Assembly: GCA_964478815.1 (NCBI GenBank)
Contig: CAYZKY010000007.1
Coordinates: 14,512 to 78,511, forward strand
Reading direction: 5' to 3'
DNA: 64,000 bases
Origin: an uncultured Verrucomicrobiota bacterium
GTDB taxonomy: Bacteria; Verrucomicrobiota; Verrucomicrobiia; Limisphaerales; SXQI01
The position numbers and the translations under genes were made by a program. Positions 1 to 64,000 of this stretch are shown here, piece after piece. Each line of letters begins with the position of its first letter. Positions within the stretch are counted from its first letter, which is position 1. The notes under the pieces were generated by a model that was given only the letters and a program-made list of their open reading frames with translations, did not search any database and was not told where the DNA came from.

Positions 1-150
1 CCGTTCGTTTAAGGCCGTCTTTGCTGGGTTTCGGCGCGGTCGCTGGATGAAAGTCCGTTTGTCAATCCCGTACTTCTCTCAGGCGTACAAGTACGGGGTA
101 TCGGAAAAACAACACTCCTCTATGGTCGAAATTACCAAGATAGGAGGGTA

Positions 151-3100
151 GTGCGATTTATGACAACGACCAGTCCAGCAACCGTGTTGCCCCCCTTAAT
201 GAACCTCGTCGCTGTGCATCCTATGAAACGAAGCTTCCTCATCGCCCTGAGCCTCTCCCTGGCCGGATTCATCCCGTTTGCGGCAGAGTCGGCAGACGAA
301 ATCGCCGCGCCGCTCAACCTCGTGGAGCGGGACTGGCACGAGTCCCGCTGGGAGTTTACCTCGCCCGGGGTGGATGGAGCAGGCCAGCCGGTCGTCCTCA
401 CGCATGCGTTTACCGAACTCGCCACGGGATTGAATCGTTGGGATGCTTCCACTGGAGCGTTCGTGCCCGCTTCGGCGGCCTTCGGCCTGGAAGCGGGTCA
501 GGCCGTGGTGCGCGGGGCGCAGTATGGCCTGCGAGTCCGAGCCAACGCCGACGATATCGACGGCGTGGTCGATGTCACGCTGCCGGATGGCCAGCGGCTC
601 CTGCTGCAAACGGTGGGGATTGCGCTCACCGATCCCGACAACGGACGGAGCATCTTTCTGGGCGAGGTGCGGGAAAGCATCGGCATTCTCGCCGACGATC
701 ACACGGTCATTTATCCCTCGGCGTTTAGCGGCTACGAAGCCGATATCCGCGTGACCTCCCGTCTGGATGGGTTTGCGAGCGACGTCCTCCTGCGCGAGGC
801 CATCGACCGCCCAGCCGTGCTCGCGCACGGCCTGGACCCCGACAAGGTCCGGCTGGAAGTCTGGCATCAAGTGCTGGTCAATCCCCAGCCCCGAGTCGAG
901 GGCAGTCCGCTCGAACGGCTCGACGGGCGGAACGATTCGGATCAACTCATCGATTTTGGCTCGATGCGCATGGCGCTCGGCAAAGCCTTCGCGTTCGGCA
1001 ATGAGGCGGCGAACGTTTCTGACACTCTTTCAGTCGCTAAGGAGTGGGTGCGGATCGACGGTTTGGATTTTCTCATCGAGAGCATCCCGTTTGCCGAAGC
1101 CGAAATGCAATTGGAGGCTCTGCCGCCCCGGGCCGAGGCGCGTCTCGTTCCGCGCGACCGGCTGGACCGGGCCTTCGCGAGCGCACGCCAAGGGCGGCGC
1201 AGCCGGCCAGTTTCCCTGGCCACGGCGACGCGGACGGAGACAAGACCGAAGACTTTCGCCAGCGTCGCTCGCGGTTCAGCCCGCCCTGGCTCCGCCTATG
1301 TCATCGATTACGACCTGCTTTCGGTGACGACCAACATGACGCTCAAGGGGGATACGACCTACTACGTCTCCAGCGCGGTTAACCTGGCCGGGAACACGAT
1401 TCTGGAGGCGGGCTGCGTCGTAAAGTTTACCAACCAACCGGCGGCTACGGTTGGGATTACCATCTGGGACACCTTCGAGTGCAACACCGTGCCATATTGT
1501 CCGGCGGTCTTCACCGCCAAGGATGATAACTCGGTCGGGGAGCCCATCCCGGGCAGTTCCGGCAGCCCGAGCGGCACGTACGCCTTGTACAACCTGGCCT
1601 TCGCTCACAGCTCGACCAACACCGCCGCGATCCAGCTCCACGACTTCCGGAGCAGCTACGGCGTGAGCGGCGTTCACATCGCCCGGCGCACGGGGACAAG
1701 CGAGATTTGGAACGCGCAGATTCAGGACTGCCAGAACGGCATCGACCTCGCCCGTGCAGATGTGACCGTGCGCAATGCGCTCATCCGGGAGGTGACCTAT
1801 GCCTTCCTCTTCGAGGGTTCAAGCGTCAGCAAGAATGCCGACGGGGAGCATGTCACGATTCACGACGCGAACAAGATTCATCACTTGACCGCGAGTTCCT
1901 CGAGTTGCACCACAGATCTGACCAACTCTCTCGCGACGATCATCGCCGCCAGCTCCTCCGCCGGGCTCTCCACGAACAACACCTATGTCTTTACCAACGA
2001 CCCGGGCCTCTACCTGAGCGTGACCAATGGGGCGCACTACCTGGCGGCCGGGAGCGCCTACCGGGATGTGGGAACGTCGGGCCTCTCCTCGCGTATGCTC
2101 TCCATCCTGCCGTTGACGACGACCTACGCCCCCACGCCTCTGACCTCCAATTTTGCCGCCGATACGACCCTCGCCCCGACGGTGCAGCGGGACACGGACA
2201 CGCCGGACCTGGGCTACCATTACTACCCGCTCGATTATCTCTGGGGCGGGCTCACCATCTCCAACAGCGTCACGGTGCTCTTGACCAACGGGGTCGCGGT
2301 GGGTGTGTTCGGGGCGGACGCTACCTTCCTCGACGACGGGGCCAAGGTGGTGTCGGAAGGCACTCCGGCCAATCTCAATCGAATCGTGACGCTGGTCACG
2401 GTGCAGGAACAGCCCACGACTTTGACGCCCACCAACACTTATCTGGCGCTCTTCAACAATCTGTCCGCGTCCTTCACCAACGCGAGCGAAGTGAACGCCA
2501 GATTTACGGAGGTGGCCGTGCTGGGTGCGGACGAGGACTACCGAGCCGTTCAGGGGAGCGGGGGCAAGCGGAGCGTAACCTTCGCCCATTCTGTCCTTCG
2601 GAATGCATACCTGGCCAATTACACGCTCCTCACGAATGCCTCCTCGGCGTTGCACCTGACCAACTCGCTTCTGGAGCGGGTGCTCATGGAGAACACGCAG
2701 TACAGCGGGACGAATGTCTACAACGTCTCCCTGTCCCTCTGGAACAATCTCTTCCGACAGGGGCGCAACCGGTTCACTTATGCCGACACGAGCAGTACCT
2801 GGTCGGTCTACGACAATCTCTTCGTGCTCTGCACGACCCCAGAGACGCTCATGGGGGCGAACAAGGTGCCGAACGATTACAACGCCTGGTACTCGACGGC
2901 GGCGCTCAGCACGACCGGGCTCAGCAACAAGACTTTGCTAAATATCGATTTCGTGGCCGGGCCGCTCGGACCATACTACTACCCCACAAGCAGTACCAAT
3001 CTCTACTCTCTGGTCAACGCGGGCAGCCGCAACGCCACCAATGCCGGGTTGTACCATTTCACCACGCATACCAACCAGACCAAGGAAGCCAGCTCGGTCG

Positions 3101-3312
3101 TGGACATCGGCATGCACTACGTCGCCGTCGATACCGGACAGTTGCCGAGTCTGGTGCCGCAGGACGCGGACAGCGACGGCCTGCCGGATTACCTCGAAGA
3201 CCGCAACGGCAACGGCACGGCGGACACCGGCGAAACCAATTGGCAGGACGCCAACGATTTCGGGCTGAACGTGTTGATTACGCAACCGAAGGCCAACAGC
3301 AGCGTGCCATAA
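151..3312 (+). CDS. large secreted repeat protein (beta-helix-like), function unknown
   Basis: 1053-aa ORF. An internal Met at 223 starts a signal-peptide-like MKRSFLIALSLSLAGFIPFAAESA. Long T/S/N/G-rich segments resemble parallel beta-helix surface proteins. C-terminal Asp-rich DADSDGLPDYLEDRNGNGTADTGE (thrombospondin-type-3-like Ca-binding pattern). Stops 30 nt before the RHS gene. Confidence 0.6.
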   Translation: MRFMTTTSPATVLPPLMNLVAVHPMKRSFLIALSLSLAGFIPFAAESADEIAAPLNLVERDWHESRWEFTSPGVDGAGQPVVLTHAFTELATGLNRWDASTGAFVPASAAFGLEAGQAVVRGAQYGLRVRANADDIDGVVDVTLPDGQRLLLQTVGIALTDPDNGRSIFLGEVRESIGILADDHTVIYPSAFSGYEADIRVTSRLDGFASDVLLREAIDRPAVLAHGLDPDKVRLEVWHQVLVNPQPRVEGSPLERLDGRNDSDQLIDFGSMRMALGKAFAFGNEAANVSDTLSVAKEWVRIDGLDFLIESIPFAEAEMQLEALPPRAEARLVPRDRLDRAFASARQGRRSRPVSLATATRTETRPKTFASVARGSARPGSAYVIDYDLLSVTTNMTLKGDTTYYVSSAVNLAGNTILEAGCVVKFTNQPAATVGITIWDTFECNTVPYCPAVFTAKDDNSVGEPIPGSSGSPSGTYALYNLAFAHSSTNTAAIQLHDFRSSYGVSGVHIARRTGTSEIWNAQIQDCQNGIDLARADVTVRNALIREVTYAFLFEGSSVSKNADGEHVTIHDANKIHHLTASSSSCTTDLTNSLATIIAASSSAGLSTNNTYVFTNDPGLYLSVTNGAHYLAAGSAYRDVGTSGLSSRMLSILPLTTTYAPTPLTSNFAADTTLAPTVQRDTDTPDLGYHYYPLDYLWGGLTISNSVTVLLTNGVAVGVFGADATFLDDGAKVVSEGTPANLNRIVTLVTVQEQPTTLTPTNTYLALFNNLSASFTNASEVNARFTEVAVLGADEDYRAVQGSGGKRSVTFAHSVLRNAYLANYTLLTNASSALHLTNSLLERVLMENTQYSGTNVYNVSLSLWNNLFRQGRNRFTYADTSSTWSVYDNLFVLCTTPETLMGANKVPNDYNAWYSTAALSTTGLSNKTLLNIDFVAGPLGPYYYPTSSTNLYSLVNAGSRNATNAGLYHFTTHTNQTKEASSVVDIGMHYVAVDTGQLPSLVPQDADSDGLPDYLEDRNGNGTADTGETNWQDANDFGLNVLITQPKANSSVP

Positions 3313-3342
3313 CTCTCAACCTTTAGCCGGAAAACCTGACCT

Positions 3343-6300
3343 ATGAAGCTCTTGAAAACTCTTGTGGCCCTGGCCCTCGGACTTGGCCTGCATACCACGC
3401 AAAGCAGTGCCGCCATTGCGGGGGCAGTGGATTCAGTGACCAGCGCCGAAACGCTGCTCGGCGCGCAGCCCGTCGTTTTCTTCCCGGCGGTGCCGGTCGG
3501 CGTCGACACGCCGAATTCCGCGGAATCTGACGCCGTCGTCGCCGTCCTGAGTCAGGCAGCCACGCTTGCTCCCTTCGAAGCGGTCGCCGCTTGGGAATCG
3601 TATCTGGAAAAGAATCCCGGTTCACCCTACGCCGCCTCGGTGCATGCCCAAGTAGGCAAGCTCTGTCGCGATCTCGGTTACTACACCCGGGCGCTGCGGC
3701 ATTACGAAGAAGCGTGGAACCTCTCGTTCGACGCACCGCCGGGACCGGGCAAGCAGGTGGCCGACTTTGCCTTGGCGCACTGGATGAGCCTCCTGTCGCG
3801 CCTGGGCCGGGTCGACACGCTCAAGGGTCTCTTTGCGGAAACGGGCGGAAGAGAGTTGGACGGCGGTGAATTGTCGCAGATGTATCTGACGGCGATGGAG
3901 GCGACCACCATGATGATCCGACGCCCGGAAATCGGCTTCCGCTGCGGGACCTTCGCGCTGGACAACCTCAGCCTTGTGGTCAATGGCCGGCGGGAACCGA
4001 GATCCGCCTTCGACGCCGCGTCCTCCCCGGAGGGCTTTACCCTGAAAGAGTTGCTGGAAAAGGGCGGGGAGTGGAATCTGGAACTCGCCGCCGTGCGTGC
4101 GACCGGGGGAATAATCCCCGTGCCGTCGGTCATCCACTGGAAGGAAAACCACTACGCCGCGATTCTGGAACGGAACGGCACCAATTACCTCGTGGCCGAT
4201 CCCACCTTCGGCAGCCGCCAGGTGCTTGCCGAGGCAGTCATTCTGGAAGGAGCCAGCGGCTATTATTTGATTCCGAGCAACGATCTGCGCCCGGGCTTCG
4301 AACGGATCGATCTGACGCTCGCGCAACGCATCTCCGGCAAAGGCGGACCCAATGTCATTCCCGACGGCGAAAACCATAACTGCAACCCTCCCCCGGGCGT
4401 TTGCTGCCCCCGGCGAGGTGGCGGCGGCGGCGGGAGTAGTGGCGGCAGTACAGGAGGGAGCACCGGGGGCAGTACGGGTGGCAGCACCAACGGCGGCAGT
4501 GGCACGGGCGGCAGCGACGACGGCTCTGAGCACATCATCATCAACGATCCGCCGGGCAGCGGCGCGGAAAAAACCGGCTACAACGGTGGAGGCTGCGATT
4601 ACTGCGGCATGGCCGGATGGTGGGTGGATGAGCCCTTCATCACGCTTTGGTTAAAGGATATTCCGCTCTGGTACCAGCCGAGCCGCGGTCCCCAAGTCGA
4701 AGTCGAAGCGACCTACAAGCAGCGGACCGGGGAAGAGGAAAAGACGGCCACTTTTCCGCGCTTCAGCCTCGGGCAACACTGGAACCTGAAATGGATGTCG
4801 TTCATTGAGGTAACCAGCGTCGATCTCAAAGCCCATGTCGGGGGCGGTGTCCTGACCTTCCCGGACGACGACAATTCCACGATCCAATACGACTTGAACG
4901 CGCGGCTGGAAAACCTGACTTCGGGGGGAACGAACTTGGGCTATGTCATCCATTACGCCGATAGTTCCTACGACAACTACACGAACATGGTTACGCAGAA
5001 CAGCTCGAAGCAAGCCGCTTATTTGACGACCCGGGTGGACCGGTACGGCAACGCCACCAGGTTTCAGTATCGGTCGCGCAGTTCCAACGCCGATCCAGTC
5101 ATTCTGACCAACGTCGTGGATATAGACGGGAAAAACACGTCCATCACCTACGATGCAACTTTCACCAATCAAATCTCGCAAATCACCGACCCATTCGGCC
5201 GCACTGCGACGTTTACCTACAATGCCAGCGGGTTCCTGACCAACATCGCCGACACGGCAGGACTCAACAGCAGTTTCCTTTACGGAACCAATGGCTGGAT
5301 CACCAATTTGACCACCGCGCACGGGGTGACTTCCTTTGCCCACACGGGCGCCAATACCAATTATTACGCTTCGACCAATGCCGTCGATCGATCCATCGAT
5401 GTGACGCTTCCGACTTCCGGTCACCACGTCTTTGTCTATCGTGATTATGGCACCTCGTTCCTGCCGGACTATTACAGCGACACCAATCAAGTCCCGTCGA
5501 TCGATCCGTTCGGCAGCTTCGATACAAACAATATGGCGAACCGCAACAGTTGGCACTGGAGCCCACGGCAGTTCGCGAGTTTGTCCACGACGAACATCGC
5601 AAGCTTCAGCACCAACGACTACAACTTCGGGCATATGAAGCATTGGTTGCACAATTCCGCGGATGGAACCTACACGGTCGGGGACACGCTTTCGATGGAG
5701 CGCGCCCCGAGCACCGACGGAACCACCCTGGGTAAAATGACTTGGTACGATTATGAAACGAAGTACCCGCTCACCCCGTACGTGATCGGAGGCCAAAAGC
5801 TTCCTGGCGTGGTCCTCCAGGTCATGCCGGACGGAACGCAGTGGTACGAGATTCACAAGCGCGATACGTTCGGGCGCATCACGAATACGGTATCGACCTG
5901 GACGACCAACGGCTCGGTCGTGCTTCGCACCAACCAATTCATTTACGCGAACCACAATCTGGTCAAGGTCATCGATGCATACGGGGTGCCGGTTTCGAGC
6001 AATTTGTTTAACAGCTCCCGCCAGATAACCCACCATTTCAATTATTCGAACGAGTTGACGCGCTTTTTTTACAATGGGAGCTATCAGATCACCGGCATCG
6101 CATACCCGACAGGCTTGAGCATAACCAACCTGTTCTACCCAAGCGGGCCTAATGCCGGGTACTTGTCGGAAACCCGCCTGGTGGAAATCGGAGCAACCAA
6201 CAAGTTCGATTACACCAACGACCTGGTCTACGTGTTCACCGACTCGCGTGGCCTGCGCATCACCAACTACTACGATGCCTTGCGGCGGATCAAAGGCCAA

Positions 6301-9222
6301 TCCTACTCTTCGGATGGTGGCGGGGCGGGCACCGGCACAACGAACGTCTACGATGGATTGAATTTGGTTGCGTCAAAGGATCGGCTGCAAAAATGGTCTT
6401 ATTCTGACTACAATGGCATCGGACAGGTCACGTCCGTGACGAATGCCATCGGCACTATCACCGAAAATTCCTACTGCGCTTGCGGTTCGCTGGAGTGGGA
6501 AAAACGGGGATTCGGACTCTCCGGGTTGGAGCAGCAAACCTCCTACACCTACGACTCCCGCGGCCTTCGCACTAAAATCACCTACCCGGATGGCACCGCC
6601 GTGACGAATGTCTACGATTCGATTGGACGGCTGACGGAAGTGAAAAGAGGAACCGGGACGGACACGTATGTCTACGGCCACCAAGGACTGTTGTTGCAGG
6701 TGAGCAACAGCACCGGTCAGATTTTGAAGATGGAATACGATGCGAACGACCGGCTGGTGTACCAGGTCGACCAGAACGGAGTAGTCACGACGAACGCATA
6801 CGACAAGCTGGGCCGGCTCATGGCACGCGGGCAGCCCAATAGCGGCGGTGTCGAATCGTTTTACTACTCGGCTCGGGGCCTCAGCAATTACGTCAATCAA
6901 CTCGCGAACAGTTTGTACTTTGCCTACGACACGCTCGGCCGGAAAATAGCCGAAACCAACGCGAACAGCGAAGTGACCCGCTTCGGTTACAACGAGTCGG
7001 GGGATCTCCGCACCCTTACGAACGGGCTGAACAACGTGGTGGCGTGGGGCTACGACACGGAAGGGCAGGTGACGAGCAAAACCAACGCCGCCGCGCAACA
7101 AATCCTGCGCTACAGCTACAACGCCAACGGCTGGCTTACGAATCGCTGGTCCACGACGAAGGGAGACACGGCCTACACGTACAACGATATTGGACTCGTG
7201 ACGGCGGTGAACTACCCGTCCAGCACGGATCTTTCGTTCGGCTACGACGCCCTCGGGCGGCTCACGAATCAGGTGGACGCTGCGGGGACCAGCCGTTATA
7301 CGTATACCGCAATGGACCTGCTCGCCAGCGAGGACGGGCCGTGGACAAACGATACGGTGGCTTTGGGCTACACGGACCGGTTGCGGACATCACTTTCGCT
7401 GCAACAGCCAGGCGCGCCCTCTTGGGCGCAGTCCTATTCTTGGGATGCGGGCCGCCGCCTCGCCACCGTCGGAATGCCTTCGGGCACTTTCACCTACGGC
7501 TACTCCGGTGCGAGTGCGCTGGTCACAAATCTCGCCTTGCCGAATACGTCCGCCATCACCAATCTCTTCGACAGCACCGCGCGGTTGACCGGCACGTATC
7601 TGAAAAAGAACACCGGCACGATCCTGAACTCGCATGTCTACGGTTACAATGTCGGGCATCAGCGGACGAATGTGACGCATACGCCTGGGAACTACACCCG
7701 GTACGCCTACGACAATCTGGGCCAGCTTACGGAAGCGAAGGGATTCGAGAGCGGCGGGAGCAACCGGGGCCACGAGCAGTTTGGCTACGGGTACGACGCG
7801 GCGAACAACCTGGCGCTCCGCACGAATAATTTGGCGGCGGCGGACAAACTGGTGGAGACTTTTAGCGTGGGGAGCGACAACCAGTTGTCGAGCATCATCC
7901 GCACCGGAAAGCTAACCGTTTCCGGCACGACGAGCAGCAACGCCACGAGCGTGACGGTGAATGGTTCCTCGGCGACGCTCTACGGGGACTTCACCTTCGC
8001 GAAGGACGGCTTCACGATCACGAATGGGAACAACGCGTGGACGGCCATCGGGCAGGACGGCCTGGGGCGGAAGAGCACGAACACGGTGGCGGTGACCTTC
8101 GCCGCGCCTGCGTCTTTCACCTACGACGGCAACGGGAACCTGACGAGCGACGGGTACCGCGCCTTCACCTACGACGACGAGAACCAGCTCGCCTCGGTGC
8201 TGGTGACGAACCAGTGGAAGAGCGAGTTCACCTACGACGCGCAGCTTCGCCGCCGGGTGAGGAAGGAATACGTCTGGAACGGGGCGTGGGCGCTGGCTGA
8301 GGAGGTGCGCTATGTCTGCGACGGCATGCTGGTATTGCAGGAGCGAGACGGGAGCAACGTGCCGCGCGTGACCTACACGCGGGGGCGCGACCTCGCGGGG
8401 AGCCTGCAGGGGGCGGGAGGCATCGGGGGGCTGCTGGCGCGGACGGACCGGTCGTCGGGGCTCGTGGCCTATTACCACGCGGACGGAAACGGGAACGTGA
8501 CGATGCTGGCGAATGCGCAGCAGGCTCCGGTGGCGAGGTATTCGTACGATCCCTATGGCAACACGATCACGCGCTCGGGGCCGCTGGCGGAGGCGAATCT
8601 CTACCGGTTCTCCAGCAAGGAGGCGCATGCGAAGACGCCGCTTTACTACTATGGCTATCGGTTCTACGAGCCGAATTTGCAGCGATGGCTAAATCGCGAT
8701 CCGCTGGGGGAAAAAGGAAGCCCCAACCTGTTCCAGTTTGCCGGTAACAATTCAATCGAGTTTGTCGATTCATATGGCGAGTACCTTGAGGGCATAGTGC
8801 GTCCCATCCTGGAACCAATAGTCCGTCCTGTTCCAACAATTCCGGCTCCCCCAATGCCGCGTCCCGTCCCTGTCACACCGACTCCGATCACGCCCTACCC
8901 ACCCGGGAGTCCGCCGAGTGCAGTGTTCCCGCAACCGAATCCTCCAAAGCCATTCCCAGCACCAAAACGACCGCCGGTGTGTTCAACAAAGCCGGTACCG
9001 CCATCACAGCCGAATCCGGACATACCCACCGAGGACCCGTGCCAGAAAGAATGGAGGCAAGCATATGAAGATTGCGACAGGCTGCTGTCGAGCATCAACC
9101 CTGGGCCAGCTACAGGCGGGTATAGGAATAGAGACGACTGTGCTCGCGGCTTGGTATCAGAAGCCTGCGGCGGGAACAAAATAGAGTGGCGAAAACCGCG
9201 CCGGCCAAGGATTTATCTATAA
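3343..9222 (+). CDS. RHS/YD-repeat polymorphic toxin with signal peptide, TPR stretch and C39-like cysteine peptidase module
   Basis: 1959-aa ORF with MKLLKTLVALALGLGL signal. FRCGTFALDN plus IHWKENHYAAILERNGTNYLVADP gives the Cys/His pattern of C39-type peptidases. Many YD repeats (YTYDSRGLRT, FGYDALGRLT, YAYDNLGQLT). RHS core end YYHADGNGNV..YSYDPYGN..YGYRFYEPNLQRWLNRDPLGEKG..NLFQFAGNNSIEFVDSYGE is followed by a variable C-terminus. Confidence 0.92.
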   Translation: MKLLKTLVALALGLGLHTTQSSAAIAGAVDSVTSAETLLGAQPVVFFPAVPVGVDTPNSAESDAVVAVLSQAATLAPFEAVAAWESYLEKNPGSPYAASVHAQVGKLCRDLGYYTRALRHYEEAWNLSFDAPPGPGKQVADFALAHWMSLLSRLGRVDTLKGLFAETGGRELDGGELSQMYLTAMEATTMMIRRPEIGFRCGTFALDNLSLVVNGRREPRSAFDAASSPEGFTLKELLEKGGEWNLELAAVRATGGIIPVPSVIHWKENHYAAILERNGTNYLVADPTFGSRQVLAEAVILEGASGYYLIPSNDLRPGFERIDLTLAQRISGKGGPNVIPDGENHNCNPPPGVCCPRRGGGGGGSSGGSTGGSTGGSTGGSTNGGSGTGGSDDGSEHIIINDPPGSGAEKTGYNGGGCDYCGMAGWWVDEPFITLWLKDIPLWYQPSRGPQVEVEATYKQRTGEEEKTATFPRFSLGQHWNLKWMSFIEVTSVDLKAHVGGGVLTFPDDDNSTIQYDLNARLENLTSGGTNLGYVIHYADSSYDNYTNMVTQNSSKQAAYLTTRVDRYGNATRFQYRSRSSNADPVILTNVVDIDGKNTSITYDATFTNQISQITDPFGRTATFTYNASGFLTNIADTAGLNSSFLYGTNGWITNLTTAHGVTSFAHTGANTNYYASTNAVDRSIDVTLPTSGHHVFVYRDYGTSFLPDYYSDTNQVPSIDPFGSFDTNNMANRNSWHWSPRQFASLSTTNIASFSTNDYNFGHMKHWLHNSADGTYTVGDTLSMERAPSTDGTTLGKMTWYDYETKYPLTPYVIGGQKLPGVVLQVMPDGTQWYEIHKRDTFGRITNTVSTWTTNGSVVLRTNQFIYANHNLVKVIDAYGVPVSSNLFNSSRQITHHFNYSNELTRFFYNGSYQITGIAYPTGLSITNLFYPSGPNAGYLSETRLVEIGATNKFDYTNDLVYVFTDSRGLRITNYYDALRRIKGQSYSSDGGGAGTGTTNVYDGLNLVASKDRLQKWSYSDYNGIGQVTSVTNAIGTITENSYCACGSLEWEKRGFGLSGLEQQTSYTYDSRGLRTKITYPDGTAVTNVYDSIGRLTEVKRGTGTDTYVYGHQGLLLQVSNSTGQILKMEYDANDRLVYQVDQNGVVTTNAYDKLGRLMARGQPNSGGVESFYYSARGLSNYVNQLANSLYFAYDTLGRKIAETNANSEVTRFGYNESGDLRTLTNGLNNVVAWGYDTEGQVTSKTNAAAQQILRYSYNANGWLTNRWSTTKGDTAYTYNDIGLVTAVNYPSSTDLSFGYDALGRLTNQVDAAGTSRYTYTAMDLLASEDGPWTNDTVALGYTDRLRTSLSLQQPGAPSWAQSYSWDAGRRLATVGMPSGTFTYGYSGASALVTNLALPNTSAITNLFDSTARLTGTYLKKNTGTILNSHVYGYNVGHQRTNVTHTPGNYTRYAYDNLGQLTEAKGFESGGSNRGHEQFGYGYDAANNLALRTNNLAAADKLVETFSVGSDNQLSSIIRTGKLTVSGTTSSNATSVTVNGSSATLYGDFTFAKDGFTITNGNNAWTAIGQDGLGRKSTNTVAVTFAAPASFTYDGNGNLTSDGYRAFTYDDENQLASVLVTNQWKSEFTYDAQLRRRVRKEYVWNGAWALAEEVRYVCDGMLVLQERDGSNVPRVTYTRGRDLAGSLQGAGGIGGLLARTDRSSGLVAYYHADGNGNVTMLANAQQAPVARYSYDPYGNTITRSGPLAEANLYRFSSKEAHAKTPLYYYGYRFYEPNLQRWLNRDPLGEKGSPNLFQFAGNNSIEFVDSYGEYLEGIVRPILEPIVRPVPTIPAPPMPRPVPVTPTPITPYPPGSPPSAVFPQPNPPKPFPAPKRPPVCSTKPVPPSQPNPDIPTEDPCQKEWRQAYEDCDRLLSSINPGPATGGYRNRDDCARGLVSEACGGNKIEWRKPRRPRIYL
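4417..4515. repeat. imperfect 12-nt coding tandem repeat (Gly/Ser/Thr linker) inside the RHS gene
   Basis: Units of the form GGN GGC AGY ACN encode GGGGGSSGGSTGGSTGGSTGGSTNGGSGTGGS. Confidence 0.7.
8783..9219 (+). other. RHS C-terminal variable (putative toxin) region: Pro-rich spacer plus six-Cys terminal domain
   Basis: Lies downstream of DPLGEKG..VDSYGE. Contains PVPTIPAPPMPRPVPVTPTPITPYPPGSPP, then PVCSTKP..PCQKEWRQAYEDCDRLLS..DDCARGLVSEACGGNKIEWRKPRRPRIYL. I recognise no family. Confidence 0.5.
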
Positions 9223-9234
9223 CGTATCCTAAAC

Positions 9235-9732
9235 TTGATGAATGATAACTCAGACACTCTTAGGCGCGTCGACTCCCTAGTAAGGAACGGTGACTGCGAC
9301 ACTGCGAAGGCTCTGTTGGACGGTCTGTTGACGAACGATCCAAACTGCGTTCAGGCTCTGGCCAAGCGCGCCTACGTGCATGATTCCGCGGGGCGGGTCG
9401 AAGCCGCCATACGCGATGTGTCAGCAGCTATCGCGATTTGTGATTCAGAGCCCGCGCTCTTCGACAAACGAGCACGTCTCTTGTTTCGCGCACAACTCTA
9501 CCGGGACGCAGTCGCAGATTGCACACGCGCGTTGGCTCTCTGCGACCAACATCAGAATGATTACTACCGAGCGCCAGCACATTTCTTGCGTGCAGATGCT
9601 TACATCCGGCTGAAAGACTTTAATCGCGCAACTGACGATTTGGCACTGGTGCCGGACGGTCATACCGCTTGGACGGATCGGCTCAGAAACAAAACTGAAT
9701 TAGTTGCGGATTGCCGCAAGTCGAGTTGTTAA
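9235..9732 (+). CDS. TPR-repeat protein, candidate RHS immunity protein
   Basis: 165-aa ORF starting 12 nt after the RHS stop. All-helical TPR-like repeats (ALAKRAYVHDSAGRVEAAIRDVSAAIAI, YRAPAHFLRADAYIRLKDFNRATDDL). The immunity call rests only on position. Confidence 0.55.
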   Translation: MMNDNSDTLRRVDSLVRNGDCDTAKALLDGLLTNDPNCVQALAKRAYVHDSAGRVEAAIRDVSAAIAICDSEPALFDKRARLLFRAQLYRDAVADCTRALALCDQHQNDYYRAPAHFLRADAYIRLKDFNRATDDLALVPDGHTAWTDRLRNKTELVADCRKSSC

Positions 9733-9851
9733 GCAACGGCGGAGGCATCTACATGCATGCATCGCGCTACGCGTACAACAAACTCGGGCATAAAGGGGTC
9801 AAACCATAGCATTGGCTGGACAGTTTCGGGTCCGCGGGCGTCACTCGCCGG

Positions 9852-10190
9852 ATGCCGCGCAAAATCAGGGTCCAATATCCGGGCGCGATCTATCATGTGA
9901 TGAGCCGTGGAGATCGCCGCGAGGACATTTTCCTGGATGATGTGGATCGCCACGACTTCCTCAAGACGCTGGCCGAGGCTTGCCAGAAAACGGGGTTTCA
10001 GGTCCATGCCTATTGCCTCATGTCGAATCATTTCCATCTCGTGGTGGAGACGCCGAACGCCAACCTCGTGGACGGGATGCGCTGGCTCCTCAGTGCCTAT
10101 ACGATTCGGCTCAATCATCGGCACAAGCTCTTCGGCCACGTATTCAGCGGGCGTTACAAAGCGCTGAGCGTGGACGGCATCGTGATCTGA
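9852..10190 (+). pseudogene. REP-associated/IS200-like Y1 (HUH) transposase-like gene, N-terminal half only
   Basis: MPRKIRVQYPGAIYHVMSRGDRREDIF..AYCLMSNHFHLVVETP..FSGRYKAL, then a stop before the expected YxHLNP segment. Confidence 0.75.
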
Positions 10191-10630
10191 AGCCTATGTG
10201 TTGCCGCTCAAACGGAGTTCTAAAGCAAATCTCTCTGTCGGGCATTGAACCAGAGTGGTCAGTCCTGGAGCTGGGGTCCGGTCCTCCGGCGTCATTTTCG
10301 TTTGCAATTCAAGCAATACTTTTTTGTCGTCGCGGCGAATCTTCGCCTCGCATTGGCGGCGATCGTCTTGCTTGAGTCTCAACATTTGCGCCAGCTTCTC
10401 CGAAGCCTCAATCATCAGACGCCGCAACTCGTCGTCGGTGATACGGCTAAAATCCGGCTCATTCAGAAAGGGCGAGCGCTTCCCCGCGTGAAGCTTCTCG
10501 ATGAATCCCTTGCGGATAACGATGCCGTCAGCGCGTTCCCCTCATCTCGAATGGCATCCGGACTCCTTTGTCAGGAGCGCACGGTATGTGCTACAATTCG
10601 TCTCAATGGCACCTTGATAAGGGAGACAAA

Positions 10631-10819
10631 ATGGCAGCAAAGCTAAACCAACGCACGATTTTGCCAGAGACTGGTCGAGCATCGACCGCCACTGAGCCGG
10701 TGAGGAGAGCTGTCAATGGGCTTCGCAAACTGCAGGCGGCGATTCGAAAGCGCATGGGAGGCGGTTCTGGGACTTCGTTAATGGACGTCAGAAAAGCCAT
10801 TGCTTCAGGTCGAAAGTGA
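10631..10819 (+). CDS. putative type II antitoxin (partner of PIN toxin)
   Basis: 62-aa ORF from the internal Met (MAAKLNQRT..). Its stop overlaps the GTG start of the PIN gene (GTGA). Confidence 0.55.
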   Translation: MAAKLNQRTILPETGRASTATEPVRRAVNGLRKLQAAIRKRMGGGSGTSLMDVRKAIASGRK

Positions 10820-11259
10820 TCGACCTATTCGTGGTGGACGCGTCTGTTGCTGTCGGCTGGGTGCATCCGAGTCAAGCGACCGGGCTCTCCACACACCTGC
10901 TTGACGAGATTGAATCAGGAGCGCGTTTCCTCGTCCCATCCCTTTGGTTTTTGGAAATCGCCAACGCCCTACTTGTCCTGCAGAGACGAAAAAGACTTAA
11001 TGAAAACGAACGCCGCGCCGCCCTTTCGCGTCTTCGCCTCCTAAACCCCGTCGTTGAGGCCATTCCAGACAGACGGGTTTTCGTCGAGATTTCATCCGTC
11101 GCGTTCGATTTCGGGCTTTCGGTCTACGATGCGGTTTATCTTGATCTGGCGAAACGTCGATCACTTCCGTTCGCAACTCAGGACACGGCGTCGGAGCGGG
11201 CCGCGTCAAAGGCCGGGGTAAAGACAATTTCGTCGAGCCTCCCCCCTTTCAAAGGATAA
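10816..11259 (+). CDS. vapC: PIN-domain toxin (VapC-like)
   Basis: VVDASVAVGW (N-terminal Asp), LWFLEIANAL (Glu), VYDAVYLDLA (Asp). About 147 aa and coupled to the upstream small ORF. Confidence 0.8.
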   Translation: MIDLFVVDASVAVGWVHPSQATGLSTHLLDEIESGARFLVPSLWFLEIANALLVLQRRKRLNENERRAALSRLRLLNPVVEAIPDRRVFVEISSVAFDFGLSVYDAVYLDLAKRRSLPFATQDTASERAASKAGVKTISSSLPPFKG

Positions 11260-12132
11260 CCTTTCGGTTCTTCGACGTTTTCAGTGGAATGAAATGGAAT
11301 GGGGATTTTAGTTTGGCTGGGTGCCGATAGAGACGTTTCATCAGTTGCTTGGGCTGGACGAGTGCTGGCGTGTCATCGCCGCGAGCTACGAGGATAAAGA
11401 GAACCGCTTCGTGATCTGCGTCGAGGAGACGCCGCACTTGTGGGAGGCGGAGACGAGACGGGGCGGCTGGGAGGTCAGTTGCTATGACCCTGTCGAGCCA
11501 CGGGAGTGGCGGCATTTGAATGTGTTCGACAAGGAGGCGGTGATCCACTGCCGGCGGCCCCGCGGGCGCTACGTGGACCCGCACGGCTCCGCCCAAAGCC
11601 GGGAACAGGTGTACCGGGTGAAGCCGCCGTGGGAGGGCCAAAGCAAACACTTCCCCGGGAATTTGAAGCGTTTGCCCTGACGCTCCTGCGCGAGATGCCG
11701 GTCAAGAAAGCCGGGGAGATCCTGGGGGAAACAGACTCGCGCCTCTGGCGGATGCTCTTTTTGCATGTGCGGGCGGCGCACGCCGCGTCGGAGTGGGAGG
11801 TCGTCTGGGTGGGGGCGGATGAAATGAGCATCCGCAAGGGGCACAACGACCTCACGGTGTTTGCCGATCTGAGGCACAAGCAAGTGATTGACGCGACCGA
11901 AGGAAAGGGTGCCGAGACGTGGGAAAGCTTTGTGGCTGAGATGGAAGCGCCCCATGCGCATTCGAAACAGGTCACCCAGGCCGCGATCGACATGAGCCCG
12001 GCCTACCTCAAGGGGGTGAAGGAGAATCTCGGCAATGCGGAGATTGTCTTCGATAAATTTCATGTCGTCGCCCAGGGGAACGGAGGCGTGGACAAAGTCC
12101 GCCGGGCTGAAGCTCAGGCCAGCGAGGCTGCC
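11258..12132 (+). pseudogene. ISL3-family transposase remnant (frameshifted, 3-prime truncated)
   Basis: Frame 1 reads ..WRHLNVFDKEAVIHCRRPRG..PWEGQSKHF. A frame switch near 11650 then gives REFEAFALTLLREMPVKKAGEILGETDSRLWR..GADEMSIRKGH..DMSPAYLKGVKENLGNAEIVFDKFHVV. Homology ends at ~12130. A possible terminal repeat GGTTCTTCGACG lies near 11258. Confidence 0.8.
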
Positions 12133-12409
12133 CGGTGCGCCGCAGTGGTTTCCATTCCTCATCGTCCGCTGCTTCGGCTTGGCGGCGTTGTTCGAGATTT
12201 TCTTCGAATTGAGCGCGGCCGGCGGCGCTGCCTGGCCGAATCCGGTGCTCGCCGAGCAGCCGGTCCGTCCGCATCCAGGCGGGACGGTGCTTCGGCGCGG
12301 AAAGATACCAAACCAGGCTGCTCCAGGGATAGCTCAGCAGGCGCTCTTCCGTGCCCAGCAGCTTGGCGCGCGACGGATTGAGATGGACGTAATCGCAAAC
12401 GGTTCGCAA
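12133..12409 (-). pseudogene. REP-associated/IS200-like transposase-like gene, C-terminal fragment (inverted relative to 9852-10190)
   Basis: VCDYVHLNPSRAKLLGTEERLLSYPWSSLVWYL..DDEEWKPLRR is the segment missing from the 9852 fragment. Confidence 0.7.
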
Positions 12410-12474
12410 GTAACCGGTCCCGCTGACCTAACTACCGCTGTAACTCCACATAACGGCTTTAGTGACAATCATTG

Positions 12475-12517
12475 AATGCAAACCTACGATAATGGAGGGC
12501 TATCGGCAAAAAGGGGA
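12475..12517. repeat. left copy of ~43-bp imperfect direct repeat bracketing a TA cassette
   Basis: AATGCAAACCTACGATAATGGAGGGCTATCGGCAAAAAGGGGA. The first 21 nt match 20/21 with the copy at 13254. Confidence 0.6.
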
Positions 12518-12555
12518 TCTATTGGGGGCGACAGAGAGTGGGCCAGCAAAACTGT

Positions 12556-12909
12556 TCAGCCCGTTCTTCGAATGCGCAGCAAACCCGGGGAAATGACCGT
12601 GAAAGATTTTGAAAGACCTTCGGTATGCCTGCTCAGCGCTTCGGATACAACTGCTGCCTTTTGAGAAGCGGTTATTCCTTCGAGGCGGATAAGGATGACA
12701 CCTGCGTGAATGCGCCGCAGTCGAACAATCAATTCCCCGAAGTCTTTGTCGGTTGTGAGCAGGAGAGCTTCCTCCTGATTGGCTCGCAAAAGAACCTCGT
12801 CGTCGGTGATGCCGGGATCGACCTCCGCAACGTAAACAACCTCGTGACCGTCCGCGCGAAGACGGTTGACGATTTGAACGTCAACTCCTTCGTCGGCGAG
12901 CAGTTTCAT
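12556..12909 (-). CDS. DUF5615-type PIN-like toxin (partner of DUF433)
   Basis: MKLLADEGVDVQIVNRLRADGHEVVYV..LLTTDKDFGEL. Its start overlaps the upstream DUF433 stop. Confidence 0.7.
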   Translation of the reverse strand: MKLLADEGVDVQIVNRLRADGHEVVYVAEVDPGITDDEVLLRANQEEALLLTTDKDFGELIVRLRRIHAGVILIRLEGITASQKAAVVSEALSRHTEGLSKSFTVISPGLLRIRRTG

Positions 12910-13139
12910 GCCGCTTTCACAGGAATTGGATAAACCACGTCCGCTCGGAGTGCGCCTGCGGCGAATGTCAGAGCCGCGAGAATCCCATCTCGCGTTAGCC
13001 GAGGATGTGACTTCAACACTGCGTCCAGGGTTTCACCGGCCCCAAGCCGGTCGAGAATTGATTCTACAGTAATGCGAGTGCCCGCGATCACAGGCTTACC
13101 CATCATTATGGCCGGATTCGATTCGATTTTCTGAGTCAT
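12906..13139 (-). CDS. DUF433-type antitoxin
   Basis: From the internal Met: MTQKIESNPAIMMGKPVIAGTRITVESILDRLGAGETLDAVLKSHPRLTRDGILAAL. Confidence 0.7.
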   Translation of the reverse strand: MTQKIESNPAIMMGKPVIAGTRITVESILDRLGAGETLDAVLKSHPRLTRDGILAALTFAAGALRADVVYPIPVKAA

Positions 13140-13253
13140 ACTGACTATTGTCGCAAAATCCACGGAAGATTGCAACTTGATCAGAGAATCTTTGAAGGAC
13201 AGGCCTTTTTGCCCTAATTGCAAACCGGGCTGCGGCCTCGCGATTCGGCCTCA

Positions 13254-13296
13254 AATGCAAACTTACGATAATGGTAGATTATCGTAAGATAGGGGA
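13254..13296. repeat. right copy of the direct repeat; contains a perfect 11-5-11 palindrome
   Basis: AATGCAAACTTACGATAATGGTAGATTATCGTAAGATAGGGGA. The palindrome is CTTACGATAAT-GGTAG-ATTATCGTAAG (13262-13288). It lies between the divergent DUF433 and integrase genes. Confidence 0.6.
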
Positions 13297-13381
13297 GCTA
13301 ATACCTCTTCCGGCCATCGGATTTTCGTGCTAGCCTTACCCCATCGAGAACACCGGCGTTCTCGTTTTTAAGGCAAAGGTC

Positions 13382-14350
13382 ATGGGGGAGAATCCCGCGA
13401 AAACTCATTCGGATGACACCTCCCCATCCCTGGACGACCTTCTCGCCGAAGCCCAGGCCGCGGCGAAAGCTTCTATCCCCCCGAACACGGCCAGAGCCTA
13501 CCGGACGGACTGGAAGGATTTTCAAGCATTCTGCGCACGGCAAAAGCTTTCGGTATTGCCCGCGCGCCCGGAAACAGTTTGTGCTTATCTGGCCGCTCGC
13601 GCGCGGCGACACAAAGTGTCAACCATCCGCCGCCGGCTCACGGTCATCGGCAAGGTGCATCGGATTCGTGGCGTCCAGAATCCTCTGGATGACATGCGGG
13701 TCAAACAGACCTGGCGCGGCATCCTCCGGCAACACCGCACGGTCGAGGCCCAAAAATCTCCTGCTCTTCTTCGTGACCTTCAAGCAATTTCCGGTGCCTT
13801 GGATAAGAGCCTCGCCGGGATTCGCGACCGCGCCATCATTCTTCTGGGCTTTGCCGGCGCGATGCGCCGTTCGGAGTTGGTCGCCCTCGATGTCAGCAGC
13901 ATGGAACAAGCGGAAGAAGGCTTGGTGGTCTACATCGCTCGCAGCAAAACCGATCAGTCGGGTGCGGGACGCAAAATCGGAGTTCCTTTTGGACAAAATC
14001 CCCTCACCTGCCCTGTGCGAGCCGTTCTCGAATGGCTGAAGGTTTCGCAGATTTCCGGGGAAGCCCTCTTTCGCAAGGTCAATCGTCATGGGCGTCTCGA
14101 AGGGAAGCGGCTTTCGGCTCATGCCGTAGCCCTTATCGTCAAACGGGTCTTCCAACTCATCGGCAAGGCCCCGGCCTCATTCTCAGGTCATTCCCTCCGG
14201 GCGGGCCTGGCCACCCAAGCCGCCATGTCGGGTGCGAGCGAACGTGCGATTCAAAACCAGACGGGCCACCGGAGCCTTACCGTCCTTCGCAAATACATCC
14301 GAGACGGAAGCCTTTTCCGGGACAACGCCGCGAAAAAGACGGGCCTATGA
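13382..14350 (+). CDS. tyrosine site-specific recombinase (phage-integrase family)
   Basis: 322 aa. N-terminal SAM-like region (TARAYRTDWKDFQAFC), then ..AMRRSELVAL..HSLRAGLATQAA..GHRSLTVLRKYIRDG, i.e. the R..H-x-x-R..Y catalytic pattern. Confidence 0.9.
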   Translation: MGENPAKTHSDDTSPSLDDLLAEAQAAAKASIPPNTARAYRTDWKDFQAFCARQKLSVLPARPETVCAYLAARARRHKVSTIRRRLTVIGKVHRIRGVQNPLDDMRVKQTWRGILRQHRTVEAQKSPALLRDLQAISGALDKSLAGIRDRAIILLGFAGAMRRSELVALDVSSMEQAEEGLVVYIARSKTDQSGAGRKIGVPFGQNPLTCPVRAVLEWLKVSQISGEALFRKVNRHGRLEGKRLSAHAVALIVKRVFQLIGKAPASFSGHSLRAGLATQAAMSGASERAIQNQTGHRSLTVLRKYIRDGSLFRDNAAKKTGL

Positions 14351-14388
14351 AGCTTGGTTGCCCCGTATCGATGGGGCACTGTTGCCAG

Positions 14389-14405
14389 ATCAGATGGCAT
14401 CTGAT
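14389..14405. promoter_or_regulatory. possible operator palindrome upstream of the Phd/VapC pair
   Basis: ATCAGAT-GGC-ATCTGAT perfect 7-3-7 palindrome followed by ATATTAT, 12 nt before the antitoxin ATG. Confidence 0.3.
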
Positions 14406-14416
14406 ATTATGAACTC

Positions 14417-14692
14417 ATGAAGACACTCAACGTTACCGAAGTCGCGCGCAATTTCCGCCGGGTCATTGATGACATCGAGCGAGAGCAGGAAGAGATTGTG
14501 CTGGTGCGCAATCACCGCCAGGTGGCCCGCCTCGTGCCGGAACCACCCGGTCAAACAGCGGATCAGGTGCTCGGCGATTTGTATCGCAAGTTGGACGACG
14601 CCACGGCCGACGCGTTGCTTGAGTCGCTCGCCAAGACCCGCCGGGCCAAGGGCGGGACCCTCGCAAACCTGCGCAACCCATGGGATATCTGA
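14417..14692 (+). CDS. Phd/YefM-like antitoxin
   Basis: MKTLNVTEVARNFRRVIDDIEREQEEIVLVRNHRQVARLVP. Overlaps the VapC start by 13 nt. Confidence 0.75.
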   Translation: MKTLNVTEVARNFRRVIDDIEREQEEIVLVRNHRQVARLVPEPPGQTADQVLGDLYRKLDDATADALLESLAKTRRAKGGTLANLRNPWDI

Positions 14693-15102
14693 TCGACACC
14701 AATATCTGGGTCGCTATTGAAAGGGGTGTGCTGAGCGCCGCCGACATCCATGCGATCACCCGGCAGGAGCCCGTCTATGTCTCCCCCATCAATCTCGCTG
14801 AACTGCGCTACGGCATTGAACTCATGACCGACGTCAAGTTGCGGCAGCGGGCCGAAGCCATGCTCCGGCGCATGCGGCGCAAGCCCCTCCTGCGCATTAC
14901 CGGAGAAACCGCCGAAGTTTTCGGGGGTCTCGCGGGCCAATTGACTCGGACGGGACGCGGGCCACAATTTCGCACTCAAGATTTATGGCTGGCCGCTCAG
15001 GCGATCCAACGGGACTACACTCTTTTAACGGCCAATCCCAAAGACTTTCGCGACGTCCCTGGATTGCGCTTGGTGGAAATCAGCCTCCCTCGAAAGGATT
15101 GA
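14680..15102 (+). CDS. vapC: PIN-domain toxin VapC
   Basis: MGYLIDTNIWV..INLAELRYG..TQDLWLAAQAI..LLTANPKDF. Confidence 0.85.
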   Translation: MGYLIDTNIWVAIERGVLSAADIHAITRQEPVYVSPINLAELRYGIELMTDVKLRQRAEAMLRRMRRKPLLRITGETAEVFGGLAGQLTRTGRGPQFRTQDLWLAAQAIQRDYTLLTANPKDFRDVPGLRLVEISLPRKD

Positions 15103-15289
15103 TTCGGTTTCCAAAAATGAAGCGACGAGTGTTGGGCCGACGATGGGGCAACGCCATCAATCCCGGCGAACCAAGTCAACCCGATGCTAAAAGCTTCCGC
15201 GAACCTCCTTCCAGTACCGAAAGCTGTCGGGAAACCTCGCGGAATTTGGCGGTGCTTCCAAGAATCGGGTGTTCCATTACCCGCCCTGA

Positions 15290-15883
15290 TCAGAGGGGCA
15301 AGTCGAGCTGAGCGCTCGGCGGAGGCGTGGCACGTTCTGCCGCGAGCCTTTCGAACATCTCCCGCTGCGTAGTCGGAAGGTCCGTTTCGCTCAATTCGAA
15401 CCGGATCGCCTCAGCCTCATTCGGAGTCGTTCCGCCCGCTTGAAACTCCTGGAGCATTTGGGCATACGGCTTGTTCGAGGCAAACAATCCCCCGTCCGCG
15501 TACATAACCTTCAGGTGCCAGCGCCATTCCTCGACAGTCAAATCTGTGCCGACGAACGCCACCGCCGATCCGAGGCGATACGGCTTTCCAGCCAGTGTCA
15601 CTCGTTCTCCCTCACTATGACGCGGTCCCGGGATACGCGCCGGTTCTGGACCGGCGTAGGCTGCGGCCGGGATCAGCGGATGACAGAGAGCCGAACGCCC
15701 CACCCGGCCTCCAAAACTGGTGTAGAACTGTCCCTGATGCTGGAAGGCTCGGACTTTCGGGAACGATTGTGCCGAATACGCGGCGGCGATATCCCCTCGC
15801 TCCATCCGCCACAGGCCCATCGCCAGGCGGCGCCAGTTCACCGTGATTTGCCGTAAACTGCTTTCTGCCCGCTCCGTCTCCAT
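15290..15883 (-). CDS. hypothetical protein (family A, copy 1)
   Basis: ATG at 15883 preceded by GGAGG. METERAESSLRQITVNWRRL..FQHQGQFYTSFGG. A paralog lies at 26874-27467. Confidence 0.6.
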   Translation of the reverse strand: METERAESSLRQITVNWRRLAMGLWRMERGDIAAAYSAQSFPKVRAFQHQGQFYTSFGGRVGRSALCHPLIPAAAYAGPEPARIPGPRHSEGERVTLAGKPYRLGSAVAFVGTDLTVEEWRWHLKVMYADGGLFASNKPYAQMLQEFQAGGTTPNEAEAIRFELSETDLPTTQREMFERLAAERATPPPSAQLDLPL

Positions 15884-15942
15884 GAATGCCTGCCTCCCAT
15901 TAAGTGGTATAGGACAAGAGGGCGGCGACATCAATGGGCTGA

Positions 15943-16536
15943 TTATAACGGGGTGGCATCGACCTCCCTTTTCGCGTTGTTCCGGCAGTGCTGGATGATT
16001 TGGGAGAGCGGCCATTCCCAGGTGTATTCCAGGAAGGGACGTTCGCTGAAAGCCGCCCAGAGCTGTTCGAAGAGTCCTCCCACCTCACTTACGCCGAGGT
16101 CCGCCGTGTCGAACCCCGCCTCGAACTCCTCCTGCGCGTCCATCAACTTCGCTTCGCCGTAAGCGCAGGCGGCGTCGCGCAAAGCGTTTAGTTCGTCCCG
16201 CCGCTCCCGGAGTGGGCGCAGACCCGAGCGTCGATGCGAACGCTTGATTTCTGCTGCGGCCTCATCGAGCCGGTGGAGTGCTTGGCCGATCTCATGACCG
16301 ATTTCCTCCGCTGTCACCCAGCACGCCTCCCAGAAAGCGGCCAAGTCGCGAGGCGTTGTCTCCGGTTTGAACTGAAAGGTGCTTAAGCCCTTCGCCTCGA
16401 ACCGTGCGATTACCCAGGCCAGATCGATTCGAGAGGACTCGGACGGCCCGGGTTTCCCCGAAAACAACTCCATCTGTTCGAATGAGGGCAAGGAACTTTC
16501 GATGATCGCTCCACAAGATTGTCGTCCCATCTCCAT
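15943..16536 (-). CDS. hypothetical protein (family B, copy 1)
   Basis: 197-aa ORF (..IDLAWVIARFEAKGL..YTWEWPLSQIIQHC). A paralog lies at 27979-28608. Confidence 0.6.
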   Translation of the reverse strand: MEMGRQSCGAIIESSLPSFEQMELFSGKPGPSESSRIDLAWVIARFEAKGLSTFQFKPETTPRDLAAFWEACWVTAEEIGHEIGQALHRLDEAAAEIKRSHRRSGLRPLRERRDELNALRDAACAYGEAKLMDAQEEFEAGFDTADLGVSEVGGLFEQLWAAFSERPFLEYTWEWPLSQIIQHCRNNAKREVDATPL

Positions 16537-16679
16537 GCCTTTCCCCTTGGGCGTGTGCCAGTCTTTTCCGCTCGATTTCTGGGGGCACGCCTTTCTCAGC
16601 TCTTTCCCCTTTCGTCCAGGAGCAGGCCCGTAACCGCCCCGCTATCCGTCGGTTGGTCAGGGCCGGGTCGCATCCGATG

Positions 16680-17093
16680 CTAGACTTTCACACAGGGACC
16701 GGCCACCCGTTCGTACAAATCCAAAAGCCTGGCCAGATCGTTTCGGGTCAAGATCTGGCACGGTGCCTGCGCTTCGATGGTTTGGCGCGGAACGGTGCTG
16801 CAAAGGAGGAGAAGCTGAAAAATCTCTCGCAACGCCGGCAGGCTGAACATTCGTTGGTCCGTGAATAGTTGGTAAACTCCGGCCATGTTTTCCCAAATCT
16901 TGATCTCGTTTTCCGGGTGCAGGTCGCGTTGGAAATCCTCAAGCCAATGCGATAAGGGCTCTGGCCGCACCGCCTCGAATATCTTCGCCACGCTCTCGAT
17001 TCGACGGACCAGTACTGGCGGTAGAGACGCATGCAGGACCGGTCCTTTTTCCTGCTGCGGAATGGGTAATTTGCGCCGTGGTCTTCTTCCCAT
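16680..17093 (-). CDS. hypothetical protein
   Basis: 137 aa from the internal Met (MGRRPRRKLPIP..). Same strand as the preceding genes. No recognisable motif. Confidence 0.4.
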   Translation of the reverse strand: MGRRPRRKLPIPQQEKGPVLHASLPPVLVRRIESVAKIFEAVRPEPLSHWLEDFQRDLHPENEIKIWENMAGVYQLFTDQRMFSLPALREIFQLLLLCSTVPRQTIEAQAPCQILTRNDLARLLDLYERVAGPCVKV

Positions 17094-17527
17094 GCCTGAT
17101 TTCCGACCTCCTGGACCTGCCTCTCCTTGCCGGTCGAGGCTACCACGATATAGGCCGACACCGCAATCGGGTGGCTTCCGCCCATAGGCAAAGCCGCACG
17201 CGGTCGGGGAACGCTTCAACGGCATGTAACAAAACGCCTAGCTTGGTCTCGTCGAATTGGGTCAATTCGGCTATCTTTCGTCATGTCCTTCGGGCAAAGA
17301 GAGCGGGGCTTGCCGCCCAGAGCATGTTTATCGGCACCTCAACGTCATGTTCAGTGTGGACGGGCGTGTCGTCATGACTCGAGTCAGTCTCGCTTTTCAA
17401 AACGCAGCGTCTTTACCGTGTCGGCCTCCGAGCACGATTCGTTCGGTCGCACCCGCGATTTCGAGACCCTCCTTGAAACAACGAATTCGTTATTGTCCGT
17501 CGCATCGCTTTCCATGAAAATCCCCCA

Positions 17528-18349
17528 GTGCCCACCAACCCATCGTTTTCGCCGTCGGAGTTAGAGAGTGTCTGCAAGGTCGTTGCGGACACGGCGAACG
17601 GCATTACAGGCTCTGAAATCGGGCAAGTGCTTGCCCAATTGGGCATTCCCGATCCAGCACCGGAGTTAACAAAGTGGAAGCGATTGCTCGCAGCGTTGGA
17701 CCAACAACAAAGGCGCGATAATTGCGCCAACAACGTGTTGAACCTGATTCTTCAAGTCATGAGGCCCGTGCGTTACGTGGGTAAGAATGACGTATTTGAG
17801 TCACGTCGTATCGCGCTGAACCATGTCTTGATTTTTACCGGCTTGCAAGTCGGAATCGATGGTCAACTGCGTCGGCGTGAAGCCGCCAGCACATTAGCTC
17901 AAGCAGACGAGCGCGCCGGCCGGCTGCGCGCCGAGCTGCTGAAGCGAAATGTTCATGCAGATGTGCTTCGCTTCTGCAAAGCAGAATTACTCCAGGATAA
18001 CTATTTTCATGCTGTTCTCGAGGCAACAAAGAGCCTGGCTGAGAAAATGCGAGTTCGTACCGGCCTTGGAACTGACGGATCAGAATTGGCCGACGAAGTG
18101 CTGGCTTTGGGGAAGATAGGAACGCCCTTTCTCGCTTTCAATAGTTTGAGAACCGATTCCGAACGGATGGAGCAAAAAGGGTTGCTCAACTTAATCAAGG
18201 GACTTTTCGGGACGTTTCGAAATCCGACCGCTCATTCCCCAAGAATCTCTTGGAATATGACGGAGCAAGACGCCCTCGATCTTCTGACAATGGCATCGTT
18301 TCTTCACCGGCGTTTGGACAGCGCCGCTAGGACGCCACGGACCGCGTAA
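17528..18349 (+). CDS. TIGR02391 (Hypoth_Ymh)-type HEPN-domain protein
   Basis: 273 aa with a GTG start. C-terminal half reads YFHAVLEATKSLAEKMR..LLNLIKGLFGTFRNPTAHSPRISW, carrying the HEPN Rx4H motif (RNPTAH). Visibly lower GC. Confidence 0.7.
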   Translation: MPTNPSFSPSELESVCKVVADTANGITGSEIGQVLAQLGIPDPAPELTKWKRLLAALDQQQRRDNCANNVLNLILQVMRPVRYVGKNDVFESRRIALNHVLIFTGLQVGIDGQLRRREAASTLAQADERAGRLRAELLKRNVHADVLRFCKAELLQDNYFHAVLEATKSLAEKMRVRTGLGTDGSELADEVLALGKIGTPFLAFNSLRTDSERMEQKGLLNLIKGLFGTFRNPTAHSPRISWNMTEQDALDLLTMASFLHRRLDSAARTPRTA

Positions 18350-18596
18350 GCGTTGGGATGGTCGACAGCTTTGCGTCCAAATAATGCAGGATCGTTCGGG
18401 CGCTGTTAATGGCAAGCATCGCCTCTGGTTCCTCCAGGAGCGTTTCGATTGGGTGTGATACGCTGCCTCGATTGCGCAGTGGATTGAGTGCATCGAGGAC
18501 GCTGGCTATCCCCCGAATCGCTCTGAAAACGTGGTCGGCATGTGGAAAAGCGGAACTAAGAACGGGATGTTGGTCGCCCGGAATGTATGACTGCAC
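18327..18596 (-). pseudogene. Abi_C-like (HEPN) abortive-infection gene, C-terminal fragment
   Basis: ..VFRAIRGIASVLDALNPLRNRGSVSHPIETLLEEPEAMLAINSARTILHYL has an Rx4-6H motif. There is no N-terminal part. Its 5-prime end abuts the integrase remnant. Confidence 0.5.
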
Positions 18597-19412
18597 CTAT
18601 TCTCGGGGAGCCCAGCTTCTTTGGCCCTCCGCTTCACCGCGCGAAGTTCGTCGTTCCTCGACATGGCGTTGGGAGTCAGAGTGTCAGTTTTGCCGATAGC
18701 GGAGCGAAAGAGCGGAGTCTTTCTTCTCCTCGGCAATGCCGACGGGCTCAATGTAGGCACCAACGTACGCCACTGCGTTATGGTGCGCGGGCACTTCGTG
18801 AAACTTTCCGTCCTTCTCGTGCATCCGGAACCACCAGCGTTTGCTGTTTTGGTCATAGTCGCTGACGCGCATCCCGACCACGGTCGAGACGCGGACGAAG
18901 CTGAACACCATAGCGGCGATGAGCGCTCGGTCTCGAAGACCGACAACCGTTGAGGTGTCGATACGATCGAGGAGCTTCCGGGCATCGTCGGGGGACAGCA
19001 CCGGCGTTTTTCCTTATTCGAAAGCATGCTTCGGCTCTCGGACAGAAGCGGCCGGGTTCATCGGCATGACTTGGCCGATGACCAACCAATGGAAAAGCAT
19101 CCGAATGGCGGCGAGGTGTTGCTTCACAGACGGCGCGGCGAGCTCACGACCGAGCTCCTCGACGTAGCTCGCAACAAGAAACGGCTGGAGCTGTTGCCGC
19201 GAGATCCGTTTCTCGTCGCACCAATCGCAAAACCTGGAGACAGCGGCCGCGTACGCGGATCGGGTGTTCCGGTTTCGGATATTGGCAGTGAAAAACTCAA
19301 CGAACCGCCTGGCAGCGTTTTCGCCGGCGTCGGCGATGACTGCTGGGAACGGCCGGCCGGCGAAGGTGACTTCGCGCGATCCGTTCTTTTCACTGACGGC
19401 TGCATTTGTCAT
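18597..19412 (-). pseudogene. tyrosine integrase remnant (stop, frameshift, 3-prime truncated)
   Basis: Three frames: AARRFVEFFTANIRNRNTRSAYAAAVSRFCDWC..PKHAFE-stop; LSPDDARKLLDRIDTSTVVGLRDRALIAAMVFSF..WWFRMHEKDGKFHEVPAHHN; LFRSAIGKTDTLTPNAMSRNDELRAVKRRAKEAGLPENRCSHTFRAT, then homology is lost. Confidence 0.8.
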
Positions 19413-19520
19413 GTACGGTGATCGGTTTTGTATCCGGGGAGCCTGTCCCCTGCCCGGCCGTTAATGGAGCATAAAGGACGTTATGATGCACAAAATGTTT
19501 CGGGGAAGGGGGTTCGTGGT

Positions 19521-20420
19521 TCATGCTGCGCTTGGTTCAGCGCTGACTATCCGAACTCGCGACCGGATGCGTTCACCCTTCGGCAGGATGAAAACGAACG
19601 CGTTAAATGTGTTGTTGAAAAAGTGGTACTCAAACTCGGTCAAGCTGCCGTCTATTGTCAGCAACAGGATTTTGCCCTTTTCATGGAACCGGCGGTTAAA
19701 CTTTAAGTCAGAAACAAACGGCAGTGGCAAGGTGCAGAAGTCGGGCCACGAAATATCCCCAAACTCAGCGGTGAAGCTGTCCGACTGGAAATAATTGCGG
19801 AAGCGGGCTCCGAACTGCCCGTTTTGCTGGGGTGGATGAAGGACGAGTACAGCGCATCGCTTAGCCGAGCGCTGCACATACCGGCGAATCGCGGCATGAG
19901 CCGAACCGCCAAATTTCTGAGCCAACGCCTGGGGCGATTTTATCGTCAATGGCAGTTTTGCGGCTTCATCGTCGAAGTGGTGGAGCTGAAACAGCAGCGA
20001 TGACGCCCCATAATTCGCCTCGCGTTCGAAAATTTCTTTCACGTCCGGGTTAAGCGACTGCTCATCGTCCATTGCCGCCAAGAGATCTCGTTGCCAAGGA
20101 GAAACGCCGTGGATCGTTTCGTGCAAAGTTATGAAATTATTCCGGCTCTCCTTTTGGGAGTGATCAAGATAGATGACTTTCTGGCGAATATCGCAAATGC
20201 CCAGGAACTTCTTCATCGTCCTGGAAAATCCGCTGCCGAAACGCTCAAGGAATGATGGTTCGATTCGGCTGAGATCAACGCCTCGGTCAATGGACAGTTC
20301 GGCTTCCGCGACAATCCGATCCACAGGAGTCGGAAAGACGCCCAACGCCTTTGCTCCTTTGAGGAGGTTGTAGGCGATGGTGTCTAGCGCTTTAGCAGTT
20401 TCCGGAGCGTCCGAGTTCAT
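19521..20420 (-). CDS. ImmA/IrrE-family zinc metallopeptidase (CapP-like)
   Basis: 299 aa with HExxH in ITLHETIHGVSPW. Starts 4 nt after the upstream XRE gene. Confidence 0.8.
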   Translation of the reverse strand: MNSDAPETAKALDTIAYNLLKGAKALGVFPTPVDRIVAEAELSIDRGVDLSRIEPSFLERFGSGFSRTMKKFLGICDIRQKVIYLDHSQKESRNNFITLHETIHGVSPWQRDLLAAMDDEQSLNPDVKEIFEREANYGASSLLFQLHHFDDEAAKLPLTIKSPQALAQKFGGSAHAAIRRYVQRSAKRCAVLVLHPPQQNGQFGARFRNYFQSDSFTAEFGDISWPDFCTLPLPFVSDLKFNRRFHEKGKILLLTIDGSLTEFEYHFFNNTFNAFVFILPKGERIRSRVRIVSAEPSAA

Positions 20421-20423
20421 GTA

Positions 20424-20792
20424 TCATTTGCGTTGGGATCGAAGAAACGCCACATACTTCGCAACTTGCTCTTCCTCTTCCGCAGACAGTGATTCAAGTC
20501 CACGCAGAGCAGCGCCAGCCAGTGTTTTCGGCCCATCTTTCAGCTTTCGCTGCACGTATCCAGCGGCCTCCATCAACAGCTCGTAATCGACACAGTAGAT
20601 GGTGGCGAGCTTATGCAGAAAATGCGGCGATGGTTTCTTGACCTTATCGTTTTCAAGCTGGCTCAAATAGGCGTTCGAAATACCCGTGACGTCCTCGACC
20701 TCACGCAGCGACAGCCTTCGCATCTCCCGGGCCGTCTTGAGCCCTTCCCCGAGAGACGATGGTTTCACTTCGGTGTTTTTGTTTTGGGGCAT
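20424..20792 (-). CDS. XRE-family HTH transcriptional regulator (CapH-like)
   Basis: LSLREVEDVTGISNAYLSQLENDKVKKPSPHFLHKLATIY. Divergent from the Ubl operon. Confidence 0.85.
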   Translation of the reverse strand: MPQNKNTEVKPSSLGEGLKTAREMRRLSLREVEDVTGISNAYLSQLENDKVKKPSPHFLHKLATIYCVDYELLMEAAGYVQRKLKDGPKTLAGAALRGLESLSAEEEEQVAKYVAFLRSQRK

Positions 20793-20875
20793 GTGATCAG
20801 GCTACTTCAGCCCGCGTCATAAATCAAGCAGAATCCATTAAAACACGCAAGCGAATACATATGCTTGATGGATGC

Positions 20876-20904
20876 TTGACGGAGTGAGCAGCGCGTGATA
20901 TCGT
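20876..20904 (+). promoter_or_regulatory. sigma70-like promoter for the Ubl/E2/JAB/E1 operon
   Basis: TTGACG - 17 nt - TATCGT, about 45 nt upstream of ATG 20950. Adjacent TGCTTGA repeats and an AATCAAGCA/TGCTTGAT inverted repeat lie in an AT-richer intergenic region. Confidence 0.45.
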
Positions 20905-20949
20905 AATCTTATTAGGCCGGAATAGTTCCGGGCCACGGAGAATAAAAAT

Positions 20950-21636
20950 ATGAAAGAGACCGAAAACCGGAATCGCCCAAACCCCAAATGGTTCGGACTT
21001 GTTAACGACACCGTAATCCCTGCCCCTCAACGGAAAGTTCCGGCGTCCTTGTTGAGGACCCAAGCCGGCGTGCCCGGCGATCACGCCTTGTTGCGCGATC
21101 ATAACTCACCTCGGGATGTGGTTATTGACCCTCACACCGAGATCGACTTGGGGCTGGGGAATGTCTTCTACAGCCGTCCCATTCAGTGTGAACGGCAAGA
21201 CGGTGCATGTGATACTCCGGCAAAACTGGCCTGGGCCGTCAATGACCGGCCAGAGGTCACCGTCAGGCCCGATCAAACTGGCCGATCAATCCGGGAGCTA
21301 TTTGGGCTGGCTGATGGAACGGTTCTGTTCCGTGACTTTGAAGGCCCGATGGATCTGGAGGTCACTGATGGCGATGCGGTCATCTTCAACGATGGGCCGG
21401 TTTTCGTCACCCGCAAGGTTCAGCAGTTCTGCTTGAACATCGAAGACAAGCTCTATTCCTGGCCCAAACCGAAAATCAGCACGAGCGAGATCCGACAGCT
21501 CGGCCACCTGCCGGCGGATCAATCCGTCGTGTGGGAAGACGGTGAAGGTCATGAACGCACCCTTCGCGAGGACGAAGTGATTGAACTTGCAACCTGCTGC
21601 CGCGTCGGGCGGGCTCCGAAATACAAACGAGGATGA
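20950..21636 (+). CDS. bilA: multi-ubiquitin (three beta-grasp repeats) Ubl protein, BilA-like
   Basis: 228 aa with three ~65-aa repeats (FGLVNDTVIPAP.., LAWAVNDRPEVTV.., FCLNIEDKLYSWP..). Ends ..APKYKRG-stop. GGAG RBS present. The stop overlaps the next ATG. Confidence 0.75.
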   Translation: MKETENRNRPNPKWFGLVNDTVIPAPQRKVPASLLRTQAGVPGDHALLRDHNSPRDVVIDPHTEIDLGLGNVFYSRPIQCERQDGACDTPAKLAWAVNDRPEVTVRPDQTGRSIRELFGLADGTVLFRDFEGPMDLEVTDGDAVIFNDGPVFVTRKVQQFCLNIEDKLYSWPKPKISTSEIRQLGHLPADQSVVWEDGEGHERTLREDEVIELATCCRVGRAPKYKRG

Positions 21637-22043
21637 AAGCACGCATTAAAGAGGACCTTGATTTGCTGCGGGGGCGGTTTCCCGCGCTCGAACACGGGCC
21701 AAACTTCGAGTGGGTCCGGATTCCGGCGTTTCCCTTCCCAAAAGGCCGGTTCAACAAGGCGAGCGGTCCTATCCTGTTTGTGTTGCCAGTTGGCTACCCG
21801 CAGACCGGCCCGGACAACTTCTTTACTGATGTTGATCTCCGCCTGACGGACGGCTCATTGCCGCCAGGCTTCAACGCTGGTCCGCAATCAAGCAGTGGAC
21901 CAGCGCCGGTACCGGGAAACTGGGGTTGGTTCTCTTGGCACCCTAACAAGTGGACCGTGGCGGCCGAGATTGCGGCCGGAGACAACCTGCTGGTGTTCGT
22001 AACCGGAATCCAATTGTGTTTGCGTGGGGAGGAATCGACATGA
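21633..22043 (+). CDS. bilB: prokaryotic E2/UBC-like protein, BilB-like
   Basis: 136 aa with ..VGYPQTGPDNFF..FSWHPNKW... ATGA overlaps at both ends. Sits between the Ubl and JAB genes. Confidence 0.65.
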   Translation: MKARIKEDLDLLRGRFPALEHGPNFEWVRIPAFPFPKGRFNKASGPILFVLPVGYPQTGPDNFFTDVDLRLTDGSLPPGFNAGPQSSSGPAPVPGNWGWFSWHPNKWTVAAEIAAGDNLLVFVTGIQLCLRGEEST

Positions 22044-22585
22044 GCCATGAGATTTTAATCCCCGCCGGCATCCTGAATCGCGTTCAGCGCCACCTTTTCC
22101 AGAGTCATCTTGAGCAGGCGGCTTTTCTGTTCGCCACGACGGAGACCGAATACGGGGCCGTCCGTTTTCATGTGGAGGACTCCTACCTGGTTCCCGCCAG
22201 CGGATGGGACGTGCAGATGGACGTTTATTTGGAGATGACGGACGAAGAGCGGGCCAAAATCTTGAAAATGGCACGGGACCGTAATGCGGCGATCATCGAT
22301 TGCCATTCTCACCCGCACAGCCAGGAAGACGTTTGGTTTTCTCCAAGCGACCTGGCCGGCATCAATCAGTTTGCACAATACACCAAATGGAAATTAAAGG
22401 GCCGCCCGTTCGCGGCACTGGTGTTTGGAGAGACCTCCATTGATGGCGTGGTATGGCAGGGCGAATTCGCCGGTGCGGAACCGCTGGGGGCTTTGGCTGT
22501 CGTAGGACAGGCCCGGCTAATACCAACCGGTTCTTGGTTCCGGCCTCGACCAGTTCGACTAAACAGATTTCAACCTTATGACTAG
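22040..22585 (+). CDS. bilC: JAB/MPN (JAMM) metalloisopeptidase, BilC-like
   Basis: From Met 22040. LEQAAFLF (Glu) and HSHPHSQEDVWFSPSD (HxHx7Sx2D JAMM motif). Confidence 0.85.
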   Translation: MSHEILIPAGILNRVQRHLFQSHLEQAAFLFATTETEYGAVRFHVEDSYLVPASGWDVQMDVYLEMTDEERAKILKMARDRNAAIIDCHSHPHSQEDVWFSPSDLAGINQFAQYTKWKLKGRPFAALVFGETSIDGVVWQGEFAGAEPLGALAVVGQARLIPTGSWFRPRPVRLNRFQPYD

Positions 22586-23477
22586 TGAACGTTTCAAAAG
22601 ACAAATCGCCGCTTTCGGCGACCTCGGCCAACAACGGCTCGCGGCGGAGCGCGTTGGAATCGTTGGCGGCGGCGGCTTGGGCTGCTTTGTCAGCCAATCT
22701 CTAGTTAACCTAGGCGTCGGCCGGCTGGTCGTCGTTGATCACGATACCCTCACCGAATCAAATCGAAACCGCTGGGTCCTGGGATTCTCGGCCGATATTG
22801 GCGCATACAAGGTTGATCTGATCCGGCGCTACATACTGGCCGTTGACCCTGCGGCAGATGTGATCGCAATCCGGGAGAACGTGAGAACTCGGGCTGCACT
22901 GATCGAGCTGATGAAATGCTCAACGATCTTCGGGTGCGTTGACAATGACGGGGCCAGACTGATTCTGACTGAGCTGTGTGCGGCTTACCAAATCACGTAT
23001 ATCGACTGCGCCAGCGAAATCATTCCACCAAAAGCCGACTCTCCCCTGGATTTTGGCGGGCGTGTGGTGGTCGCTCGGCCAGGTCAGTTTTGCTTGTTCT
23101 GCGCCGGCGAACTTGATTCCGAAGAGGCCAAAATGGCCCTGGAGGACTCAGCGGTTCAGGCTGCCCGCAACGCGCACGGCTACGGCCTCGGTTCCGAGGT
23201 CGAATCTCCCAGCGTCGTATCCTTGAACGGCGTAGTGGCCAACTTGGCCGTAACGGAATTCATGGTCATGGTGGCCCGGATGCGAGAGCCGGCCCTTAAG
23301 CTCACATTTCGAGGGATGCGAGGCGTTGTTGTGTCGAACAAAGCTGAACGCTCACCCAATTGCTACACCTGCGGTGTCCTGAACGGGATCCGCGATGAGG
23401 TCGATATTTTACGGTACGTTTTGCCAGAACGAAATAACGAATTCGTTACCGGCCAACTGGCCTTGGCTGCTTCCTAA
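22578..23477 (+). CDS. bilD: ThiF/E1-like adenylyltransferase, BilD-like
   Basis: RVGIVGGGGLGCFV, VVVDHDTLTESNRNR, DNDGARL, CxxC (SPNCYTCG). Confidence 0.85.
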   Translation: MTSERFKRQIAAFGDLGQQRLAAERVGIVGGGGLGCFVSQSLVNLGVGRLVVVDHDTLTESNRNRWVLGFSADIGAYKVDLIRRYILAVDPAADVIAIRENVRTRAALIELMKCSTIFGCVDNDGARLILTELCAAYQITYIDCASEIIPPKADSPLDFGGRVVVARPGQFCLFCAGELDSEEAKMALEDSAVQAARNAHGYGLGSEVESPSVVSLNGVVANLAVTEFMVMVARMREPALKLTFRGMRGVVVSNKAERSPNCYTCGVLNGIRDEVDILRYVLPERNNEFVTGQLALAAS

Positions 23478-23539
23478 CCATTTCGTGGGGCTGGTTTGCC
23501 GGAGTCTTCTTCCATGCGTTCCTCATTCACTGCCGGCAA

Positions 23540-24036
23540 TCCCCGTTTGATAACCTTATCGCGTCGCCCATCTCGCCATCGTCTTCACCTTTCCTGAGAC
23601 GATAGTGAGATGGGCGAAGGGAGAAGTAGGGCTGGTTTCGCTTCCAGAAGAAAGGCGGGAAATCTCATGAAGTGCCCGCGCATCACGACGCGGAAATTTT
23701 CCTCGATGCCTCCCTCACTGCCGATGGGAATCACCAGGAGAACAAGCACCTCTCTTTCGCACCGCGCCCGGAAAATCTGGCACCCTCTCGGAACGGCGGC
23801 TTAACCGAAACGAGACTCTCGCCATGATCAAGCGACGCGCGAATGTTGCGGGATTACCGGGAAACACCTGCAATCACACCTTCCGCGCTCCAGGCATCAC
23901 CCCATTTCTTCTAAACGGCGGCACGGTCGAGAAAGCCCAAACCGTCGCCGGGCATGAATCGCCGAAAAGCACCTAGCTTTATGACCGCCGGAGCGATGAG
24001 ATCACTTTGGATGAAATCGAGTGGATTCTCAACTGA
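23540..24036 (+). pseudogene. second tyrosine integrase remnant (same family as 18597-19412, inverted)
   Basis: Shifted frames read ..IVFTFPETIV.., WFRFQKKGGKSHEVPAHHD. An in-frame piece at 23824-24036 reads MIKRRANVAGLPGNTCNHTFRAPGITPFLLNGGTVEKAQTVAGHESPKST-TAG(23974)-LYDRRSDEITLDEIEW. Confidence 0.75.
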
Positions 24037-24215
24037 CGCCGCCGGTGGAAAGACTGGAACCCGCGCAGCCGGAGGCTTGCAGCCGTTCTAATTCAATACA
24101 ATATGCCAGTTTCGCGGCCCAATTTGTCTCCATGAATCCTTTTGTGGTACGATGCCGGTGGGTTCACTAAAGGAGCACATCATGCATCACGTTCATCCCC
24201 GCCTCCGAAATCGCC

Positions 24216-24439
24216 ATGCATTTCTCGAAACTGCTCGACCGGGTGCGTTTGGGAGAGGGATTTGTCATCACCCAAGGGGGCCAGGAGATTGCCCGGCTTC
24301 TTCCAACCAAACGGCGAGCAATCAGGAAATCCAAAGCGCGATCGAGCAGATGGAACAGCTTCAGCAGAGCACCTTCTTGAACCGTCCCGGGATGCCTTTC
24401 CTCGACATTGCCGAACCGGTCGCAGTGGGACGCCAGTGA
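24216..24439 (+). pseudogene. Phd-like antitoxin, frameshifted
   Basis: MHFSKLLDRVRLGEGFVITQGGQEIARLLP in one frame. The C-terminal part (..QEIQSAIEQMEQLQQSTFLNRPG..) is in another frame and ends at the TGA overlapping the PIN start. Confidence 0.5.
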
Positions 24440-24861
24440 GTCCTTTCGTCCTCGACTGTTCTTTTACCATGAGCTGGATCTTTCAAGATGAAGCAGCTCC
24501 CTATTCTCTTGAACTGAGACGATCTCTCAGCGCGGAGCGCCCTGCGGTCGTGCCGCCACTGTGGAAATTTGAAGTGGCCAATGTTCTAATCATGGGCGAA
24601 CGGCGCGGGAGAATTTCCGAAACGCCGGCCGCCCGGCACTTGCTGCTGCTTTCCATGCTGCCGATTGAAATTGACGATGGTTCCCTGGACGCAAGCGGGT
24701 CGAACGGCTCTCTCCTCGCGCGCAAGCATCCGTTGACCGCGTATGACGCGTCCTCTCTGGAATTGGCCCAAAGACGCGGATTGCCGCTCCCCTCCTTCCA
24801 CGGAGCGCTTCGGAAGGCCGCCGAGAGGGAGAACGTCAAGCGTCTGTCTTCCCGGAAGTGA
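24436..24861 (+). CDS. vapC: PIN-domain toxin (VapC-like; same subfamily as 10816)
   Basis: GTG start in CAGTGA. VSPFVLDCSFTMSWIFQDE..LWKFEVANVLIMGERRG..LTAYDASSLELAQ. Confidence 0.7.
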   Translation: MSPFVLDCSFTMSWIFQDEAAPYSLELRRSLSAERPAVVPPLWKFEVANVLIMGERRGRISETPAARHLLLLSMLPIEIDDGSLDASGSNGSLLARKHPLTAYDASSLELAQRRGLPLPSFHGALRKAAERENVKRLSSRK

Positions 24862-25224
24862 ACTCGCCTTGGACGGCGTTTGCTTTTGGCACCTCATGCG
24901 CCCAACTCGCCCGGCAGCGAGACCTGACACTCGAGGGGTGGGAATCGATTCCGATCTTCGGTGAGGGAGGCTCTCCGATTTCTCCGTGGCCGATTTTGTG
25001 CCCCGCGAATGTTCGCATTGGTTTTCTCTGCCAGCGGAGGGCCGTGCAGGGAACGAGTTCCAGGCCAGCCGCTTTCCGAATCCGGTTTAGCCCTCCCAGC
25101 AAAGCGAAGACTTGCCGTCGGTCCGGGGCGTAGAGTGCATAGGGCAACTCCTGGAAGCGACGCTCGATGGTTTCGACCAAATCGGTGAGCGGCTCCCGAA
25201 GGAAGCCCGCCTTTAACTTCGTCA

Positions 25225-25395
25225 AACGGTTCCCGCGCCATGCGCACCGAAGGGAGGATGGAAGCCGCCATGTCTGGCGCGAGCGAACGCTCGATCCAGA
25301 ACCAGACCGGTCACCGGAGCCTCGCCGTCTTGCGCCTCTATATCCGCGATGGAAGCCTATTCCGCGAGACCGCCGCCAAGAATGCCGGCCTGTAA
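25225..25395 (+). pseudogene. integrase 3-prime remnant (homologous to the end of 13382-14350)
   Basis: ..SRAMRTEGRMEAAMSGASERSIQNQTGHRSLAVLRLYIRDGSLFRETAAKNAGL-stop, compared with ..AGLATQAAMSGASERAIQNQTGHRSLTVLRKYIRDGSLFRDNAAKKTGL-stop. Confidence 0.8.
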
Positions 25396-25468
25396 TATTC
25401 CCGGTCGCGATCCGAACCGCGCCATTCCCGGGGCGACCTCTTGCCAAGGCAGGCCTGATGTGCGATAA

Positions 25469-25487
25469 TCTGACCATACTAGTCAGA
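25469..25487. promoter_or_regulatory. possible operator palindrome flanked by GATAAT boxes upstream of the Phd/VapC pair
   Basis: GATAA-TCTGAC-CATACTA-GTCAGA-TAAT, 16 nt before ATG 25503. Confidence 0.3.
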
Positions 25488-25502
25488 TAATGAGGATGCT
25501 TC

Positions 25503-25808
25503 ATGTCCAAGACACCTGTTTCCGATGAACCGAAACAAGTGCCACTGCTTGGTGGATTCCCCAGCTGGAAGCTGGAGGAGGCCAAGGCGCGCTTCAGTGA
25601 ACTGGTCAAGTCCGCCCGGGGCGGCCCGCAGCGGGTCACCGTGCATGGGCGCGATGCCGTCATGGTGGTCGATGCCGAGATGTTTGCCGCCCTGCTGCCT
25701 TCCAGCCAGCAGCCGAGCCTGCACCAGCTCCTTTCCGACTCTCCCCTGGCCCGGCTCAAATTCGGGAGCAAACCGGTCCGGGCTCCGGTAAGGGACGTTG
25801 AACTATGA
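25503..25808 (+). CDS. Phd/YefM-family antitoxin
   Basis: ..SWKLEEAKARFSELVKSARGGPQRVTVHGRDAVMVVDAEMF. 4-nt overlap with the toxin start. Confidence 0.8.
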   Translation: MSKTPVSDEPKQVPLLGGFPSWKLEEAKARFSELVKSARGGPQRVTVHGRDAVMVVDAEMFAALLPSSQQPSLHQLLSDSPLARLKFGSKPVRAPVRDVEL

Positions 25809-26248
25809 GCGGCTGGGTGCTCGACACCAATGTGCTGTCCGAGCTGCGGAAAGGGAGCCGGTCCCACGCCGCTGTTACGGCCTGGGCAGAGGATCAGGCT
25901 GTGTATCAGCTTTTCGTCAGCCGCGTCACGCTCGGCGAGATCCAGTATGGCATTGAGCAAACGCCCAATCCCGCCTTTCGCCTGGAACTGGAGCAATGGG
26001 TGCAGGCGCGCCTTCTCCCCTGGTTTTCCGGGCGGATTCTGGAGGTCGACCAGCCGGTCATCGTGGAGTGGCGTCGGATGGTTGAAAAGGGGCGAAAACG
26101 AAACCACACCTTCAGCCAGCCCGACCTGTTTATTGCCGCGACAGCAAAGGTGCATGGTCTGGGTGTAGCCACGCGCAACGTGGAGGATTTTGCACTCGCG
26201 GGCGTCGCCGTCACCAACCTTTGGAAATATCGCTCGCTTCGATCGTAG
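25805..26248 (+). CDS. vapC: PIN-domain toxin VapC (FitB-like)
   Basis: WVLDTNVLSELRKG..VTLGEIQYGIE..QPDLFIAATAKVHGLGVATRNVEDF. Confidence 0.85.
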   Translation: MSGWVLDTNVLSELRKGSRSHAAVTAWAEDQAVYQLFVSRVTLGEIQYGIEQTPNPAFRLELEQWVQARLLPWFSGRILEVDQPVIVEWRRMVEKGRKRNHTFSQPDLFIAATAKVHGLGVATRNVEDFALAGVAVTNLWKYRSLRS

Positions 26249-26374
26249 GAATATGGGAACCAGGCTTCCTCCTCTCTTGTCCGCTTGGAGCTTAACAGGG
26301 TCGAGCTGCGTGCCGGGCAAGGCTCCGCGTCGCTTTCCGGTCGCTCCCTGGCCACTCAGGAGGACTCTACCGTC

Positions 26375-26488
26375 GCGAGCGAACGTTCGATTCGGACCGG
26401 GCTTCGGGGTCTCCCTGTCCTTCGCCGGCAGATTCGCGATGGCGGCCTCTTAAAGAATAGCGCGGCGAAAAAACCCGCCTCTGGCCTC
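26375..26488 (+). pseudogene. second, more degraded integrase 3-prime remnant
   Basis: ASERSIRTGLRGLPVLRRQIRDGGLLKNSAAKKPASGL, compared with ASERAIQNQTGHRSLTVLRKYIRDGSLFRDNAAKKTGL. Confidence 0.5.
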
Positions 26489-26873
26489 GGCTCACATGTG
26501 TAAGATATTCCGTGCGCATTGCCGGCAGATGGCAGCTGATATGATCGAACCAGGCCCTCAATTTCGCATTCATGACCTGCGGCTGGCTGCTCAGGTCATC
26601 CAGCGCGGCTTCGGCTTTCTCACCGCGAATGCCTAGGATTTTCGTGATGTTCCCGGAGTGCGTTTGGCGGAATTCAGCGGACGGGGAAAGGATTGATCGG
26701 TTCGCTGGTCTGGACGCTCTCAAAGCCCCTGCCATGTGAATTCGACATGGAGTGCATGGTTGGAGGGGACCGTCTCGGTCAGGTGGCTCCATTTTGGATG
26801 TTGCCAATCTCTCCCGGGCATTTTGCGCCACGGTTGAAAGCTCGACGGCAGGGGTGATCGGTTCGCCATCCGT

Positions 26874-27467
26874 TCAGATAAGCAAGTCGAGCTGGACGCG
26901 GGACGGAAGCGCGCTGCGTTTCGCCGCCAGACTCTCGAACATCTCCTCTTGCGTGGTGGGAAGATCCGATTCCCGCAACTCAAGCGCGATGGCCTCAGCC
27001 TCATTCGGACTCGCTCCGCCCGCTTGAAACTCCTGGAGCATCTGCGCATACGGCTTATTGGCGGCAAACAATCCTCCATCCGCGTACATCACCTTCAGCC
27101 GCCAGCGCCATTCCGCGATGGTCAGGTCCGTGCCGATAAACTCCACGGGCGGTCCGAGGCGATACGGTTTTCCAGCGAGCGTCACCCGTTCTCCCTCTCG
27201 ATAGTGCGACCCCGGGATCCGTGCCGGTTCCGGACCCGAGTACGCCACCGCTGGGATCAGTGGACAACACAGGGCCGAATGCCCTGTGCGGCCTCCAAAA
27301 CTGGCGTAGAACTGTCCCTGGTGTTGGAAAGCTCGCACTTTGGGGAAAGATTGTGCCGATTAAGCGGCGTCGATATCCCCTTGCTCAGTCCGCCAAATGG
27401 CCATTTCCAGGCGACGCCAATTCACCGTGATTTGCCGCAAATTGCTTTCGGTCCGTTCCCGCTCCAC
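26874..27467 (-). pseudogene. family A paralog (copy 2) with in-frame TAA
   Basis: Colinear with 15290-15883. GTG replaces ATG after the same GGAGG. TAT->TAA at 27360-27362. ..FQHQGQFYASFGG..KVMYADGGLFAANKPYAQMLQEFQAGG. Confidence 0.7.
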
Positions 27468-27978
27468 GAATGCCTGCCTCCTCTAACAGGGTATAGAACA
27501 ATAGGGCGGCAAGATCAATGATCTCACCTGGGGTGTCTCTGGACAAAGCCCTTGATCATGTGGGGAGCCAGAGTTCGCCCCAATGACGGCTCTGTCGGAC
27601 TTCGGCTAGAGCACCGAGTGGTGTCACCGCGCTTTACTTGTTGATCCACGCGCAGCCCTGGCTGCTTCTCCTCGATTTCGCACCGATCTCCGGCACGACA
27701 CGATGCTCTGGGCGAGCCGGAACTATGGTGTAGTTCAGCACTTCGTTCCATCTGAATTAGTGCTGTGATTGCCCCTGGAGCTTTCGCCTCGGCCGGGTCC
27801 GAGGCAATTCTATCGCGCTCGCTTGGAATGAACCGGCGTCGCTCTTTCTCTCTTGCCTTCAACTGGTCGGTCCTGCTTGCCGTAGCGCGGGTAATCGACC
27901 GTGATCCGATCTTCCAGCGCCACCTGTCCGAGGTGATTTGTCAAAGTTCTGTTCCGTGCAATTCAATGGTGCCGGCTC

Positions 27979-28608
27979 TTACCGTTCGATAAGGGGGGAT
28001 CCGTCATTCGAAACCAGTTCGCTTCGGCAATGCGCGACAATTCGCGAGAGCGGCCAGTTCCAGGTGTATTCGATGGCGGAACGGTCGCTGTAAGCCGACC
28101 ACAACAGTTCAAAGAACTGGCTGGTTTGCGCCGTCGTCAGGCCGGTCGTGTCCAGCCGCGCTTCCAGTTCTTCTTGCGCTCCCATGAGTTGCGCCTCAGC
28201 GTAAGCGCGGGCCACCGCGGACAACGCAAGGAGTTCCTCGCGCCGTTGCCGAAGCGCGCGCATCCGCAGTCGGTCGCGATCTTTCCGGGCCTGCTGCATT
28301 TGTCCTTCCAACCCGTCATCCTCGGCTCCGAGAACCCGAGCGATGGTTTAGGCCGTTTCCCAACAGTTTTCCCAGAAAGAGGCCTGGTGCGCCGGGGTCG
28401 TGTCGTCCGTAAAGCGGAACGAGCGGAGATTCTTGGCGGCAAACTGAGCGTCCACCCAGGCCAGATCGAAGCAGGCAAATTCGGCGATTGGCTTTTCTGG
28501 GAGGAACAATTCCAACTGCGTAAATTCCTGACCGCTCTGGTTGGAAGGCGGGGGTCCGATGAGCGGGCATGCCCGCCGCGCGTTCGTTCTGGCTCCATTG
28601 TCCCTCAC
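27979..28608 (-). pseudogene. family B paralog (copy 2) with in-frame TAA
   Basis: Colinear with 15943-16536 (..FDLAWVDAQFAAKNL..YTWNWPLSRIVAHC). Stop at 28348-28350 splits it into two ORFs. Confidence 0.7.
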
Positions 28609-28641
28609 TTGCCAATCCTCCGCGCTCCCTACCGTCCGCCG

Positions 28642-28893
28642 TCAATCGTCCTCCGGGAGCATCACGACGGTCGAACGGCGATCCCCCTCCGTCCGAATCC
28701 AAAATGGCCTCCCGCTTCCGGTGCGGTACGACGAAAGAAGTCGCAATCCGGCCTTCAGCGCATGCTCGTTCGCGCAGCGCGCGAGCGGTTCCAGATCGCC
28801 CCAATCCCCGGCCTGATGCCGTGCCAGGGCCGCCGCCAGTTCGTGGGAGGATATTTCTTCAAGGGCTCCAGGAGTGATCATCACCCGTCCCAT
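28642..28893 (-). CDS. small conserved plasmid-associated protein (GDWG motif)
   Basis: MGRVMITPGALEEIS..LARHQAGDWGDLEPLARCANEHALKAGLRLLSSYRT..FWIRTEGDRRSTVVMLPEDD. I recall this pattern from small ORFs next to conjugation genes. Function unknown. Confidence 0.55.
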   Translation of the reverse strand: MGRVMITPGALEEISSHELAAALARHQAGDWGDLEPLARCANEHALKAGLRLLSSYRTGSGRPFWIRTEGDRRSTVVMLPEDD

Positions 28894-29126
28894 GTCGAAG
28901 CGGCCCGGCAGCGAGAGCGCGCCAGGGTCGGGAGGTGACGACTCGGTTAACGGTGAGCAACTCCCGGCAGCCTCTGGGACTGTCTCCTGACTATGTCGAA
29001 AGACCTGACTTTGTCGCATCGAATCCTCCCGTCAGCGGTCTACCACAAACCAAGCCGGCGGACCAGACCTTCGGCGAGAGGGTGTCCTCTGTACCAAAGA
29101 TCGTCCCTTGCGCGAAGATTTACGGT

Positions 29127-30725
29127 CTTGTACGTGAAACTCGGACTATTTTCTCTCAAGGCTATTTCGTGTCGTATTCCATCTGGCTTCTCGTTCTGGC
29201 GGCAGCACTAGCGGTTCTCGCCACCTTCTACCGTCGTCGGCGGAAACCGAACGTGGCCAGCACCCATCGGCGCGGCCGTTCTCTGCGGTCCGAACTGGAA
29301 GTCGCCGATTCTCTGAAACGCCATCGAGCCGTTTCCGACCCGGGTCTCGCGTTGGGACGGCAACGCCTCCCCTCCTCCGCGGCCTATTCTCACGTCGCGT
29401 TGGCCGGAGCCACCGGCTCGGGCAAAACCATCCTGCAACGGCTCCTCATGCAATCCGTTCTGCCCTCGATTGGACAGGGGTTCGGGCACCGGGCACTCAT
29501 CTACGACGCCAAGCAAGACCTCCTTTCCCTTCTGGCGGGCCTGCGGCTCCGTGCGCCCATTCGAACCTTGAACCCACTGGATGCCCGCTCCGTCGGTTGG
29601 AATCTCGCGGCGGACATTCGGACGCCCGCGTCGGCGTTTCAGATGGCTTCGACCCTCATTCCAGATGTCAAAACCGATAACAACCCGTTCTTCTCCAATG
29701 CGGCACGTCACTTGATGGCAGGAGCCATCAATGCCCTGCTCCTCCACGCCAAGGGGCGCTGGACCTTTCGCCAGCTTCTGCTCATGATGCGGGACCCGGA
29801 CATATTACGGCCGCTCCTCGACCGCTCCGAGCAAACGCGGTTTCTACTCCAATACTTCGAGCATCCCGGCACTTTTCAAAACATCCTCTCGACCGTCCTG
29901 ACCGCCCTCGCCCCGTTCGAAGTTATTGCGGCCGCCTGGGATCGAGCCGGTGAGCAGATCAGCTTGGCCGCATGGCTGCGGGAAGAGTCCATCCTCGTCC
30001 TCGGCAACGACGAATCGAATCGGGCAGCGCTCGAAGCCATGAACCGGCTCATCTTCCGCCGCATCGGCGAACTGGTTCTGTCCCAGCCAGAACTGCCTGA
30101 ACCGAGTGCCCGGTCGCCTCGCACCTGGTTTTTTCTCGATGAAGTTCGGGAAGCGGGCAAGCTCGACAACCTCTCGCGCCTCCTGACCCAGGGGCGAAGC
30201 AAAGGGGCTGCCGTCGTGCTCGGTTTTCAGGATATGGCGGGTCTCCAGGCCGTCTACGGCAAAGAGGTGGCCAACGAATTAGTCGGACAATGCGCCACCA
30301 CCGTCATTTTGCGGCTAAACTCCCCGGACACCGCCGCTTGGGCGTCGCGCCTCATTGGTTCTCACGACCTCCTGGAGAGTCGCCATAGCCATTCCCGGAG
30401 CTATCCCTCTATCCTCCATGCCTTGCCGGGAACAGGGGCTTCGGTTTCTCATGGCGTCGCCACCCGGCCCTTGGTGCTGGAATCGGAGATCATGGATTTG
30501 CCGCTGACCTCGTTCGAGACGGGCCTCACCGCCTATGTCATCTCCCCCTGGACGGGAGTATATCGAGAGCATCTCCCTGGCGCATGGCTGAGGAGCCAAT
30601 TGCGATCCCCGGATCGCCACGTCGCAAACTTATCCCCACGCCCGGTCTCTCACCAGTACCTGCGGCCATGGAGTGCCGAGGACGACTATCTCCTGATGGA
30701 CACTCCGATGGCGGTGGCGGGATGA
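29127..30725 (+). CDS. type IV coupling protein (TraG/VirD4/TraD family)
   Basis: TM helix IWLLVLAAALAVLATF, Walker A LAGATGSGKT, Walker B-like WFFLDEVREAG, LGFQDMAGL. The start is uncertain: the ORF opens at 28935, but TTG 29127 or GTG 29169 avoid overlap with the divergent gene. Confidence 0.8.
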   Translation, partial: LVRETRTIFSQGYFVSYSIWLLVLAAALAVLATFYRRRRKPNVASTHRRGRSLRSELEVADSLKRHRAVSDPGLALGRQRLPSSAAYSHVALAGATGSGKTILQRLLMQSVLPSIGQGFGHRALIYDAKQDLLSLLAGLRLRAPIRTLNPLDARSVGWNLAADIRTPASAFQMASTLIPDVKTDNNPFFSNAARHLMAGAINALLLHAKGRWTFRQLLLMMRDPDILRPLLDRSEQTRFLLQYFEHPGTFQNILSTVLTALAPFEVIAAAWDRAGEQISLAAWLREESILVLGNDESNRAALEAMNRLIFRRIGELVLSQPELPEPSARSPRTWFFLDEVREAGKLDNLSRLLTQGRSKGAAVVLGFQDMAGLQAVYGKEVANELVGQCATTVILRLNSPDTAAWASRLIGSHDLLESRHSHSRSYPSILHALPGTGASVSHGVATRPLVLESEIMDLPLTSFETGLTAYVISPWTGVYREHLPGAWLRSQLRSPDRHVANLSPRPVSHQYLRPWSAEDDYLLMDTPMAVAG

Positions 30726-30867
30726 CCTGGCATCGGATCTCCCCGGCCGCCCCGTTCCCGGAGACGCATCGGGTAAATTCGAAATTCCACTCTGCTATAG
30801 GAGGTCCACACCCCACGCATTTGAACCTGCCAAACCGCGTTCAAGTATTGGCGGAGTCCGGTTTCCA

Positions 30868-33276
30868 GTGCTGACCCTTTCCAAACCGATCAAAGCGGGC
30901 CAGGGAGAGTACTATCTGTCTCTCGCCTCCACCGACGATTACTACTTATCCGGGCAAGAACCGTCCGGGTATTGGTTAGGCAAAGGAATTACTGCTTTGG
31001 GTTTGGAAGGCCAGGTCGACAAGGAAGCATTTCGCCATCTCCTCCGGGGGCTCTCGCCCGATGGAACGAAAAAACTAGTGCGCAATGTCGATGCGGAACG
31101 GCGGGCTGGATGGGATTTCACCTGGTCGGCTCCCAAGTCGGTTTCGGTGGCCTGGAGCCAGGCGACTCCCGCCATCCGGGAGCAGATTGAGCAATGCCTC
31201 CGCCGAGCGGTCGCCGTGGGAGTGAACCATCTCGAAGCGGTGGGTGGGTTTACCCGCCGGGGAGTGGATGGATATATTCGAGAGAGCGCGCGGCTTATGC
31301 TCGCCGCCTTTCTCCATTCCACCAGCCGGGCGCAAGACCCCCAACTCCATATCCACACCGTGCTTCTGAATATTGCCGTCCGCTCCGACGGGACGACCGG
31401 CACGGTGGAACCGCGCGAACTTTACCGGCATCAAATGGCCGCCGGCGCTCTCTTCCGTGCCGAGCTGGCCGCGCGCCTGGAAGCGGACTTGGGTCTGCGC
31501 GCCCGACGCGAAGGCCGGGCCTTCGAATTGCTCGGGGTCGATCCCGACCTTATTGCCTTCTTTTCGAAACGCCGGGCGGAAATTGAAGCCGAACTGGCTC
31601 GGCTCGGCCAGAGCGGAGCCAAGGCAGCCGAGATCGCCAATTTCGCGACCCGCCAAGTCAAGGAGGCACGGCCTCGCGAGGAGCTCTTCGCCGAATGGCA
31701 GCAAATCGGCCAGAACCATTATTGGAGTCAGAAAGAACTCTCGTGGATGCTCCACGCTCCCTTCCCTGCCCGGAGTCTGATCTGGGAAGAAACCTCCGCG
31801 AAAATGGAAGCGCTTGGCCAAGTGACTTCGACCCAAAGTCATTTTGGAGCGAGGAGCCTGCTGCAAGCGGTAGCGGAATGTGGCCAAGGCCGTGCCTTGG
31901 GTGCCGCTGTCGCGCTCCGACTGCGGGACGAGCTTTTACGGTCACCGGAACTAGTCCGATTAAGCGAGTGGCGAGGCGAGCCGCAGTTCACCACGCGAGA
32001 AGTCCTGGCGCTGGAAAAACGCATCCTCGCGACCGTGGGGGCGATGCAGGTCCGCCGCGAATCGTTGCCGGAGGAGCCAGTCGCAAAGGCGCTCATTCGC
32101 CACCCGCACCTCACCGAGGAACAGAAACTGGCTCTGTGGCATGTTTGCGCCTCACAAGGAGGAGTGAGCGTGGTCCAAGGACTGGCCGGCACCGGCAAAT
32201 CGACTCTGTTTGCCGTCGCTCGGGAAGTTTGGGAAGCCCAGGGACTCTCGGTTCACGGTGGAGCACTTTCCGGCAAAGCCGCCCAAGGCCTCGCGCACGC
32301 GACCGGCATTGCGAGCACCACCCTCCACCGTTTGCTATGGGAACTCGAGACGGGCGACCGCGTGCTCAACGCTCGGTCGGTGCTGTTGTTAGACGAAGCA
32401 TCCATGATCGGGACGCGCCAGCTCGCGAAAATCGTCGGACATTGTGCGGAAGCGGGCGCTTCGCTGATTCTCTGCGGCGATGCCCGGCAACTTCAGGCCA
32501 TCGAGCTGGGTGGGCTCTTCGCGGAGTTGTCGGATCGATGCCACGCCGCCCGCCTGACCGAGATCAAACGCCAGCGGGAGGAGTGGGCCAGGCAGGCGGT
32601 CAAGGATTTCGCCTTCGGCCGAGCCGAAGACGCGTTGTTCGCTTATCAGGCCCGCGGGCTCCTCACCGAAACGAAGCACATGGTGACCGCGACCGACCGG
32701 CTTCTGGCAGATTGGCAACGGGAAGCGCTCACCGACCTTCCGTCGAGCGTCATGCTGGCCGGCACGGTCCAGGATGTCGCCGAACTGAACCGCCGGGCGC
32801 AAGCGGAGCGGATGGAGCTTGGGCAACTCGGAACATTTGGAATCAAAGTGGGTTCGGACGTTTTTTTCCCCGGCGACCGGGTGCTCTTCACCAGGAACTC
32901 GCTGAGTCTCGGTGTTTTCAATGGTGACCTGGGAACGGTTCTTGCCGCGAGCCACGACCAAGTGACGGTTCGACTGGACGATGCCCGGGAGATCGCGATC
33001 AACGTCCAGGAGTATCCCTATGTGCGGCTCGGTTACGCCCTCACGACACACAAGGCCCAGGGCATGACGGTGGAACGCACCTACATCCTGACCAGCGGCT
33101 CGATGACGGATCGGGAAATGGCTTATGTTCAAGCCTCGCGCGCCCGCGGCGTCACGCGCTGGTACGTGAGTGACACTTTCGAAGAGGTAGCCCAACGGAT
33201 GGAACGGAGCCACCAAAAATTCGCGGCGGTCAGTTTCGCGGAAGGCCCGTCGCTCGCACTCGATCTGATCCGCTAG
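30868..33276 (+). CDS. MobF-family conjugative relaxase-helicase (TrwC/TraA-like)
   Basis: N-terminal GEYYLS..DDYYL..GYWLGKG, HSTSRAQDPQLHIHTVLLN (His cluster). C-terminal RecD-like helicase motifs GLAGTGKST, LLLDEASM, LTTHKAQGMT. Confidence 0.9.
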   Translation: MLTLSKPIKAGQGEYYLSLASTDDYYLSGQEPSGYWLGKGITALGLEGQVDKEAFRHLLRGLSPDGTKKLVRNVDAERRAGWDFTWSAPKSVSVAWSQATPAIREQIEQCLRRAVAVGVNHLEAVGGFTRRGVDGYIRESARLMLAAFLHSTSRAQDPQLHIHTVLLNIAVRSDGTTGTVEPRELYRHQMAAGALFRAELAARLEADLGLRARREGRAFELLGVDPDLIAFFSKRRAEIEAELARLGQSGAKAAEIANFATRQVKEARPREELFAEWQQIGQNHYWSQKELSWMLHAPFPARSLIWEETSAKMEALGQVTSTQSHFGARSLLQAVAECGQGRALGAAVALRLRDELLRSPELVRLSEWRGEPQFTTREVLALEKRILATVGAMQVRRESLPEEPVAKALIRHPHLTEEQKLALWHVCASQGGVSVVQGLAGTGKSTLFAVAREVWEAQGLSVHGGALSGKAAQGLAHATGIASTTLHRLLWELETGDRVLNARSVLLLDEASMIGTRQLAKIVGHCAEAGASLILCGDARQLQAIELGGLFAELSDRCHAARLTEIKRQREEWARQAVKDFAFGRAEDALFAYQARGLLTETKHMVTATDRLLADWQREALTDLPSSVMLAGTVQDVAELNRRAQAERMELGQLGTFGIKVGSDVFFPGDRVLFTRNSLSLGVFNGDLGTVLAASHDQVTVRLDDAREIAINVQEYPYVRLGYALTTHKAQGMTVERTYILTSGSMTDREMAYVQASRARGVTRWYVSDTFEEVAQRMERSHQKFAAVSFAEGPSLALDLIR

Positions 33277-33576
33277 GCTCGGCGAGGACGGCGGCGAACC
33301 CCTTTCCCGCCGTGGCGCTGGCCGTTTGTTGCCGGCTTGCTTCGTTCACTCTTCCGTTTGGAGGAGCGGGGACCGCGATTCCGCCGCTTTGGAGCCTAAA
33401 TTCCGCGAGATTGCAGAATTGCTCAGTTTCGCCTCGGTTGCGTTTTGGGAAATAGCCGCACCCTGGGTAGCCACCGGGCTAAATTGGCGGCGTGGCGGAC
33501 CCTGGAACGCTCTTAAACGGGTCGCCCATGTCGGAGAGTGTTGCACTCGAGCCGGAACGACCCGCTTGAGTGGCGT

Positions 33577-33707
33577 GCAAGAATGTATGCATGCATTCTT
33601 GCATCCATGCTATCGTGAGCTCTTTCGTGTGTGGGTTCTCGCACGAGGGCATGGACACATGCGTAGATGCACTCATTGAAGCGTGCATGCTTTCGAGCGA
33701 GCATGCA
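33577..33707. promoter_or_regulatory. cluster of ATGCAT-centred palindromes upstream of parA (candidate par operator/centromere)
   Basis: GCAAGAATGTATGCATGCATTCTTGC (33577-33602, near-perfect 26-bp palindrome), TGCATGC-N10-GCATGCA (33684-33707), and further GCATGC/CATGC copies between them. Confidence 0.5.
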
Positions 33708-33786
33708 TGGGTGATTCCCTGAAATGAAGGTCTCTTGCGCGAATTAAGGCATTCTTGTATGACCGATACTGGAGGCTTGGGAAACA

Positions 33787-34440
33787 ATGCGGATCGCGGT
33801 GGTAAACTCGAAGGGAGGCGTGGGGAAATCGACCATCGCGGTGCATCTCGCCGTTTGGCTCCAGGAACAGGGGCGCACCGTTCAACTGGTGGACGCCGAC
33901 GTCCAAGGGTCATCTTCCGGCTGGCTCAGCGAGGCCTCTTCGGGAATCGCTATTGCCCGGTTGCAGACGGCGGATGACATCCTGGAGCAACTTCCGGCGC
34001 TCGCAGCCACGGTCGACGATGTGGTGATCGACGGGCCGGGGGGATTGTCCGAAGTCAGCCGGAGCATTCTCTTCGTGGCGGACTACGCACTCCTGCCCTG
34101 CGGTCCCTCCGTCTTGGACCTTCGCGCCGCCAGTGATGCCATCAAAGTCCTGCGCCAAGCCCAGGCCATCCGGCAGGGGCCGCCCGAAGCCGTGTTTGTC
34201 CCCAACAAGCTGCAAGTCGGGCACCGGCTCAGCCGGGAGTTTCTGGAAACCGCGCGGACACTGGACATCCGAGCTTCAAGCGGCCTCCGACTGCTCAAAG
34301 CCTACGCCGATGCCGCCGGGCAGGGGACGGTGGTCTGGAAAATGCCGCGCGAAGGGGAGGCGGCGGCGGAGATTCAATCCCTGTTTAAGGAGCTATTTGC
34401 CCATGAGACGATCGATGAACGACGCGTTGCGAACGATTGA
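33787..34440 (+). CDS. parA: ParA-family partition ATPase
   Basis: MRIAVVNSKGGVGKSTIAVHLA (deviant Walker A), 217 aa. Confidence 0.9.
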   Translation: MRIAVVNSKGGVGKSTIAVHLAVWLQEQGRTVQLVDADVQGSSSGWLSEASSGIAIARLQTADDILEQLPALAATVDDVVIDGPGGLSEVSRSILFVADYALLPCGPSVLDLRAASDAIKVLRQAQAIRQGPPEAVFVPNKLQVGHRLSREFLETARTLDIRASSGLRLLKAYADAAGQGTVVWKMPREGEAAAEIQSLFKELFAHETIDERRVAND

Positions 34441-34783
34441 ACTGCCGCCGGAAGCGTTGGCGCTCATCCGGGAAGGGCGGCCGACACCCCAGGCGGTGGA
34501 GCCGTTGGTCGCAGCACCATCCGTCCTTGAGGTTCCGCCAAAAAATGAACGAACGAAGGAACCCAAGCCGGAAGAGCCTTCGGAAAAGCCCAGGAAACGG
34601 ACCACCGAACCAGAAACGCCCGTGCGTTCGTTATCGCGCTCGTTCCGGGTGCCGGAAAATTTGCTGATCGCCCTGCTGCGCGCGTCGACCGAACGCCGCA
34701 TCGCGCGCGAGGCGCCGTTCACGCAGGAGGAGATGGTCACGGAAGCCATTCGCGAGTGGCTCACGAAAAACAAGCTTCTTTGA
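34403..34783 (+). CDS. small partition/RHH-like DNA-binding protein (ParG/ParB surrogate)
   Basis: Overlaps the parA end. Acidic/Pro-rich linker, then C-terminal SFRVPENLLIALLRASTERRIAREAPFTQEEMVTEAIREWL (ribbon-helix-helix-like). The start is either 34403 or 34415. Confidence 0.55.
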   Translation: MRRSMNDALRTIELPPEALALIREGRPTPQAVEPLVAAPSVLEVPPKNERTKEPKPEEPSEKPRKRTTEPETPVRSLSRSFRVPENLLIALLRASTERRIAREAPFTQEEMVTEAIREWLTKNKLL

Positions 34784-34992
34784 GAACCGGTCCGTCCCCG
34801 AACGTGAAAGAGCCTCTGGCTCCATTCGGGGGCGTGACAAACGATCCCGTTCCCTGCTACAAGTGACTTAAACCAAGCGGGCTCGGTCTGGAACAGGGAT
34901 CGAAGCGCAGCTTTTACTCACTCGGGGCTTCTCATGGCATCATGTAATTCTTCCCTCGCTTCCACTGCGTCCGTGTGGATAGCAGGGGGGAC

Positions 34993-35300
34993 TGGGATTT
35001 CAGACACAGAATGGGGGAGGCCGAGGTTTCGAAGTCGGCAACTAACGCCGTCTCCCCAGGCCAGGGACTGGGATTTGAGACACAAAATCAGTGGGGCTCC
35101 GGCCTCCTGGGATTTGGAGCACAATGGGAGCGGGATTTGGGACACCAAACTACTGGGATTTGAAACACGGAACCCCTGGGATTTCAGACACAGATTCGGG
35201 GGGAACCACCGGGATTCGAGACACGGAAATCGCCGCAACCCGGCGAACCCATTCCGGAATTCGTCCTGCAACTTTGATCTTAAACTATTTATAAAAGGAA
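34993..35300. repeat. iteron array plus AT-rich element = candidate oriV
   Basis: Seven copies of (T)GGGATTTsrGACAC starting at ~34993, 35069, 35108, 35132, 35154, 35177 and 35211, several spaced 23 bp apart. AT-rich CTTTGATCTTAAACTATTTATAAAAGG follows at ~35272-35300, just upstream of repA. Confidence 0.75.
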
Positions 35301-35340
35301 CAACCTCGGGTGGCGGTTCTTTTTTCAGAAGGAAAAGGCC

Positions 35341-36774
35341 ATGACTTTCACATCAGACGCACCGGTCAAAGCCTCCATTCCCACGCGAAACCCCGTTTAC
35401 CGGGACGAGATGAACTTTGCCGAGTTCCCGCTGGCGTCGGTTTCCGATGTGGTGGCCGGTGGGCAGAAAACCTTGGTGTTTGGAGACACGATTGTCGATC
35501 AGTCCACGAATCAGAAAGTAGAGCGCAAACTCACCATCACCGGTTCGGACGAGTATGGACTCCCGACCCCGCTCGATGATCAGGTGATTCTGGGGCTCGT
35601 CCAACTCACCGCCAAACGGGGGTTCGCCAAACGCAAGGTGCATTTCTCCCGGCGGGAACTAATTCGGGAATTGGGCTGGCGGGATGAATCCAAATCCTAT
35701 GAGCGGGTGAAGGAATCCCTCAATCGGTGGATCGGAGTCACGCTCTACTACGAGAAGGCGTGGTGGTCGAAGGAGGACGAATCCTGGGTGGACGAATCGT
35801 TCCATATTCTGGAGCAGGTCACCATTTTCGACCGCGATCGCATCGCCCGCCGGCAGAAAACGCTGCCGGACGACCCAAACTCTGGCCTCTCGTCATTTGT
35901 CTGGAATGGCGTGGTGTTCGACAGTTTCCAGGCGGGCTACATCAAGCAATTGGATTTCGAACTCTACAAACGTTTCGCCTCGCCCATCGCCAAGCGGATG
36001 TTTCGCTTTCTGGACAAGCGCTTTCACCGCCAGGCCCATCTCGAATTCGAGCTGTGCCACTTTGCGTTCGAAAAGTTGGGGTTAAGTCGCAATTACCACG
36101 CGGGTGAGATCAAGCGGAAACTGGGGCCGGCCATCGCGGAACTGGAGGAGCATGGTGTGATCGAGAAGATGGCTTCGTCAGAGCGCTTCCGGAAGGAAGG
36201 CCCTGGCGTTTGGCGCATCCGGTTCACTCGGGCGGGAAGAAGGGAGAAGCCGAGCATCTCGCCCCATGATGAAGGGCTTCTTGCGGCGCTGACGGCGCGC
36301 GGGGTTTCGGCTAAAGTGGCCGAAGGCTTGGTGCGGGAGTTCCCGAAGGATCGGATAGAAGGAAAACTACGGTTCTTCGATTGGCTCAGCACCCGGAAGG
36401 ATACGCGGGTAGCCCGAAGCCCGGCGGGCTTTCTCGTGGAAGCGATTCGGCGCGATTTTCCGCCGCCCCGGGATTTTGTGGATGGGACGAAACCGCCCGC
36501 GTCAAAAGAAACGCCGCGGAAGGAGGCGGAACGAATCGACCCCGAAGCGGTGCGGGACGAGGCCCGTCAAGCCAAGATCGACGCATTTTGGGAAGCGCTC
36601 ACCGCGGAACAGCAAGTCGAGTTCGAACGGGAGGCTGTGGCTGCCACCGATGGCTTTCTTCACCATCGGTATCGAGAGGGCCAGAAGAGAAAGGGGCCAC
36701 TCTTCGAGGCCACGCGTAAAGCCATTCTGCATCGGGAGATCACCAGACGCCTGCCATCCAACGACGATGCGTAG
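35341..36774 (+). CDS. repA: plasmid replication initiator (RepA, 'replication initiator protein A'-type)
   Basis: ..YRDEMNFAEFPLASVSD..LTITGSDEYGLPTPLDDQVILGLVQLT..FSRRELIRELGW..YERVKESLNRW. Adjacent to the iterons. Confidence 0.8.
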   Translation: MTFTSDAPVKASIPTRNPVYRDEMNFAEFPLASVSDVVAGGQKTLVFGDTIVDQSTNQKVERKLTITGSDEYGLPTPLDDQVILGLVQLTAKRGFAKRKVHFSRRELIRELGWRDESKSYERVKESLNRWIGVTLYYEKAWWSKEDESWVDESFHILEQVTIFDRDRIARRQKTLPDDPNSGLSSFVWNGVVFDSFQAGYIKQLDFELYKRFASPIAKRMFRFLDKRFHRQAHLEFELCHFAFEKLGLSRNYHAGEIKRKLGPAIAELEEHGVIEKMASSERFRKEGPGVWRIRFTRAGRREKPSISPHDEGLLAALTARGVSAKVAEGLVREFPKDRIEGKLRFFDWLSTRKDTRVARSPAGFLVEAIRRDFPPPRDFVDGTKPPASKETPRKEAERIDPEAVRDEARQAKIDAFWEALTAEQQVEFEREAVAATDGFLHHRYREGQKRKGPLFEATRKAILHREITRRLPSNDDA

Positions 36775-36776
36775 GA

Positions 36777-37302
36777 CAACGTAGCCGATGGCCTGGCCAA
36801 CATGGGGCGAAGCGGCTTTCCCACCGCCTTACAGATCGTCGATTTTTACCACGCGCTGGAACATGCCGGAAGAATCCTGGTGGCGCTCCTTGGAAGCAAA
36901 GAACATCCCGACTACAAAAAGCGCCTCAGCCGATGGGCCAGGCTGCTGCTGAAGAACGCAGTGGAAAAGCTCATGGCCCAGGCCCGCTTAGAATCCCCGG
37001 GCAAAAGCTGCGCGGCTGAGGCCAAAGAGGAACTGCACTACTTCGAGGCGAACGTCAGCCGAATGCAGTATGGCACGTTCCGCAAGCGGCGCCTGTTCAT
37101 CGGTTCAGAGGTGGTCGAAGCCGGTTGCAAGACGGACATCGGGGCTCGCTACAAGCAATCCGGCATGTTCTGGCGCCAGCGCGGAGCCGAATGCGTCCTG
37201 GCCCTTCGTTGCATTCATTCCAGCCGCCGCTTGGAGACCTTCTGGAAAGAACGCCTCAACGCCAGTGCTGCCGGAACCGACTGCCTCTCCCTGGGTGCCT
37301 GA
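36777..37302 (+). pseudogene. ISKra4-like transposase, C-terminal fragment
   Basis: ..FPTALQIVDFYHALEH..HYFEANVSRMQYGTFRKRRLFIGSEVVEAGCKTDIGARYKQSGMFWRQRGAECVLALRC. Starts immediately after the repA stop. No N-terminal part. Confidence 0.7.
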
Positions 37303-37495
37303 AGAAATCTTTCCTGCGCCCTGCTGCAGTCATTTTGAAACTTAAGAATTGACCCAACCTCCCGCCGCTATAGACTTCGATCAGAGGTTCTTGCCCGACG
37401 CACTTAACAGGGAAGGAATTTTCCGCTTTCCGAGGAGGTTCAAGTAGCGCCGAGCCAAGTTCCACATCCTCTTGCCACATCCTGGAGAAATTCGA

Positions 37496-39658
37496 ATGAG
37501 AATGATGTCTAAAGGTCTTTTGCTCGCGACGACCATCCTGTTCTGCATTTTAGCCCATGCCACAACGTCAGCAGCGGAGAACGAATTGGGAGTTGGATGG
37601 AGCTTGGTGCACGGCCCCATCCTCTTACGCCTTGGCCCAGAAGAGAGATCAGCGACATTCGATTTACAGCTAAAACATGGGTCTGTCGATCCGGCTCCGC
37701 TGGCGTTGACTGTCACCGACTTCACGAGCAAGACAACCGACCAAATACTTGGAACTCAGATCCGTTTGCTGACGGCGGAAGGCAAGCCACTGTCCGAATC
37801 CCTCACCGTCACGGGCAAGCTAGCACTCGTAAGGGTTGAGGCCACCAATCTTTGGGAAGCTGGAGAAATGGAGGCGCAAATCTTAAACGGAACCAACTGG
37901 GTAGGTCGGATTACCGCCTTTCGAGATCGCGCTCCGTTCAAGTTGAAACCGATGAACCCACCGAATGGTGGGGAGGTTGTTTTCGGGCAAGGCACTCAAG
38001 CCTATTTGACGCTCACGAACGAGGATGCGATGACCTATGTGTTCGATTGGGCGCTACGCGTTGGAAACGGGATGATTGAGGGGACGAATGGATTCGTAGC
38101 GCCCCATTCGACGACCGAAATTCGGCTGGCCGTGCCCGACGATTGGTTTTCTCCGGTGCGGCCGTTCAAAGATGACACCAAAGAGGGAAGCCTGGTCCTC
38201 AAGCTGCGTCCGCGTTCGACGGTCGCATCGGTCAACTGGCCGGAACGGACCTTCCCGTTCTCAGCACGGTTGCAGTACCGGTTCGGGGGCCTGGCCACGC
38301 TCGCCATCTTGGGCTTGCTACTGCTGGGTGCCATGTTTTCGCTGGCGCTAAATCTTTGGGTTCCCAATCAACTCAAAAAATCGAGAATCGAGGAAGAGCT
38401 TCATGGGTTGAAGGACAAAGTTCGCGGACTTAGCTGCCAGATTGACTCGAGGCCACGCGTCGCCGCCGATGTCGAATTGAGCCGAATCGAAGCAGACTTG
38501 AGGTCTCGATATACCTGGAGTCCCGATTTTGTGAACGATCTAGAGAGATTACAAAAGCAGCTGCCGTTGCATGCTTCACGCATTGAATTGCTCCTGATTG
38601 TGGACGGCCTCCACAGCCAGATGGTTGGACAGGCCAGCAGAGCTGGCTCCGCATTCACCGAAAGAGCCTTGGAGCATCTCGCAAAAGCAGCCCAATTGCT
38701 GGCAAGCATTCAATTGACCGAGAACATAATCGCTGCTGCAAAAAAGAGCATCGATGCGGCTGCCGGGTGGGTGGAAACCGGGACTGAACAGCAAAAGGCG
38801 TTCGCTGACGAACTGGCCTCATTAATCAAATATTTGCTGCCGTTGGCGGGAGGGAGCAGCCACGAAGAGCGTTATGTTCCGTTTCGCGCCAAGCTCAAAC
38901 ATTTGTTTGACGAGCTTACCGTTGAGAACGCCGACCCCGCGAAAATTCGAAAGGAGCGATTGGGGGAAATATATTTTGCCGCAAACGGACTGGAAATCCT
39001 GCGAAGCTACGTTGCGGCTCGTGAGAATAGAGCGCCCAACGAGAAAGACATTCAGATTCAAAATGCGCTCGCGCGAGGAACGTGCGACGGATTAAGAGAC
39101 GCGAGAAGGCTCCTTCTGGAGGCGCGGGGCGCGCCGGACGGCCAAGAGGTGGTGGAAGCCATCGCCAGCGGGTCGGTGACAATCGTCAGCGACCCGGTGA
39201 TCCGACAGAATCGGACCGCGCGCTTTGCCGCGGAATTTTGGAGCAAGGAGTTCCAAGCCGCAGCCGCCGCCATGGGCTGTGCTGTCGAATGGGATTTTGA
39301 CGATGGCTTCCAGGAGAGTGGATGGGAAGTAGCACACTATTTTGCCAAGCCCGGGGATTACGCGGTCACGGCGCGGTTTCGTTTGGCGGATGGAAAGCGG
39401 CTGCAAAAGGCCGATGGAACAGAGATCGTATCCGGAAAAGCCCTGAGTGTGATCCCCACCGAACGACCACGGTTCCGGGAAAAAACCTGGGCAGAAGCCA
39501 TTTTGCTATGTAGCGCGATTCTGATCGCAGTCATTGGGTTGCTCGGGGGAGCCAAGGATCAGGTGGTAAAGCTTGATTTTGAGGCTGCGATTATTGCCGT
39601 TTTCCTGCTGGGCTTTACGGCCGACACCATCAAAAACCTTCTGACCAAGAAGTCGTAA
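37496..39658 (+). CDS. membrane protein with signal peptide, central TM, helical region and PKD-like domain; function unknown
   Basis: MRMMSKGLLLATTILFCILAHATTSAAEN, TM LATLAILGLLLLGAMFSLALNLWV, PKD-like VEWDFDDGFQESGWEVAHYFAKPGDYAVTARF, two C-terminal TM helices. Visibly lower GC. Confidence 0.7.
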   Translation: MRMMSKGLLLATTILFCILAHATTSAAENELGVGWSLVHGPILLRLGPEERSATFDLQLKHGSVDPAPLALTVTDFTSKTTDQILGTQIRLLTAEGKPLSESLTVTGKLALVRVEATNLWEAGEMEAQILNGTNWVGRITAFRDRAPFKLKPMNPPNGGEVVFGQGTQAYLTLTNEDAMTYVFDWALRVGNGMIEGTNGFVAPHSTTEIRLAVPDDWFSPVRPFKDDTKEGSLVLKLRPRSTVASVNWPERTFPFSARLQYRFGGLATLAILGLLLLGAMFSLALNLWVPNQLKKSRIEEELHGLKDKVRGLSCQIDSRPRVAADVELSRIEADLRSRYTWSPDFVNDLERLQKQLPLHASRIELLLIVDGLHSQMVGQASRAGSAFTERALEHLAKAAQLLASIQLTENIIAAAKKSIDAAAGWVETGTEQQKAFADELASLIKYLLPLAGGSSHEERYVPFRAKLKHLFDELTVENADPAKIRKERLGEIYFAANGLEILRSYVAARENRAPNEKDIQIQNALARGTCDGLRDARRLLLEARGAPDGQEVVEAIASGSVTIVSDPVIRQNRTARFAAEFWSKEFQAAAAAMGCAVEWDFDDGFQESGWEVAHYFAKPGDYAVTARFRLADGKRLQKADGTEIVSGKALSVIPTERPRFREKTWAEAILLCSAILIAVIGLLGGAKDQVVKLDFEAAIIAVFLLGFTADTIKNLLTKKS

Positions 39659-39926
39659 TGCAGTCCCGATTCACAAAAGTCCGTTAGAAAGCCTTTTTCA
39701 AGAATTGCCTGTCCAATGCAAACACAACTGGGCAATACGCGGAGATAGCGCCGACAAACGAAGCAGGCATCTGAGTGATACGACCCAGGCTCCAGCGCTT
39801 TTGAGATGCCACACCTTTTGACCGCCGTTTCCATTTTACCTTGGCGAACGATCACCGTTGACCGAGTAGGGCAGGCATTCCCGGATGGCGTTGCCTGCCG
39901 GGCGAAAAAGATGATATGCTGGGACT

Positions 39927-40163
39927 ATGGACACTCAACCATCGGACACCGTTTGGATCGAGCGCGACCCGGCCCGGCTGGGGGGCGTCCCGGTCTTCCG
40001 GGGGACACGCGTGCCGGTCAAAAGCTTGTTCGATCACCTCCAGGCGGGGGATTCGGTGGAGGAATTTCTGGATGACTTTCCCGGAGTGAGCCGCGCCGGA
40101 GTCGAATCGATCCTCGCGCTCGCGGCGCGTAAAGTCCTGGACGGCATCGCCGTCCAGCTGTAA
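39927..40163 (+). CDS. DUF433-domain protein (orphan antitoxin-like)
   Basis: IERDPARLGGVPVFRGTRVPVKSLFDHLQAGDSVEEFLDDFPGVSRAGVESIL. There is no partner toxin; an IS21 remnant follows. Confidence 0.7.
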   Translation: MDTQPSDTVWIERDPARLGGVPVFRGTRVPVKSLFDHLQAGDSVEEFLDDFPGVSRAGVESILALAARKVLDGIAVQL

Positions 40164-40229
40164 GCGCCGTTTGAAAATGGCGGCAGTCGGGCGGTTGAAA
40201 AGTGCGGCACCTTCAAATAACGGTGAAGG

Positions 40230-40985
40230 ATGTATCGCGCTATGGACGACTGGAGTGAGATTCGCAGACGGGTGTTGGTGGAAGGGGTGAGCCGGCCGCA
40301 GATCCTGCGGGAGCGGAAGATGCACTGGCGGACGTTGGGGAAGATTTTGGCGCACAGCGCCCCGCCAGGCTACCGGCAGGAGAAGCCCCGGGGGAAAAGG
40401 AAGCTTGGGGATTATCTGGTCCGGATCGAACACATCTTGAAAGAAGACCAGGCGATGCCGCGCAAGCAACGGCACACGGCCAAGCGGATCTGGGAACGAT
40501 TGCGGGAGGAGGGCTTCACGGGTGGATATACCGTGGTGAAGGAGGCGGTGCGGGCGTTCACCCAGAAGAACCAGGAAGTAGTTGTGACGCTGGCCCATCC
40601 TCCGGGAGAGGCACAGGTGGATTTTGGCCAGGCGCTGGCCCGGATCGGGGGCGCGTTGCGCACAGTGGCCTTCTTCGTGATGGCGCTGCCGTATAGCGGC
40701 GCGGTGTTTGTGCAGGCGTTTGAGCGGGAATGCACGGAGACGTTCTGGGAAGGGCATGTGCAGGCGTTGGCGTTCTTCGGAGGCGTTCCCCGGCGCATCA
40801 CCTATGACAACACGAAGGTGGCGGTGAGCCAGGTTCTGGGCCGGGAGCGGCGTCTGACGCAGGGCTTCCTTGAACTCAAGAGCCACTATCTCTTCGCCCA
40901 CCATTTCTGCCGGGTGGCCCGAGGCAACGAGAAGGGCGTGGTGGAGGGGTTGGTCAAGTTCACGCGACTCCGCTCCATGGTCTGA
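40230..40985 (+). pseudogene. istA: IS21-family transposase IstA, N-terminal half only
   Basis: ..EIRRRVLVEGVSRPQILRE..RHTAKRIWERLREEGFTGGYTVVKEAV..GEAQVDFGQA..LPYSGAVFVQAF..ITYDNTKVAV..ARGNEKGVVEGLV, then truncated. No istB. Confidence 0.8.
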
Positions 40986-41271
40986 ATCTCGGCAATTTGG
41001 GTGAGCAGATTTTGAGCGACGCTGAAAGTATTCACAGCACAAAGGTCTAGCATGCTAGACCTTATGTCACGCATAAAAACCATAGACGCGATTTCAGAAG
41101 TTTTCTGTCATGCGCCCGTGAAATAGTATTTCACTAGGGTTGGAAATTCAGATTGACCTCCGATTATTGGAGAGGTAACACTGGACGGTCGGGAAGTGAC
41201 GCTCCCGTCCATCATGACTCTTTTGCCTTTAGCGCATGATGTGGGGTTTTTGCAACGAAACCCCCAGAGTT

Positions 41272-41298
41272 AACGGCTCCTTCGGGAGCCGTTTTTTT
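41272..41298 (+). terminator. intrinsic-terminator-like hairpin with T-run
   Basis: AACGGCTCC-TTCG-GGAGCCGTT followed by TTTTT. Preceded by a second hairpin TGGGGTTT..AAACCCCA (41242-41265). Confidence 0.55.
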
Positions 41299-41553
41299 CA
41301 TTCAAACCGCGCGAGAATGTTCGTGAAGAGCTTAGCGCAGAATCGTTGCCACTACGGCATCGCACGCGCGTCAAACCAAGCGGCCCATTGTAGGCCGGGC
41401 CAAATCGCCTCAAGGTCGTGCCCCCGCCTCCCTCCGCCTCCACCTTGACCAGATTTGACCCGGCAGGGGCCTGCTCCTAAGGTTTGACGCGGGGAAGTGC
41501 TGCACGCGGAAAGAGACTCGAAGGGAAGGGGATTCGACTTTCCAGCAAAATCG

Positions 41554-41799
41554 CTAACGGCTTCGGCTTTGCCCCTGCTCCTGTTTTGATTGCTGCGCCT
41601 GGGCGATCTCCTGGCGCGTTTTCTCCGCTTTCTGTCGCCGTTTTTCCGGAGACAGATCCCACTGCTTACGGACCGCGTCTTGCACCAAAGTGCGGTGCTT
41701 TTCCGTGAGCGGATGACGCTTGGCCCAACCCGCTTGCGCAGCCTGGGCGAGCTTTTCCAGCTTCGCTTCTTCTTTGGCAGTGTCGTCCGGCACAGGCAT
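41554..41799 (-). CDS. small charged helical protein co-transcribed with the sigma factor
   Basis: 81 aa, K/E/Q-rich (MPVPDDTAKEEAKLEKLAQAAQAGWAKRHPLTEKH..). Starts 3 nt after the sigma stop. A near-identical copy lies at 51838-52077. Confidence 0.6.
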   Translation of the reverse strand: MPVPDDTAKEEAKLEKLAQAAQAGWAKRHPLTEKHRTLVQDAVRKQWDLSPEKRRQKAEKTRQEIAQAQQSKQEQGQSRSR

Positions 41800-41802
41800 A
41801 GC

Positions 41803-42378
41803 TTATTCCTTGATGAGCTTCCGCGCGAGTTTCAAACAACGCTGGACGCGCTTGGTTGCCGCCGCTTCGGTGATCCCGAGTTCTTCCCCGAGGAGGGCGA
41901 AGGAGAGCCCCACGACAAACCGATCCCACAGATAGTTCACACAGGGCGGATCGCTCTTTTTGATAAGGTCCATCGCCGCTTCCAGGTCGGCCCGGTCGGT
42001 GGGGGAAAGGCTTTTGTTGTCGATGAAACCCGCAAGGGCCTCCCGCAGCAGTTCGGGGTCCACAAGGGTTTGCACGGTTGTCTTTCTGCCTCGAAATTGG
42101 TCGGCAATCTTGTGTCGCGCGAAGCCATAGCACCAGCGCATGAATCTGTCCGCGTCGGCGCTTCCGAAACTCGGCAAAGTTTCGACGATCCCCACCAAAG
42201 TTTCCTGGTAGGCATCTTCCCACGCATCGTTCTTGGGGGAGTTCCAGGGAAAACGGCTTCGAATGTAGCGGCTCAGCTCGGGGCCGACCAGGTCAATGAT
42301 CTTCTCCACCAGTAGCTCCGCCTCGGCCAGACTGCGGCAATCCTGGTAGCGGCTCAATAATTCGGGAAGCGTGTCCAA
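41803..42378 (-). CDS. sigma-70 family (ECF-like) RNA polymerase sigma factor
   Basis: Region 2-like DAWEDAYQETLVGIVETLPSF..FMRWCYGFARHKIADQFR. Region 4 HTH LSFALLGEELGITEAAATKRVQRCLKLARKLI. A probable TTG start at 42378 aligns with the ATG of copy 2. Confidence 0.75.
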   Translation of the reverse strand: MDTLPELLSRYQDCRSLAEAELLVEKIIDLVGPELSRYIRSRFPWNSPKNDAWEDAYQETLVGIVETLPSFGSADADRFMRWCYGFARHKIADQFRGRKTTVQTLVDPELLREALAGFIDNKSLSPTDRADLEAAMDLIKKSDPPCVNYLWDRFVVGLSFALLGEELGITEAAATKRVQRCLKLARKLIKE

Positions 42379-42551
42379 ACCATCTATCGGCAATGCAAAA
42401 GCTCCGTCTCTGATGCCGGATCGCTTCTCGAAAAACGAGCAAAAAATTGTTTGTCCGAAATTCTTTGAAACTCCCGACATGCCTGTTGGAACGGCTGCAC
42501 GCGGTTTGGCCGCGTGCAGCACACAACAAAATCGAAAAAGGGATTGCTGCG

Positions 42552-42866
42552 ATGAACAACACGAATCTTGCGTTGCTCTCCATTCTGGGGCCACCGGCAC
42601 GGCTGAATGTCGAGCAAACTTCGATGAAGCTCAATTGCCAGGTGCATGACATTCGAACGTTGATTAATGCGAGGCTCCTCAAACCGCTCGGTATTCCGCC
42701 GCCGTCCGGGGTGAAATATTTCGCAACCGCAGAAATTGTCGAACTTTCTTCCGATCCCATCTGGCTTTCCCAAGCCACCAGCGCCATTTACGGGCATTGG
42801 AAGCTACAGAACGCGGGGAGGAATCGCTCGATGCCAGAGGGGAGTGCGCGTTTCAAAAGGCAATGA
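42552..42866 (+). CDS. small HTH (excisionase/MerR-like) DNA-binding protein
   Basis: MNNTNLALLSILGPPARLNVEQTSMKLNCQVHDIRTLINARLLKPLG. Divergent from the sigma gene. Its stop overlaps the methylase ATG (AATGA). Confidence 0.6.
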   Translation: MNNTNLALLSILGPPARLNVEQTSMKLNCQVHDIRTLINARLLKPLGIPPPSGVKYFATAEIVELSSDPIWLSQATSAIYGHWKLQNAGRNRSMPEGSARFKRQ

Positions 42867-43340
42867 AGGTCGCGCATCCGCTGTGGCCACTTAAGCTGGC
42901 GGCCAGCTCCAGTCCGGTCGGTAGCCGCTGTGCCGTCCACTTCTCCTCTCGTTCCGAAGAGTGGCCGACGCCCCAATGGTTTTTCGATCTGCTCAACGAT
43001 GAATTTCACTTCACGCTCGATCCTTGCGCTACCCCTGAAAATGCCAAGTGTGTGCGTTACTTCACAAAGGGCGAGGACGGGCTATGCATGGACTGAGGCC
43101 TTCACGTTTCATGAATCCTCCCTACGGACGGGAGTTCAGGCGGTGGACGGAGAAGGCGGTTGAGGCTGCTCGGCAGGGTGCCCTCGTCGTGTGTCTGGTG
43201 CCCACCCGCACCGATACCCATTGGTGGCACGATTATGCGATGCAAGGCGAGGTAAGATTTCTCAAGCGACGGCTGAAGTTGGGAAATTCCCTCTCCAGTG
43301 CTCCTTTTCCCAGTGTGATTGTAATCTTCCGTCCGCGCAA
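42863..43340 (+). pseudogene. phage-type DNA N6-adenine methyltransferase (Dam family), frameshifted
   Basis: ..EEWPTPQWFFDLLNDEFHFTLDPCA..KGEDGLCMD-stop. The next frame reads ..RFMNPPYGREFRRWTEKAV..LVPTRTDTHWWHD..VRFLKRRLKLG. This looks like a 1-nt loss near 43090-43095. Confidence 0.75.
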
Positions 43341-43342
43341 TC

Positions 43343-43486
43343 GATCATCCCGCCGAATTTCGCCGTCCAGCCGTAAGAGGTCGCGGTGCTGATGTTGTGC
43401 CGGGCGCAGACCGCCTGGACCGATGTCCCCTCCGCTTCGCGGAGGAGCCCGATGATCTGCTCTTGGTTGAATCGACTTTTTCTCAT
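43343..43486 (-). pseudogene. IS3-family orfA (HTH) N-terminal fragment
   Basis: MRKSRFNQEQIIGLLREAEGTSVQAVCARHNISTATSYGWTAKFGGM, then homology is lost. Confidence 0.7.
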
Positions 43487-43697
43487 GGGTTCTGCTGCTT
43501 TCTTCTCGCAGCAGAACTCCAGCAATGTCACGTCCACTTTCCCGGGGTCAGGCCAAGGCGTCCAACGGCTGAGGTCAGGTCGCGGTTCACTCGCATAAAC
43601 TCCGTCACGCGGAGTCCGTCAAGATTCTCAGAGGCGATCTCAACGGGGGTTGGGAAGTGCTTGCTTCGCTGGCTTCAAGCAATGGTCTGATTTCCCC

Positions 43698-45056
43698 TCA
43701 GGGACTCCTGTGCCGTGCCGCTTCTAAGAGCACGCGACCGAGGATGGAGGGGCGGAAGAAATGCGAAAGCGGTTTGCGCTGGTGCATGACGCGCAAAAAG
43801 GTAGTATAAACCTTTGCATCCCTGGCCGATAACTTGAATACCTTGTCCGCGTACCATTGCAGAAATGTCGTCGAACGGGGACGGAATCCTTCAATTGCCT
43901 TGTATCGATAAGCTTCGCTTGAGGTCACCCTCCAGGACGGTCGCAACAGTTGGGCCTGTCGGGTGTGAAAGTTCCGACCAGTTGGCGGTCTGTTCTGGTT
44001 AAAGGCTTGAAGCCACTTATGGAGCAACCACGCCTCTTGAGCGCAGAGCGCCATGCCTTGGCCGAAGAGTGGGTCCAGGCAGCAGACCGCGTCACCCAGG
44101 ACAACAATTCCGTCGGGAAATCGGACGCTTCGCTCGAAATGCCTCCATCGCTGACGAGGGAATCGAAAGAGAACCACCTCCGAGAGCGGCTCGGCGTGCT
44201 GGATCGCCTCGAATAGATCTGGCCGGGGGAGGTTCCGGGCGAATTCCAGAAAACCGTCTTCCGAATGGCTTGGATGATCTCCAACATATCCGACCAGGGA
44301 GACCAGCCAGCGATCCCTTTCCACCGAAAATACATAACCACCGCGAGTTTCCTCTGGCGCTTTCGGAAAAACTACGAGCGCTTTCCAATCTACCTTGGCA
44401 CTGGCCGGGCGTTTGTACAAGCGGCTTGCGTAGCCCACGTTCAGCGCGACTTGCTCCTCGGGGACCGGCGGAACACCCCACGGGCGCAACCACTGGCTGA
44501 GCTGTGAATGCCGTCCGCTGGCGTCCACTACGAACTCCGCGACAATCGTTTCGCCGGTTTGCGTCATCAACCGCAGGCCGCTTCGCGGAGGGGTTTCGCC
44601 GGGCGCGATGCCCGTCAACCGCGTCGCAAATCGAAAGTGCACGTTTCGAACCTGTTGCAGCTCCTCAAAGAGGCAGGACTGCAAGAGAGACCGCGTTTGC
44701 AAAAACCCGTTCATATCGCTCGCAAATCTCAACTTTCGGACGCGGTAATGGAAGAATTGGAAATCGTGCGCGAAATCCACCGGAATCGCTCCCGCGGAAG
44801 CGAGCCTCGCTTCAAATCCCGGAAACAGTCGCTTCAGGATGTCGAGTCCGCCCGTGAGCAGCGTATGCACATGGCCAGACTGTGCCGTTTCGTGCTGACC
44901 TCCCCGACCCAAGACCTCAGGGCTGGCCTCCAGGACCGTGACGTGTTGAAAATGCGCGGCCAGAACGCGCGCTGCCAATAAGCCCGCGATGCTTCCGCCG
45001 ATGACAGCAGCGTGCTGGCCGATCTTGGATGACGCCGCCAGGGAGCTTTCAATCAT
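43698..45056 (-). CDS. FAD-dependent (group A flavoprotein) monooxygenase-like oxidoreductase
   Basis: Start MIESS.. overlaps the upstream stop (ATGA). AAVIGGSIAGLLAARVLA (GxGxxG), VVDASGRHS, VLGDAVCCLDPLFGQGM. Confidence 0.8.
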   Translation of the reverse strand: MIESSLAASSKIGQHAAVIGGSIAGLLAARVLAAHFQHVTVLEASPEVLGRGGQHETAQSGHVHTLLTGGLDILKRLFPGFEARLASAGAIPVDFAHDFQFFHYRVRKLRFASDMNGFLQTRSLLQSCLFEELQQVRNVHFRFATRLTGIAPGETPPRSGLRLMTQTGETIVAEFVVDASGRHSQLSQWLRPWGVPPVPEEQVALNVGYASRLYKRPASAKVDWKALVVFPKAPEETRGGYVFSVERDRWLVSLVGYVGDHPSHSEDGFLEFARNLPRPDLFEAIQHAEPLSEVVLFRFPRQRWRHFERSVRFPDGIVVLGDAVCCLDPLFGQGMALCAQEAWLLHKWLQAFNQNRPPTGRNFHTRQAQLLRPSWRVTSSEAYRYKAIEGFRPRSTTFLQWYADKVFKLSARDAKVYTTFLRVMHQRKPLSHFFRPSILGRVLLEAARHRSP

Positions 45057-46630
45057 CGCAGACGCAACCATTGCCACAGGCACCATGAGTAGACGAGCCC
45101 AAGGGTGGTCCAAAGCAGGCTGCGCAGTTCTACTCCAAGAACTCTGGGCAGCTGGGGGATGGTCAAAAGCACGGCGACGCTGATCGCTAGGAGGGCTCCG
45201 GCGACAAGGCGCGTCCTTCGATTGCGGAGCCGCGCTTCCCGCGGGCTTTCGCAGGAAGCGACCTGGAACTGATAGCGGCCGTCCGAGAGCTCCGAGAGCA
45301 GCCGGAGAAGATCCTCCGGCGCTTGTCGGCAAAGTTGCAGGAGAGCCAAGCCCCAGTGTTCGGCTGCATCCACCGTGACCGCCTTCCTCGTCTCCCGCCG
45401 CCGCACCTCCCCGAAGTAGGCCCGAGCCATCTGGTTTAGTTCCTCCGTATCGCCAAGCCGATACGCCACTGAGACCGAGGCAAGGAGGGCTCGGTACATG
45501 GAGAGAAGGCGCGGCGGGACCTGGAATCGATGCTGGTGGGCCAGGCGGAACGCCCTCACTAGAATCTCCGCCATGGCCGGTTTGCTCCCGCTGGCAGTGC
45601 TGCTAGATGCCTCTTTGCCAACAGCACGGCTGTCACGCCAGCGGCGCAGTTCATGCAAAAAGTCGAGCCGAAAGGCCCCTGGATCGGTCTCCGCCGTGGG
45701 CATCAAGAGGTCCTCGAAGGCGCGCACGATCTGCTCGTCGCCACCCTCATAGAGCGCCGTTAGATAGCGAAGATGATGAGCGCGAAATTCAGGGTCCAAG
45801 TGATCGCAAAGTCCGAAGTCGACGAATCCAACCCGATCCCCCGGCAGGGCAATCAGGTTTCCGGGATGGGGATCGGCGTGGAAGTACTGGTGCTCGAAGA
45901 TTTGGCGCAAGACTGAGGACAAGAGATGCCGGGCAAACCGGGGTCGATCGATTGAGCCGAGCGCGTCCTTGTTTGCACCCAATGGCTCGAGCAGTTCCGT
46001 AACTGGAATTCCTTCAAGAAACTCGCACGTCAAGACCCGGCGGGAGGAAAACTCGGCAAACGCTTTTGGAATCTGATCGCAGTCACTTTCGCGGCCAAGG
46101 CGGCGCAACGTGCGCATGCTTTCGAGCTCTCTCCGAAAGTCGACCTCCTGAAGAAGCCATCGCTCCAGTTCCACGAATGTATCGCGCAGGGAGAAAGGAA
46201 AACCGCTTCCACCGAGGTCGAGGAGTTGCCCCCAGCGGGCAAGTTTCTTTAGGTCCTCTCGAATTCGATCTTCAAGGCCGGGCCTTTGGATCTTGACTGC
46301 AACTACCGTTCCGTCCGGCAGAGTGCCTCGATACGTTTGAGCAAGCGAGCCGGAGGCTACCGGGATTGTTGCAAACGTCTCGAACACGGCCTCGGGGCGA
46401 CGTTGGAATTCCTCGACGAACACTCGCTCCATCTCGGGCCACGGTGCAGCTGGCACTCGATCAAAAAGGCGCATCAGTTCGTCGCAATACGCCTGAGGAA
46501 GCACATCGGGGCGAAGCGCCAGGAATTGGCCCACCTTGACAAAGATTGGCCCCATGCGTTCCAGTCGCATTCGAACCTCGCTCGGACTGCCGAGAGCCTG
46601 CGCTGCGGCTTTGCGCAGAACCCTGGTCAT
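45053..46630 (-). CDS. ABC1/UbiB-family atypical kinase (copy 2)
   Basis: Start MTRVLRK.. overlaps the upstream stop (ATGA). GPIFVKVGQFLALRPDVLP, SGSLAQTYRGTLPDGTVVAVKIQRPG, FHADPHPGN, VDFG. C-terminal TM helices. Confidence 0.85.
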   Translation of the reverse strand: MTRVLRKAAAQALGSPSEVRMRLERMGPIFVKVGQFLALRPDVLPQAYCDELMRLFDRVPAAPWPEMERVFVEEFQRRPEAVFETFATIPVASGSLAQTYRGTLPDGTVVAVKIQRPGLEDRIREDLKKLARWGQLLDLGGSGFPFSLRDTFVELERWLLQEVDFRRELESMRTLRRLGRESDCDQIPKAFAEFSSRRVLTCEFLEGIPVTELLEPLGANKDALGSIDRPRFARHLLSSVLRQIFEHQYFHADPHPGNLIALPGDRVGFVDFGLCDHLDPEFRAHHLRYLTALYEGGDEQIVRAFEDLLMPTAETDPGAFRLDFLHELRRWRDSRAVGKEASSSTASGSKPAMAEILVRAFRLAHQHRFQVPPRLLSMYRALLASVSVAYRLGDTEELNQMARAYFGEVRRRETRKAVTVDAAEHWGLALLQLCRQAPEDLLRLLSELSDGRYQFQVASCESPREARLRNRRTRLVAGALLAISVAVLLTIPQLPRVLGVELRSLLWTTLGLVYSWCLWQWLRLR

Positions 46631-48216
46631 CGAAACTCCTTCCGCGTTGGAAGCAATTGGACCAAGAGGACGATAAGCCAGATCGCCATCAGGAAGCCGG
46701 CCCAGTTTGGAGCGCCCGCTGGGATAACGATCCCGACTGGGATAAGGAGCAGCACGCTGCCGAGAAGTCGAAAATCCCGATTCCAACCACGGGATGCAAC
46801 GGGAGTAGCTTCTTGCTGAATCGCGAGATTGCGAGCGGAAGTATCGACTTTCTCCGCGCGCTTTCGGTTGGCCAGCGCCGAGAACGCCGCACGGGCTGTG
46901 CTCCCGACCAAATCGCACTCGGCGTCCATTCGGTTCAAGAAGAACTTTCGGACTTCAGCCGTCAAATCGAACGCGGGGGAGACGCGGAGCGCAAGCGCAT
47001 CCAGCGTAATGATGGCCCGCCAAAAAAGGAGGTATTCCATCGGGGCTCGATAATGGTGGCGCCGGACGACGCCCACCATGGAGTCAAAAGCCCGGCCGAG
47101 ATGGCGTTCGCTGCCTGGAGAGCGCTCGTTTTGTGCCGCCGCGTACCAATTCCCCAGCGCGCGCTCCGCGTCCCGGCGGAAGCGATGAGGGCTGCTGGCC
47201 TGGGTGGGCGCATAGATTTTTGAAATCTCTCGAAAACTCTGGTAGACATGGCCGTGAGCGAGGAAAAACGTATAGCGTTTGAGAAGGTCGCGCTGGCGCG
47301 TGGTTAGCTCGCCAAAAATCCCGAAATCGATGAACGCCACGCGGTTGTCCTGGCAGAGAAGAATGTTTCCGGGATGCGGGTCGCCGTGGAAGAATCCGGT
47401 CACAAATAACTGGTGGAGAGAGGCAAAGGTAAGGTTATGGAGGGCCGTCGCCAGGTTCAGCCCAGGAAATTTTTCCTGGATGAGTTTCTCCTCGCCCGCT
47501 CGAAGTGCTCGGTGCAATTCCGCAAAGCTCATTCCATCGATGAATTCGAGGGTCAAGACCTTCGAAGTTGTCAGTTCCCAAAAGATCCGTGGGATGATCT
47601 CATGCGAGCGCGCCTCTTCGCGCATGCGCTCGGCAGTCCGGCCTTCCAGCCGAAAGTCGAGTTCGTTCCGGGTGTATTGTTCGAATTCACAGACGGCGTC
47701 CATGAGCGGCAGCGTGCCAGCCCAGCCCAGGCCCTCAATCGCCCAGGCCAGCACCTTTAGTATTCTGATGTCTGACTGAAAGATCTCTCGGATGGATTCG
47801 CGCTGGACTTTTACAGCGACCCGTTCCCCGGAGTGCAGGGTAGCGGTATGAACCTGGGCAACGGAAGCGGAGGCAAGGGGTTCGAAGTCAAAAGACTGGA
47901 AGCGAGATTCGATTGCGTCGTGCAGTTCTGATTCAATGATGCGGCGCACGGCGGCTGGTTCGATGGGAGCCGCCTGCTCGAAAAGCTTCTCCAATTCTTC
48001 GCACAGTTCCTTCGGGATCAAGTCGTGCCGGAGAGCCAAGTACTGTCCAAGCTTTATCGAGGTTAGCCCCTGCCGCTGGAGGAGGCCGCGAATCCTGGTT
48101 CCCTGGCCATCCCAAGGGCTCTTTCCGCGCAGGTGGTTCAGCATCGCTAGGCCGCTTGTCGGCACCAGGAGTCTCAGGAACCTCACGGCGCGCCAGAAAT
48201 CGAAAAACCAGGTCAT
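46627..48216 (-). CDS. ABC1/UbiB-family atypical kinase (copy 1)
   Basis: TSIKLGQYLALRHDLIP, ASVAQVHTATLHSGERVAVKVQR, FHGDPHPGN, IDFG. C-terminal TM helices. Confidence 0.85.
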   Translation of the reverse strand: MTWFFDFWRAVRFLRLLVPTSGLAMLNHLRGKSPWDGQGTRIRGLLQRQGLTSIKLGQYLALRHDLIPKELCEELEKLFEQAAPIEPAAVRRIIESELHDAIESRFQSFDFEPLASASVAQVHTATLHSGERVAVKVQRESIREIFQSDIRILKVLAWAIEGLGWAGTLPLMDAVCEFEQYTRNELDFRLEGRTAERMREEARSHEIIPRIFWELTTSKVLTLEFIDGMSFAELHRALRAGEEKLIQEKFPGLNLATALHNLTFASLHQLFVTGFFHGDPHPGNILLCQDNRVAFIDFGIFGELTTRQRDLLKRYTFFLAHGHVYQSFREISKIYAPTQASSPHRFRRDAERALGNWYAAAQNERSPGSERHLGRAFDSMVGVVRRHHYRAPMEYLLFWRAIITLDALALRVSPAFDLTAEVRKFFLNRMDAECDLVGSTARAAFSALANRKRAEKVDTSARNLAIQQEATPVASRGWNRDFRLLGSVLLLIPVGIVIPAGAPNWAGFLMAIWLIVLLVQLLPTRKEFR

Positions 48217-48310
48217 GGGTTAGAATTGGCCCAACCTCAAAGGCCTCCTCCAGTACCGCCCTCGTGGCCAAAAGTGGTGATATGCCTCACAAAGCACCAA
48301 GTCGCATTTG

Positions 48311-49759
48311 TCAGGCCACGTTCTCCCGCGACGCGAGAGAGTGGGGGAGCGTCTCCTGTCGCTGCGCCGGACTGGCAATCGCATGGGACTCTTCATACGC
48401 ATCCCAGCCTCGCTTTAGCCAGCGCCTCGATCCTTCGATGCCTCTTTGGATCGCTGGCAGGTGGCAAAGCCGCTCTCGGCTCTTTCCCGCTCGCGCCCAC
48501 CCCCGCATTGACAGCCGCGACGAGCAGTCGAACACGAATACTTTCCTGAGCGTGCGAAGCGCCCGTCTGGGCGTAAAAAGTTGCTGATTCGCCCAGGTCT
48601 GGAGCTGCTTCATTTCATCGATGGAGATGGCGGGGTGGTTCCACACCAGGTTGCGCGAATTATACTTGCTCAAGTCCGAATCGACGATTCCATGCTTCTT
48701 TTCCACCAACGTGCGCAGGGAGGTGCGCGGATAAGGGGTCAAAACTTGAATCTGGGGCAAATCCACATCCAGTTTTGCCAGCTGCCGAATATCCCGCCGG
48801 ATAGAGTCCGGCGTATCCTCTTCGAAGCCGATGATGTAAAACGCTTGAACCAGTAAATTGTGACGCCGCAAGAGTTCCAGCACCTCGAAGGTCTTGGCAG
48901 TGTCCAGCCGCTTATTGGCACCTTGCAGCGAGTCTGGATTGAGACTCTCCACACCGATGTGAACGCCGTATAAGCCTTGCTCCCGCCATTCCTCGAAATG
49001 CTTCAGCAACAGGTCGACGCGGCACAGAGGAATCCAGCGCATGCCGCGTCGATGAAGCATTCGAATCACTTGACGCGAATGCTCGGGAAAGATCCCAAAG
49101 TTCTCATCGAGGATATTGACGCTCGCAATCCCTTCGGCCTGGTAGGCATCCAGAACGGTTTCGATCGCCTCCAACGACACGGTGTTAGGCCTTCCGTAGA
49201 AATCGGGAGTCTGGCAGAAATTGCACGCACATGGACAGCCGCGGGAGGTGAATAATAACCCATGTAAACTGAAGCAGCTCGTCACGCTGGCTCCTAAATA
49301 CGCATACATCCGAGGGTGCGTCATGCCAGTCTCGAACGTGGGGGAGGTGTGAAGCTGCGCGGCGGTTTCTGCTTCACCCCAACCCCGGACAATCCGATCG
49401 AAATGATGTTCGACCTGAGGCGAATACCCTCCGTAATTCCCCGCCCAAACTTCTCTCACTCCCCTTTGTCTGGCTAGCTCCGCCATTCGAATTGCCAGCC
49501 CGCTTTCGTTCAGGTAGAAAGAGATGCCCAAGATGTCAACCGGCTCCCGCAATGCTTCTTCAAAGTCTCTCCAGGTGGGGTATGGCAGCGTCTCGACACC
49601 CGGAACATTTGCTTCGAGGAAAGCGAGTCCGGGGTGGTTGATGAACGTCATTCCCAAAGACACCAATCCGCCAGTTCTGTTCCAGCTATAGACGTTGGGA
49701 GAACATCCGCCGATAGGCTGGCAGGGGGAGGCAAATAAAACTCGCTTCTTGGCGCTCAT
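48311..49759 (-). CDS. B12-binding-domain radical SAM enzyme
   Basis: N-terminal Rossmann-like VLFASP..DILGISFY..; CxxxCxxC cluster motif in SRGCPCACNFCQTPDFYG; 482 aa. Confidence 0.8.
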   Translation of the reverse strand: MSAKKRVLFASPCQPIGGCSPNVYSWNRTGGLVSLGMTFINHPGLAFLEANVPGVETLPYPTWRDFEEALREPVDILGISFYLNESGLAIRMAELARQRGVREVWAGNYGGYSPQVEHHFDRIVRGWGEAETAAQLHTSPTFETGMTHPRMYAYLGASVTSCFSLHGLLFTSRGCPCACNFCQTPDFYGRPNTVSLEAIETVLDAYQAEGIASVNILDENFGIFPEHSRQVIRMLHRRGMRWIPLCRVDLLLKHFEEWREQGLYGVHIGVESLNPDSLQGANKRLDTAKTFEVLELLRRHNLLVQAFYIIGFEEDTPDSIRRDIRQLAKLDVDLPQIQVLTPYPRTSLRTLVEKKHGIVDSDLSKYNSRNLVWNHPAISIDEMKQLQTWANQQLFTPRRALRTLRKVFVFDCSSRLSMRGWARAGKSRERLCHLPAIQRGIEGSRRWLKRGWDAYEESHAIASPAQRQETLPHSLASRENVA

Positions 49760-50157
49760 AGCCTGATGAGGGTTTACTCAGTTTCGGTTATTTTGTGTTC
49801 TGATTCCGCACCGTTCGCCCTCCAGCTGCCGGACAGGGTCAGGATCGGACGCCACAGGGCCGGAGCTACCCCTCAAGAGCTCGTTCCGCCGCAGAAGGTT
49901 CCGGCCCCCCGGCCGAGACCTATCGAACCTTCCCGCGAAGCGTTGAGTCACGCTGTGTCGGTGTATCGCTTGTATACGGACGTCCCAGGGCAAACCTTTC
50001 AAGAAAAGTGAATTATTTCGCAGAAGCATGAACCACAAGCGCGTGGAGACTTTCGGCAGAGATCGTGTTCTTCCCAGTCGAACAACCGACGCTACCAAAT
50101 GCTTGCGCTGGGATACTGCTAGTGTGGTGAGCGATTAATTCGTGCAAAGTCCACCCC

Positions 50158-50950
50158 GTGTCGCACTCGAGCGTGCGCACAGGGCGCCTCACGAAACCGC
50201 TTGTGTTAGCAGCGCAACAGCAGGCCAAACTCGAACTGTTGGCGCGGCGGCTCAAAACCGATCTACGCACCGCGAAGGGGGCTCGCATCAGCCTGGATTG
50301 CGCGTCGGGATTGAGCAATGCCGCGGTGGTGTCAAGACGCGGAATAACGATTCAAATCCTAGGCAAGTGGAGGCAGCGCTCTTTAGACGGGGGCTTGGGC
50401 GCACTGGGGGATGCGCCACGCTCCAGGCAGTCCCGCAAGCATCACCGATGCCAAGGTCGAGGAGGTCATCACCCGCACCATGGCGGCAGCCAGCGGCCGG
50501 CCTCAATCAAAACGCCATCGTGCGGGTCTGGCGGGCCTTTATCTGAACCCGCCGGAGGAAACCCGCGCCGTGGAGTCGTGCGGCGACGAAAAAAGCCATG
50601 TGCAAGCCCTGAATCGCAGCCAGCCGGTGTTGCCGATGCGGCCCGGCCAGGCCGAACGCCGCACCCATGACAATTACCGCGGCCTATTCGCTTGGTGTGC
50701 CACGCGGCGAGTGGACTCCAGCGCCGATTCATGAATCATCGTCTCACCAGGATCGGTGTGATTTTCGACGTGACCGCACTGCGGACGGAACGTCGGCTTT
50801 GTCCTACTCCAAGACCAAACAATCCAGCAGTGGGAGGTGGAGAGCCGGGAGTGTCTGCCACCTTTACTTCGAAAAAGTGCGATTCTCTGTTGTGGCGTTT
50901 ATCAACAATTCCTCCCGAGCCACTGTCCCACGCAGTAGTGCAATGATCTT
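50158..50950 (+). pseudogene. IS630-family transposase, heavily degraded
   Basis: ..ARISLDCASGLSNAAVVSRRGITIQILGKWRQRSLDGGLGALGDAPRS.. (HTH part). Frame switch to ..LYLNPPEETRAVESCGDEKSHVQALNRSQPVLPMRPGQAERRTHD. Weaker similarity continues to ~50950. Confidence 0.65.
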
Positions 50951-51554
50951 CGTGGTATGCCTGTGATCTCGAAGCAAGGGCCGAACGGATGGCCTTCCAT
51001 GAAGTCAGCGCTGGAACCGCATGGACACCAAAACGGACACCAAACCAGTTGGACTCCGTTAACCGCAGTTATGCAAAGTTTACTTGAATTGTGCAGGAAA
51101 AGGGGCCATTTTGGACCGTAATAGCGGTGAAATTGGTCCGATGCAAACCTCCGCCTAAAGCTGCTTGACATCAATTGTTTACACTCGCTCTTACACCTGC
51201 ACATAAAGCTGTCATGAGAAAGGGCGCAAGTCGCTCTTCTGCACCTCGAACAATCAGACCCAGATCGAATGGACATCTTTCTCGCTCGTGCAAGTGCTGA
51301 TAATCACTGACCAGCATGATTCCATTTCGGGCCGAGTCGAATCGACCGGACAGGTCGCGCGAATCCCTCCGTCGAATTCAAACAGGTGAAAGTGTCCGCG
51401 TCAGGAGCCGAATTCCGTGGTGGTGAAGATTCCGATTGCCTTCGGATGAACCGTCAGGTGACACTCCACCGTCCGGGAGTGACGCACCGGACCATCATGA
51501 CTTTTTTGCCTTTAGCGCATGGTGTGGGGTTTTTGCAACGAAGCCCCCAAAGTT

Positions 51555-51581
51555 AAACGGCTCCTTCGGGAGCCGTTTTTT
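51555..51581 (+). terminator. intrinsic-terminator-like hairpin with T-run (copy 2)
   Basis: AAACGGCTCC-TTCG-GGAGCCGTTT followed by TTT. Confidence 0.5.
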
Positions 51582-51837
51582 CATGCAAACCGCGCGAGAA
51601 TTTTCGTGAGGAGGTTTGTGCAAAGAATCGTTGCCACAACGGCATCGGACGCGCGTCAAACCAAGCGGCCCATTGTATGCCGAGCACAATCGCCTCAAGG
51701 TCGTGCCCCCGCTTCCCTTCGCCTCCACCTTGACCCGATTGGGCTCGGCAGGGACTTGCTCATAAGGTTTAACGCGGGGAAGTGCTGCACGCGGAAAGAA
51801 ACTCGAAGGGAAGGGACTCGACATTCCAGCAAAATCG

Positions 51838-52077
51838 CTAACGGCTTCGACTCTGCCCTTGCTCCTGTTTCGATTGCTGCGCTTGGGCGATTTCCTGGCG
51901 CGTTTTCTCCGCCTTTTGTCGGCGCTTCTCCGGGGACATATCCCACTGCTTGCGGACTGCGTCTTGCACCAGGGTGCGGTGTTTTTCCGTGAGCGGATGC
52001 CGCTTCGCCCATCCCGCTTGCGCGGCCTGGGCGAGCTTTTCCAGCTTCGCTTCTTCTTTGGCGGTGTCGTCTGGCAC
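51838..52077 (-). CDS. small charged helical protein (copy 2)
   Basis: MPDDTAKEEAKLEKLAQAAQAGWAKRHPLTEKH.. is nearly identical to 41554-41799. Confidence 0.6.
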   Translation of the reverse strand: MPDDTAKEEAKLEKLAQAAQAGWAKRHPLTEKHRTLVQDAVRKQWDMSPEKRRQKAEKTRQEIAQAQQSKQEQGQSRSR

Positions 52078-52086
52078 AGGGATAGC

Positions 52087-52662
52087 TTATTCCTTAATGA
52101 GTTTCCGCGCGAGTTTCAAACAACGGTGGACGCGTTTGGTGGCCGCCGCTTCGGTGATTCCGATTTCTTCCCCGAGGAGTGCAAAGGAGAGCCCCACCAC
52201 ATACCGATCCCATAGGTAGTTCACACAGGGTGGATCGCTCTTTTTGATAAGGGCTATGGCTGCTTCCAGGTCGGCTCGGTCGGTAGGGGAGAGGCTCTTG
52301 TCGTCGATGAAAGCTGCGAGCGCCTCTTGTAGCAGTTCCGGGTCGACAATGGTCCGCACCGTTGTTTTTCGTCCTCGAAATTGGTCGGCAATCTTGTGGC
52401 GCGCGAGGCCGTAGCACCGTTGCACGAACGTGTCCGCGTCGGTGCTTCCGAAACTCGGCAAGGTTGCGACAATCCCGAGCAAGGTTTCCTGGTAGGCATC
52501 TTCCCACGCATCTTTCTTGGCGGAATTCCAGGGAAATCGGCTTCGAATGTAACGGCTCAGTTCGGGGCCGACCCGGTCAATGATCTGCTCGGCCAGTTGT
52601 TCTGCTTCCTCCAGACTGCGGCAATTCTGGTATTGGCTCAACAATTCAGGAAAGGCGTCCAT
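52087..52662 (-). CDS. sigma-70 family (ECF-like) sigma factor (copy 2)
   Basis: 191 aa. MDAFPELLSQYQNCRSLEEAE..DAWEDAYQETLLGIVATLPSF..LSFALLGEEIGITEAAATKRVHRCLKLARKLI. Confidence 0.8.
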   Translation of the reverse strand: MDAFPELLSQYQNCRSLEEAEQLAEQIIDRVGPELSRYIRSRFPWNSAKKDAWEDAYQETLLGIVATLPSFGSTDADTFVQRCYGLARHKIADQFRGRKTTVRTIVDPELLQEALAAFIDDKSLSPTDRADLEAAIALIKKSDPPCVNYLWDRYVVGLSFALLGEEIGITEAAATKRVHRCLKLARKLIKE

Positions 52663-52833
52663 GAAACCATCGGCATCTCAAAAGCTCCTCCTCTGATGCC
52701 GTATTGCTTCAAGAAAAACGAGTGAAAAATTGTTTGTCCGAAATCTCTCGAAACTCGCGACATGCCCTTTGAAGCGGCTGGATGGAACATGCTGCGTACC
52801 GAACTCAACAACATCGAAAGAGGGATTGCTGCG

Positions 52834-53115
52834 ATGAACAACTCGGATCTTGCGTTGCTCTCCATTCTAGGGCCACCAGCACGGCTCAATGTGGAGCAGA
52901 CGGCGGTGAAACTCAATTGCCAGGTGCATGACATTCGAACCCTGATCAATGCCCGACTCCTCAAACCGCTCGGCAATCCGCCGCCGTCAGGGGTCAAGTT
53001 CTTCGCCACCGCAGAAGTTCTCGAACTTTCCGTCGACCTTACTTGGCTCGACAAAGCCACCAACGCCATCCACAAGCATTGGAAGGAGCAGAACGAAGGG
53101 AGAAATCGTCAGTAG
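52834..53115 (+). CDS. small HTH DNA-binding protein (copy 2)
   Basis: MNNSDLALLSILGPPARLNVEQTAVKLNCQVHDIRTLINARLLKPLG. Confidence 0.6.
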   Translation: MNNSDLALLSILGPPARLNVEQTAVKLNCQVHDIRTLINARLLKPLGNPPPSGVKFFATAEVLELSVDLTWLDKATNAIHKHWKEQNEGRNRQ

Positions 53116-53247
53116 CCAGTGGTGGCGTGGCTCTGAAAAACAATGAAAGAGTCGCTTCAACTGAAGCTGTTGAAGCCAACAGCGAATGCTTGGCGCCCAT
53201 TGGAGCATTGGCCGCGCTATGATCGTGGGAGGCAAGGATATACTTCG

Positions 53248-54585
53248 TTAGTCGTAACCGCCAAACATGAAGAGAGAGCAGGTTTCGTCGGTGGAATTGT
53301 AGAGGGCGTGAAGCTGTCCGGTCTTGCAAAGCGCAACATCGCCAGGCCCCATCGGACGAATTTCAAAAGCACGATCACGGTCCGGGAATTCGCACCAATC
53401 TCCGACAAGCATGTGCGCATGGCCCTCGAGCATGAGAAAGGCTTCCTGATTGTCTCGATGGCGGTGAATTCCAATCGAACATTCCGGTTGGAGAATGTGC
53501 AGGTCCATGTAGTCCACAGCAAAAAAGGTCTCGCGCGTAGGAACTTTTACTGGTTCGGCAGGAATCGTGCCATTGGTTCCGTAAGTGTGCGCATGGTAAT
53601 TGCCCGGAATCAGGTCGCGCCCAAGTTCCGGCAGTTTGTCGGCGCCAAAAACTTCGCGCCGACGTTGTTCAAAAAAGTAATTTGAGAAGAGGTTTCGAAA
53701 TTCGAGGACGCCAAAACCGCCGTGGGGATTGGCGCTGATACCACAGTTGAGAAAACTCCTCCAGCCTCGCATCATCATACCAAAGACGACGCGATAGTTA
53801 GCGCCCCCATTCGAATCCCATGCAGATCCTGCCTCATTGGTGAAGGCGATTTCGATCCGGAGCGGGCGCACCGGGTGCATGCAATGGTCCGGCGCGTAAT
53901 CCAAAAGCTGCCAGCTTTGTCCTTGGCGATTAAGGCGATCCCGCATCGCATCCACGCCCGGACCTTCAAAATCGGCAAGGGATCCTTTGACCAAATCGGG
54001 CCGCGGTTGGATTAACCCGGCGTCGAAGGCTGCTAGACTGCTTCCTTCTAAAAGTTGGCGGAGATTTGGACCGTTGAATGACCAGAGTTCAACTTCATAA
54101 CACCCGGTAGCAGGGTTTAACGGGAGGCGCAAATACGAACTGGTCTGGTTTGCGCCGAGTTTGACCCATGCCTGAATAAAAGCCCCGGGAGATCCTCCGC
54201 TTACCTGGCCCAACCGCGTGCCGGGAGTGCCGCGGTAACAAATCTTCACGAAGGACCCGACCCATTCGCCAGCGCTCGCGTATCCCCGAACCAGATGATA
54301 GTCGGCCATGCGGAAATCGGCGATGTTCTGCTTTTGAAAATCGACTTTGTTATTCTGTTGAACTGGGTTGCCGATGTCGCGCGGCCCCTGGCCCGGTCCA
54401 TAAAGAGTCAATTCGTAAAACGGAAAAAGATGTTCAAGGCTTTCGTGCAGGTAATGCTCGCGTTCGGCGGCTAGATCCTGGAGTTGGGCCTCGCGAATGA
54501 CCCGCAACAGCGGGTTGTCCGAATCGTAGTTCGGCGTCTGGTCTTCGGGCACAATGCGAAAACCGTCTTTGGTCGGGAATTTCAT
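53248..54585 (-). CDS. two-domain protein with C-terminal cupin
   Basis: 445 aa. C-terminal IGIHRHRDNQEAFLMLEGHAHMLVGD..GDVALCKTGQLHALYN (cupin His/Glu metal pattern). The N-terminal ~300 aa is unassigned. Confidence 0.7.
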   Translation of the reverse strand: MKFPTKDGFRIVPEDQTPNYDSDNPLLRVIREAQLQDLAAEREHYLHESLEHLFPFYELTLYGPGQGPRDIGNPVQQNNKVDFQKQNIADFRMADYHLVRGYASAGEWVGSFVKICYRGTPGTRLGQVSGGSPGAFIQAWVKLGANQTSSYLRLPLNPATGCYEVELWSFNGPNLRQLLEGSSLAAFDAGLIQPRPDLVKGSLADFEGPGVDAMRDRLNRQGQSWQLLDYAPDHCMHPVRPLRIEIAFTNEAGSAWDSNGGANYRVVFGMMMRGWRSFLNCGISANPHGGFGVLEFRNLFSNYFFEQRRREVFGADKLPELGRDLIPGNYHAHTYGTNGTIPAEPVKVPTRETFFAVDYMDLHILQPECSIGIHRHRDNQEAFLMLEGHAHMLVGDWCEFPDRDRAFEIRPMGPGDVALCKTGQLHALYNSTDETCSLFMFGGYD

Positions 54586-54588
54586 GGC

Positions 54589-55782
54589 TCAACTCGCGTG
54601 GTAAAGAAAAGCTATAAATTTGAGAGGTTTGTTTCCAGGATTGCGGATGCCGTGCATGCCGCCACTTTTGGTGAAAATGACGGAACCCGGTTTCATTGGA
54701 ATTTCCTTCATCAGTCGCGAATCCAAGCCGAAGATCGGCATTTGGACAGTGGGAAATTGTTGATCCTGCGCCAACTTCGGATCGTCCCCGGCACCCATGT
54801 AGCCGATGCCTTCGCCTTCGACGACATAGTAAAGTTCCTCGCTGCCAATGTGCTGGTGAGTTCCTTCGACGCCACCGGGCGGGACAGTCACTTCGTGAAA
54901 AAAGACAAGGTTCGAGCCGAGCTCCTGTTGAAAAACCCAACGCATGTCCGTGATGTTCACCGCGTCCATCTTTGCGCGATCGTCCTCGAAGAATCGTTTT
55001 GCAAACTCATCGAGTTCATTTTCCAACATCATCGCATTGCGATAACGAACTGGTTTGATGTTCGCGACGTTCGTCACGTACCAGCCGCGCTGAAAATCCA
55101 CCCGGTAATTCTCGACTTTAACCGTATTCTTGGCGTGGTCGTTCGGAATGTCCGAATTGGGCTCCTGCACATTGCGTCCGTAGAAATTATCCCACCCCGC
55201 TTGTTCGTCTGAAATGCCATATCCAGATGGCTCCGCCGAACGACCTTCGCGGAATGCGATTTCGACGCACTCGATTCCGCGCGGATTTTCGAGTGCTTTC
55301 GAAAAACTGGCGACTCTCGTGATCGACCCGCGTTTGCCCATTTGGGCAAGAACCTTGAAGTCGTGATGCTGCCCCGAGGGCGCCTGAAGGGTTTGCCAGA
55401 TTTCGCATTGATATGCATCAACCCACGGGCAGTAGGTCAGGGTGATGGATCCTTCTTCTTTGGGAAGGCCGGCCGCGTGAATCTTCACCCAGGCGATGAC
55501 TTCTCTGCCGAGCACGCGTTGCTTTAAGCGGGCTTGCTCGACGAGTCGGCCCGCGCGGTATTCGATGCGCAGAAAATTCGTCAGCTTTTGTTCGTCCAAG
55601 AGAACTTCACCTTTGAGCACGGTGGCATCCACCTTCGCGCGAACTTCGCCCACGTAATAGCTGTAGCGCGAGGATCGCGTGGCGTTCAAGTACTGCGCGT
55701 GATAAACACGATCCGGAAAAAAAACGATGTGAAAAATCTCGTTTTCCGGCCGGTTCTGAATGGCGTCAAAGCGAAGATCCAT
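54589..55782 (-). CDS. two-domain protein with C-terminal cupin (paralogous architecture)
   Basis: 397 aa. C-terminal GVEGTHQHIGSEELYYVVEGEG..GSVIFTKSGGMHGIRN. Separated by 3 nt from the downstream gene. Confidence 0.7.
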   Translation of the reverse strand: MDLRFDAIQNRPENEIFHIVFFPDRVYHAQYLNATRSSRYSYYVGEVRAKVDATVLKGEVLLDEQKLTNFLRIEYRAGRLVEQARLKQRVLGREVIAWVKIHAAGLPKEEGSITLTYCPWVDAYQCEIWQTLQAPSGQHHDFKVLAQMGKRGSITRVASFSKALENPRGIECVEIAFREGRSAEPSGYGISDEQAGWDNFYGRNVQEPNSDIPNDHAKNTVKVENYRVDFQRGWYVTNVANIKPVRYRNAMMLENELDEFAKRFFEDDRAKMDAVNITDMRWVFQQELGSNLVFFHEVTVPPGGVEGTHQHIGSEELYYVVEGEGIGYMGAGDDPKLAQDQQFPTVQMPIFGLDSRLMKEIPMKPGSVIFTKSGGMHGIRNPGNKPLKFIAFLYHAS

Positions 55783-55800
55783 ACTGTTGGTGTTTTGATT

Positions 55801-57711
55801 TCAGCAGCGCGAGCATAGAATGTCGGCAACGCGAAAGGCGTTGGCCTGGATGGTTAGGGTGGGATTGGCTCCACCGCTCGTTGGCATGAAAGAACCATCG
55901 GTCACGTAGAGGTTGTCGAAATTCCAGGCCCTACAGTCTGGATCGAGGACAGAGTCATCTGGGTCGGTCCCGAAGCGAGCGCCGCCCAAAATATGATTGG
56001 CAATGCGAACCGTGTTGGCGACTTTAACCCCGTAGACGCTTCCAAATTCAATTGTCATCTCATCGTCCTTGATGCCCGGAAACGTTTCCCTCGTCCCGGC
56101 GACCAGGATGTCCCGGCATTGCTCGGCCATTTTGCCCATCAAGTATTCGTCGTGGGGATGCCAGTCCTTCACAATATGCGCCACTTTCCGGCCCCATTTG
56201 TCCTGAATCGGATGCAAGCGGATGTGATTATCGAATTGCGGAATTTGATTGGCCATAAAACTGACCGAGAGACGTGTACCGAAGTCCGTGCGGAGCCAAT
56301 CGAGCAGCTTGTTTCCGAACAATGACGAATCATTTTTGAATCCGTCCCAAAGCGTGTCCAGGTCTGCGCTCCCGTGCGTCCGGGCTAGGGAGATCGGGAG
56401 CGCTTGATCGGATGTGTTATTGTAGATGGCTGCCCCTGCCCAGAGGCCTTGGTCTTTGATCCAGTCTGGGTGCGATGCGAAGTCTGTCGCGAAGTCGCTG
56501 TCCAGCGACACAGATTTGTCGAACCGGCGGCCTGGTATTTCGTTCCACTCTCGGGTGTCGTGTTTATAGAAGCCCGCTTTTAGCTTGATCTCGGCTCCGC
56601 CAAAACAATGCGTCAGAAAGAATCGTCCAAGTAGTCCCTTTGCGGTATCGACCTTTAATCGCGCTCCCATGTTAACTGGATCCTGCTCCGCAGACAGCAA
56701 GAGCAGGCGGACGCTTTCGATGGCCGAGCAGGCCACGATGACGAGTTTACCTTTGACAACGCGTTCGCGTCCGCTCGGGTCACGATAATGAACGCGGTCC
56801 AAACGGCTTCCGACTGCTTCCAAGTGTGTAACAACACAGTTGCAGCGGAGGATCAAATTATCCGGATGTATTTGCATGGTCGGACGCAACAGCGTGACCC
56901 AAGTATTTGATTTCAACCCGAGCGGATCGCCGTAGCGATTGACGTAGCCGGTTTTTGGATTGGCGGCCTTTCGTCCCGAAGGAGCGTGATCCTCGGTGAT
57001 CACAGCAAGCGGCGTGCGATATGGATCAGGGGCTTTTGCACCGAGCCAACCTCTGGCCACGGCCGCCATGCCTCGCTGCGCGATCGGACTGATTGGATTC
57101 GGTGGAGGTGGAGTCTGATAAGGGTCGAGAACATTTGGAGCGAGTTTCTTGAGCTGACCGGCCCGGCTCCCGTTAATACCCACCAAGTCCTCCGCCTTCC
57201 GGTAATAACGCTCCAGATCAGCATAGGAGATTGGCCAGTCGCGCACATGCGCTAGCGCGTCGCCGCCCGGATCGCCCTTCAACGTGCGCCCAGTGTTGAA
57301 CGTCTTTAACTTAAAATCCTCCTCGGAAAAGCGCAGGGAAACCGCCCCATACAATTGCGTACCCCCGCCTACCACTTGCCCCGTGTAACCTTCAATCGTC
57401 ACCACAGGCTTCTCTTCCACAGTCCGCCCGTGTAAGTGCGGTTCATCATTGAGATCTGGTTCGACGAGGTTCGGATAGAACGACGCTCCAGTATTCGCCA
57501 TGTTCGGAACGGTGACGATGCGCTGGCTGCCAAAACCGTACAGTTCGTCCCGCTTGAAATCGCTCAAGGGGTTTCCGTGGACATCGTCTTGCGTGCGCAG
57601 CCGCGGACCCTTCTCAAGCACCAGGACGCGTTTGCCAGCGCGTGCCAAGGTGTAGGCTATGGGCGAACCGCCCGCTCCGCTGCCGATGATCACTGCGTCA
57701 AATTCTTCCAT
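55801..57711 (-). CDS. GMC-family FAD-dependent oxidoreductase
   Basis: Start MEEFDAVIIGSGAGGSPIAYTLARAGKRVLVLEKG (16 nt after the upstream stop). The C-terminal ..NLYVTDGSFMPTSGGANPTLTIQANAF is typical of GMC enzymes. Confidence 0.85.
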   Translation of the reverse strand: MEEFDAVIIGSGAGGSPIAYTLARAGKRVLVLEKGPRLRTQDDVHGNPLSDFKRDELYGFGSQRIVTVPNMANTGASFYPNLVEPDLNDEPHLHGRTVEEKPVVTIEGYTGQVVGGGTQLYGAVSLRFSEEDFKLKTFNTGRTLKGDPGGDALAHVRDWPISYADLERYYRKAEDLVGINGSRAGQLKKLAPNVLDPYQTPPPPNPISPIAQRGMAAVARGWLGAKAPDPYRTPLAVITEDHAPSGRKAANPKTGYVNRYGDPLGLKSNTWVTLLRPTMQIHPDNLILRCNCVVTHLEAVGSRLDRVHYRDPSGRERVVKGKLVIVACSAIESVRLLLLSAEQDPVNMGARLKVDTAKGLLGRFFLTHCFGGAEIKLKAGFYKHDTREWNEIPGRRFDKSVSLDSDFATDFASHPDWIKDQGLWAGAAIYNNTSDQALPISLARTHGSADLDTLWDGFKNDSSLFGNKLLDWLRTDFGTRLSVSFMANQIPQFDNHIRLHPIQDKWGRKVAHIVKDWHPHDEYLMGKMAEQCRDILVAGTRETFPGIKDDEMTIEFGSVYGVKVANTVRIANHILGGARFGTDPDDSVLDPDCRAWNFDNLYVTDGSFMPTSGGANPTLTIQANAFRVADILCSRC

Positions 57712-57727
57712 ACATCGCTTTCCGCTC

Positions 57728-58792
57728 TTAGCCTCGGTAAGCCGGATCCCTTCCATACGGAGGTTCCTGGCACAGTGCGTAATCAAATGGAAATTGATCC
57801 GCCAACCAATGCCATCCGGCCGAATTGGCATTCCCGCCATATTTCGGATGGCAGAACGCACCTGTCCAGACATGCCGCCGCATCAAAAAGAGGAAATATT
57901 GGGGATCGGCATATAAATCCGATTTCCAGCCAGGCACCTGCCCCTTCGACATTTCTGTGTAGAGGGTTTCATACATCGACTCTGGCATATCGCGCGGTTC
58001 CAGATAAGGATTTCGCTGTCGAAGAATGCGATTAATCTGCAACAGACACGACTTGTAGGCAGGCAGATGTTGCCGTTCCTCTCGAGCAAGTATCTTGTCG
58101 ATATAGTTGGCGACTCCGATCGCGTGATCAAGTTTGTGCAATTGCGGGTCGAGGGTTTTCCGGGGCCCTCCACCAGGGTTATTTTGAAAGAGCTCAGCTT
58201 CGCGCGAATTGAACGGGAGAATGTGATTGGTAATCCGTTTTATCAAGGTGAGTTCCCATTTCTCCAGAACCACTGATTCGAAACAACCGAATGTGAAAAA
58301 GACGGAAACTTCTTCGCCGTTGGCTAGGCGCTCGCGCTGAGGATTAATCGGGTCAGGTTGGACTTTGCCGTTCACGATGAGCGCATAACGATAAACCCTC
58401 GCCGCGCGCAATAGAACGGTCCTCGCCATATAAAGCGAATCCTCGACTCGTTGCAACGGAACATTGACAACGCTCGCATTGGGCAATCCGGCTACAACAA
58501 CTTCCGGAGTGGCTAGAGCCTCGGATAATTTATAAATGAAGGTGACCTCGTTCCATTCCAGTCGTTGTTCTGGAGTCAACTCCCGGTCGCCATGAGCTTC
58601 AACGACGGGAAATCGCCAACTTTCACAATAGCGTCCCGAAACGCCAGCACCATTTACGCCAAAATAGTCGTGTCGACGGACAGTCCCCTCCGACAACGAC
58701 CAATCTCCGACGTCGCGGCTCAGATATTTCGCGGTCAGATCGTATATGTGCGAGGCGTAATCAGGGTAAGGCTTCAAGATTCTTGTGTTCAT
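57728..58792 (-). CDS. gluconate-2-dehydrogenase-subunit-3-like partner protein with N-terminal CBM48/E-set-like module
   Basis: C-terminal ..GAFCHPKYGGNANSAGWHWL (small-subunit family motif). N-terminal VTFIYKL..VVVAGLPN..YRYALIVNGKVQPDPINP resembles glycogen-binding CBM48. Confidence 0.6.
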   Translation of the reverse strand: MNTRILKPYPDYASHIYDLTAKYLSRDVGDWSLSEGTVRRHDYFGVNGAGVSGRYCESWRFPVVEAHGDRELTPEQRLEWNEVTFIYKLSEALATPEVVVAGLPNASVVNVPLQRVEDSLYMARTVLLRAARVYRYALIVNGKVQPDPINPQRERLANGEEVSVFFTFGCFESVVLEKWELTLIKRITNHILPFNSREAELFQNNPGGGPRKTLDPQLHKLDHAIGVANYIDKILAREERQHLPAYKSCLLQINRILRQRNPYLEPRDMPESMYETLYTEMSKGQVPGWKSDLYADPQYFLFLMRRHVWTGAFCHPKYGGNANSAGWHWLADQFPFDYALCQEPPYGRDPAYRG

Positions 58793-59141
58793 GAGAAAAT
58801 GGCACCCGCTCGCTTAATCAGGTGCATTTTGGCAGGCAATTTGCGGGCCGCAAGCTACAATTCTGACCGTTTCTGGATTGTAACTGATCGAGAGCTAAAT
58901 CTCATTTTCCTCGCGGAACTGCTTTGATTTTGCCTTCAACCAGAAATCTTCGATTCAATGTTTGACAAACAGCGATTCTGAATCGGCAGAATCGTTTTGT
59001 CTCCAGAAAAACTCCCTGACTGTGCTTTTCGTCAGCGGATCCGCGCCTTCCGCGACCAGACCGTTGCGGGTGCATCCGAGCACCCTGTCCAACAGTTCAA
59101 TTGTGATTGCCGTTTGTCAAGCCTTTCCCCTCTGTTGAAGT

Positions 59142-60032
59142 TCACTCTTTCGTTTTCGACGGGATTCTATTGAGGTGTCCTTGCCAAATAGATTCAGAAT
59201 GCCCGCTCCCAACTTCGCGGCTTATGTCCCGCGCCTCGGTTAGATACTCACGTGCCCGTCGAAAGTCACCCATACCCGCAAATGCCAACCCGATTTCCCC
59301 TAAATCCGTCCCGACTTCAAACCCGTTACCGCCAATGGAGTGGATTCGCAGCGCTTCGAACAGGACCTCCAAAGCCTTTCGAAAATTGCGATTGTCGAAA
59401 TGTATCGTGCCACTCAGCCGCAATTGGTCACCAAGGAGCCTCTGATCACCGTTGGTTCCTATCATTGAAATTACGGCTTCGCTCATTTGCAAGGCCTCGC
59501 CAAGCTGACGATCTTCAGCAAGTGCCACCGCCAGATTACCCGTCCAGAGAGCCACTCGCCCGGCGTCACCTAGGTCGCGCGCCTCAAGGACGGCGCGCTT
59601 CAAACAGCCTGCCGCGTCTCGGAATCGACGACACCTAATGTAGGCGTTACCGAGACAACTCTGCAATTGTGCGTGGTGGAGCCTTGTCGGGCTGCGATTC
59701 CAATCGTCAAGCTGTTCGGTCGCCGAGACCGCGACATTGAGCCATTCCGCCCACTTTTCCCCAGGCAATCGAAGACCAAAGATTGACGGGCTTGCAATCG
59801 GCAAATGCGCACAGATTTCCGCAATCTGAGTGTCGCCATGAAATAAAGGAGCAAGCGTCTCGAAAGTGTGCTCAAGTTGTGACCACTCTTCGTCAAAGGC
59901 TTTAAGGGCCATGATTTGGTTACCCGGGCTCTGGTATTGCAGCTCCCAGTAATGAAGCTTCTCAACAAAGTAGTGTCCAAGGCGACGTGTCGCCCTCACC
60001 GAGTCTGTCAAAATGTTTCCGTGTTCACTCAT
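59142..60032 (-). CDS. TPR-repeat protein (probable sensor/partner of the TIR-NB-ARC protein)
   Basis: Start MSEHG.. overlaps the upstream stop (ATGAGTGA). About 8 TPR_12-like repeats (LGNAYIRCRRFRDAAGCLKRAV, TGNLAVALAEDRQLGEALQMSE, LGEIGLAFAGMGDFRRAREYLTEA). Confidence 0.75.
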   Translation of the reverse strand: MSEHGNILTDSVRATRRLGHYFVEKLHYWELQYQSPGNQIMALKAFDEEWSQLEHTFETLAPLFHGDTQIAEICAHLPIASPSIFGLRLPGEKWAEWLNVAVSATEQLDDWNRSPTRLHHAQLQSCLGNAYIRCRRFRDAAGCLKRAVLEARDLGDAGRVALWTGNLAVALAEDRQLGEALQMSEAVISMIGTNGDQRLLGDQLRLSGTIHFDNRNFRKALEVLFEALRIHSIGGNGFEVGTDLGEIGLAFAGMGDFRRAREYLTEARDISREVGSGHSESIWQGHLNRIPSKTKE

Positions 60033-61506
60033 CTCGCATCCATCTCGCAGTCGCCACGAGCATTGAATGAATCCAATATCGCGAATCATTGATACTCTCA
60101 ATCAACCCAGCGTCGTAAAACGAGCCGAGGGTCCTTGTCAGATCGCTACCGCGGACCACCATCGCGACTGACGCGTGGTCTTGCGAGAAAATCGCAGGTG
60201 CGGGGGCCAACGTGGCAAGCTTTAGGAACCGGTTCTTCATCACCTCGGAGAGGTGATGGATGCTGGTTACGAAAAGTGCTCCGACGGTTTGCGAAATCTC
60301 CCCTCCTGGTAGCGGCACGTCTCCAGGCGGTGATTCATCGAGTAGCCGTTGCCTCTCGCCTAGTTCCTTAAAAAGTTCCTCAACCCCAAACGAAGTATTG
60401 AGTTCAGCGCTGACTCGAAGTAGGCGGCCAGCCACTTTAACCGCCAAAGGAAGGTATTCTAGCTTGGCGCACAATTCGCTGCTCAGCGTCGGCGAATGAT
60501 TGACCACAGCCGGAGCAATGTCCCGTAGCAAGTCCAGGGCGTCAGGGGCCTTAAGCACCCCCAGACGAAGTAGATTTTCGTCCGAGCTCACGAAGAGGTG
60601 TGCGATTGCTGGCGCGCGAGTTGTAATCAGGGTCGCACCCAATGGCCCTGCAACCATCAGGCGCGACGTGCCAGCAAGCCAGACGTCATCTAATACAACC
60701 AGCACTCGCTTGTCGCTCAGGTGCTCATGGAGCCGGATGTCAACCGAAGCTGCGTCGCTTCCAACATTTACGCCGCGCGCAGATGCCCACAGCCGCAGGA
60801 TCTCGCCAAAGTCGGGATTGCTTCCTACTGTAGCCCAGAGCACGCCGTCTGGAAATGCGTTCCGGACACGGTCGGCATGAGCAACGCCGGACGCCAACGC
60901 CGTTTTGCCGACTCCTGGCCATCCATAGATCGCAGTTACCGCACTCTTCCCTTTACTCGCACCAACAAGGCGTTTGCAAACGGTTTCGAAGTCCTCTTTT
61001 CTGCCGAATAAATGTGGAGGCGTGAGGGGCGCGGCGCCGCCACGAAAAACGGCGGCTGTTTTGCGCTCGGTTTGAGACTGTTGGCGGGTCGCCTTCCTCG
61101 CAGCAGCGAAGTGTTCATGGAGCATCTGGTAAGCCACGTCCCGCGAACGTCGGAAGTCCAGGTATCGAAAGCGCCGAAGGTCTGGCGGCAGTTCGACATC
61201 CTCCAGGAGCAATGGGATAAATCGCTCTTTTCCATTTCTGGGATCGTCGATCAACACGATTTCGCGCTCTGCAGCTGCCCACTCGGATCCCAGGCCGCGT
61301 GGGGAAAGCACCTGCAAAAGAAAGCGGGAAGTTTGAACGCCTTCAACGACTTTGTGGTAAATATTGCCGCCAAGCGGCACGATCCACCGATCTAGCCACA
61401 CTGCAAAATTGTCGGCGCGAAGTTTGGTGGCTAATTCCTCGACTTCGTCTCCGTCGCGAGAGCTATAGCTCAAAAACACGTCATACTTGTAGGCTTCAGA
61501 GTTCAC
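60025..61506 (-). CDS. TIR-domain NB-ARC (STAND) NTPase
   Basis: TIR: YDVFLSYSSRDG..SEWAAAERE. NB-ARC: IYGWPGVGKTAL (Walker A), RVLVVLDDVW (Walker B), LITTRA, EYLPLAVKV, RYWIHSML. Confidence 0.85.
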   Translation of the reverse strand: MNSEAYKYDVFLSYSSRDGDEVEELATKLRADNFAVWLDRWIVPLGGNIYHKVVEGVQTSRFLLQVLSPRGLGSEWAAAEREIVLIDDPRNGKERFIPLLLEDVELPPDLRRFRYLDFRRSRDVAYQMLHEHFAAARKATRQQSQTERKTAAVFRGGAAPLTPPHLFGRKEDFETVCKRLVGASKGKSAVTAIYGWPGVGKTALASGVAHADRVRNAFPDGVLWATVGSNPDFGEILRLWASARGVNVGSDAASVDIRLHEHLSDKRVLVVLDDVWLAGTSRLMVAGPLGATLITTRAPAIAHLFVSSDENLLRLGVLKAPDALDLLRDIAPAVVNHSPTLSSELCAKLEYLPLAVKVAGRLLRVSAELNTSFGVEELFKELGERQRLLDESPPGDVPLPGGEISQTVGALFVTSIHHLSEVMKNRFLKLATLAPAPAIFSQDHASVAMVVRGSDLTRTLGSFYDAGLIESINDSRYWIHSMLVATARWMRDE

Positions 61507-62522
61507 AGACGAAACTCCATGATTTGCCCGCTCGGAAGCCGAACTTTGACGCCATTCTCGATCCAGGTTTGCGGGTATCGTCCATACATGGACCGATATT
61601 GAGGCGGCACGCTACCTTTCATCGCGGCCTCTTCCAAATGCAGACTGGTGAGCGCGAGCTTCTGATCCGGCCAGACGAGCCCGAGGCCGTCCTCTGTCAA
61701 GTGGCACTTCTGCTTGTGTTCGTCAGTCGCATCTGCGAGTTCCCAGATTCGGTCCCAAGTGAGCGAGATAACGCCGTTGCCGCTTAAGCTGACCGTTAGC
61801 CCTCTGTGGCTCGTGGAGAAGCGCTCAATCGTATTGATCGATACATGCATGCTCTCGGACTGTGTCGCACTGGAGGACACTTCTTGCAGGAGTCGCGCCT
61901 GCAATCGCCTGGCTTCGTAAATGCCACCGAAGGGACAGTCAATCGCAAGGCATCGCTTGAGATACTGAGCAGCCTCTCCGTATTCTCCATAGGCGTGCGC
62001 CACAGCAGCCAAATGATAACCGATGTCGGGGAAATTCTCGATCGACGAAGCAAGGGGGGCTAAGTAACGCTTCGCAGTGGCCGTATCGCCCACGCGGAAA
62101 GCCATCCATCCTCGGGTGTCGGCGATGCAAATGGCGCTTGTGGCGCCGGTTTCGGCCATGCGAATCCACTTGGCGTTCTCGCCAAAGCGTGCGATTGGAG
62201 CGACGTCGGCGATTGCCCAAGCGAGTTGGGTTGCAAGTTGGGGATCGTTCCGCGACTGAAGCGCCTGCTCCAAGATCGGCATCGCCTCCCCGTTTCTGGA
62301 AAGCATGTCGAGCCAGCGGGTATACGCAACCAGGTACGCTTTGTTAACAGAGCCTCGGGAGAGGTGTGCGCGAAGGGCCTGGCTCAAACTGCGCTCGTAC
62401 TCGGAGTCCTGAAACGCCAGCCGCGCGGCATTCAACATAGCAATCTCAGCACCTTGGGTTGAGAACTGCGCAACAGTCACCCGGTGTAACCAAGATTTTA
62501 AATGGTCGCGAATCGACGGCAT
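61503..62522 (-). CDS. TPR-like / DUF2442-like two-domain protein, first gene of the TIR operon
   Basis: 339 aa. Helical-repeat N-terminal half (..YGEYGEAAQYLKRCLAID..). C-terminal ISLTWDRIWELADATDEHKQKCHLTEDGLGLVWPDQKLAL is DUF2442-like. Its stop overlaps the TIR gene start (ATGA). Confidence 0.6.
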   Translation of the reverse strand: MPSIRDHLKSWLHRVTVAQFSTQGAEIAMLNAARLAFQDSEYERSLSQALRAHLSRGSVNKAYLVAYTRWLDMLSRNGEAMPILEQALQSRNDPQLATQLAWAIADVAPIARFGENAKWIRMAETGATSAICIADTRGWMAFRVGDTATAKRYLAPLASSIENFPDIGYHLAAVAHAYGEYGEAAQYLKRCLAIDCPFGGIYEARRLQARLLQEVSSSATQSESMHVSINTIERFSTSHRGLTVSLSGNGVISLTWDRIWELADATDEHKQKCHLTEDGLGLVWPDQKLALTSLHLEEAAMKGSVPPQYRSMYGRYPQTWIENGVKVRLPSGQIMEFRL

Positions 62523-62709
62523 CCATTATTCACTTGCGGGCAAGAAAGAGGCTACGGATGCGTCCGATCAATGTCAAACTCGGGCACGCTGCGGGGCGTG
62601 ATTGAAACTGCCGGTCAGTTTTTGGCGTTCGCTCAATAAATGTCCCACCAGGCGTTAGAGCGGGCGGCTCGAAGCTTTCGAATCTGGCATCGGTGTCTGG
62701 GAAAGGGCT

Positions 62710-63996
62710 TCAAAAGTAAGCGTAGAGGGCCTGGAGGCGGGGCACGGCGAGGGTTTCCGCAAGGTTTTGGGCGAGGGAGGAGACAAGCCAGCGGAGGAAC
62801 TTGACGGAGTGCTGGGTGGCCTGCCGGGCAGCGGTGAGCAGGGGCGAAATGGGGCGGCCCGCCTGCTGCGCGGCCGTCTGGAGCTGTTCCGCCCGCTGGG
62901 CGCGGCGGCGGTCTTCGGCGGCCGGGGCCACCCGGTGTTCGCGGGCGAGCCGGGCGTGGTCAATCTCGAGGAGGTTGTGCGTCAGGGTGAGGCAAAGCGC
63001 CTGCGTGGTGCGGGTTTCCGGGGTGGTGCCCCAGGCCTTGCGTCCGCCGAGCTTGCTCTTCAGTTCGTCGAAGACCTTCTCAATCTCCCAGCGCCGGCGG
63101 TAGAGCTCGGCGAGGAGGCCGGGCGGCAGGCGGAAATCGTTCGTCAGGAACTGGTAGGTCTGGCCGGCCGGGTCGGTGTACGTGACCAGGCGCAATGCGT
63201 GCCCGCCGTTGAGCGCGACGCGCGGATCGGCCTGCACCCCGTGGTTCCGGTCCTCCGCGGGATCGACCTTCCGGTTTTCCAGCACGGTGCGGCCCATGTT
63301 CTCCTTGATCCGGCTCAGGAAATAGACGCCCGTCTCGCGGCGGCCGCGCGCCCAGAAGGGCAGGTCGAGGCCGCCCTTGTCGTCGATCAACAGGACGCGC
63401 GTTCCCTTGGGCGCTTCGTGCTTGAGCCCCCGGGGCGTGACCCGCTCCAGCGCGGAGGTATCGTGCTCGTGGAGCCCCTCCCCGGTGGCCAGGTGGCGCA
63501 GGAGGTGGGTGTGCAAGTTCAGGCTGTAGAAATGGCCGACGGCCATCTTCTTGCCTTGATGCCGGGCGTCGTGGGTGGCGGCCCGGTGCCAGTGCCCGTC
63601 CAGGGCGAAGCACGGATAGCCCGCCAGCTCGGGCAGATCGGCCAGGCGGTCGGCCACCCGTCCGGCTCCGGCGGCCCGCACCTGCGCTTCCACCTCGGCC
63701 AGCACGGCCCGGCGGCGCGGGCTGGCCAGGGCCTGGAAGTAGGCGGCGTGGGCGGGCTCCCCGGCCAGCCCCAGGGCGCGGCGGTGCTGGAGGAAGGCCC
63801 GCCCGCTGGAGTCGGCGCGCAGGACGCGTTCGACGCCCATCCGCAGCCAGCGGGCATCGGGAACCTTGGGACACTCGCGGGTCTGGGCGGCGGCTTCAGC
63901 CAGGCCGGCCAAAGGTTGGAAAAAGGCATCGGTCACGGTGGCTTCAGAATGCAGAATAGACATTGAGCCAATTGTGTCGGACCTCAGGCCAGTCAA
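62710..63996 (-). CDS. IS4-family DDE transposase (apparently intact; IS ends not resolved, may run off the window)
   Basis: 428 aa. ..FALDGHWH.. (D), ..LLIDDKG.. (D), ..YRRRWEIEKVFDELKSKLG (Y-x2-R-x3-E-x6-K signature). Very high GC. Confidence 0.85.
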   Translation of the reverse strand: MTGLRSDTIGSMSILHSEATVTDAFFQPLAGLAEAAAQTRECPKVPDARWLRMGVERVLRADSSGRAFLQHRRALGLAGEPAHAAYFQALASPRRRAVLAEVEAQVRAAGAGRVADRLADLPELAGYPCFALDGHWHRAATHDARHQGKKMAVGHFYSLNLHTHLLRHLATGEGLHEHDTSALERVTPRGLKHEAPKGTRVLLIDDKGGLDLPFWARGRRETGVYFLSRIKENMGRTVLENRKVDPAEDRNHGVQADPRVALNGGHALRLVTYTDPAGQTYQFLTNDFRLPPGLLAELYRRRWEIEKVFDELKSKLGGRKAWGTTPETRTTQALCLTLTHNLLEIDHARLAREHRVAPAAEDRRRAQRAEQLQTAAQQAGRPISPLLTAARQATQHSVKFLRWLVSSLAQNLAETLAVPRLQALYAYF

Positions 63997-64000
63997 GCCT

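Follow-up and report, generated by a model that had tools for sequence, protein, structure and literature searches.

Bacterial operons with Multi_ubiq and Prok-E2_E genes ('6E' operons) have been characterised as Bub and not as Bil systems (PMC10557695, PMC11601596). In the recently described Bub branch, Ser and Tyr are found in place of Cys (PMC11601596), while Type II Bil corresponds to the CEHH/6C family, with a multidomain E1 (PMC10557695, PMC11601596). The reference system is Type I Bub (formerly 6E.1) from Citrobacter sp. RHBSTW-00271, organised as BubAB/BubCD/BubE (Ye et al., PMC11601596), where the substitutions S333A/H335A in BubB and Y370F in BubCD abolish conjugation (PMC11601596). 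The ubiquitin-like proteins (Ubls) of Bub are triple beta-grasp proteins in 53% of the cases, and their structures have been solved (PMC11601596, PMC11601603). Phage protection by Bub operons has not been demonstrated in the literature (PMC13373217). CapH/CapP genes lie beside 31% of the Bub and 15% of the Type II Bil operons (PMC11601596, PMC11601603), and switches of the CapP type are triggered by DNA damage (PMC10557695).

Layout, setting and recurrence of the cassette

The locus is located at positions 19521-23477 of the window, the whole stretch of 64,000 nucleotides that was analysed. The direct results concern its genes and their homology, the folds predicted for the proteins and how well the residues named here are conserved. 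It contains six intact ORFs, arranged as a divergent regulator pair and a four-gene conjugation operon. The Ubl and E2 genes, as well as the E2 and JAB genes, overlap by ATGA (21633-21636 and 22040-22043, respectively), and the JAB and E1 genes share 8 nt, ATGACTAG, at 22578-22585. A preliminary description of this DNA had proposed a complete Ubl/E2/JAB/E1 conjugation cassette of Bil type. Its ORFs, motifs and exact overlaps were recovered, and the completeness of the cassette is borne out by the gene content and the Pfam matches. In the profile search that it suggested, Multi_ubiq, Prok-E2_E, ThiF, HTH_3 and Peptidase_M78 gave matches and Prok-JAB stayed below its cut-off; the suggested PADLOC run recovered capH and capP, but none of its models matched the Ubl, the E2 or the JAB.

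A conjugative, plasmid-like element with T4CP, a MobF relaxase and RepA carries the cassette among integrase remnants, in agreement with the preliminary description. Its neighbourhood is defence-island-like, with Abi_C/Hypoth_Ymh next to it together with several PIN toxin-antitoxin pairs and RHS and TIR-NB-ARC genes farther out in the window, 10-40 kb from the cassette. Independent loci with the split four-gene form number at least 12 and come mostly from Verrucomicrobiota MAGs; their Ubl always ends in KYKRG-stop, and one homologous cassette adjoins T4CP and ParA. The four-gene order is present in L004-L006, L009-L015 and L017-L021; L016 shows the Ubl and E2 alone, and its DNA ends after the E2.

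The four conjugation proteins

The first gene of the operon (20950..21636, + strand) encodes a 228-aa ubiquitin-like protein with three beta-grasp domains (Ubl3), which matches Pfam Multi_ubiq (1.3e-5). Its AF2 model (pLDDT 83, with a floppy tail) presents beta-grasp units at residues 14-77, 93-156 and 160-212, and together with the Foldseek matches it supports the three repeats noticed previously. The best matches were the multi-ubiquitin proteins of Citrobacter (9d5a, 1.4e-10), E. coli (9cd2) and M. brachiatum, and the Type II Bil Ubl3 structures 8u38 and 9d5b were also matched, so that the nearest solved structures are multi-ubiquitin proteins of both Bub and Bil operons. The triple Ubl had been presented as unstudied, but structures of such proteins were already published (PMC11601596, PMC11601603). 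The protein ends in a KYKRG tail whose last codon, that of the mature C-terminal Gly228, is followed at once by the stop, and GRAxKYKRG-stop is kept across 12/12 homologous loci.

The second gene (21633..22043, + strand, 136 aa) encodes a BubB-type E2 that matches Pfam Prok-E2_E (9.4e-10). Single-sequence PDB searches with this protein gave no match; with the family profile, Citrobacter BubB was the sole one at E<=10 (3e-5), and D61 was aligned to BubB D299. The AF2 model (pLDDT 92) also had BubB as its best Foldseek match (9eae_C, E 1.7e-4, TM 0.65/0.68, with canonical UBCs at about 0.4), and the identity in the structural alignment is 19%. The predicted triad is formed by Asp61 (21813-21815), Ser101 (21933-21935) and His103 (21939-21941), the counterparts of BubB D299-S333-H335; Type I Bub has this same D-S-H set. 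Of 151 family representatives, 123 carry Ser and 20 carry Cys at position 101, the pattern that a nucleophile site should show. The WGWFSWHP motif is invariant. When the Ubl and E2 of the window were joined in silico, the product was colinear with fused Ubl-E2 proteins of 359-377 aa: the Ubl stop/E2 start falls exactly at their junction between GG and FE, and S101-x-H103 aligns on their S-Y-H-P motif. From these alignments, the nucleophile position is likely Ser101 and not a Cys.

The third gene (22040..22585, + strand) encodes a JAB/JAMM metallopeptidase of 181 aa with the HSHPHSQEDVWFSPSD motif and the residues E25, H89-S-H91, S102 and D105; E25, H89, H91, S102 and D105 are invariant across 12 homologous loci. 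It scores 19.2 bits (1.1e-3) against Prok-JAB, below the Pfam cut-off of 25 bits, and its sole PDB match by sequence was the JAB domain of Citrobacter BubCD (E 0.076). It is probably a deconjugase, given that the Ubl does not have to be processed.

The last gene (22578..23477, + strand) encodes the E1, a ThiF/MoeB-like adenylating enzyme (Pfam ThiF, 3.9e-35) that consists of one 299-aa adenylation domain, with the motifs GIVGGGGLGC and CYTCG, GxGGxG at residues 30-35 and the Zn-type CxxC pairs C172/C175 and C262/C265. The best PDB match of its family profile was Citrobacter BubCD (1.7e-30, profile positions 13-240), above UBA1, MoeB and ThiF, and none of the 60 matches listed bears the name of a Bil E1. 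The crossover-loop Tyr202 (23181-23183), within HGYG, aligns to the catalytic Y370 of BubCD and is present in 120/120 E1 homologues. A conserved crossover-loop Cys was not found in the E1, and just 7 of the 120 homologues have any Cys in this loop. Because of this and of Ser101 in the E2, the mutations of the 'E1/E2 Cys' suggested in the preliminary description would miss the likely catalytic residues; they would strike the Zn-site C172/C175/C262/C265 or the subfamily-specific C129 of the E2.

The regulator pair and the divergent region

The two genes of the minus strand encode an ImmA/IrrE-like, CapP-like Peptidase_M78 Zn-metallopeptidase (19521..20420, 299 aa) and a CapH-like XRE-family HTH repressor (20424..20792, 122 aa). 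The peptidase matches Pfam Peptidase_M78 (2.7e-6) and PADLOC capP (9.1e-14), carries HETIH at residues 100-104 (20109-20123) and has Deinococcus IrrE as its best PDB relative (3dte, 7.6e-5). The XRE protein matches Pfam HTH_31/HTH_3/HTH_19 and PADLOC capH (1.3e-11) and, in the PDB, 7t5u (4e-6; labelled there as a helix-turn-helix domain-containing protein) and also DdrO. The PADLOC matches uphold the divergent CapH/CapP-like pair seen earlier, but its coupling to the operon is not the novelty that had been supposed, since CapH/CapP next to Bub and Type II Bil operons are already published (PMC11601596, PMC11601603). In four lineages, homologous cassettes also have a CapP-like gene upstream. 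Several homologous cassettes carry a three-gene upstream module instead of the CapH/CapP-like pair.

The divergent regulatory region of 157 bp (20793..20949) contains a promoter-like TTGACG-17-TATCGT with a TG extension at 20876-20904 and GGAG at 20937-20940, 9 nt upstream of the Ubl ATG. Both elements had been pointed out before and are present, but by sequence alone the promoter match is at chance level, as a scan of the region gave 2 sites versus 1.9 expected from shuffles; its credibility comes only from where it lies and from being conserved in L020/L021. A tandem ATGCTTGAYGG x2 (20861-20882) overlaps the -35 and has an inverted counterpart, TCAAGCA, at 20824-20830, and the palindrome CCGGAATAGTTCCGG lies between the -10 and the RBS (20917-20931). 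These repeats and the palindrome could be CapH operators. All the regulatory elements are kept in L020/L021, whose intergenic region is 87% identical.

Interpretation and comparison with known systems

On sequence grounds, the cassette is placed in the Bub branch and not in the Bil anti-phage branch, because the profile and PDB matches of the E1, E2 and JAB are BubCD and BubB, and the E2 fold match is also BubB. Counting against this placement are the low identity to Citrobacter Bub, the invariant Cys129 of the E2, the Zn site kept by the E1 and the absence of the BubAB and BubCD fusions and of BubE. As Ubl and E2, and likewise JAB and E1, are encoded separately and a DUF6527 (BubE) protease was not found, the cassette falls outside the Bub operon definitions. 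It is rather likely that the locus is a stress-inducible Ubl-conjugation system of the Bub ('6E') lineage, in a split four-gene form without BubE/DUF6527, on a conjugative plasmid or ICE.

Its chemistry, regulation, targets and anti-phage or stress role may be outlined by analogy with Citrobacter Bub biochemistry and the CapH/CapP work. In unstressed cells, the CapH-like repressor would bind the repeats of the 157-bp region and keep the operon off; DNA damage or infection would activate the IrrE/CapP-like metallopeptidase, which would cleave the repressor and de-repress the operon. The triple beta-grasp Ubl would be made with the reactive Gly228 already exposed, and the E1, as a homodimer, would adenylate it. 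The Ubl would then pass as an oxyester from Tyr202 of the E1 to Ser101 of the E2, assisted by His103 and Asp61, and from there to lysines of target proteins, and the stand-alone JAB, with no pre-protein to process, would edit or remove the conjugates.

A Bil-type system (BilABCD), in which phage structural (tail) proteins receive an ISG15-like Ubl through a Cys thioester cascade from E1 to E2 and virion assembly is blocked, is very improbable here. The four separate genes in Bil operon order (PMC10557695), the Gly-terminated Ubl, the fold matches to 8u38 and 9d5b and the presence of CapH/CapP beside some Type II Bil operons too (PMC10557695) speak for it, and a Bil-like tagging of phage proteins would be compatible with all the findings. 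However, the Bil E1 has the multidomain architecture IAD-AAD-CYS and works with a catalytic Cys (PMC11601596), whereas that of the window is one 299-aa adenylation domain in which the loop has no conserved Cys; the Bil E2 conserves Cys and His (PMC10557695), whereas the Prok-E2_E protein presents Ser101 and its profile matches BubB alone; and the Ubl, E2 and JAB matched no PADLOC model. Bil as a family assignment is largely refuted. The premise behind the label is also not supported, as the Multi_ubiq and Prok-E2_E operons taken for Bil became Bub (PMC10557695, PMC11601596). The phage-tail-conjugation phenotype of Bil has not been demonstrated for Bub (PMC13373217).

Regarding the chemistry, the E2 Cys129 (22017-22019), in CLRGEE, is invariant in 22/22 close homologues, and Cys at position 101 in 20 of 151 relatives indicates that the family tolerates thiol chemistry. 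Nevertheless, a hybrid mechanism unlike that of characterised Bub, with Cys129 as thioester nucleophile of the split subfamily, alone or after Ser101, is improbable: position 129 is A, S, T or C in fused Ubl-E2 relatives and is not kept across the wider family, the modelled residue is at the end of the C-terminal helix 119-130 and not in the loop after strand 97-100 with S101/H103, and S101, H103 and D61 coincide with experimentally required BubB residues. It is also highly unlikely that the E2-like protein is an inactive RWD-like Ubl-binding module, as in the first 6e prediction, in a system that would leave proteins unconjugated and, for example, only adenylate the Ubl, assemble it or use it in a sulfur-carrier-type reaction. 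The E1 does resemble MoeB/ThiF/Uba4 and retains the Zn site, but Citrobacter Bub, whose triad is also D-S-H, carries out conjugation both in vitro and in cells (PMC11601596). The alternation of Ser and Cys at 101, the invariant WGWFSWHP and the invariant E1 Tyr indicate catalytic-site selection, and the intact JAB and strictly kept tail fit a conjugation/deconjugation cycle. A doubtful alternative, although one of some weight, is that the same biochemistry is not anti-phage and acts more generally when DNA is damaged or the cell is stressed, or else in plasmid establishment, with transient expression once the conjugative element has entered a repressor-free recipient. The conjugative element, the homologue beside T4CP and ParA and the DNA-damage trigger of CapP-type switches (PMC10557695) would agree with it; against it stand the defence-island-like surroundings and the fact that CapH/CapP mostly occur in immune operons.

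The cassette shares with Type I Bub the BubB-type E2 with its Asp-Ser-His triad, an E1 of one domain that has an invariant Tyr in the crossover loop and lacks a catalytic Cys, the JAB peptidase, the component order, a Gly-terminated Ubl of about 229 aa with three beta-grasp domains and, as a prediction, the CapH/CapP control frequent in Bub. It differs in that the BubAB fusion, which needs JAB cleavage, and the BubCD fusion are each replaced by two overlapping genes and the BubE serine protease is missing, as well as in the MoeB/ThiF-type tetracysteine Zn site of the E1 (not retained in Citrobacter BubCD), the extra insertion and invariant Cys129 of the E2 and the KYKRG tail. Type II Bub (6E.2; E. 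coli ZDHYS365 BubA/BubBD/BubE) has in common with the cassette a Ubl that is encoded on its own, is often a Ubl3 and has its terminus directly encoded, together with the E2 and E1 lineages and the crossover-loop Tyr, but its E2 and E1 are fused, its E2 site is Ser+Lys+His, and it always has BubE and no JAB.

Type I/II Bil (Millman 2022, Hör 2024, Chambers 2024) resemble the cassette in gene number and order and in their multi-beta-grasp, Gly-terminated Ubls, and some Type II operons in the divergent CapH/CapP; they differ in the multidomain E1 with catalytic Cys and the Cys+His E2 (CEHH in Type II), where the window has relatives of BubCD and BubB, and in the anti-phage phenotype, which is demonstrated for Bil only. 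Like CapH/CapP and DdrO/IrrE, the regulators are a small XRE HTH repressor and an HExxH M78/IrrE-like peptidase side by side, divergent from the controlled operon and with a promoter region in common, although their identity to characterised pairs is low and the cleavage site, ssDNA activation and operators are putative. CapH/CapP coupling and triple Ubls were hence already known, whereas the Bub form with all its genes separate had not been described before.

Gene layout and the divergent promoter region

Analysis of the ORF map and the junction sequences exactly reproduced the gene arrangement of the preliminary description, with four overlapping ORFs preceded by two divergent ones. The Ubl (20950-21636), E2 (21633-22043), JAB (22040-22585) and E1 (22578-23477) ORFs are all on the + strand, and the XRE/CapH-like (20424-20792) and CapP-like peptidase (19521-20420) ORFs are transcribed divergently, upstream of the Ubl gene. 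The Ubl/E2 and E2/JAB junctions are ATGA overlaps and the JAB/E1 junction is the 8-nt ATGACTAG. The codon of Ubl Gly228 is followed by the stop codon and E2 is in another reading frame, so a read-through Ubl-E2 fusion was ruled out. JAB and E1 are separate ORFs in different frames as well. Concerning the JAB start, position 22040 was favoured over a longer GTG ORF from 21950, considering the gene calls of the identical contig and an alignment with 11 homologues. The cassette is genuine and intact, and its limits had been drawn correctly.

The two divergent genes encode an XRE HTH protein and a Peptidase_M78 protein with an HExxH motif (HETIH, residues 100-104). They adjoin each other upstream of the cassette, which is the CapH/CapP layout (PMC10557695, methods). 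PADLOC named them capH (1.3e-11) and capP (9.1e-14). In CapH/CapP pairs, CapP activated by DNA damage or ssDNA cleaves CapH, which de-represses the operon. Deinococcus IrrE is the best solved relative of the peptidase, and those of the repressor include DdrO and 7t5u, an entry whose PDB label says no more than helix-turn-helix domain-containing protein. Published surveys give CapH/CapP next to 31% of the Bub operons and 15% of those of Type II Bil (PMC11601596), hence this coupling is not new. It is one of two already published aspects among the three that had been singled out at first as probably unstudied. Moreover, four lineages have a CapP-like gene upstream of their homologous cassettes, and three of these lineages have it within a three-gene module (L005, 2400-5201; L012, 5392-7402; L017, 5307-7385); the L019 layout (3056-5171) is alike. 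The products of this divergent module measure ~200 aa, ~160-185 aa (HTH) and ~310 aa (CapP-like); the window presents a pair, CapH (122 aa) and CapP (299 aa).

The CapH-Ubl intergenic region spans 157 bp (20793-20949). The sites previously proposed here as a sigma70-like promoter and a GGAG ribosome binding site are both present, the former as TTGACG-17-TATCGT with a TG extension at 20876-20904 and the latter 9 bases 5' of the first ATG. However, the promoter scan gave 2 sites versus 1.9 expected from shuffled sequence, which is no enrichment, and the promoter call therefore rests on position and conservation and not on statistics. A tandem ATGCTTGAYGG repeat overlaps the -35 element, an inverted TCAAGCA is found 31-42 bp upstream, and the CCGGAATAGTTCCGG palindrome sits between the -10 element and the ribosome binding site. 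Neither the repeat nor the palindrome has an exact match anywhere else in the window, and both are kept in L020 and L021, two loci carrying homologous cassettes. These elements are candidate operators. Operator footprinting across species gave no result because the same regulator pair was found only in L020/L021, which are too similar (87%).

Protein families and candidate catalytic residues

In Pfam, Multi_ubiq, Prok-E2_E, ThiF, HTH_3/HTH_31 and Peptidase_M78 were above their cut-offs as anticipated, but Prok-JAB remained below its own. NCBIfam contained no specific family for Ubl, E2, JAB or CapP, and E1 presented only generic ThiF/MoeB sub-threshold matches. The PADLOC search, also suggested in the preliminary description, recognised the two regulators and assigned Cap2-type matches to E1, but gave zero matches for Ubl, E2 and JAB, which indicates that PADLOC-DB v2.0.0 has no model for these three proteins of the cassette.

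A PDB search with the single E2 sequence showed no match even at E<=1, and a family profile was required. With a profile of 22 homologues, Citrobacter BubB was the only match at E<=10 within the whole PDB sequence set, and in this alignment the invariant D61 of E2 corresponds to BubB D299. The predicted E2 structure (pLDDT 92) has BubB (9eae_C, TM 0.65/0.68) as its only significant fold match, canonical UBC scoring ~0.4. Furthermore, the Ubl query found fused Ubl-E2 proteins of 359-377 aa, with which the window Ubl and E2, joined in silico, align end to end. The Ubl stop/E2 start coincides exactly with the ..GG/FE.. junction of these fused proteins, and the FSWHP motif of E2 aligns with their SYHP motif.

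Residues D61, S101 and H103 are invariant in the close subfamily, so that the Ser, His and Asp of Type I Bub are all present. An exhaustive HMM search yielded 151 family representatives, of which 123 have Ser and 20 have Cys at position 101. Such an alternation would be expected of a nucleophile position, and it provides a natural experiment on the interconversion of thioester and oxyester cascades. Asp-Ser-His, the combination of the window and of Type I Bub, is the commonest (48 representatives) and Asp-Cys-His occurs in 9. A minor rival to Ser101 is a hybrid chemistry in which C129 has a role. This residue is the sole cysteine of the window E2 (22017-22019) and is invariant in the close subfamily, within the motif CLRGEE; on the other side, neither the wider family nor the fused Bub-like proteins conserve it, and the structure model places it at the end of the last helix.

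The E1 is a protein of 299 aa with one ThiF domain in Pfam. With a profile of 28 homologues, the top PDB match was Citrobacter BubCD (1.7e-30, adenylation domain covered in full), and UBA1, MoeB, Uba4 and ThiF ranked lower. None of the 60 PDB matches listed carried the name of a Bil E1. The C-terminal half of E1 matched BubCD at E<=0.013, and within E<=1 the only other match was a lactate dehydrogenase (E 0.47). Tyr202, in the motif HGYG, falls on BubCD Y370 in both alignments, given an assumed two-residue tag offset deduced from a chain of 458 residues versus a numbering that ends at 456. Tyr202 is present in all 120 homologues compared (48-100% identical), in which His200, Gly201 and Gly203 are also invariant. 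The same holds for the CxxC pairs 172/175 and 262/265, which we take to be a Zn site of the MoeB/ThiF type. Any Cys in the crossover-loop region was found in only 7 of the 120. Hence CYTCG, initially noted in E1, belongs to a structural Zn site and is not the catalytic Cys. The window protein has the characteristics of a Bub-type E1, that is, single-domain, putatively homodimer-type, without a catalytic Cys and with a crossover-loop Tyr.

Regarding the Ubl, the structure model predicts three beta-grasp units and a disordered tail, and its best fold matches are the multi-ubiquitin proteins of two Bub systems, Type I in Citrobacter and Type II in E. coli ZDHYS365, and of the Type II Bil system in M. 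brachiatum. The C-terminus GRAPKYKRG-stop is encoded directly, and the Ubl therefore has no need for JAB processing. A comparison was aimed at the acidic residues that bind Ca2+ in Ubl3 proteins which form filaments. The invariant D66 and D129 have a spacing of 63 residues, equal to that of D73 and E136 in E. coli Ubl3; as the PDB-chain numbering of the single alignment did not agree, this is a match in spacing and no more. In JAB, the residues E25, H89, H91, S102 and D105 are invariant in 12 loci, and the sole PDB sequence match is the JAB domain of BubCD.

In Citrobacter, Bub conjugation proceeds via oxyesters on E1 Tyr370 and E2 Ser333, the latter with His335 and Asp299 (PMC11601596). Homology and residue conservation connect the cassette to this system, and by analogy a Bub-type mechanism would be the most likely one. 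Damage-triggered CapP would cut CapH and the operon would be de-repressed; E1 would adenylate Gly228 of the Ubl, which would be transferred as an oxyester from E1 Tyr202 to E2 Ser101 and then to target lysines, and the free JAB could act as a deconjugase. The oxyester chemistry, transferred from the Citrobacter experiments, is reasonably likely here. The chances of an anti-phage role of the cassette are about even; the group that defined Bub states that no phage protection has been demonstrated for it (PMC13373217).

Each activity of the split, protease-less cassette is on its own small protein and the Ubl needs no processing, which makes it a simpler system for dissecting the chemistry. It also suits asking what JAB does without a pre-protein to cut and whether BubE is dispensable. 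To our knowledge, Bub are the only known ubiquitin-like pathways proposed to use Tyr and Ser oxyesters instead of Cys thioesters.

Mobile-element surroundings

The cassette is within a mosaic mobile region. The stretch 151-9222 is likely a polymorphic toxin locus, with a gene for an RHS-repeat protein of 1959 aa (3343-9222, + strand; RHS_repeat 2e-37 and a weak Peptidase_C39-like stretch) and, 5' of it on the same strand, an ORF of 1053 aa with no Pfam match. The mosaic region also contains an ISL3 transposase and several PIN/antitoxin pairs. An intact integrase is located at 13382-14350, split integrase remnants at 18684-19412, directly upstream of the cassette, and an integrase C-terminal fragment at 23824-23976, downstream of it. 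The idea that the flanking remnants are halves of one gene interrupted by the cassette was rejected because they are on opposite strands. Just upstream of the split integrase, 17528-18596 holds a gene for a 273-aa Hypoth_Ymh protein, which a small Abi_C-like ORF overlaps, according to the Pfam tags of the identical contig (L001). Genes of these kinds are typical of abortive-infection and defence islands.

A T4SS coupling protein (TrwB_AAD_bind, 3e-62), a MobF/TrwC relaxase-helicase (3e-74) and a RepA-like initiator are encoded at 28935-36774. The relaxase shares no more than 31-34% identity with those of PLSDB plasmids, and this module was thus assigned to an uncharacterised plasmid or ICE lineage. 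The cassette DNA had no match in PLSDB plasmids, distant mode included. Moreover, there is a diverged direct duplication (72-81% identity) at 14206-16073 and 25251-28115, ~11-12 kb apart. The duplicated unit consists of the integrase 3' end and two hypothetical genes, its copies bracket the cassette region, and it suggests tandem related integrative modules. Given this mosaic mobile content around the cassette, its first portrayal as lying on a plasmid-like element between dead integrases was a fair one. A conjugative element with a DNA-damage-type switch would be a useful setting in which to separate anti-phage from stress or establishment roles.

Apart from these genes, 60025-61506 (- strand) encodes a 493-aa protein with a TIR domain at the N-terminus (TIR_2, 1e-24) and an NB-ARC STAND NTPase domain (4e-19), a candidate NLR-like or Avs-like defence gene judging from its domain matches.

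Spread of the split form and comparison with Bil, 6e and Bub operons

Stand-alone homologues of the E2 form 94 clusters of 117-141 aa (mostly 136 aa) and account for 125 of the 151 nearest family representatives. The split four-gene order was found in every homologous locus with enough DNA (L004, L005/L006, L009-L015 and L017-L021) and also on a JGI contig (without DNA); L016 ends after E2 and shows Ubl-E2 only. The taxa assigned to them are Verrucomicrobiota/Limisphaerales (six), Actinomycetota, an unclassified bacterium and archaeal MAGs of Aenigmatarchaeota and Heimdallarchaeota. The split cassettes of the latter two (L014, 5001-7218, and L016, 7712-8402, with E2 53% and 46% identical, respectively) were either acquired by archaea through horizontal transfer or binned wrongly. 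GRAxKYKRG-stop ends 12 of 12 Ubls. Homologous Ubls mostly have one beta-grasp domain (77-106 aa), and the triple form (~230-250 aa) is found in the window, L005, L009 and L019-L021.

Other arrangements were observed in the neighbourhood of these genes. In two unrelated lineages an RtcR-like sigma54 activator is encoded just downstream of the cassette (L005, 8545-11908; L006, 6858-10221; L018, 10591-12177), accompanied in L005/L006 by a Ro60/TROVE-vWA gene. These neighbours may point to a connection of the cassette with islands for RNA repair and stress. In a Blastocatellia MAG (L007/L008, 6001-12227), Ubl and E2 are fused (371 aa) and a ThiF-domain protein of 522 aa has an N-terminal part that aligns as JAB-like, with HSHP; next come an AAA ATPase and, in place of DUF6527, a Peptidase_S8 of 769 aa. 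It is another undescribed 6E-type architecture.

The preliminary description had classified the cassette as Bil-type, which was right as to the functional class but not as to the family. Bil operons likewise consist of four unfused genes, BilA (Ubl), BilB (E2), BilC (JAB) and BilD (E1), arranged in this order, and Bil systems conjugate the Ubl to phage tail proteins and protect against phage. However, the E2 of Bil (Type I, and Type II or CEHH/'6C') has a conserved catalytic Cys and an adjacent His (PMC10557695), whereas the window E2 is a Prok-E2_E protein with Ser101 at the nucleophile position. Likewise, the Bil E1 is multidomain, with tandem adenylation domains and a Cys domain (PMC10557695, PMC11601596), unlike the single ThiF domain of the window E1, which has no conserved crossover-loop Cys. 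The E2 and E1 profiles lead instead to BubB and BubCD, and together with Ser101 and Tyr202 they place the cassette very probably in the Bub lineage. Cassettes with Multi_ubiq and Prok-E2_E should not carry a Bil annotation.

This lineage corresponds to the '6E'/DUF6527 operons, with Multi_ubiq and E2-like proteins without a catalytic Cys, later characterised as Bub (PMC11601596). The 6e operon of Iyer, Burroughs and Aravind (2006) was defined by a PolyUbl, an E2/RWD-like protein, a JAB-E1 fusion and a protein 'Y' that binds metal (PMC1779556, Table 1). Of these, the window encodes a polyUbl and an E2-like protein; its JAB is not joined to E1, and it lacks protein Y.

[quoted passage not shown] In the window, Ubl and E2 are split, as in all 12 homologous loci, and JAB and E1 are not joined as in BubCD, being separate in the homologous loci too. 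BubE of Types I and II was not found in the window: PF20137 is absent from the precomputed gene tables of L001 and every homologous locus, and no plausible gene with the BubE-like CxCxC zinc motif was found among window ORFs of at least 70 aa. Since BubAB is stated for all Type I operons and BubE for all Bub operons, the split form is outside the definitions of Ye et al. The literature searched, the 2026 journal version of Ye et al. aside, contains no 'Type III Bub' and does not describe the split form.

Taken as a whole, the reading of split Ubl(KYKRG)-E2-JAB-E1 without BubE as a distinct third Bub type, missed by published censuses, is tentative and its odds are slightly under even. Such a type would be abundant in uncultivated Verrucomicrobiota and also present in Actinomycetota and in Aenigmatarchaeota and Heimdallarchaeota MAGs. 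Its JAB would be a true deconjugase replacing BubE, its E2 nucleophile would naturally alternate between Ser and Cys across the family, and the split form may be the state, still unfused, from which the lineage of oxyester-based ubiquitination descended. With respect to the known Bub operons, what is new is the split, BubE-less architecture with a KYKRG tail, and how widely it is distributed among uncultivated lineages.

Follow-up and report, generated by a model that had tools for sequence, protein, structure and literature searches.

A cassette of three minus-strand genes occupies positions 59142-62522 of the analysed stretch of DNA (64,000 nucleotides, here called the window), where a TIR-NB-ARC protein (B) and a TPR protein (C) are encoded by two separate genes, preceded by a third gene, A. 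The B/C split is real, old and clade-wide, and reflects neither a sequencing error nor a broken gene. Comparison with homologous loci supports a split three-component TIR-NB-ARC system, in which the sensor and an extra partner appear as separate polypeptides. The favoured explanation, held as a whole with somewhat better than even confidence, is that A-B-C is one operon, coding for a STAND/NLR-type conflict system, most likely devoted to anti-phage abortive infection, in which the canonical tripartite receptor would be split.

Layout of the locus and content of its genes

The ORF listing of the window places the three ORFs where an earlier note, made from the sequence alone, had put them. Gene A (61503..62522, 339 aa), the first of the operon, features a TPR-like solenoid and a small C-terminal alpha/beta domain; gene B (60025..61506, 493 aa, GTG start) contains a TIR domain and an NB-ARC module (NBD-HD1-WHD) without a repeat domain; gene C (59142..60032, 296 aa, ATG start at 60032) encodes the TPR protein. 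All features described within them lie on the minus strand. The B/C junction, ATGAGTGA, lies at 60025-60032, where the note had put it; C begins there before B has ended, in another frame, giving an 8-nt overlap. At the A/B junction (61503-61506), where the note had read ATGA, the sequence is GTGA, in which the start codon of B (GTG) and the stop codon of A (TGA) overlap. A visibly lower GC content, also claimed there, is not borne out by the numbers: the locus is at 0.560, compared to 0.581 for the whole window and to a mean of 0.578 (sd 0.023) for 3.4-kb windows, and only the IS4 element, at 0.70, deviates from the window. These two slips leave the interpretation given in the note unaffected. 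Annotation of the flanking genes agrees with the position it had assigned to the locus, between a metabolic operon (GMC-oxidoreductase / gluconate-DH-subunit-3-like) and an IS4 element (IS4-family-like DDE transposase). About 150 nt downstream of C, a consensus scan alone gives weak indications of a terminator-like hairpin (58973..58994, minus strand), followed by a promoter-like site for the metabolic operon (58905-58877). The carrier of the cassette is a soil bacterium.

In A, the TPR-like helical repeat region (61878..62450, aa ~25-215) is indicated by both profile hits and the AF2 model. Pfam TPR matches are sub-threshold; profile matches include TPR modules from numerous proteins (E down to 1e-26), and in the AF2 model the region is all-helical (pLDDT 60-90), with PilF, PilW, APC6 and OGT TPRs retrieved by Foldseek. 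The C-terminal domain (61506..61856, aa 223-339) is family-specific: it carries an invariant motif, LTWDRxWELAD...C..T.D.LG...WP...T.LH, and no relatives outside the A family were found by a profile search of 1.84 billion representatives. It includes a DUF2442-like stretch (61662-61808, aa 239-287). DUF2442 (PF10387) matches the C-terminal segment in four of the five A family members, with a best E of 8.7e-6, while the window copy scores E=0.16 and 12.7 bits, below the gathering score of 23.9; of the earlier description of A, the helical repeats are thus confirmed by profiles and folds, and the DUF2442-like C-terminus is weakly supported. AF2 models of this domain are low-confidence, and the top matches of the fold search, 3k8r and 2x8n, are non-significant; both are small uncharacterised bacterial proteins. 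Domain and profile searches of A detected neither an effector domain of enzymatic or pore-forming type nor one of the known domains that bind nucleotides (SLOG, Macro, SAVED and the like). A regulatory, binding role would fit with DUF2442 being the antitoxin partner in DUF4160/DUF2442 toxin-antitoxin pairs (PMC8198452, PMC12065111).

As far as sequence searches reach, A is confined to a tight TIR family: only three full-length 50%-identity clusters are present in the 1.84 billion representatives (~15 billion proteins). Six loci have it, at 43-62% identity, and in each of them the TIR-NB-ARC gene follows immediately. Since A is frameshifted in one locus (L001) and absent upstream of a 39%-identity relative (L097), it may be dispensable.

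The TIR domain of B (61138..61479, aa 10-123) matches Pfam TIR_2 above its gathering score, with E=1e-24. The motif SEWAAAERE (61261-61287, aa 74-82), already recognised as the conserved Glu context, contains the putative catalytic Glu, E80, which in the alignment with Cat1 (TIR structure 9mud) faces the Glu of SDWCWDELE and is conserved in six homologues (P0001-P0006). We take this position to be that of the catalytic Glu, in its WxxxE context, of TIR enzymes. Sequence matches of the domain are Cat1, AbTIR, PdTIR and TcpB, and the TIR of B is predicted to be a NADase.

Further on in B come the NB-ARC NTPase and winged helix (60028..60999, aa 170-493), where Pfam NB-ARC (PF00931) matches aa 170-366 with E=4.1e-19 and 69.3 bits, the gathering score being 23.5. 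All the motifs previously listed were located: Walker A GWPGVGKT (60901-60924, aa 195-202), Walker B LVVLDDVW (60679-60702, aa 269-276), LITTR (TTR/RNBS-B; 60616-60630, aa 293-297), the GLPL-like LPLAVKV (60433-60453, aa 352-358) and WIHS (60064-60075, aa 478-481), with His at the MHD position. The motif residues are invariant across seven homologues and, together with the Pfam match, place B in the NB-ARC/AP-ATPase clade of STAND proteins. Among solved structures, B comes closest to plant NLRs (ADR1-like, ZAR1, MLA13) and Apaf-1 and, for the TIR part, to bacterial TIR NADases. B ends right after the winged helix, as had been noticed: its stop lies 12 aa past WIHS, and the C-terminus, ...YWIHSMLVATAxWxRxE followed by the stop, is conserved in seven homologues. 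Neither Pfam nor the homologue alignment reveals a C-terminal repeat (sensor) domain inside the B polypeptide; the TPRs are found in the separate gene C. A sensor in the same polypeptide is the usual STAND architecture (PMC8195603).

C, 296 aa from its ATG and hence of the size first reported, scores over threshold for TPR_12, TPR_10 and TPR_2 in Pfam. About four TPR units (59190-59687) form an array of ~170 aa, preceded by an N-terminal helical segment of ~115 aa (59688-60032), whose start, MSxxxD[IV]LTDxVRAxRRLGH, is conserved in five loci. This segment is common to the partner proteins of sister split NB-ARCs; no match to it is detectable in the post-WHD region of fused relatives, so that docking of C on B is something we only infer. 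Natural variants feature 11 synonymous and 3 nonsynonymous changes in C (9 and 4 in B, 5 and 6 in A): C is under purifying selection.

The B/C split

Four assemblies from separate runs (L093-L096) are 100% identical to the window over the B/C junction, and a ~95% variant shows 16 substitutions and no gaps over 59925-60227, so that the junction is free of indels. In the five to six homologous loci (39-68% identity) both the C-terminus of B and the ATG proper to C are kept; the overlaps are 8, 8, 11, 8, 25 and 17 nt, with a different frame offset in L004. With lengths of 489-508 aa, the close homologues of B (47-68% identity) share the same conserved C-terminus, and every one of them has an A-like gene on its upstream side and a C-like gene on its downstream side; six loci keep the A-B-C order, their genes overlapping or closely spaced. 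Close loci thus keep the split and the upstream gene, rather than single fused genes, in agreement with the three-component system proposed in the note. The same holds for B truncation on a larger scale: of the 47 NB-ARC proteins that reach 160 bits or more with the B profile, 44 stop no more than 30 aa past the winged helix, while tails of at least 150 aa are present in 48 of 73 more distant ones. An adjacent C-like gene was found in all seven neighbourhoods sampled (L005, L008, L088-L091, L097); in L088 this gene precedes that of the NTPase.

B and C might still be joined into one polypeptide, functionally a normal fused TIR-NB-ARC-TPR protein, by programmed ribosomal frameshifting at ATGAGTGA, as 8-nt overlaps resembling it (CATGAGTGA or CATGAGTAA) recur in three close loci. 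This we consider very improbable: the overlap length varies among loci, the shift needed is +1 in four of them and to the other frame in L004, and in sister systems the genes are reversed in order or do not overlap, with gaps of 5-31 nt. C, moreover, invariably starts at an ATG of its own and continues with a conserved N-terminal sequence, and ATGA-type overlaps are an ordinary mark of translational coupling. The alternative raised in the note itself, that a single TIR-NB-ARC-TPR gene was broken by a local pseudogenising frameshift or misassembled, draws on the overlap of B and C in different frames and on the long repeat tails to which most distant NB-ARC relatives are fused in genomes, but is refuted by the identical assemblies and indel-free variant, by six homologous loci with the same stop and start positions and differing overlaps and frame offsets, by the selection acting on C, by a nearest clade stopping as a whole at the winged helix and by the gene order of L088.

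Genomic contexts and relation to known systems

The cassette is rare and apparently mobile. One copy (L001) is inserted in a conjugative element, between ArdC/T4CP/SSB and relaxase genes, a second (L002) lies 7 kb from a DndB/DpdB-like gene, a third (L003) adjoins a PIN protein, and the window copy abuts the IS4 element. In three soil/peat metagenomes, ~95% variants are similar to the window from 59148 to ~62591, with flanks not covered. These contexts suggest mobility and a link to defence. No known defence gene was found adjoining the window copy, for most genes neighbouring the homologous loci PADLOC gave no hit, and no RNA runs containing the locus were found.

Across the NB-ARC clade of B, N-terminal domains are swapped: TIR, DUF4062, CHAT, PNP_UDP, HTH and SARP all occur. 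Replacement of one effector by another while the operon around it is preserved is listed among the typical traits of genuine conflict systems (PMC7159879), and DUF4062 has been reported as a TIR-like NADase (bioRxiv 10.64898/2026.05.01.722283). The clade is not exclusively immune, since its sister branch includes HTH, SARP and Trans_reg_C fusions, probably transcription regulators. The sister pairs of a short NB-ARC gene and a separate TPR gene (L005, L008, L088-L091) belong to the same clade (35-40% identity), end after the winged helix and have an adjacent partner with the N-terminal segment of C. They differ in their N-terminal modules (DUF4062, CHAT, PNP_UDP, HTH or none), in their longer TPR partners (335-634 aa) and in having no A-like gene.

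PADLOC gave no full-length system match for A-B-C, its v2 contains no split systems of this kind, and the literature searched holds no description of this composition; the statement that no named system has it is upheld. The PADLOC candidate PDC-S66 was rejected, its match (E=2.3e-14) aligning aa 3-98 of B to positions 144-239 of a 282-position model, that is the TIR part only. Thoeris was likewise set aside: ThsB matches are marginal (E about 2e-3 to 5e-3), and A and C match no Thoeris effector model. Plant TIR-NB-LRR and TIR-NB (TN) proteins share the TIR and NB-ARC order and the same NB-ARC motifs, and TN proteins also lack a repeat domain and act with partner proteins. The present system, in contrast, is bacterial, has a sensor made of TPR rather than LRR, located in a translationally coupled neighbour gene, and features no EDS1 or helper-NLR pathway.

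Avs/AVAST systems, including TIR-bearing Avs, and other TIR-STAND proteins resemble the locus in their N-terminal death effector, central STAND NTPase and TPR-type sensor, and in the presumed logic of an effector activated by ligand-induced oligomerisation (PMC13581612). Avs, however, are single polypeptides, validated sensors being at least 400 aa long (PMC13581612), whereas here the sensor would be the separate C; its TPR array is far shorter, and may therefore not wrap a phage protein. The locus also differs in having the extra protein A and an NTPase of the NB-ARC/AP-ATPase clade, and no Avs model is present among PADLOC matches at E<=0.1. In the actinobacterial FxSxx-COOH/VMAP ternary systems (Kaur et al. 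2020, PMC7159879), a TIR-AP-ATPase is likewise separate from a TPR protein; these systems are built on vWA-MoxR-VMAP and a processed peptide, none of which is found in the locus or its neighbours, and NCBIfam FxSxx_TPR gives B a weak, NTPase-level match (58.7 bits, against an equivalog cutoff of 300). The C-terminus of A weakly resembles the DUF2442 antitoxin of DUF4160/DUF2442 pairs such as dhiTA of Dickeya dadantii (PMC8198452), but is fused to a TPR solenoid and, in the window copy, stays below the Pfam threshold; a DUF4160 toxin gene is absent from the operon in the window and in all loci examined.

Proposed mechanism and alternative functions

In the favoured reading, B would supply the effector, its predicted NADase, and the NB-ARC nucleotide switch, without a sensor, and C would be the detached sensor arm, acting in trans. 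The N-terminal helical segment of C may dock on the winged-helix end of B, while its short TPR array would bind the trigger. Binding would free B from an ADP-locked state; B, possibly with C, would then form oligomers with clustered, active TIR domains and, as NAD+ is depleted, the infected cell would stop growing. A may be an accessory subunit peculiar to the TIR family, most plausibly a regulator or adaptor, either restraining B before infection, like an antitoxin, or extending the sensing surface. Conjectural in this scheme are the contacts of B with C and of A with B, the trigger, the NADase activity of the TIR and the defence phenotype.

A different, rather unlikely version is that of a 'guard'-type bacterial NLR made of exchangeable parts. 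A clade of sensor-less effector-NB-ARC proteins would recruit TPR sensors in trans through C-like N-terminal segments, sensors and effectors being shuffled as separate genes; in the TIR family, A would be an antitoxin-like brake or a guardee, and the TIR-NB-ARC protein would be released once a phage removes or modifies A. Activation would then occur through loss of an inhibitor, and not by direct ligand wrapping as in Avs.

Two other functions are slightly less probable still, and about equally so. The TIR may generate a signal, in a Thoeris-like or plant-TNL-like manner, instead of depleting NAD+, with A or an unlinked protein as signal-activated effector or receptor. Weak HMM likeness to the ThsB and ThcB4 TIRs points this way, as do the conservation of A, a partner of unassigned function, and the proposal that TPR proteins perceive cADPR in type VIII Thoeris (bioRxiv 10.64898/2025.12.03.692087). 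The domain content of A, with neither an effector nor a nucleotide-binding domain of the types searched, argues against it; the best TIR matches, moreover, are NADase-type effectors (Cat1, AbTIR, SAVED-TIR and retron-TIR models), and the TIR-signalling survey set aside Avs/STAND TIRs with those judged NAD+-depleting (bioRxiv 10.64898/2025.12.03.692087). Alternatively, the operon may not be immune, but an NB-ARC/TPR signalling or regulatory module, like relatives of AfsR or MalT, where TIR serves as a protein-interaction domain: AfsR-type regulators are the nearest NCBIfam likeness of the NTPase, HTH, SARP or Trans_reg_C domains stand at the N-terminus of many sister proteins, and the window locus adjoins a metabolic operon, with the terminator-like and promoter-like sites in between. 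The conserved TIR core and catalytic-position Glu, however, fit poorly with such a role, and none of the three proteins has a DNA-binding domain. Copies of the cassette lie in unrelated contexts, the conjugative element included, and the ~95% metagenome similarity is confined to the cassette; the sister clade features death-type effectors (CHAT, PNP_UDP, DUF4062), and the family is extremely rare and patchy, atypical of a housekeeping regulator.

The usual description of STAND/NLR receptors is that of a single chain, with the sensor auto-inhibiting the switch in cis. The conserved family described here, and the larger clade around it, have the sensor as a protein of its own, coupled in translation, and offer a natural system to ask how auto-inhibition and ligand-induced activation work in trans. 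Surveys demanding a long C-terminal sensor in the same protein (e.g. a filter of at least 400 aa, PMC13581612) miss split systems of this kind. Described Avs, bNACHT and Thoeris systems lack an equivalent of the TPR-DUF2442-like subunit A, which may represent a regulator of a new type. The cassette, being small (3.4 kb) and self-contained, is directly testable. For the family, split genes would be a route for recombining sensors and effectors.

Organization of the locus

Three ORFs, indicated as A, B and C, occupy the minus strand of the window at 59142-62522, according to its ORF listing. They are those described in the earlier note, a reading of the sequence alone, which interpreted them as a split three-component TIR-NLR defence locus with, as an alternative for the NB-ARC/TPR split, a frameshift in one gene. 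Gene A (61503-62522, minus strand, ATG start) codes for 339 aa, and gene B (60025-61506, minus strand, GTG start) for 493 aa. The junction between them, given as ATGA in the note, reads GTGA: the last two bases of the GTG start of B overlap the TGA stop of A. For gene C, also on the minus strand, the longest ORF opens at a TTG (60101); the ATG at 60032, resulting in a protein of 296 aa, was chosen because every homologue begins at the equivalent position. The start of C and the stop of B overlap by 8 nt, ATGAGTGA.

C is followed by a terminator-like hairpin (58973-58994) and by a promoter-like site, both ahead of the downstream metabolic genes, coding for gluconate-2-DH-subunit-3-like and GMC-oxidoreductase proteins. 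A promoter scan of the region preceding A gave no convincing sigma-70 site, no Rfam matches are present in 58000-64000, and no RNA run is listed for the locus. The ORFs of the two metabolic genes (57728-58792 and 55801-57873, respectively) overlap by 146 nt (57728-57873); since in independent gene calls on L093, an identical contig, the GMC gene starts 39 codons later and codes for 651 aa, the start listed for this ORF is probably too far upstream.

Upstream of the three genes lies an IS4-family-like DDE transposase ORF (62710-63996, minus strand), whose NCBIfam IS4 score of 88 bits is below the 115 cutoff. By its GC content (0.70; GC3, 0.87; window, 0.58) this ORF is clearly foreign; it reaches the window end, and the far end of the element is outside view. 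The "visibly lower GC" attributed to the A-B-C locus is true only against the IS element: at 0.560, the locus lies less than one standard deviation below the mean of subwindows of the window (0.578 +/- 0.023), and a GC-based island call was rejected accordingly.

Separation of the NB-ARC and TPR genes

The split between B and C is real. A frameshift within a single gene, the alternative offered in the note, is refuted both by the nucleotide sequences and by the homologues. Across the junction, the window sequence is matched at 100% identity by L093-L096, four independent assemblies, each from a different run; a natural variant, about 95% identical and found in another metagenome, features 16 substitutions and no gap at 59925-60227. 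Substitutions in the natural variants are mainly synonymous (11:3 in C, 9:4 in B). The nearest homologues of B (P0002-P0006, 47-68% identical, and P0007, 39%) are 489-543 aa long, lack TPRs and share the C-terminus ...YWIHSMLVATAxWxRxE. In each locus B is followed by a C-like gene that opens with an ATG of its own and a conserved sequence, MSxxxD[IV]LTDxVRAxRRLGH. Overlaps between the two genes vary (8, 8, 11, 8, 25 and 17 nt), and the frame offset of the homologous locus L004 differs from that of the others: such variability speaks against a frameshift mutation common to all loci, and equally against a conserved site of programmed frameshifting. The interpretation as separate components is thus supported by the homologous loci, all of which keep B and C apart.

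The split extends to more distant proteins. When the best 120 database relatives are ordered by score to the B profile, 44 of the 47 scoring at least 160 bits have no more than 30 aa after the winged helix, while tails of at least 150 aa are present in 48 of the remaining 73. The N-terminal modules of the short proteins are TIR, DUF4062, CHAT, PNP_UDP, XRE-HTH, SARP/BTAD or Trans_reg_C, or none is present. Seven neighbourhoods were sampled (L005, L008, L088-L091, L097) and a C-like gene adjoins in all of them; in all but L005, the match to the C profile spans its non-TPR N-terminal segment. In L005 an HTH-NB-ARC gene is adjacent to a gene of 160 aa, not matching the full-length C profile. The C-like genes next to NB-ARC-only proteins code for 498 aa (L008) and 634 aa (L091), those next to DUF4062-NB-ARC (L089) and CHAT-NB-ARC (L090) for 335 and 518 aa; the one overlapping the TIR-NB-ARC gene of L097 is cut by the contig end. 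In L088 (3244-6878) the order is the reverse of that of the window: the C-like TPR gene, coding for 586 aa, precedes the gene of a PNP_UDP-NB-ARC protein, with a 4-nt overlap. In L090 (357-12136) the pair has as neighbours another CHAT protein, one that is CsgG-like and, on the opposite strand, an 801-aa TIR_2 protein; together they may be a larger conflict island. By contrast, tails of 300-1400 aa are part of the same protein in most of the 80 more distant genome relatives (25-35% identity).

Features of the three proteins

B matches TIR_2 at aa 10-123 (E=1e-24) and NB-ARC at aa 170-366 (E=4e-19), both above the gathering threshold. All motifs previously quoted are found in its sequence, and are unchanged across seven homologues. 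Within the TIR domain, SEWAAAERE corresponds in the alignment to SDWCWDELE in the Cat1 TIR structure; E80 is thereby placed at the WxxxE position, that of the catalytic Glu of TIR NADases. Among solved structures, the NTPase is closest to plant NLRs (ADR1-like, ZAR1, MLA13) and Apaf-1. As had been noted, the protein ends after the winged-helix region: only 12 residues follow WIHS, the motif at the MHD position, so NBD, HD1 and WHD are present and repeats are absent. P0007 (L097:385-2158), the most divergent TIR-NB-ARC relative, features a Gln in place of Glu80 in a MAFFT alignment.

C matches TPR_12, TPR_10, TPR_2 and TPR_1 at aa ~120-275, while its N-terminal helical segment of ~115 aa has no Pfam match. 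When the first 110 aa of C were matched against what follows the winged helix in 17 fused relatives, nothing below E=0.2 was obtained; the segment may be either the canonical arm or an element specialised for docking.

In A, all TPR matches in Pfam are sub-threshold; the A-family profile, at aa ~25-215, recognises TPR modules in thousands of proteins, at E values as low as 1e-26. AF2 models of the full-length protein and of the C-terminal domain, built on MSAs of 5 sequences, are of low confidence (mean pLDDT about 58); the usable TPR part is an all-helical solenoid, with PilF, PilW, APC6 and OGT TPRs as fold neighbours. A and C were also considered as paralogues, and rejected as such by an hhalign probability of only 0.3%. 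The C-terminal ~115 aa of A are found, by profile search, only in its own family. DUF2442 is matched by this segment in four of five members (best E=8.7e-6); the window copy reaches only E=0.16, and the "DUF2442-like" label is therefore reasonable but weak. Fold search with the low-confidence C-terminal model gave non-significant top matches (3k8r, 2x8n), and a search of PDB sequences with the C-terminal profile of A only chance-level ones (uS14, SRP19). A conserved motif of A, LALTSLHLxEAAMKGxVPP (window 61560-61640, aa ~290-310), weakly matches the uS14 C-terminus (E about 0.5-1), probably by chance.

In six loci (the window, L001-L004 and L006) an A-like gene immediately precedes B, with protein identities of 43-62% and overlapping or tight junctions; none is found in the 80 genome loci or in the sister split systems. 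A search of 1.84 billion representatives, standing for ~15 billion proteins, found full-length A in only three 50%-identity clusters. In L001 (6975-8011; a MAG contig of GCA_037025285.1) a 1-nt frameshift falls inside the DUF2442-like part of A, the remaining domain being readable in another frame; B and C are intact, and the frameshift reflects either decay of A or an error of assembly. The gene is also absent upstream of the 39% relative in L097. Accordingly, A is limited to the tight TIR family, in which it may not be indispensable. As DUF2442 is the antitoxin member of DUF4160/DUF2442 pairs (PMC8198452; PMC12065111), a binding or neutralising role for A is plausible by analogy.

Distribution, relation to known systems and predicted function

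Gene conservation between loci is limited to A, B and C. L001 is inside a conjugative element with T4CP/TraG, relaxase, ArdC and SSB; L002 has a DndB/DpdB-like gene 7 kb away, L003 adjoins a PIN protein and an HTH gene, and the window copy abuts the IS element. In three soil/peat metagenome runs, contigs about 95% identical to the window extend over 59148-~62591 only, without 5 kb of downstream flank (54000-59147) or the upstream flank (>62600); their continuations past ~62580-62591 differ from run to run (depth 2-3x). These boundaries suggest that the cassette moves between genomic backgrounds. No close family member is present in GTDB species representatives, IMG/VR viral contigs or PLSDB plasmids, where the best match, 35% identical, is limited to NB-ARC and no A-like gene is found.

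PADLOC reports a TIR-level match only, to the candidate PDC-S66, and a marginal match of A to PDC-M71B; in NCBIfam, the similarity of the B NTPase to AfsR and FxSxx_TPR is far sub-threshold. B is by sequence a bona fide NB-ARC protein, but lacks the repeat domain in cis; repeats are typically coupled to STAND NTPases within one polypeptide (Kaur et al. 2021, PMC8195603). In FxSxx peptide systems, TIR-AP-ATPase and a TPR-bearing vWA protein are likewise encoded by distinct genes (Kaur et al. 2020, PMC7159879); the vWA/peptide context of these systems is, however, absent here. A 2026 STAND survey (PMC13581612) analysed only sensors of at least 400 aa. No description of the A-B-C composition was found in the literature searched, in keeping with the statement that no named system has it; apart from two small errors, on the A/B junction and on GC, the earlier note is essentially right.

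A-B-C is predicted to act like a TIR-STAND/Avs receptor, although both architecture and model matches set it apart from Avs. B would be effector plus switch, with C providing the sensor in trans and translational coupling keeping the two near-stoichiometric. A ligand bound to the TPRs of C would permit nucleotide exchange and NB-ARC oligomerisation, gathering the TIR domains and switching on NAD+ hydrolysis; A might act as a brake before infection, or else as co-sensor or adaptor. Since the operon encodes no signal-responsive effector, NAD+ depletion (abortive infection) is a more parsimonious prediction than Thoeris-like signalling. With a function predicted from sequence, A-B-C represents a TIR family of three genes, rare in itself and part of a wider clade, apparently not yet described, in which NB-ARC and TPR components are split.
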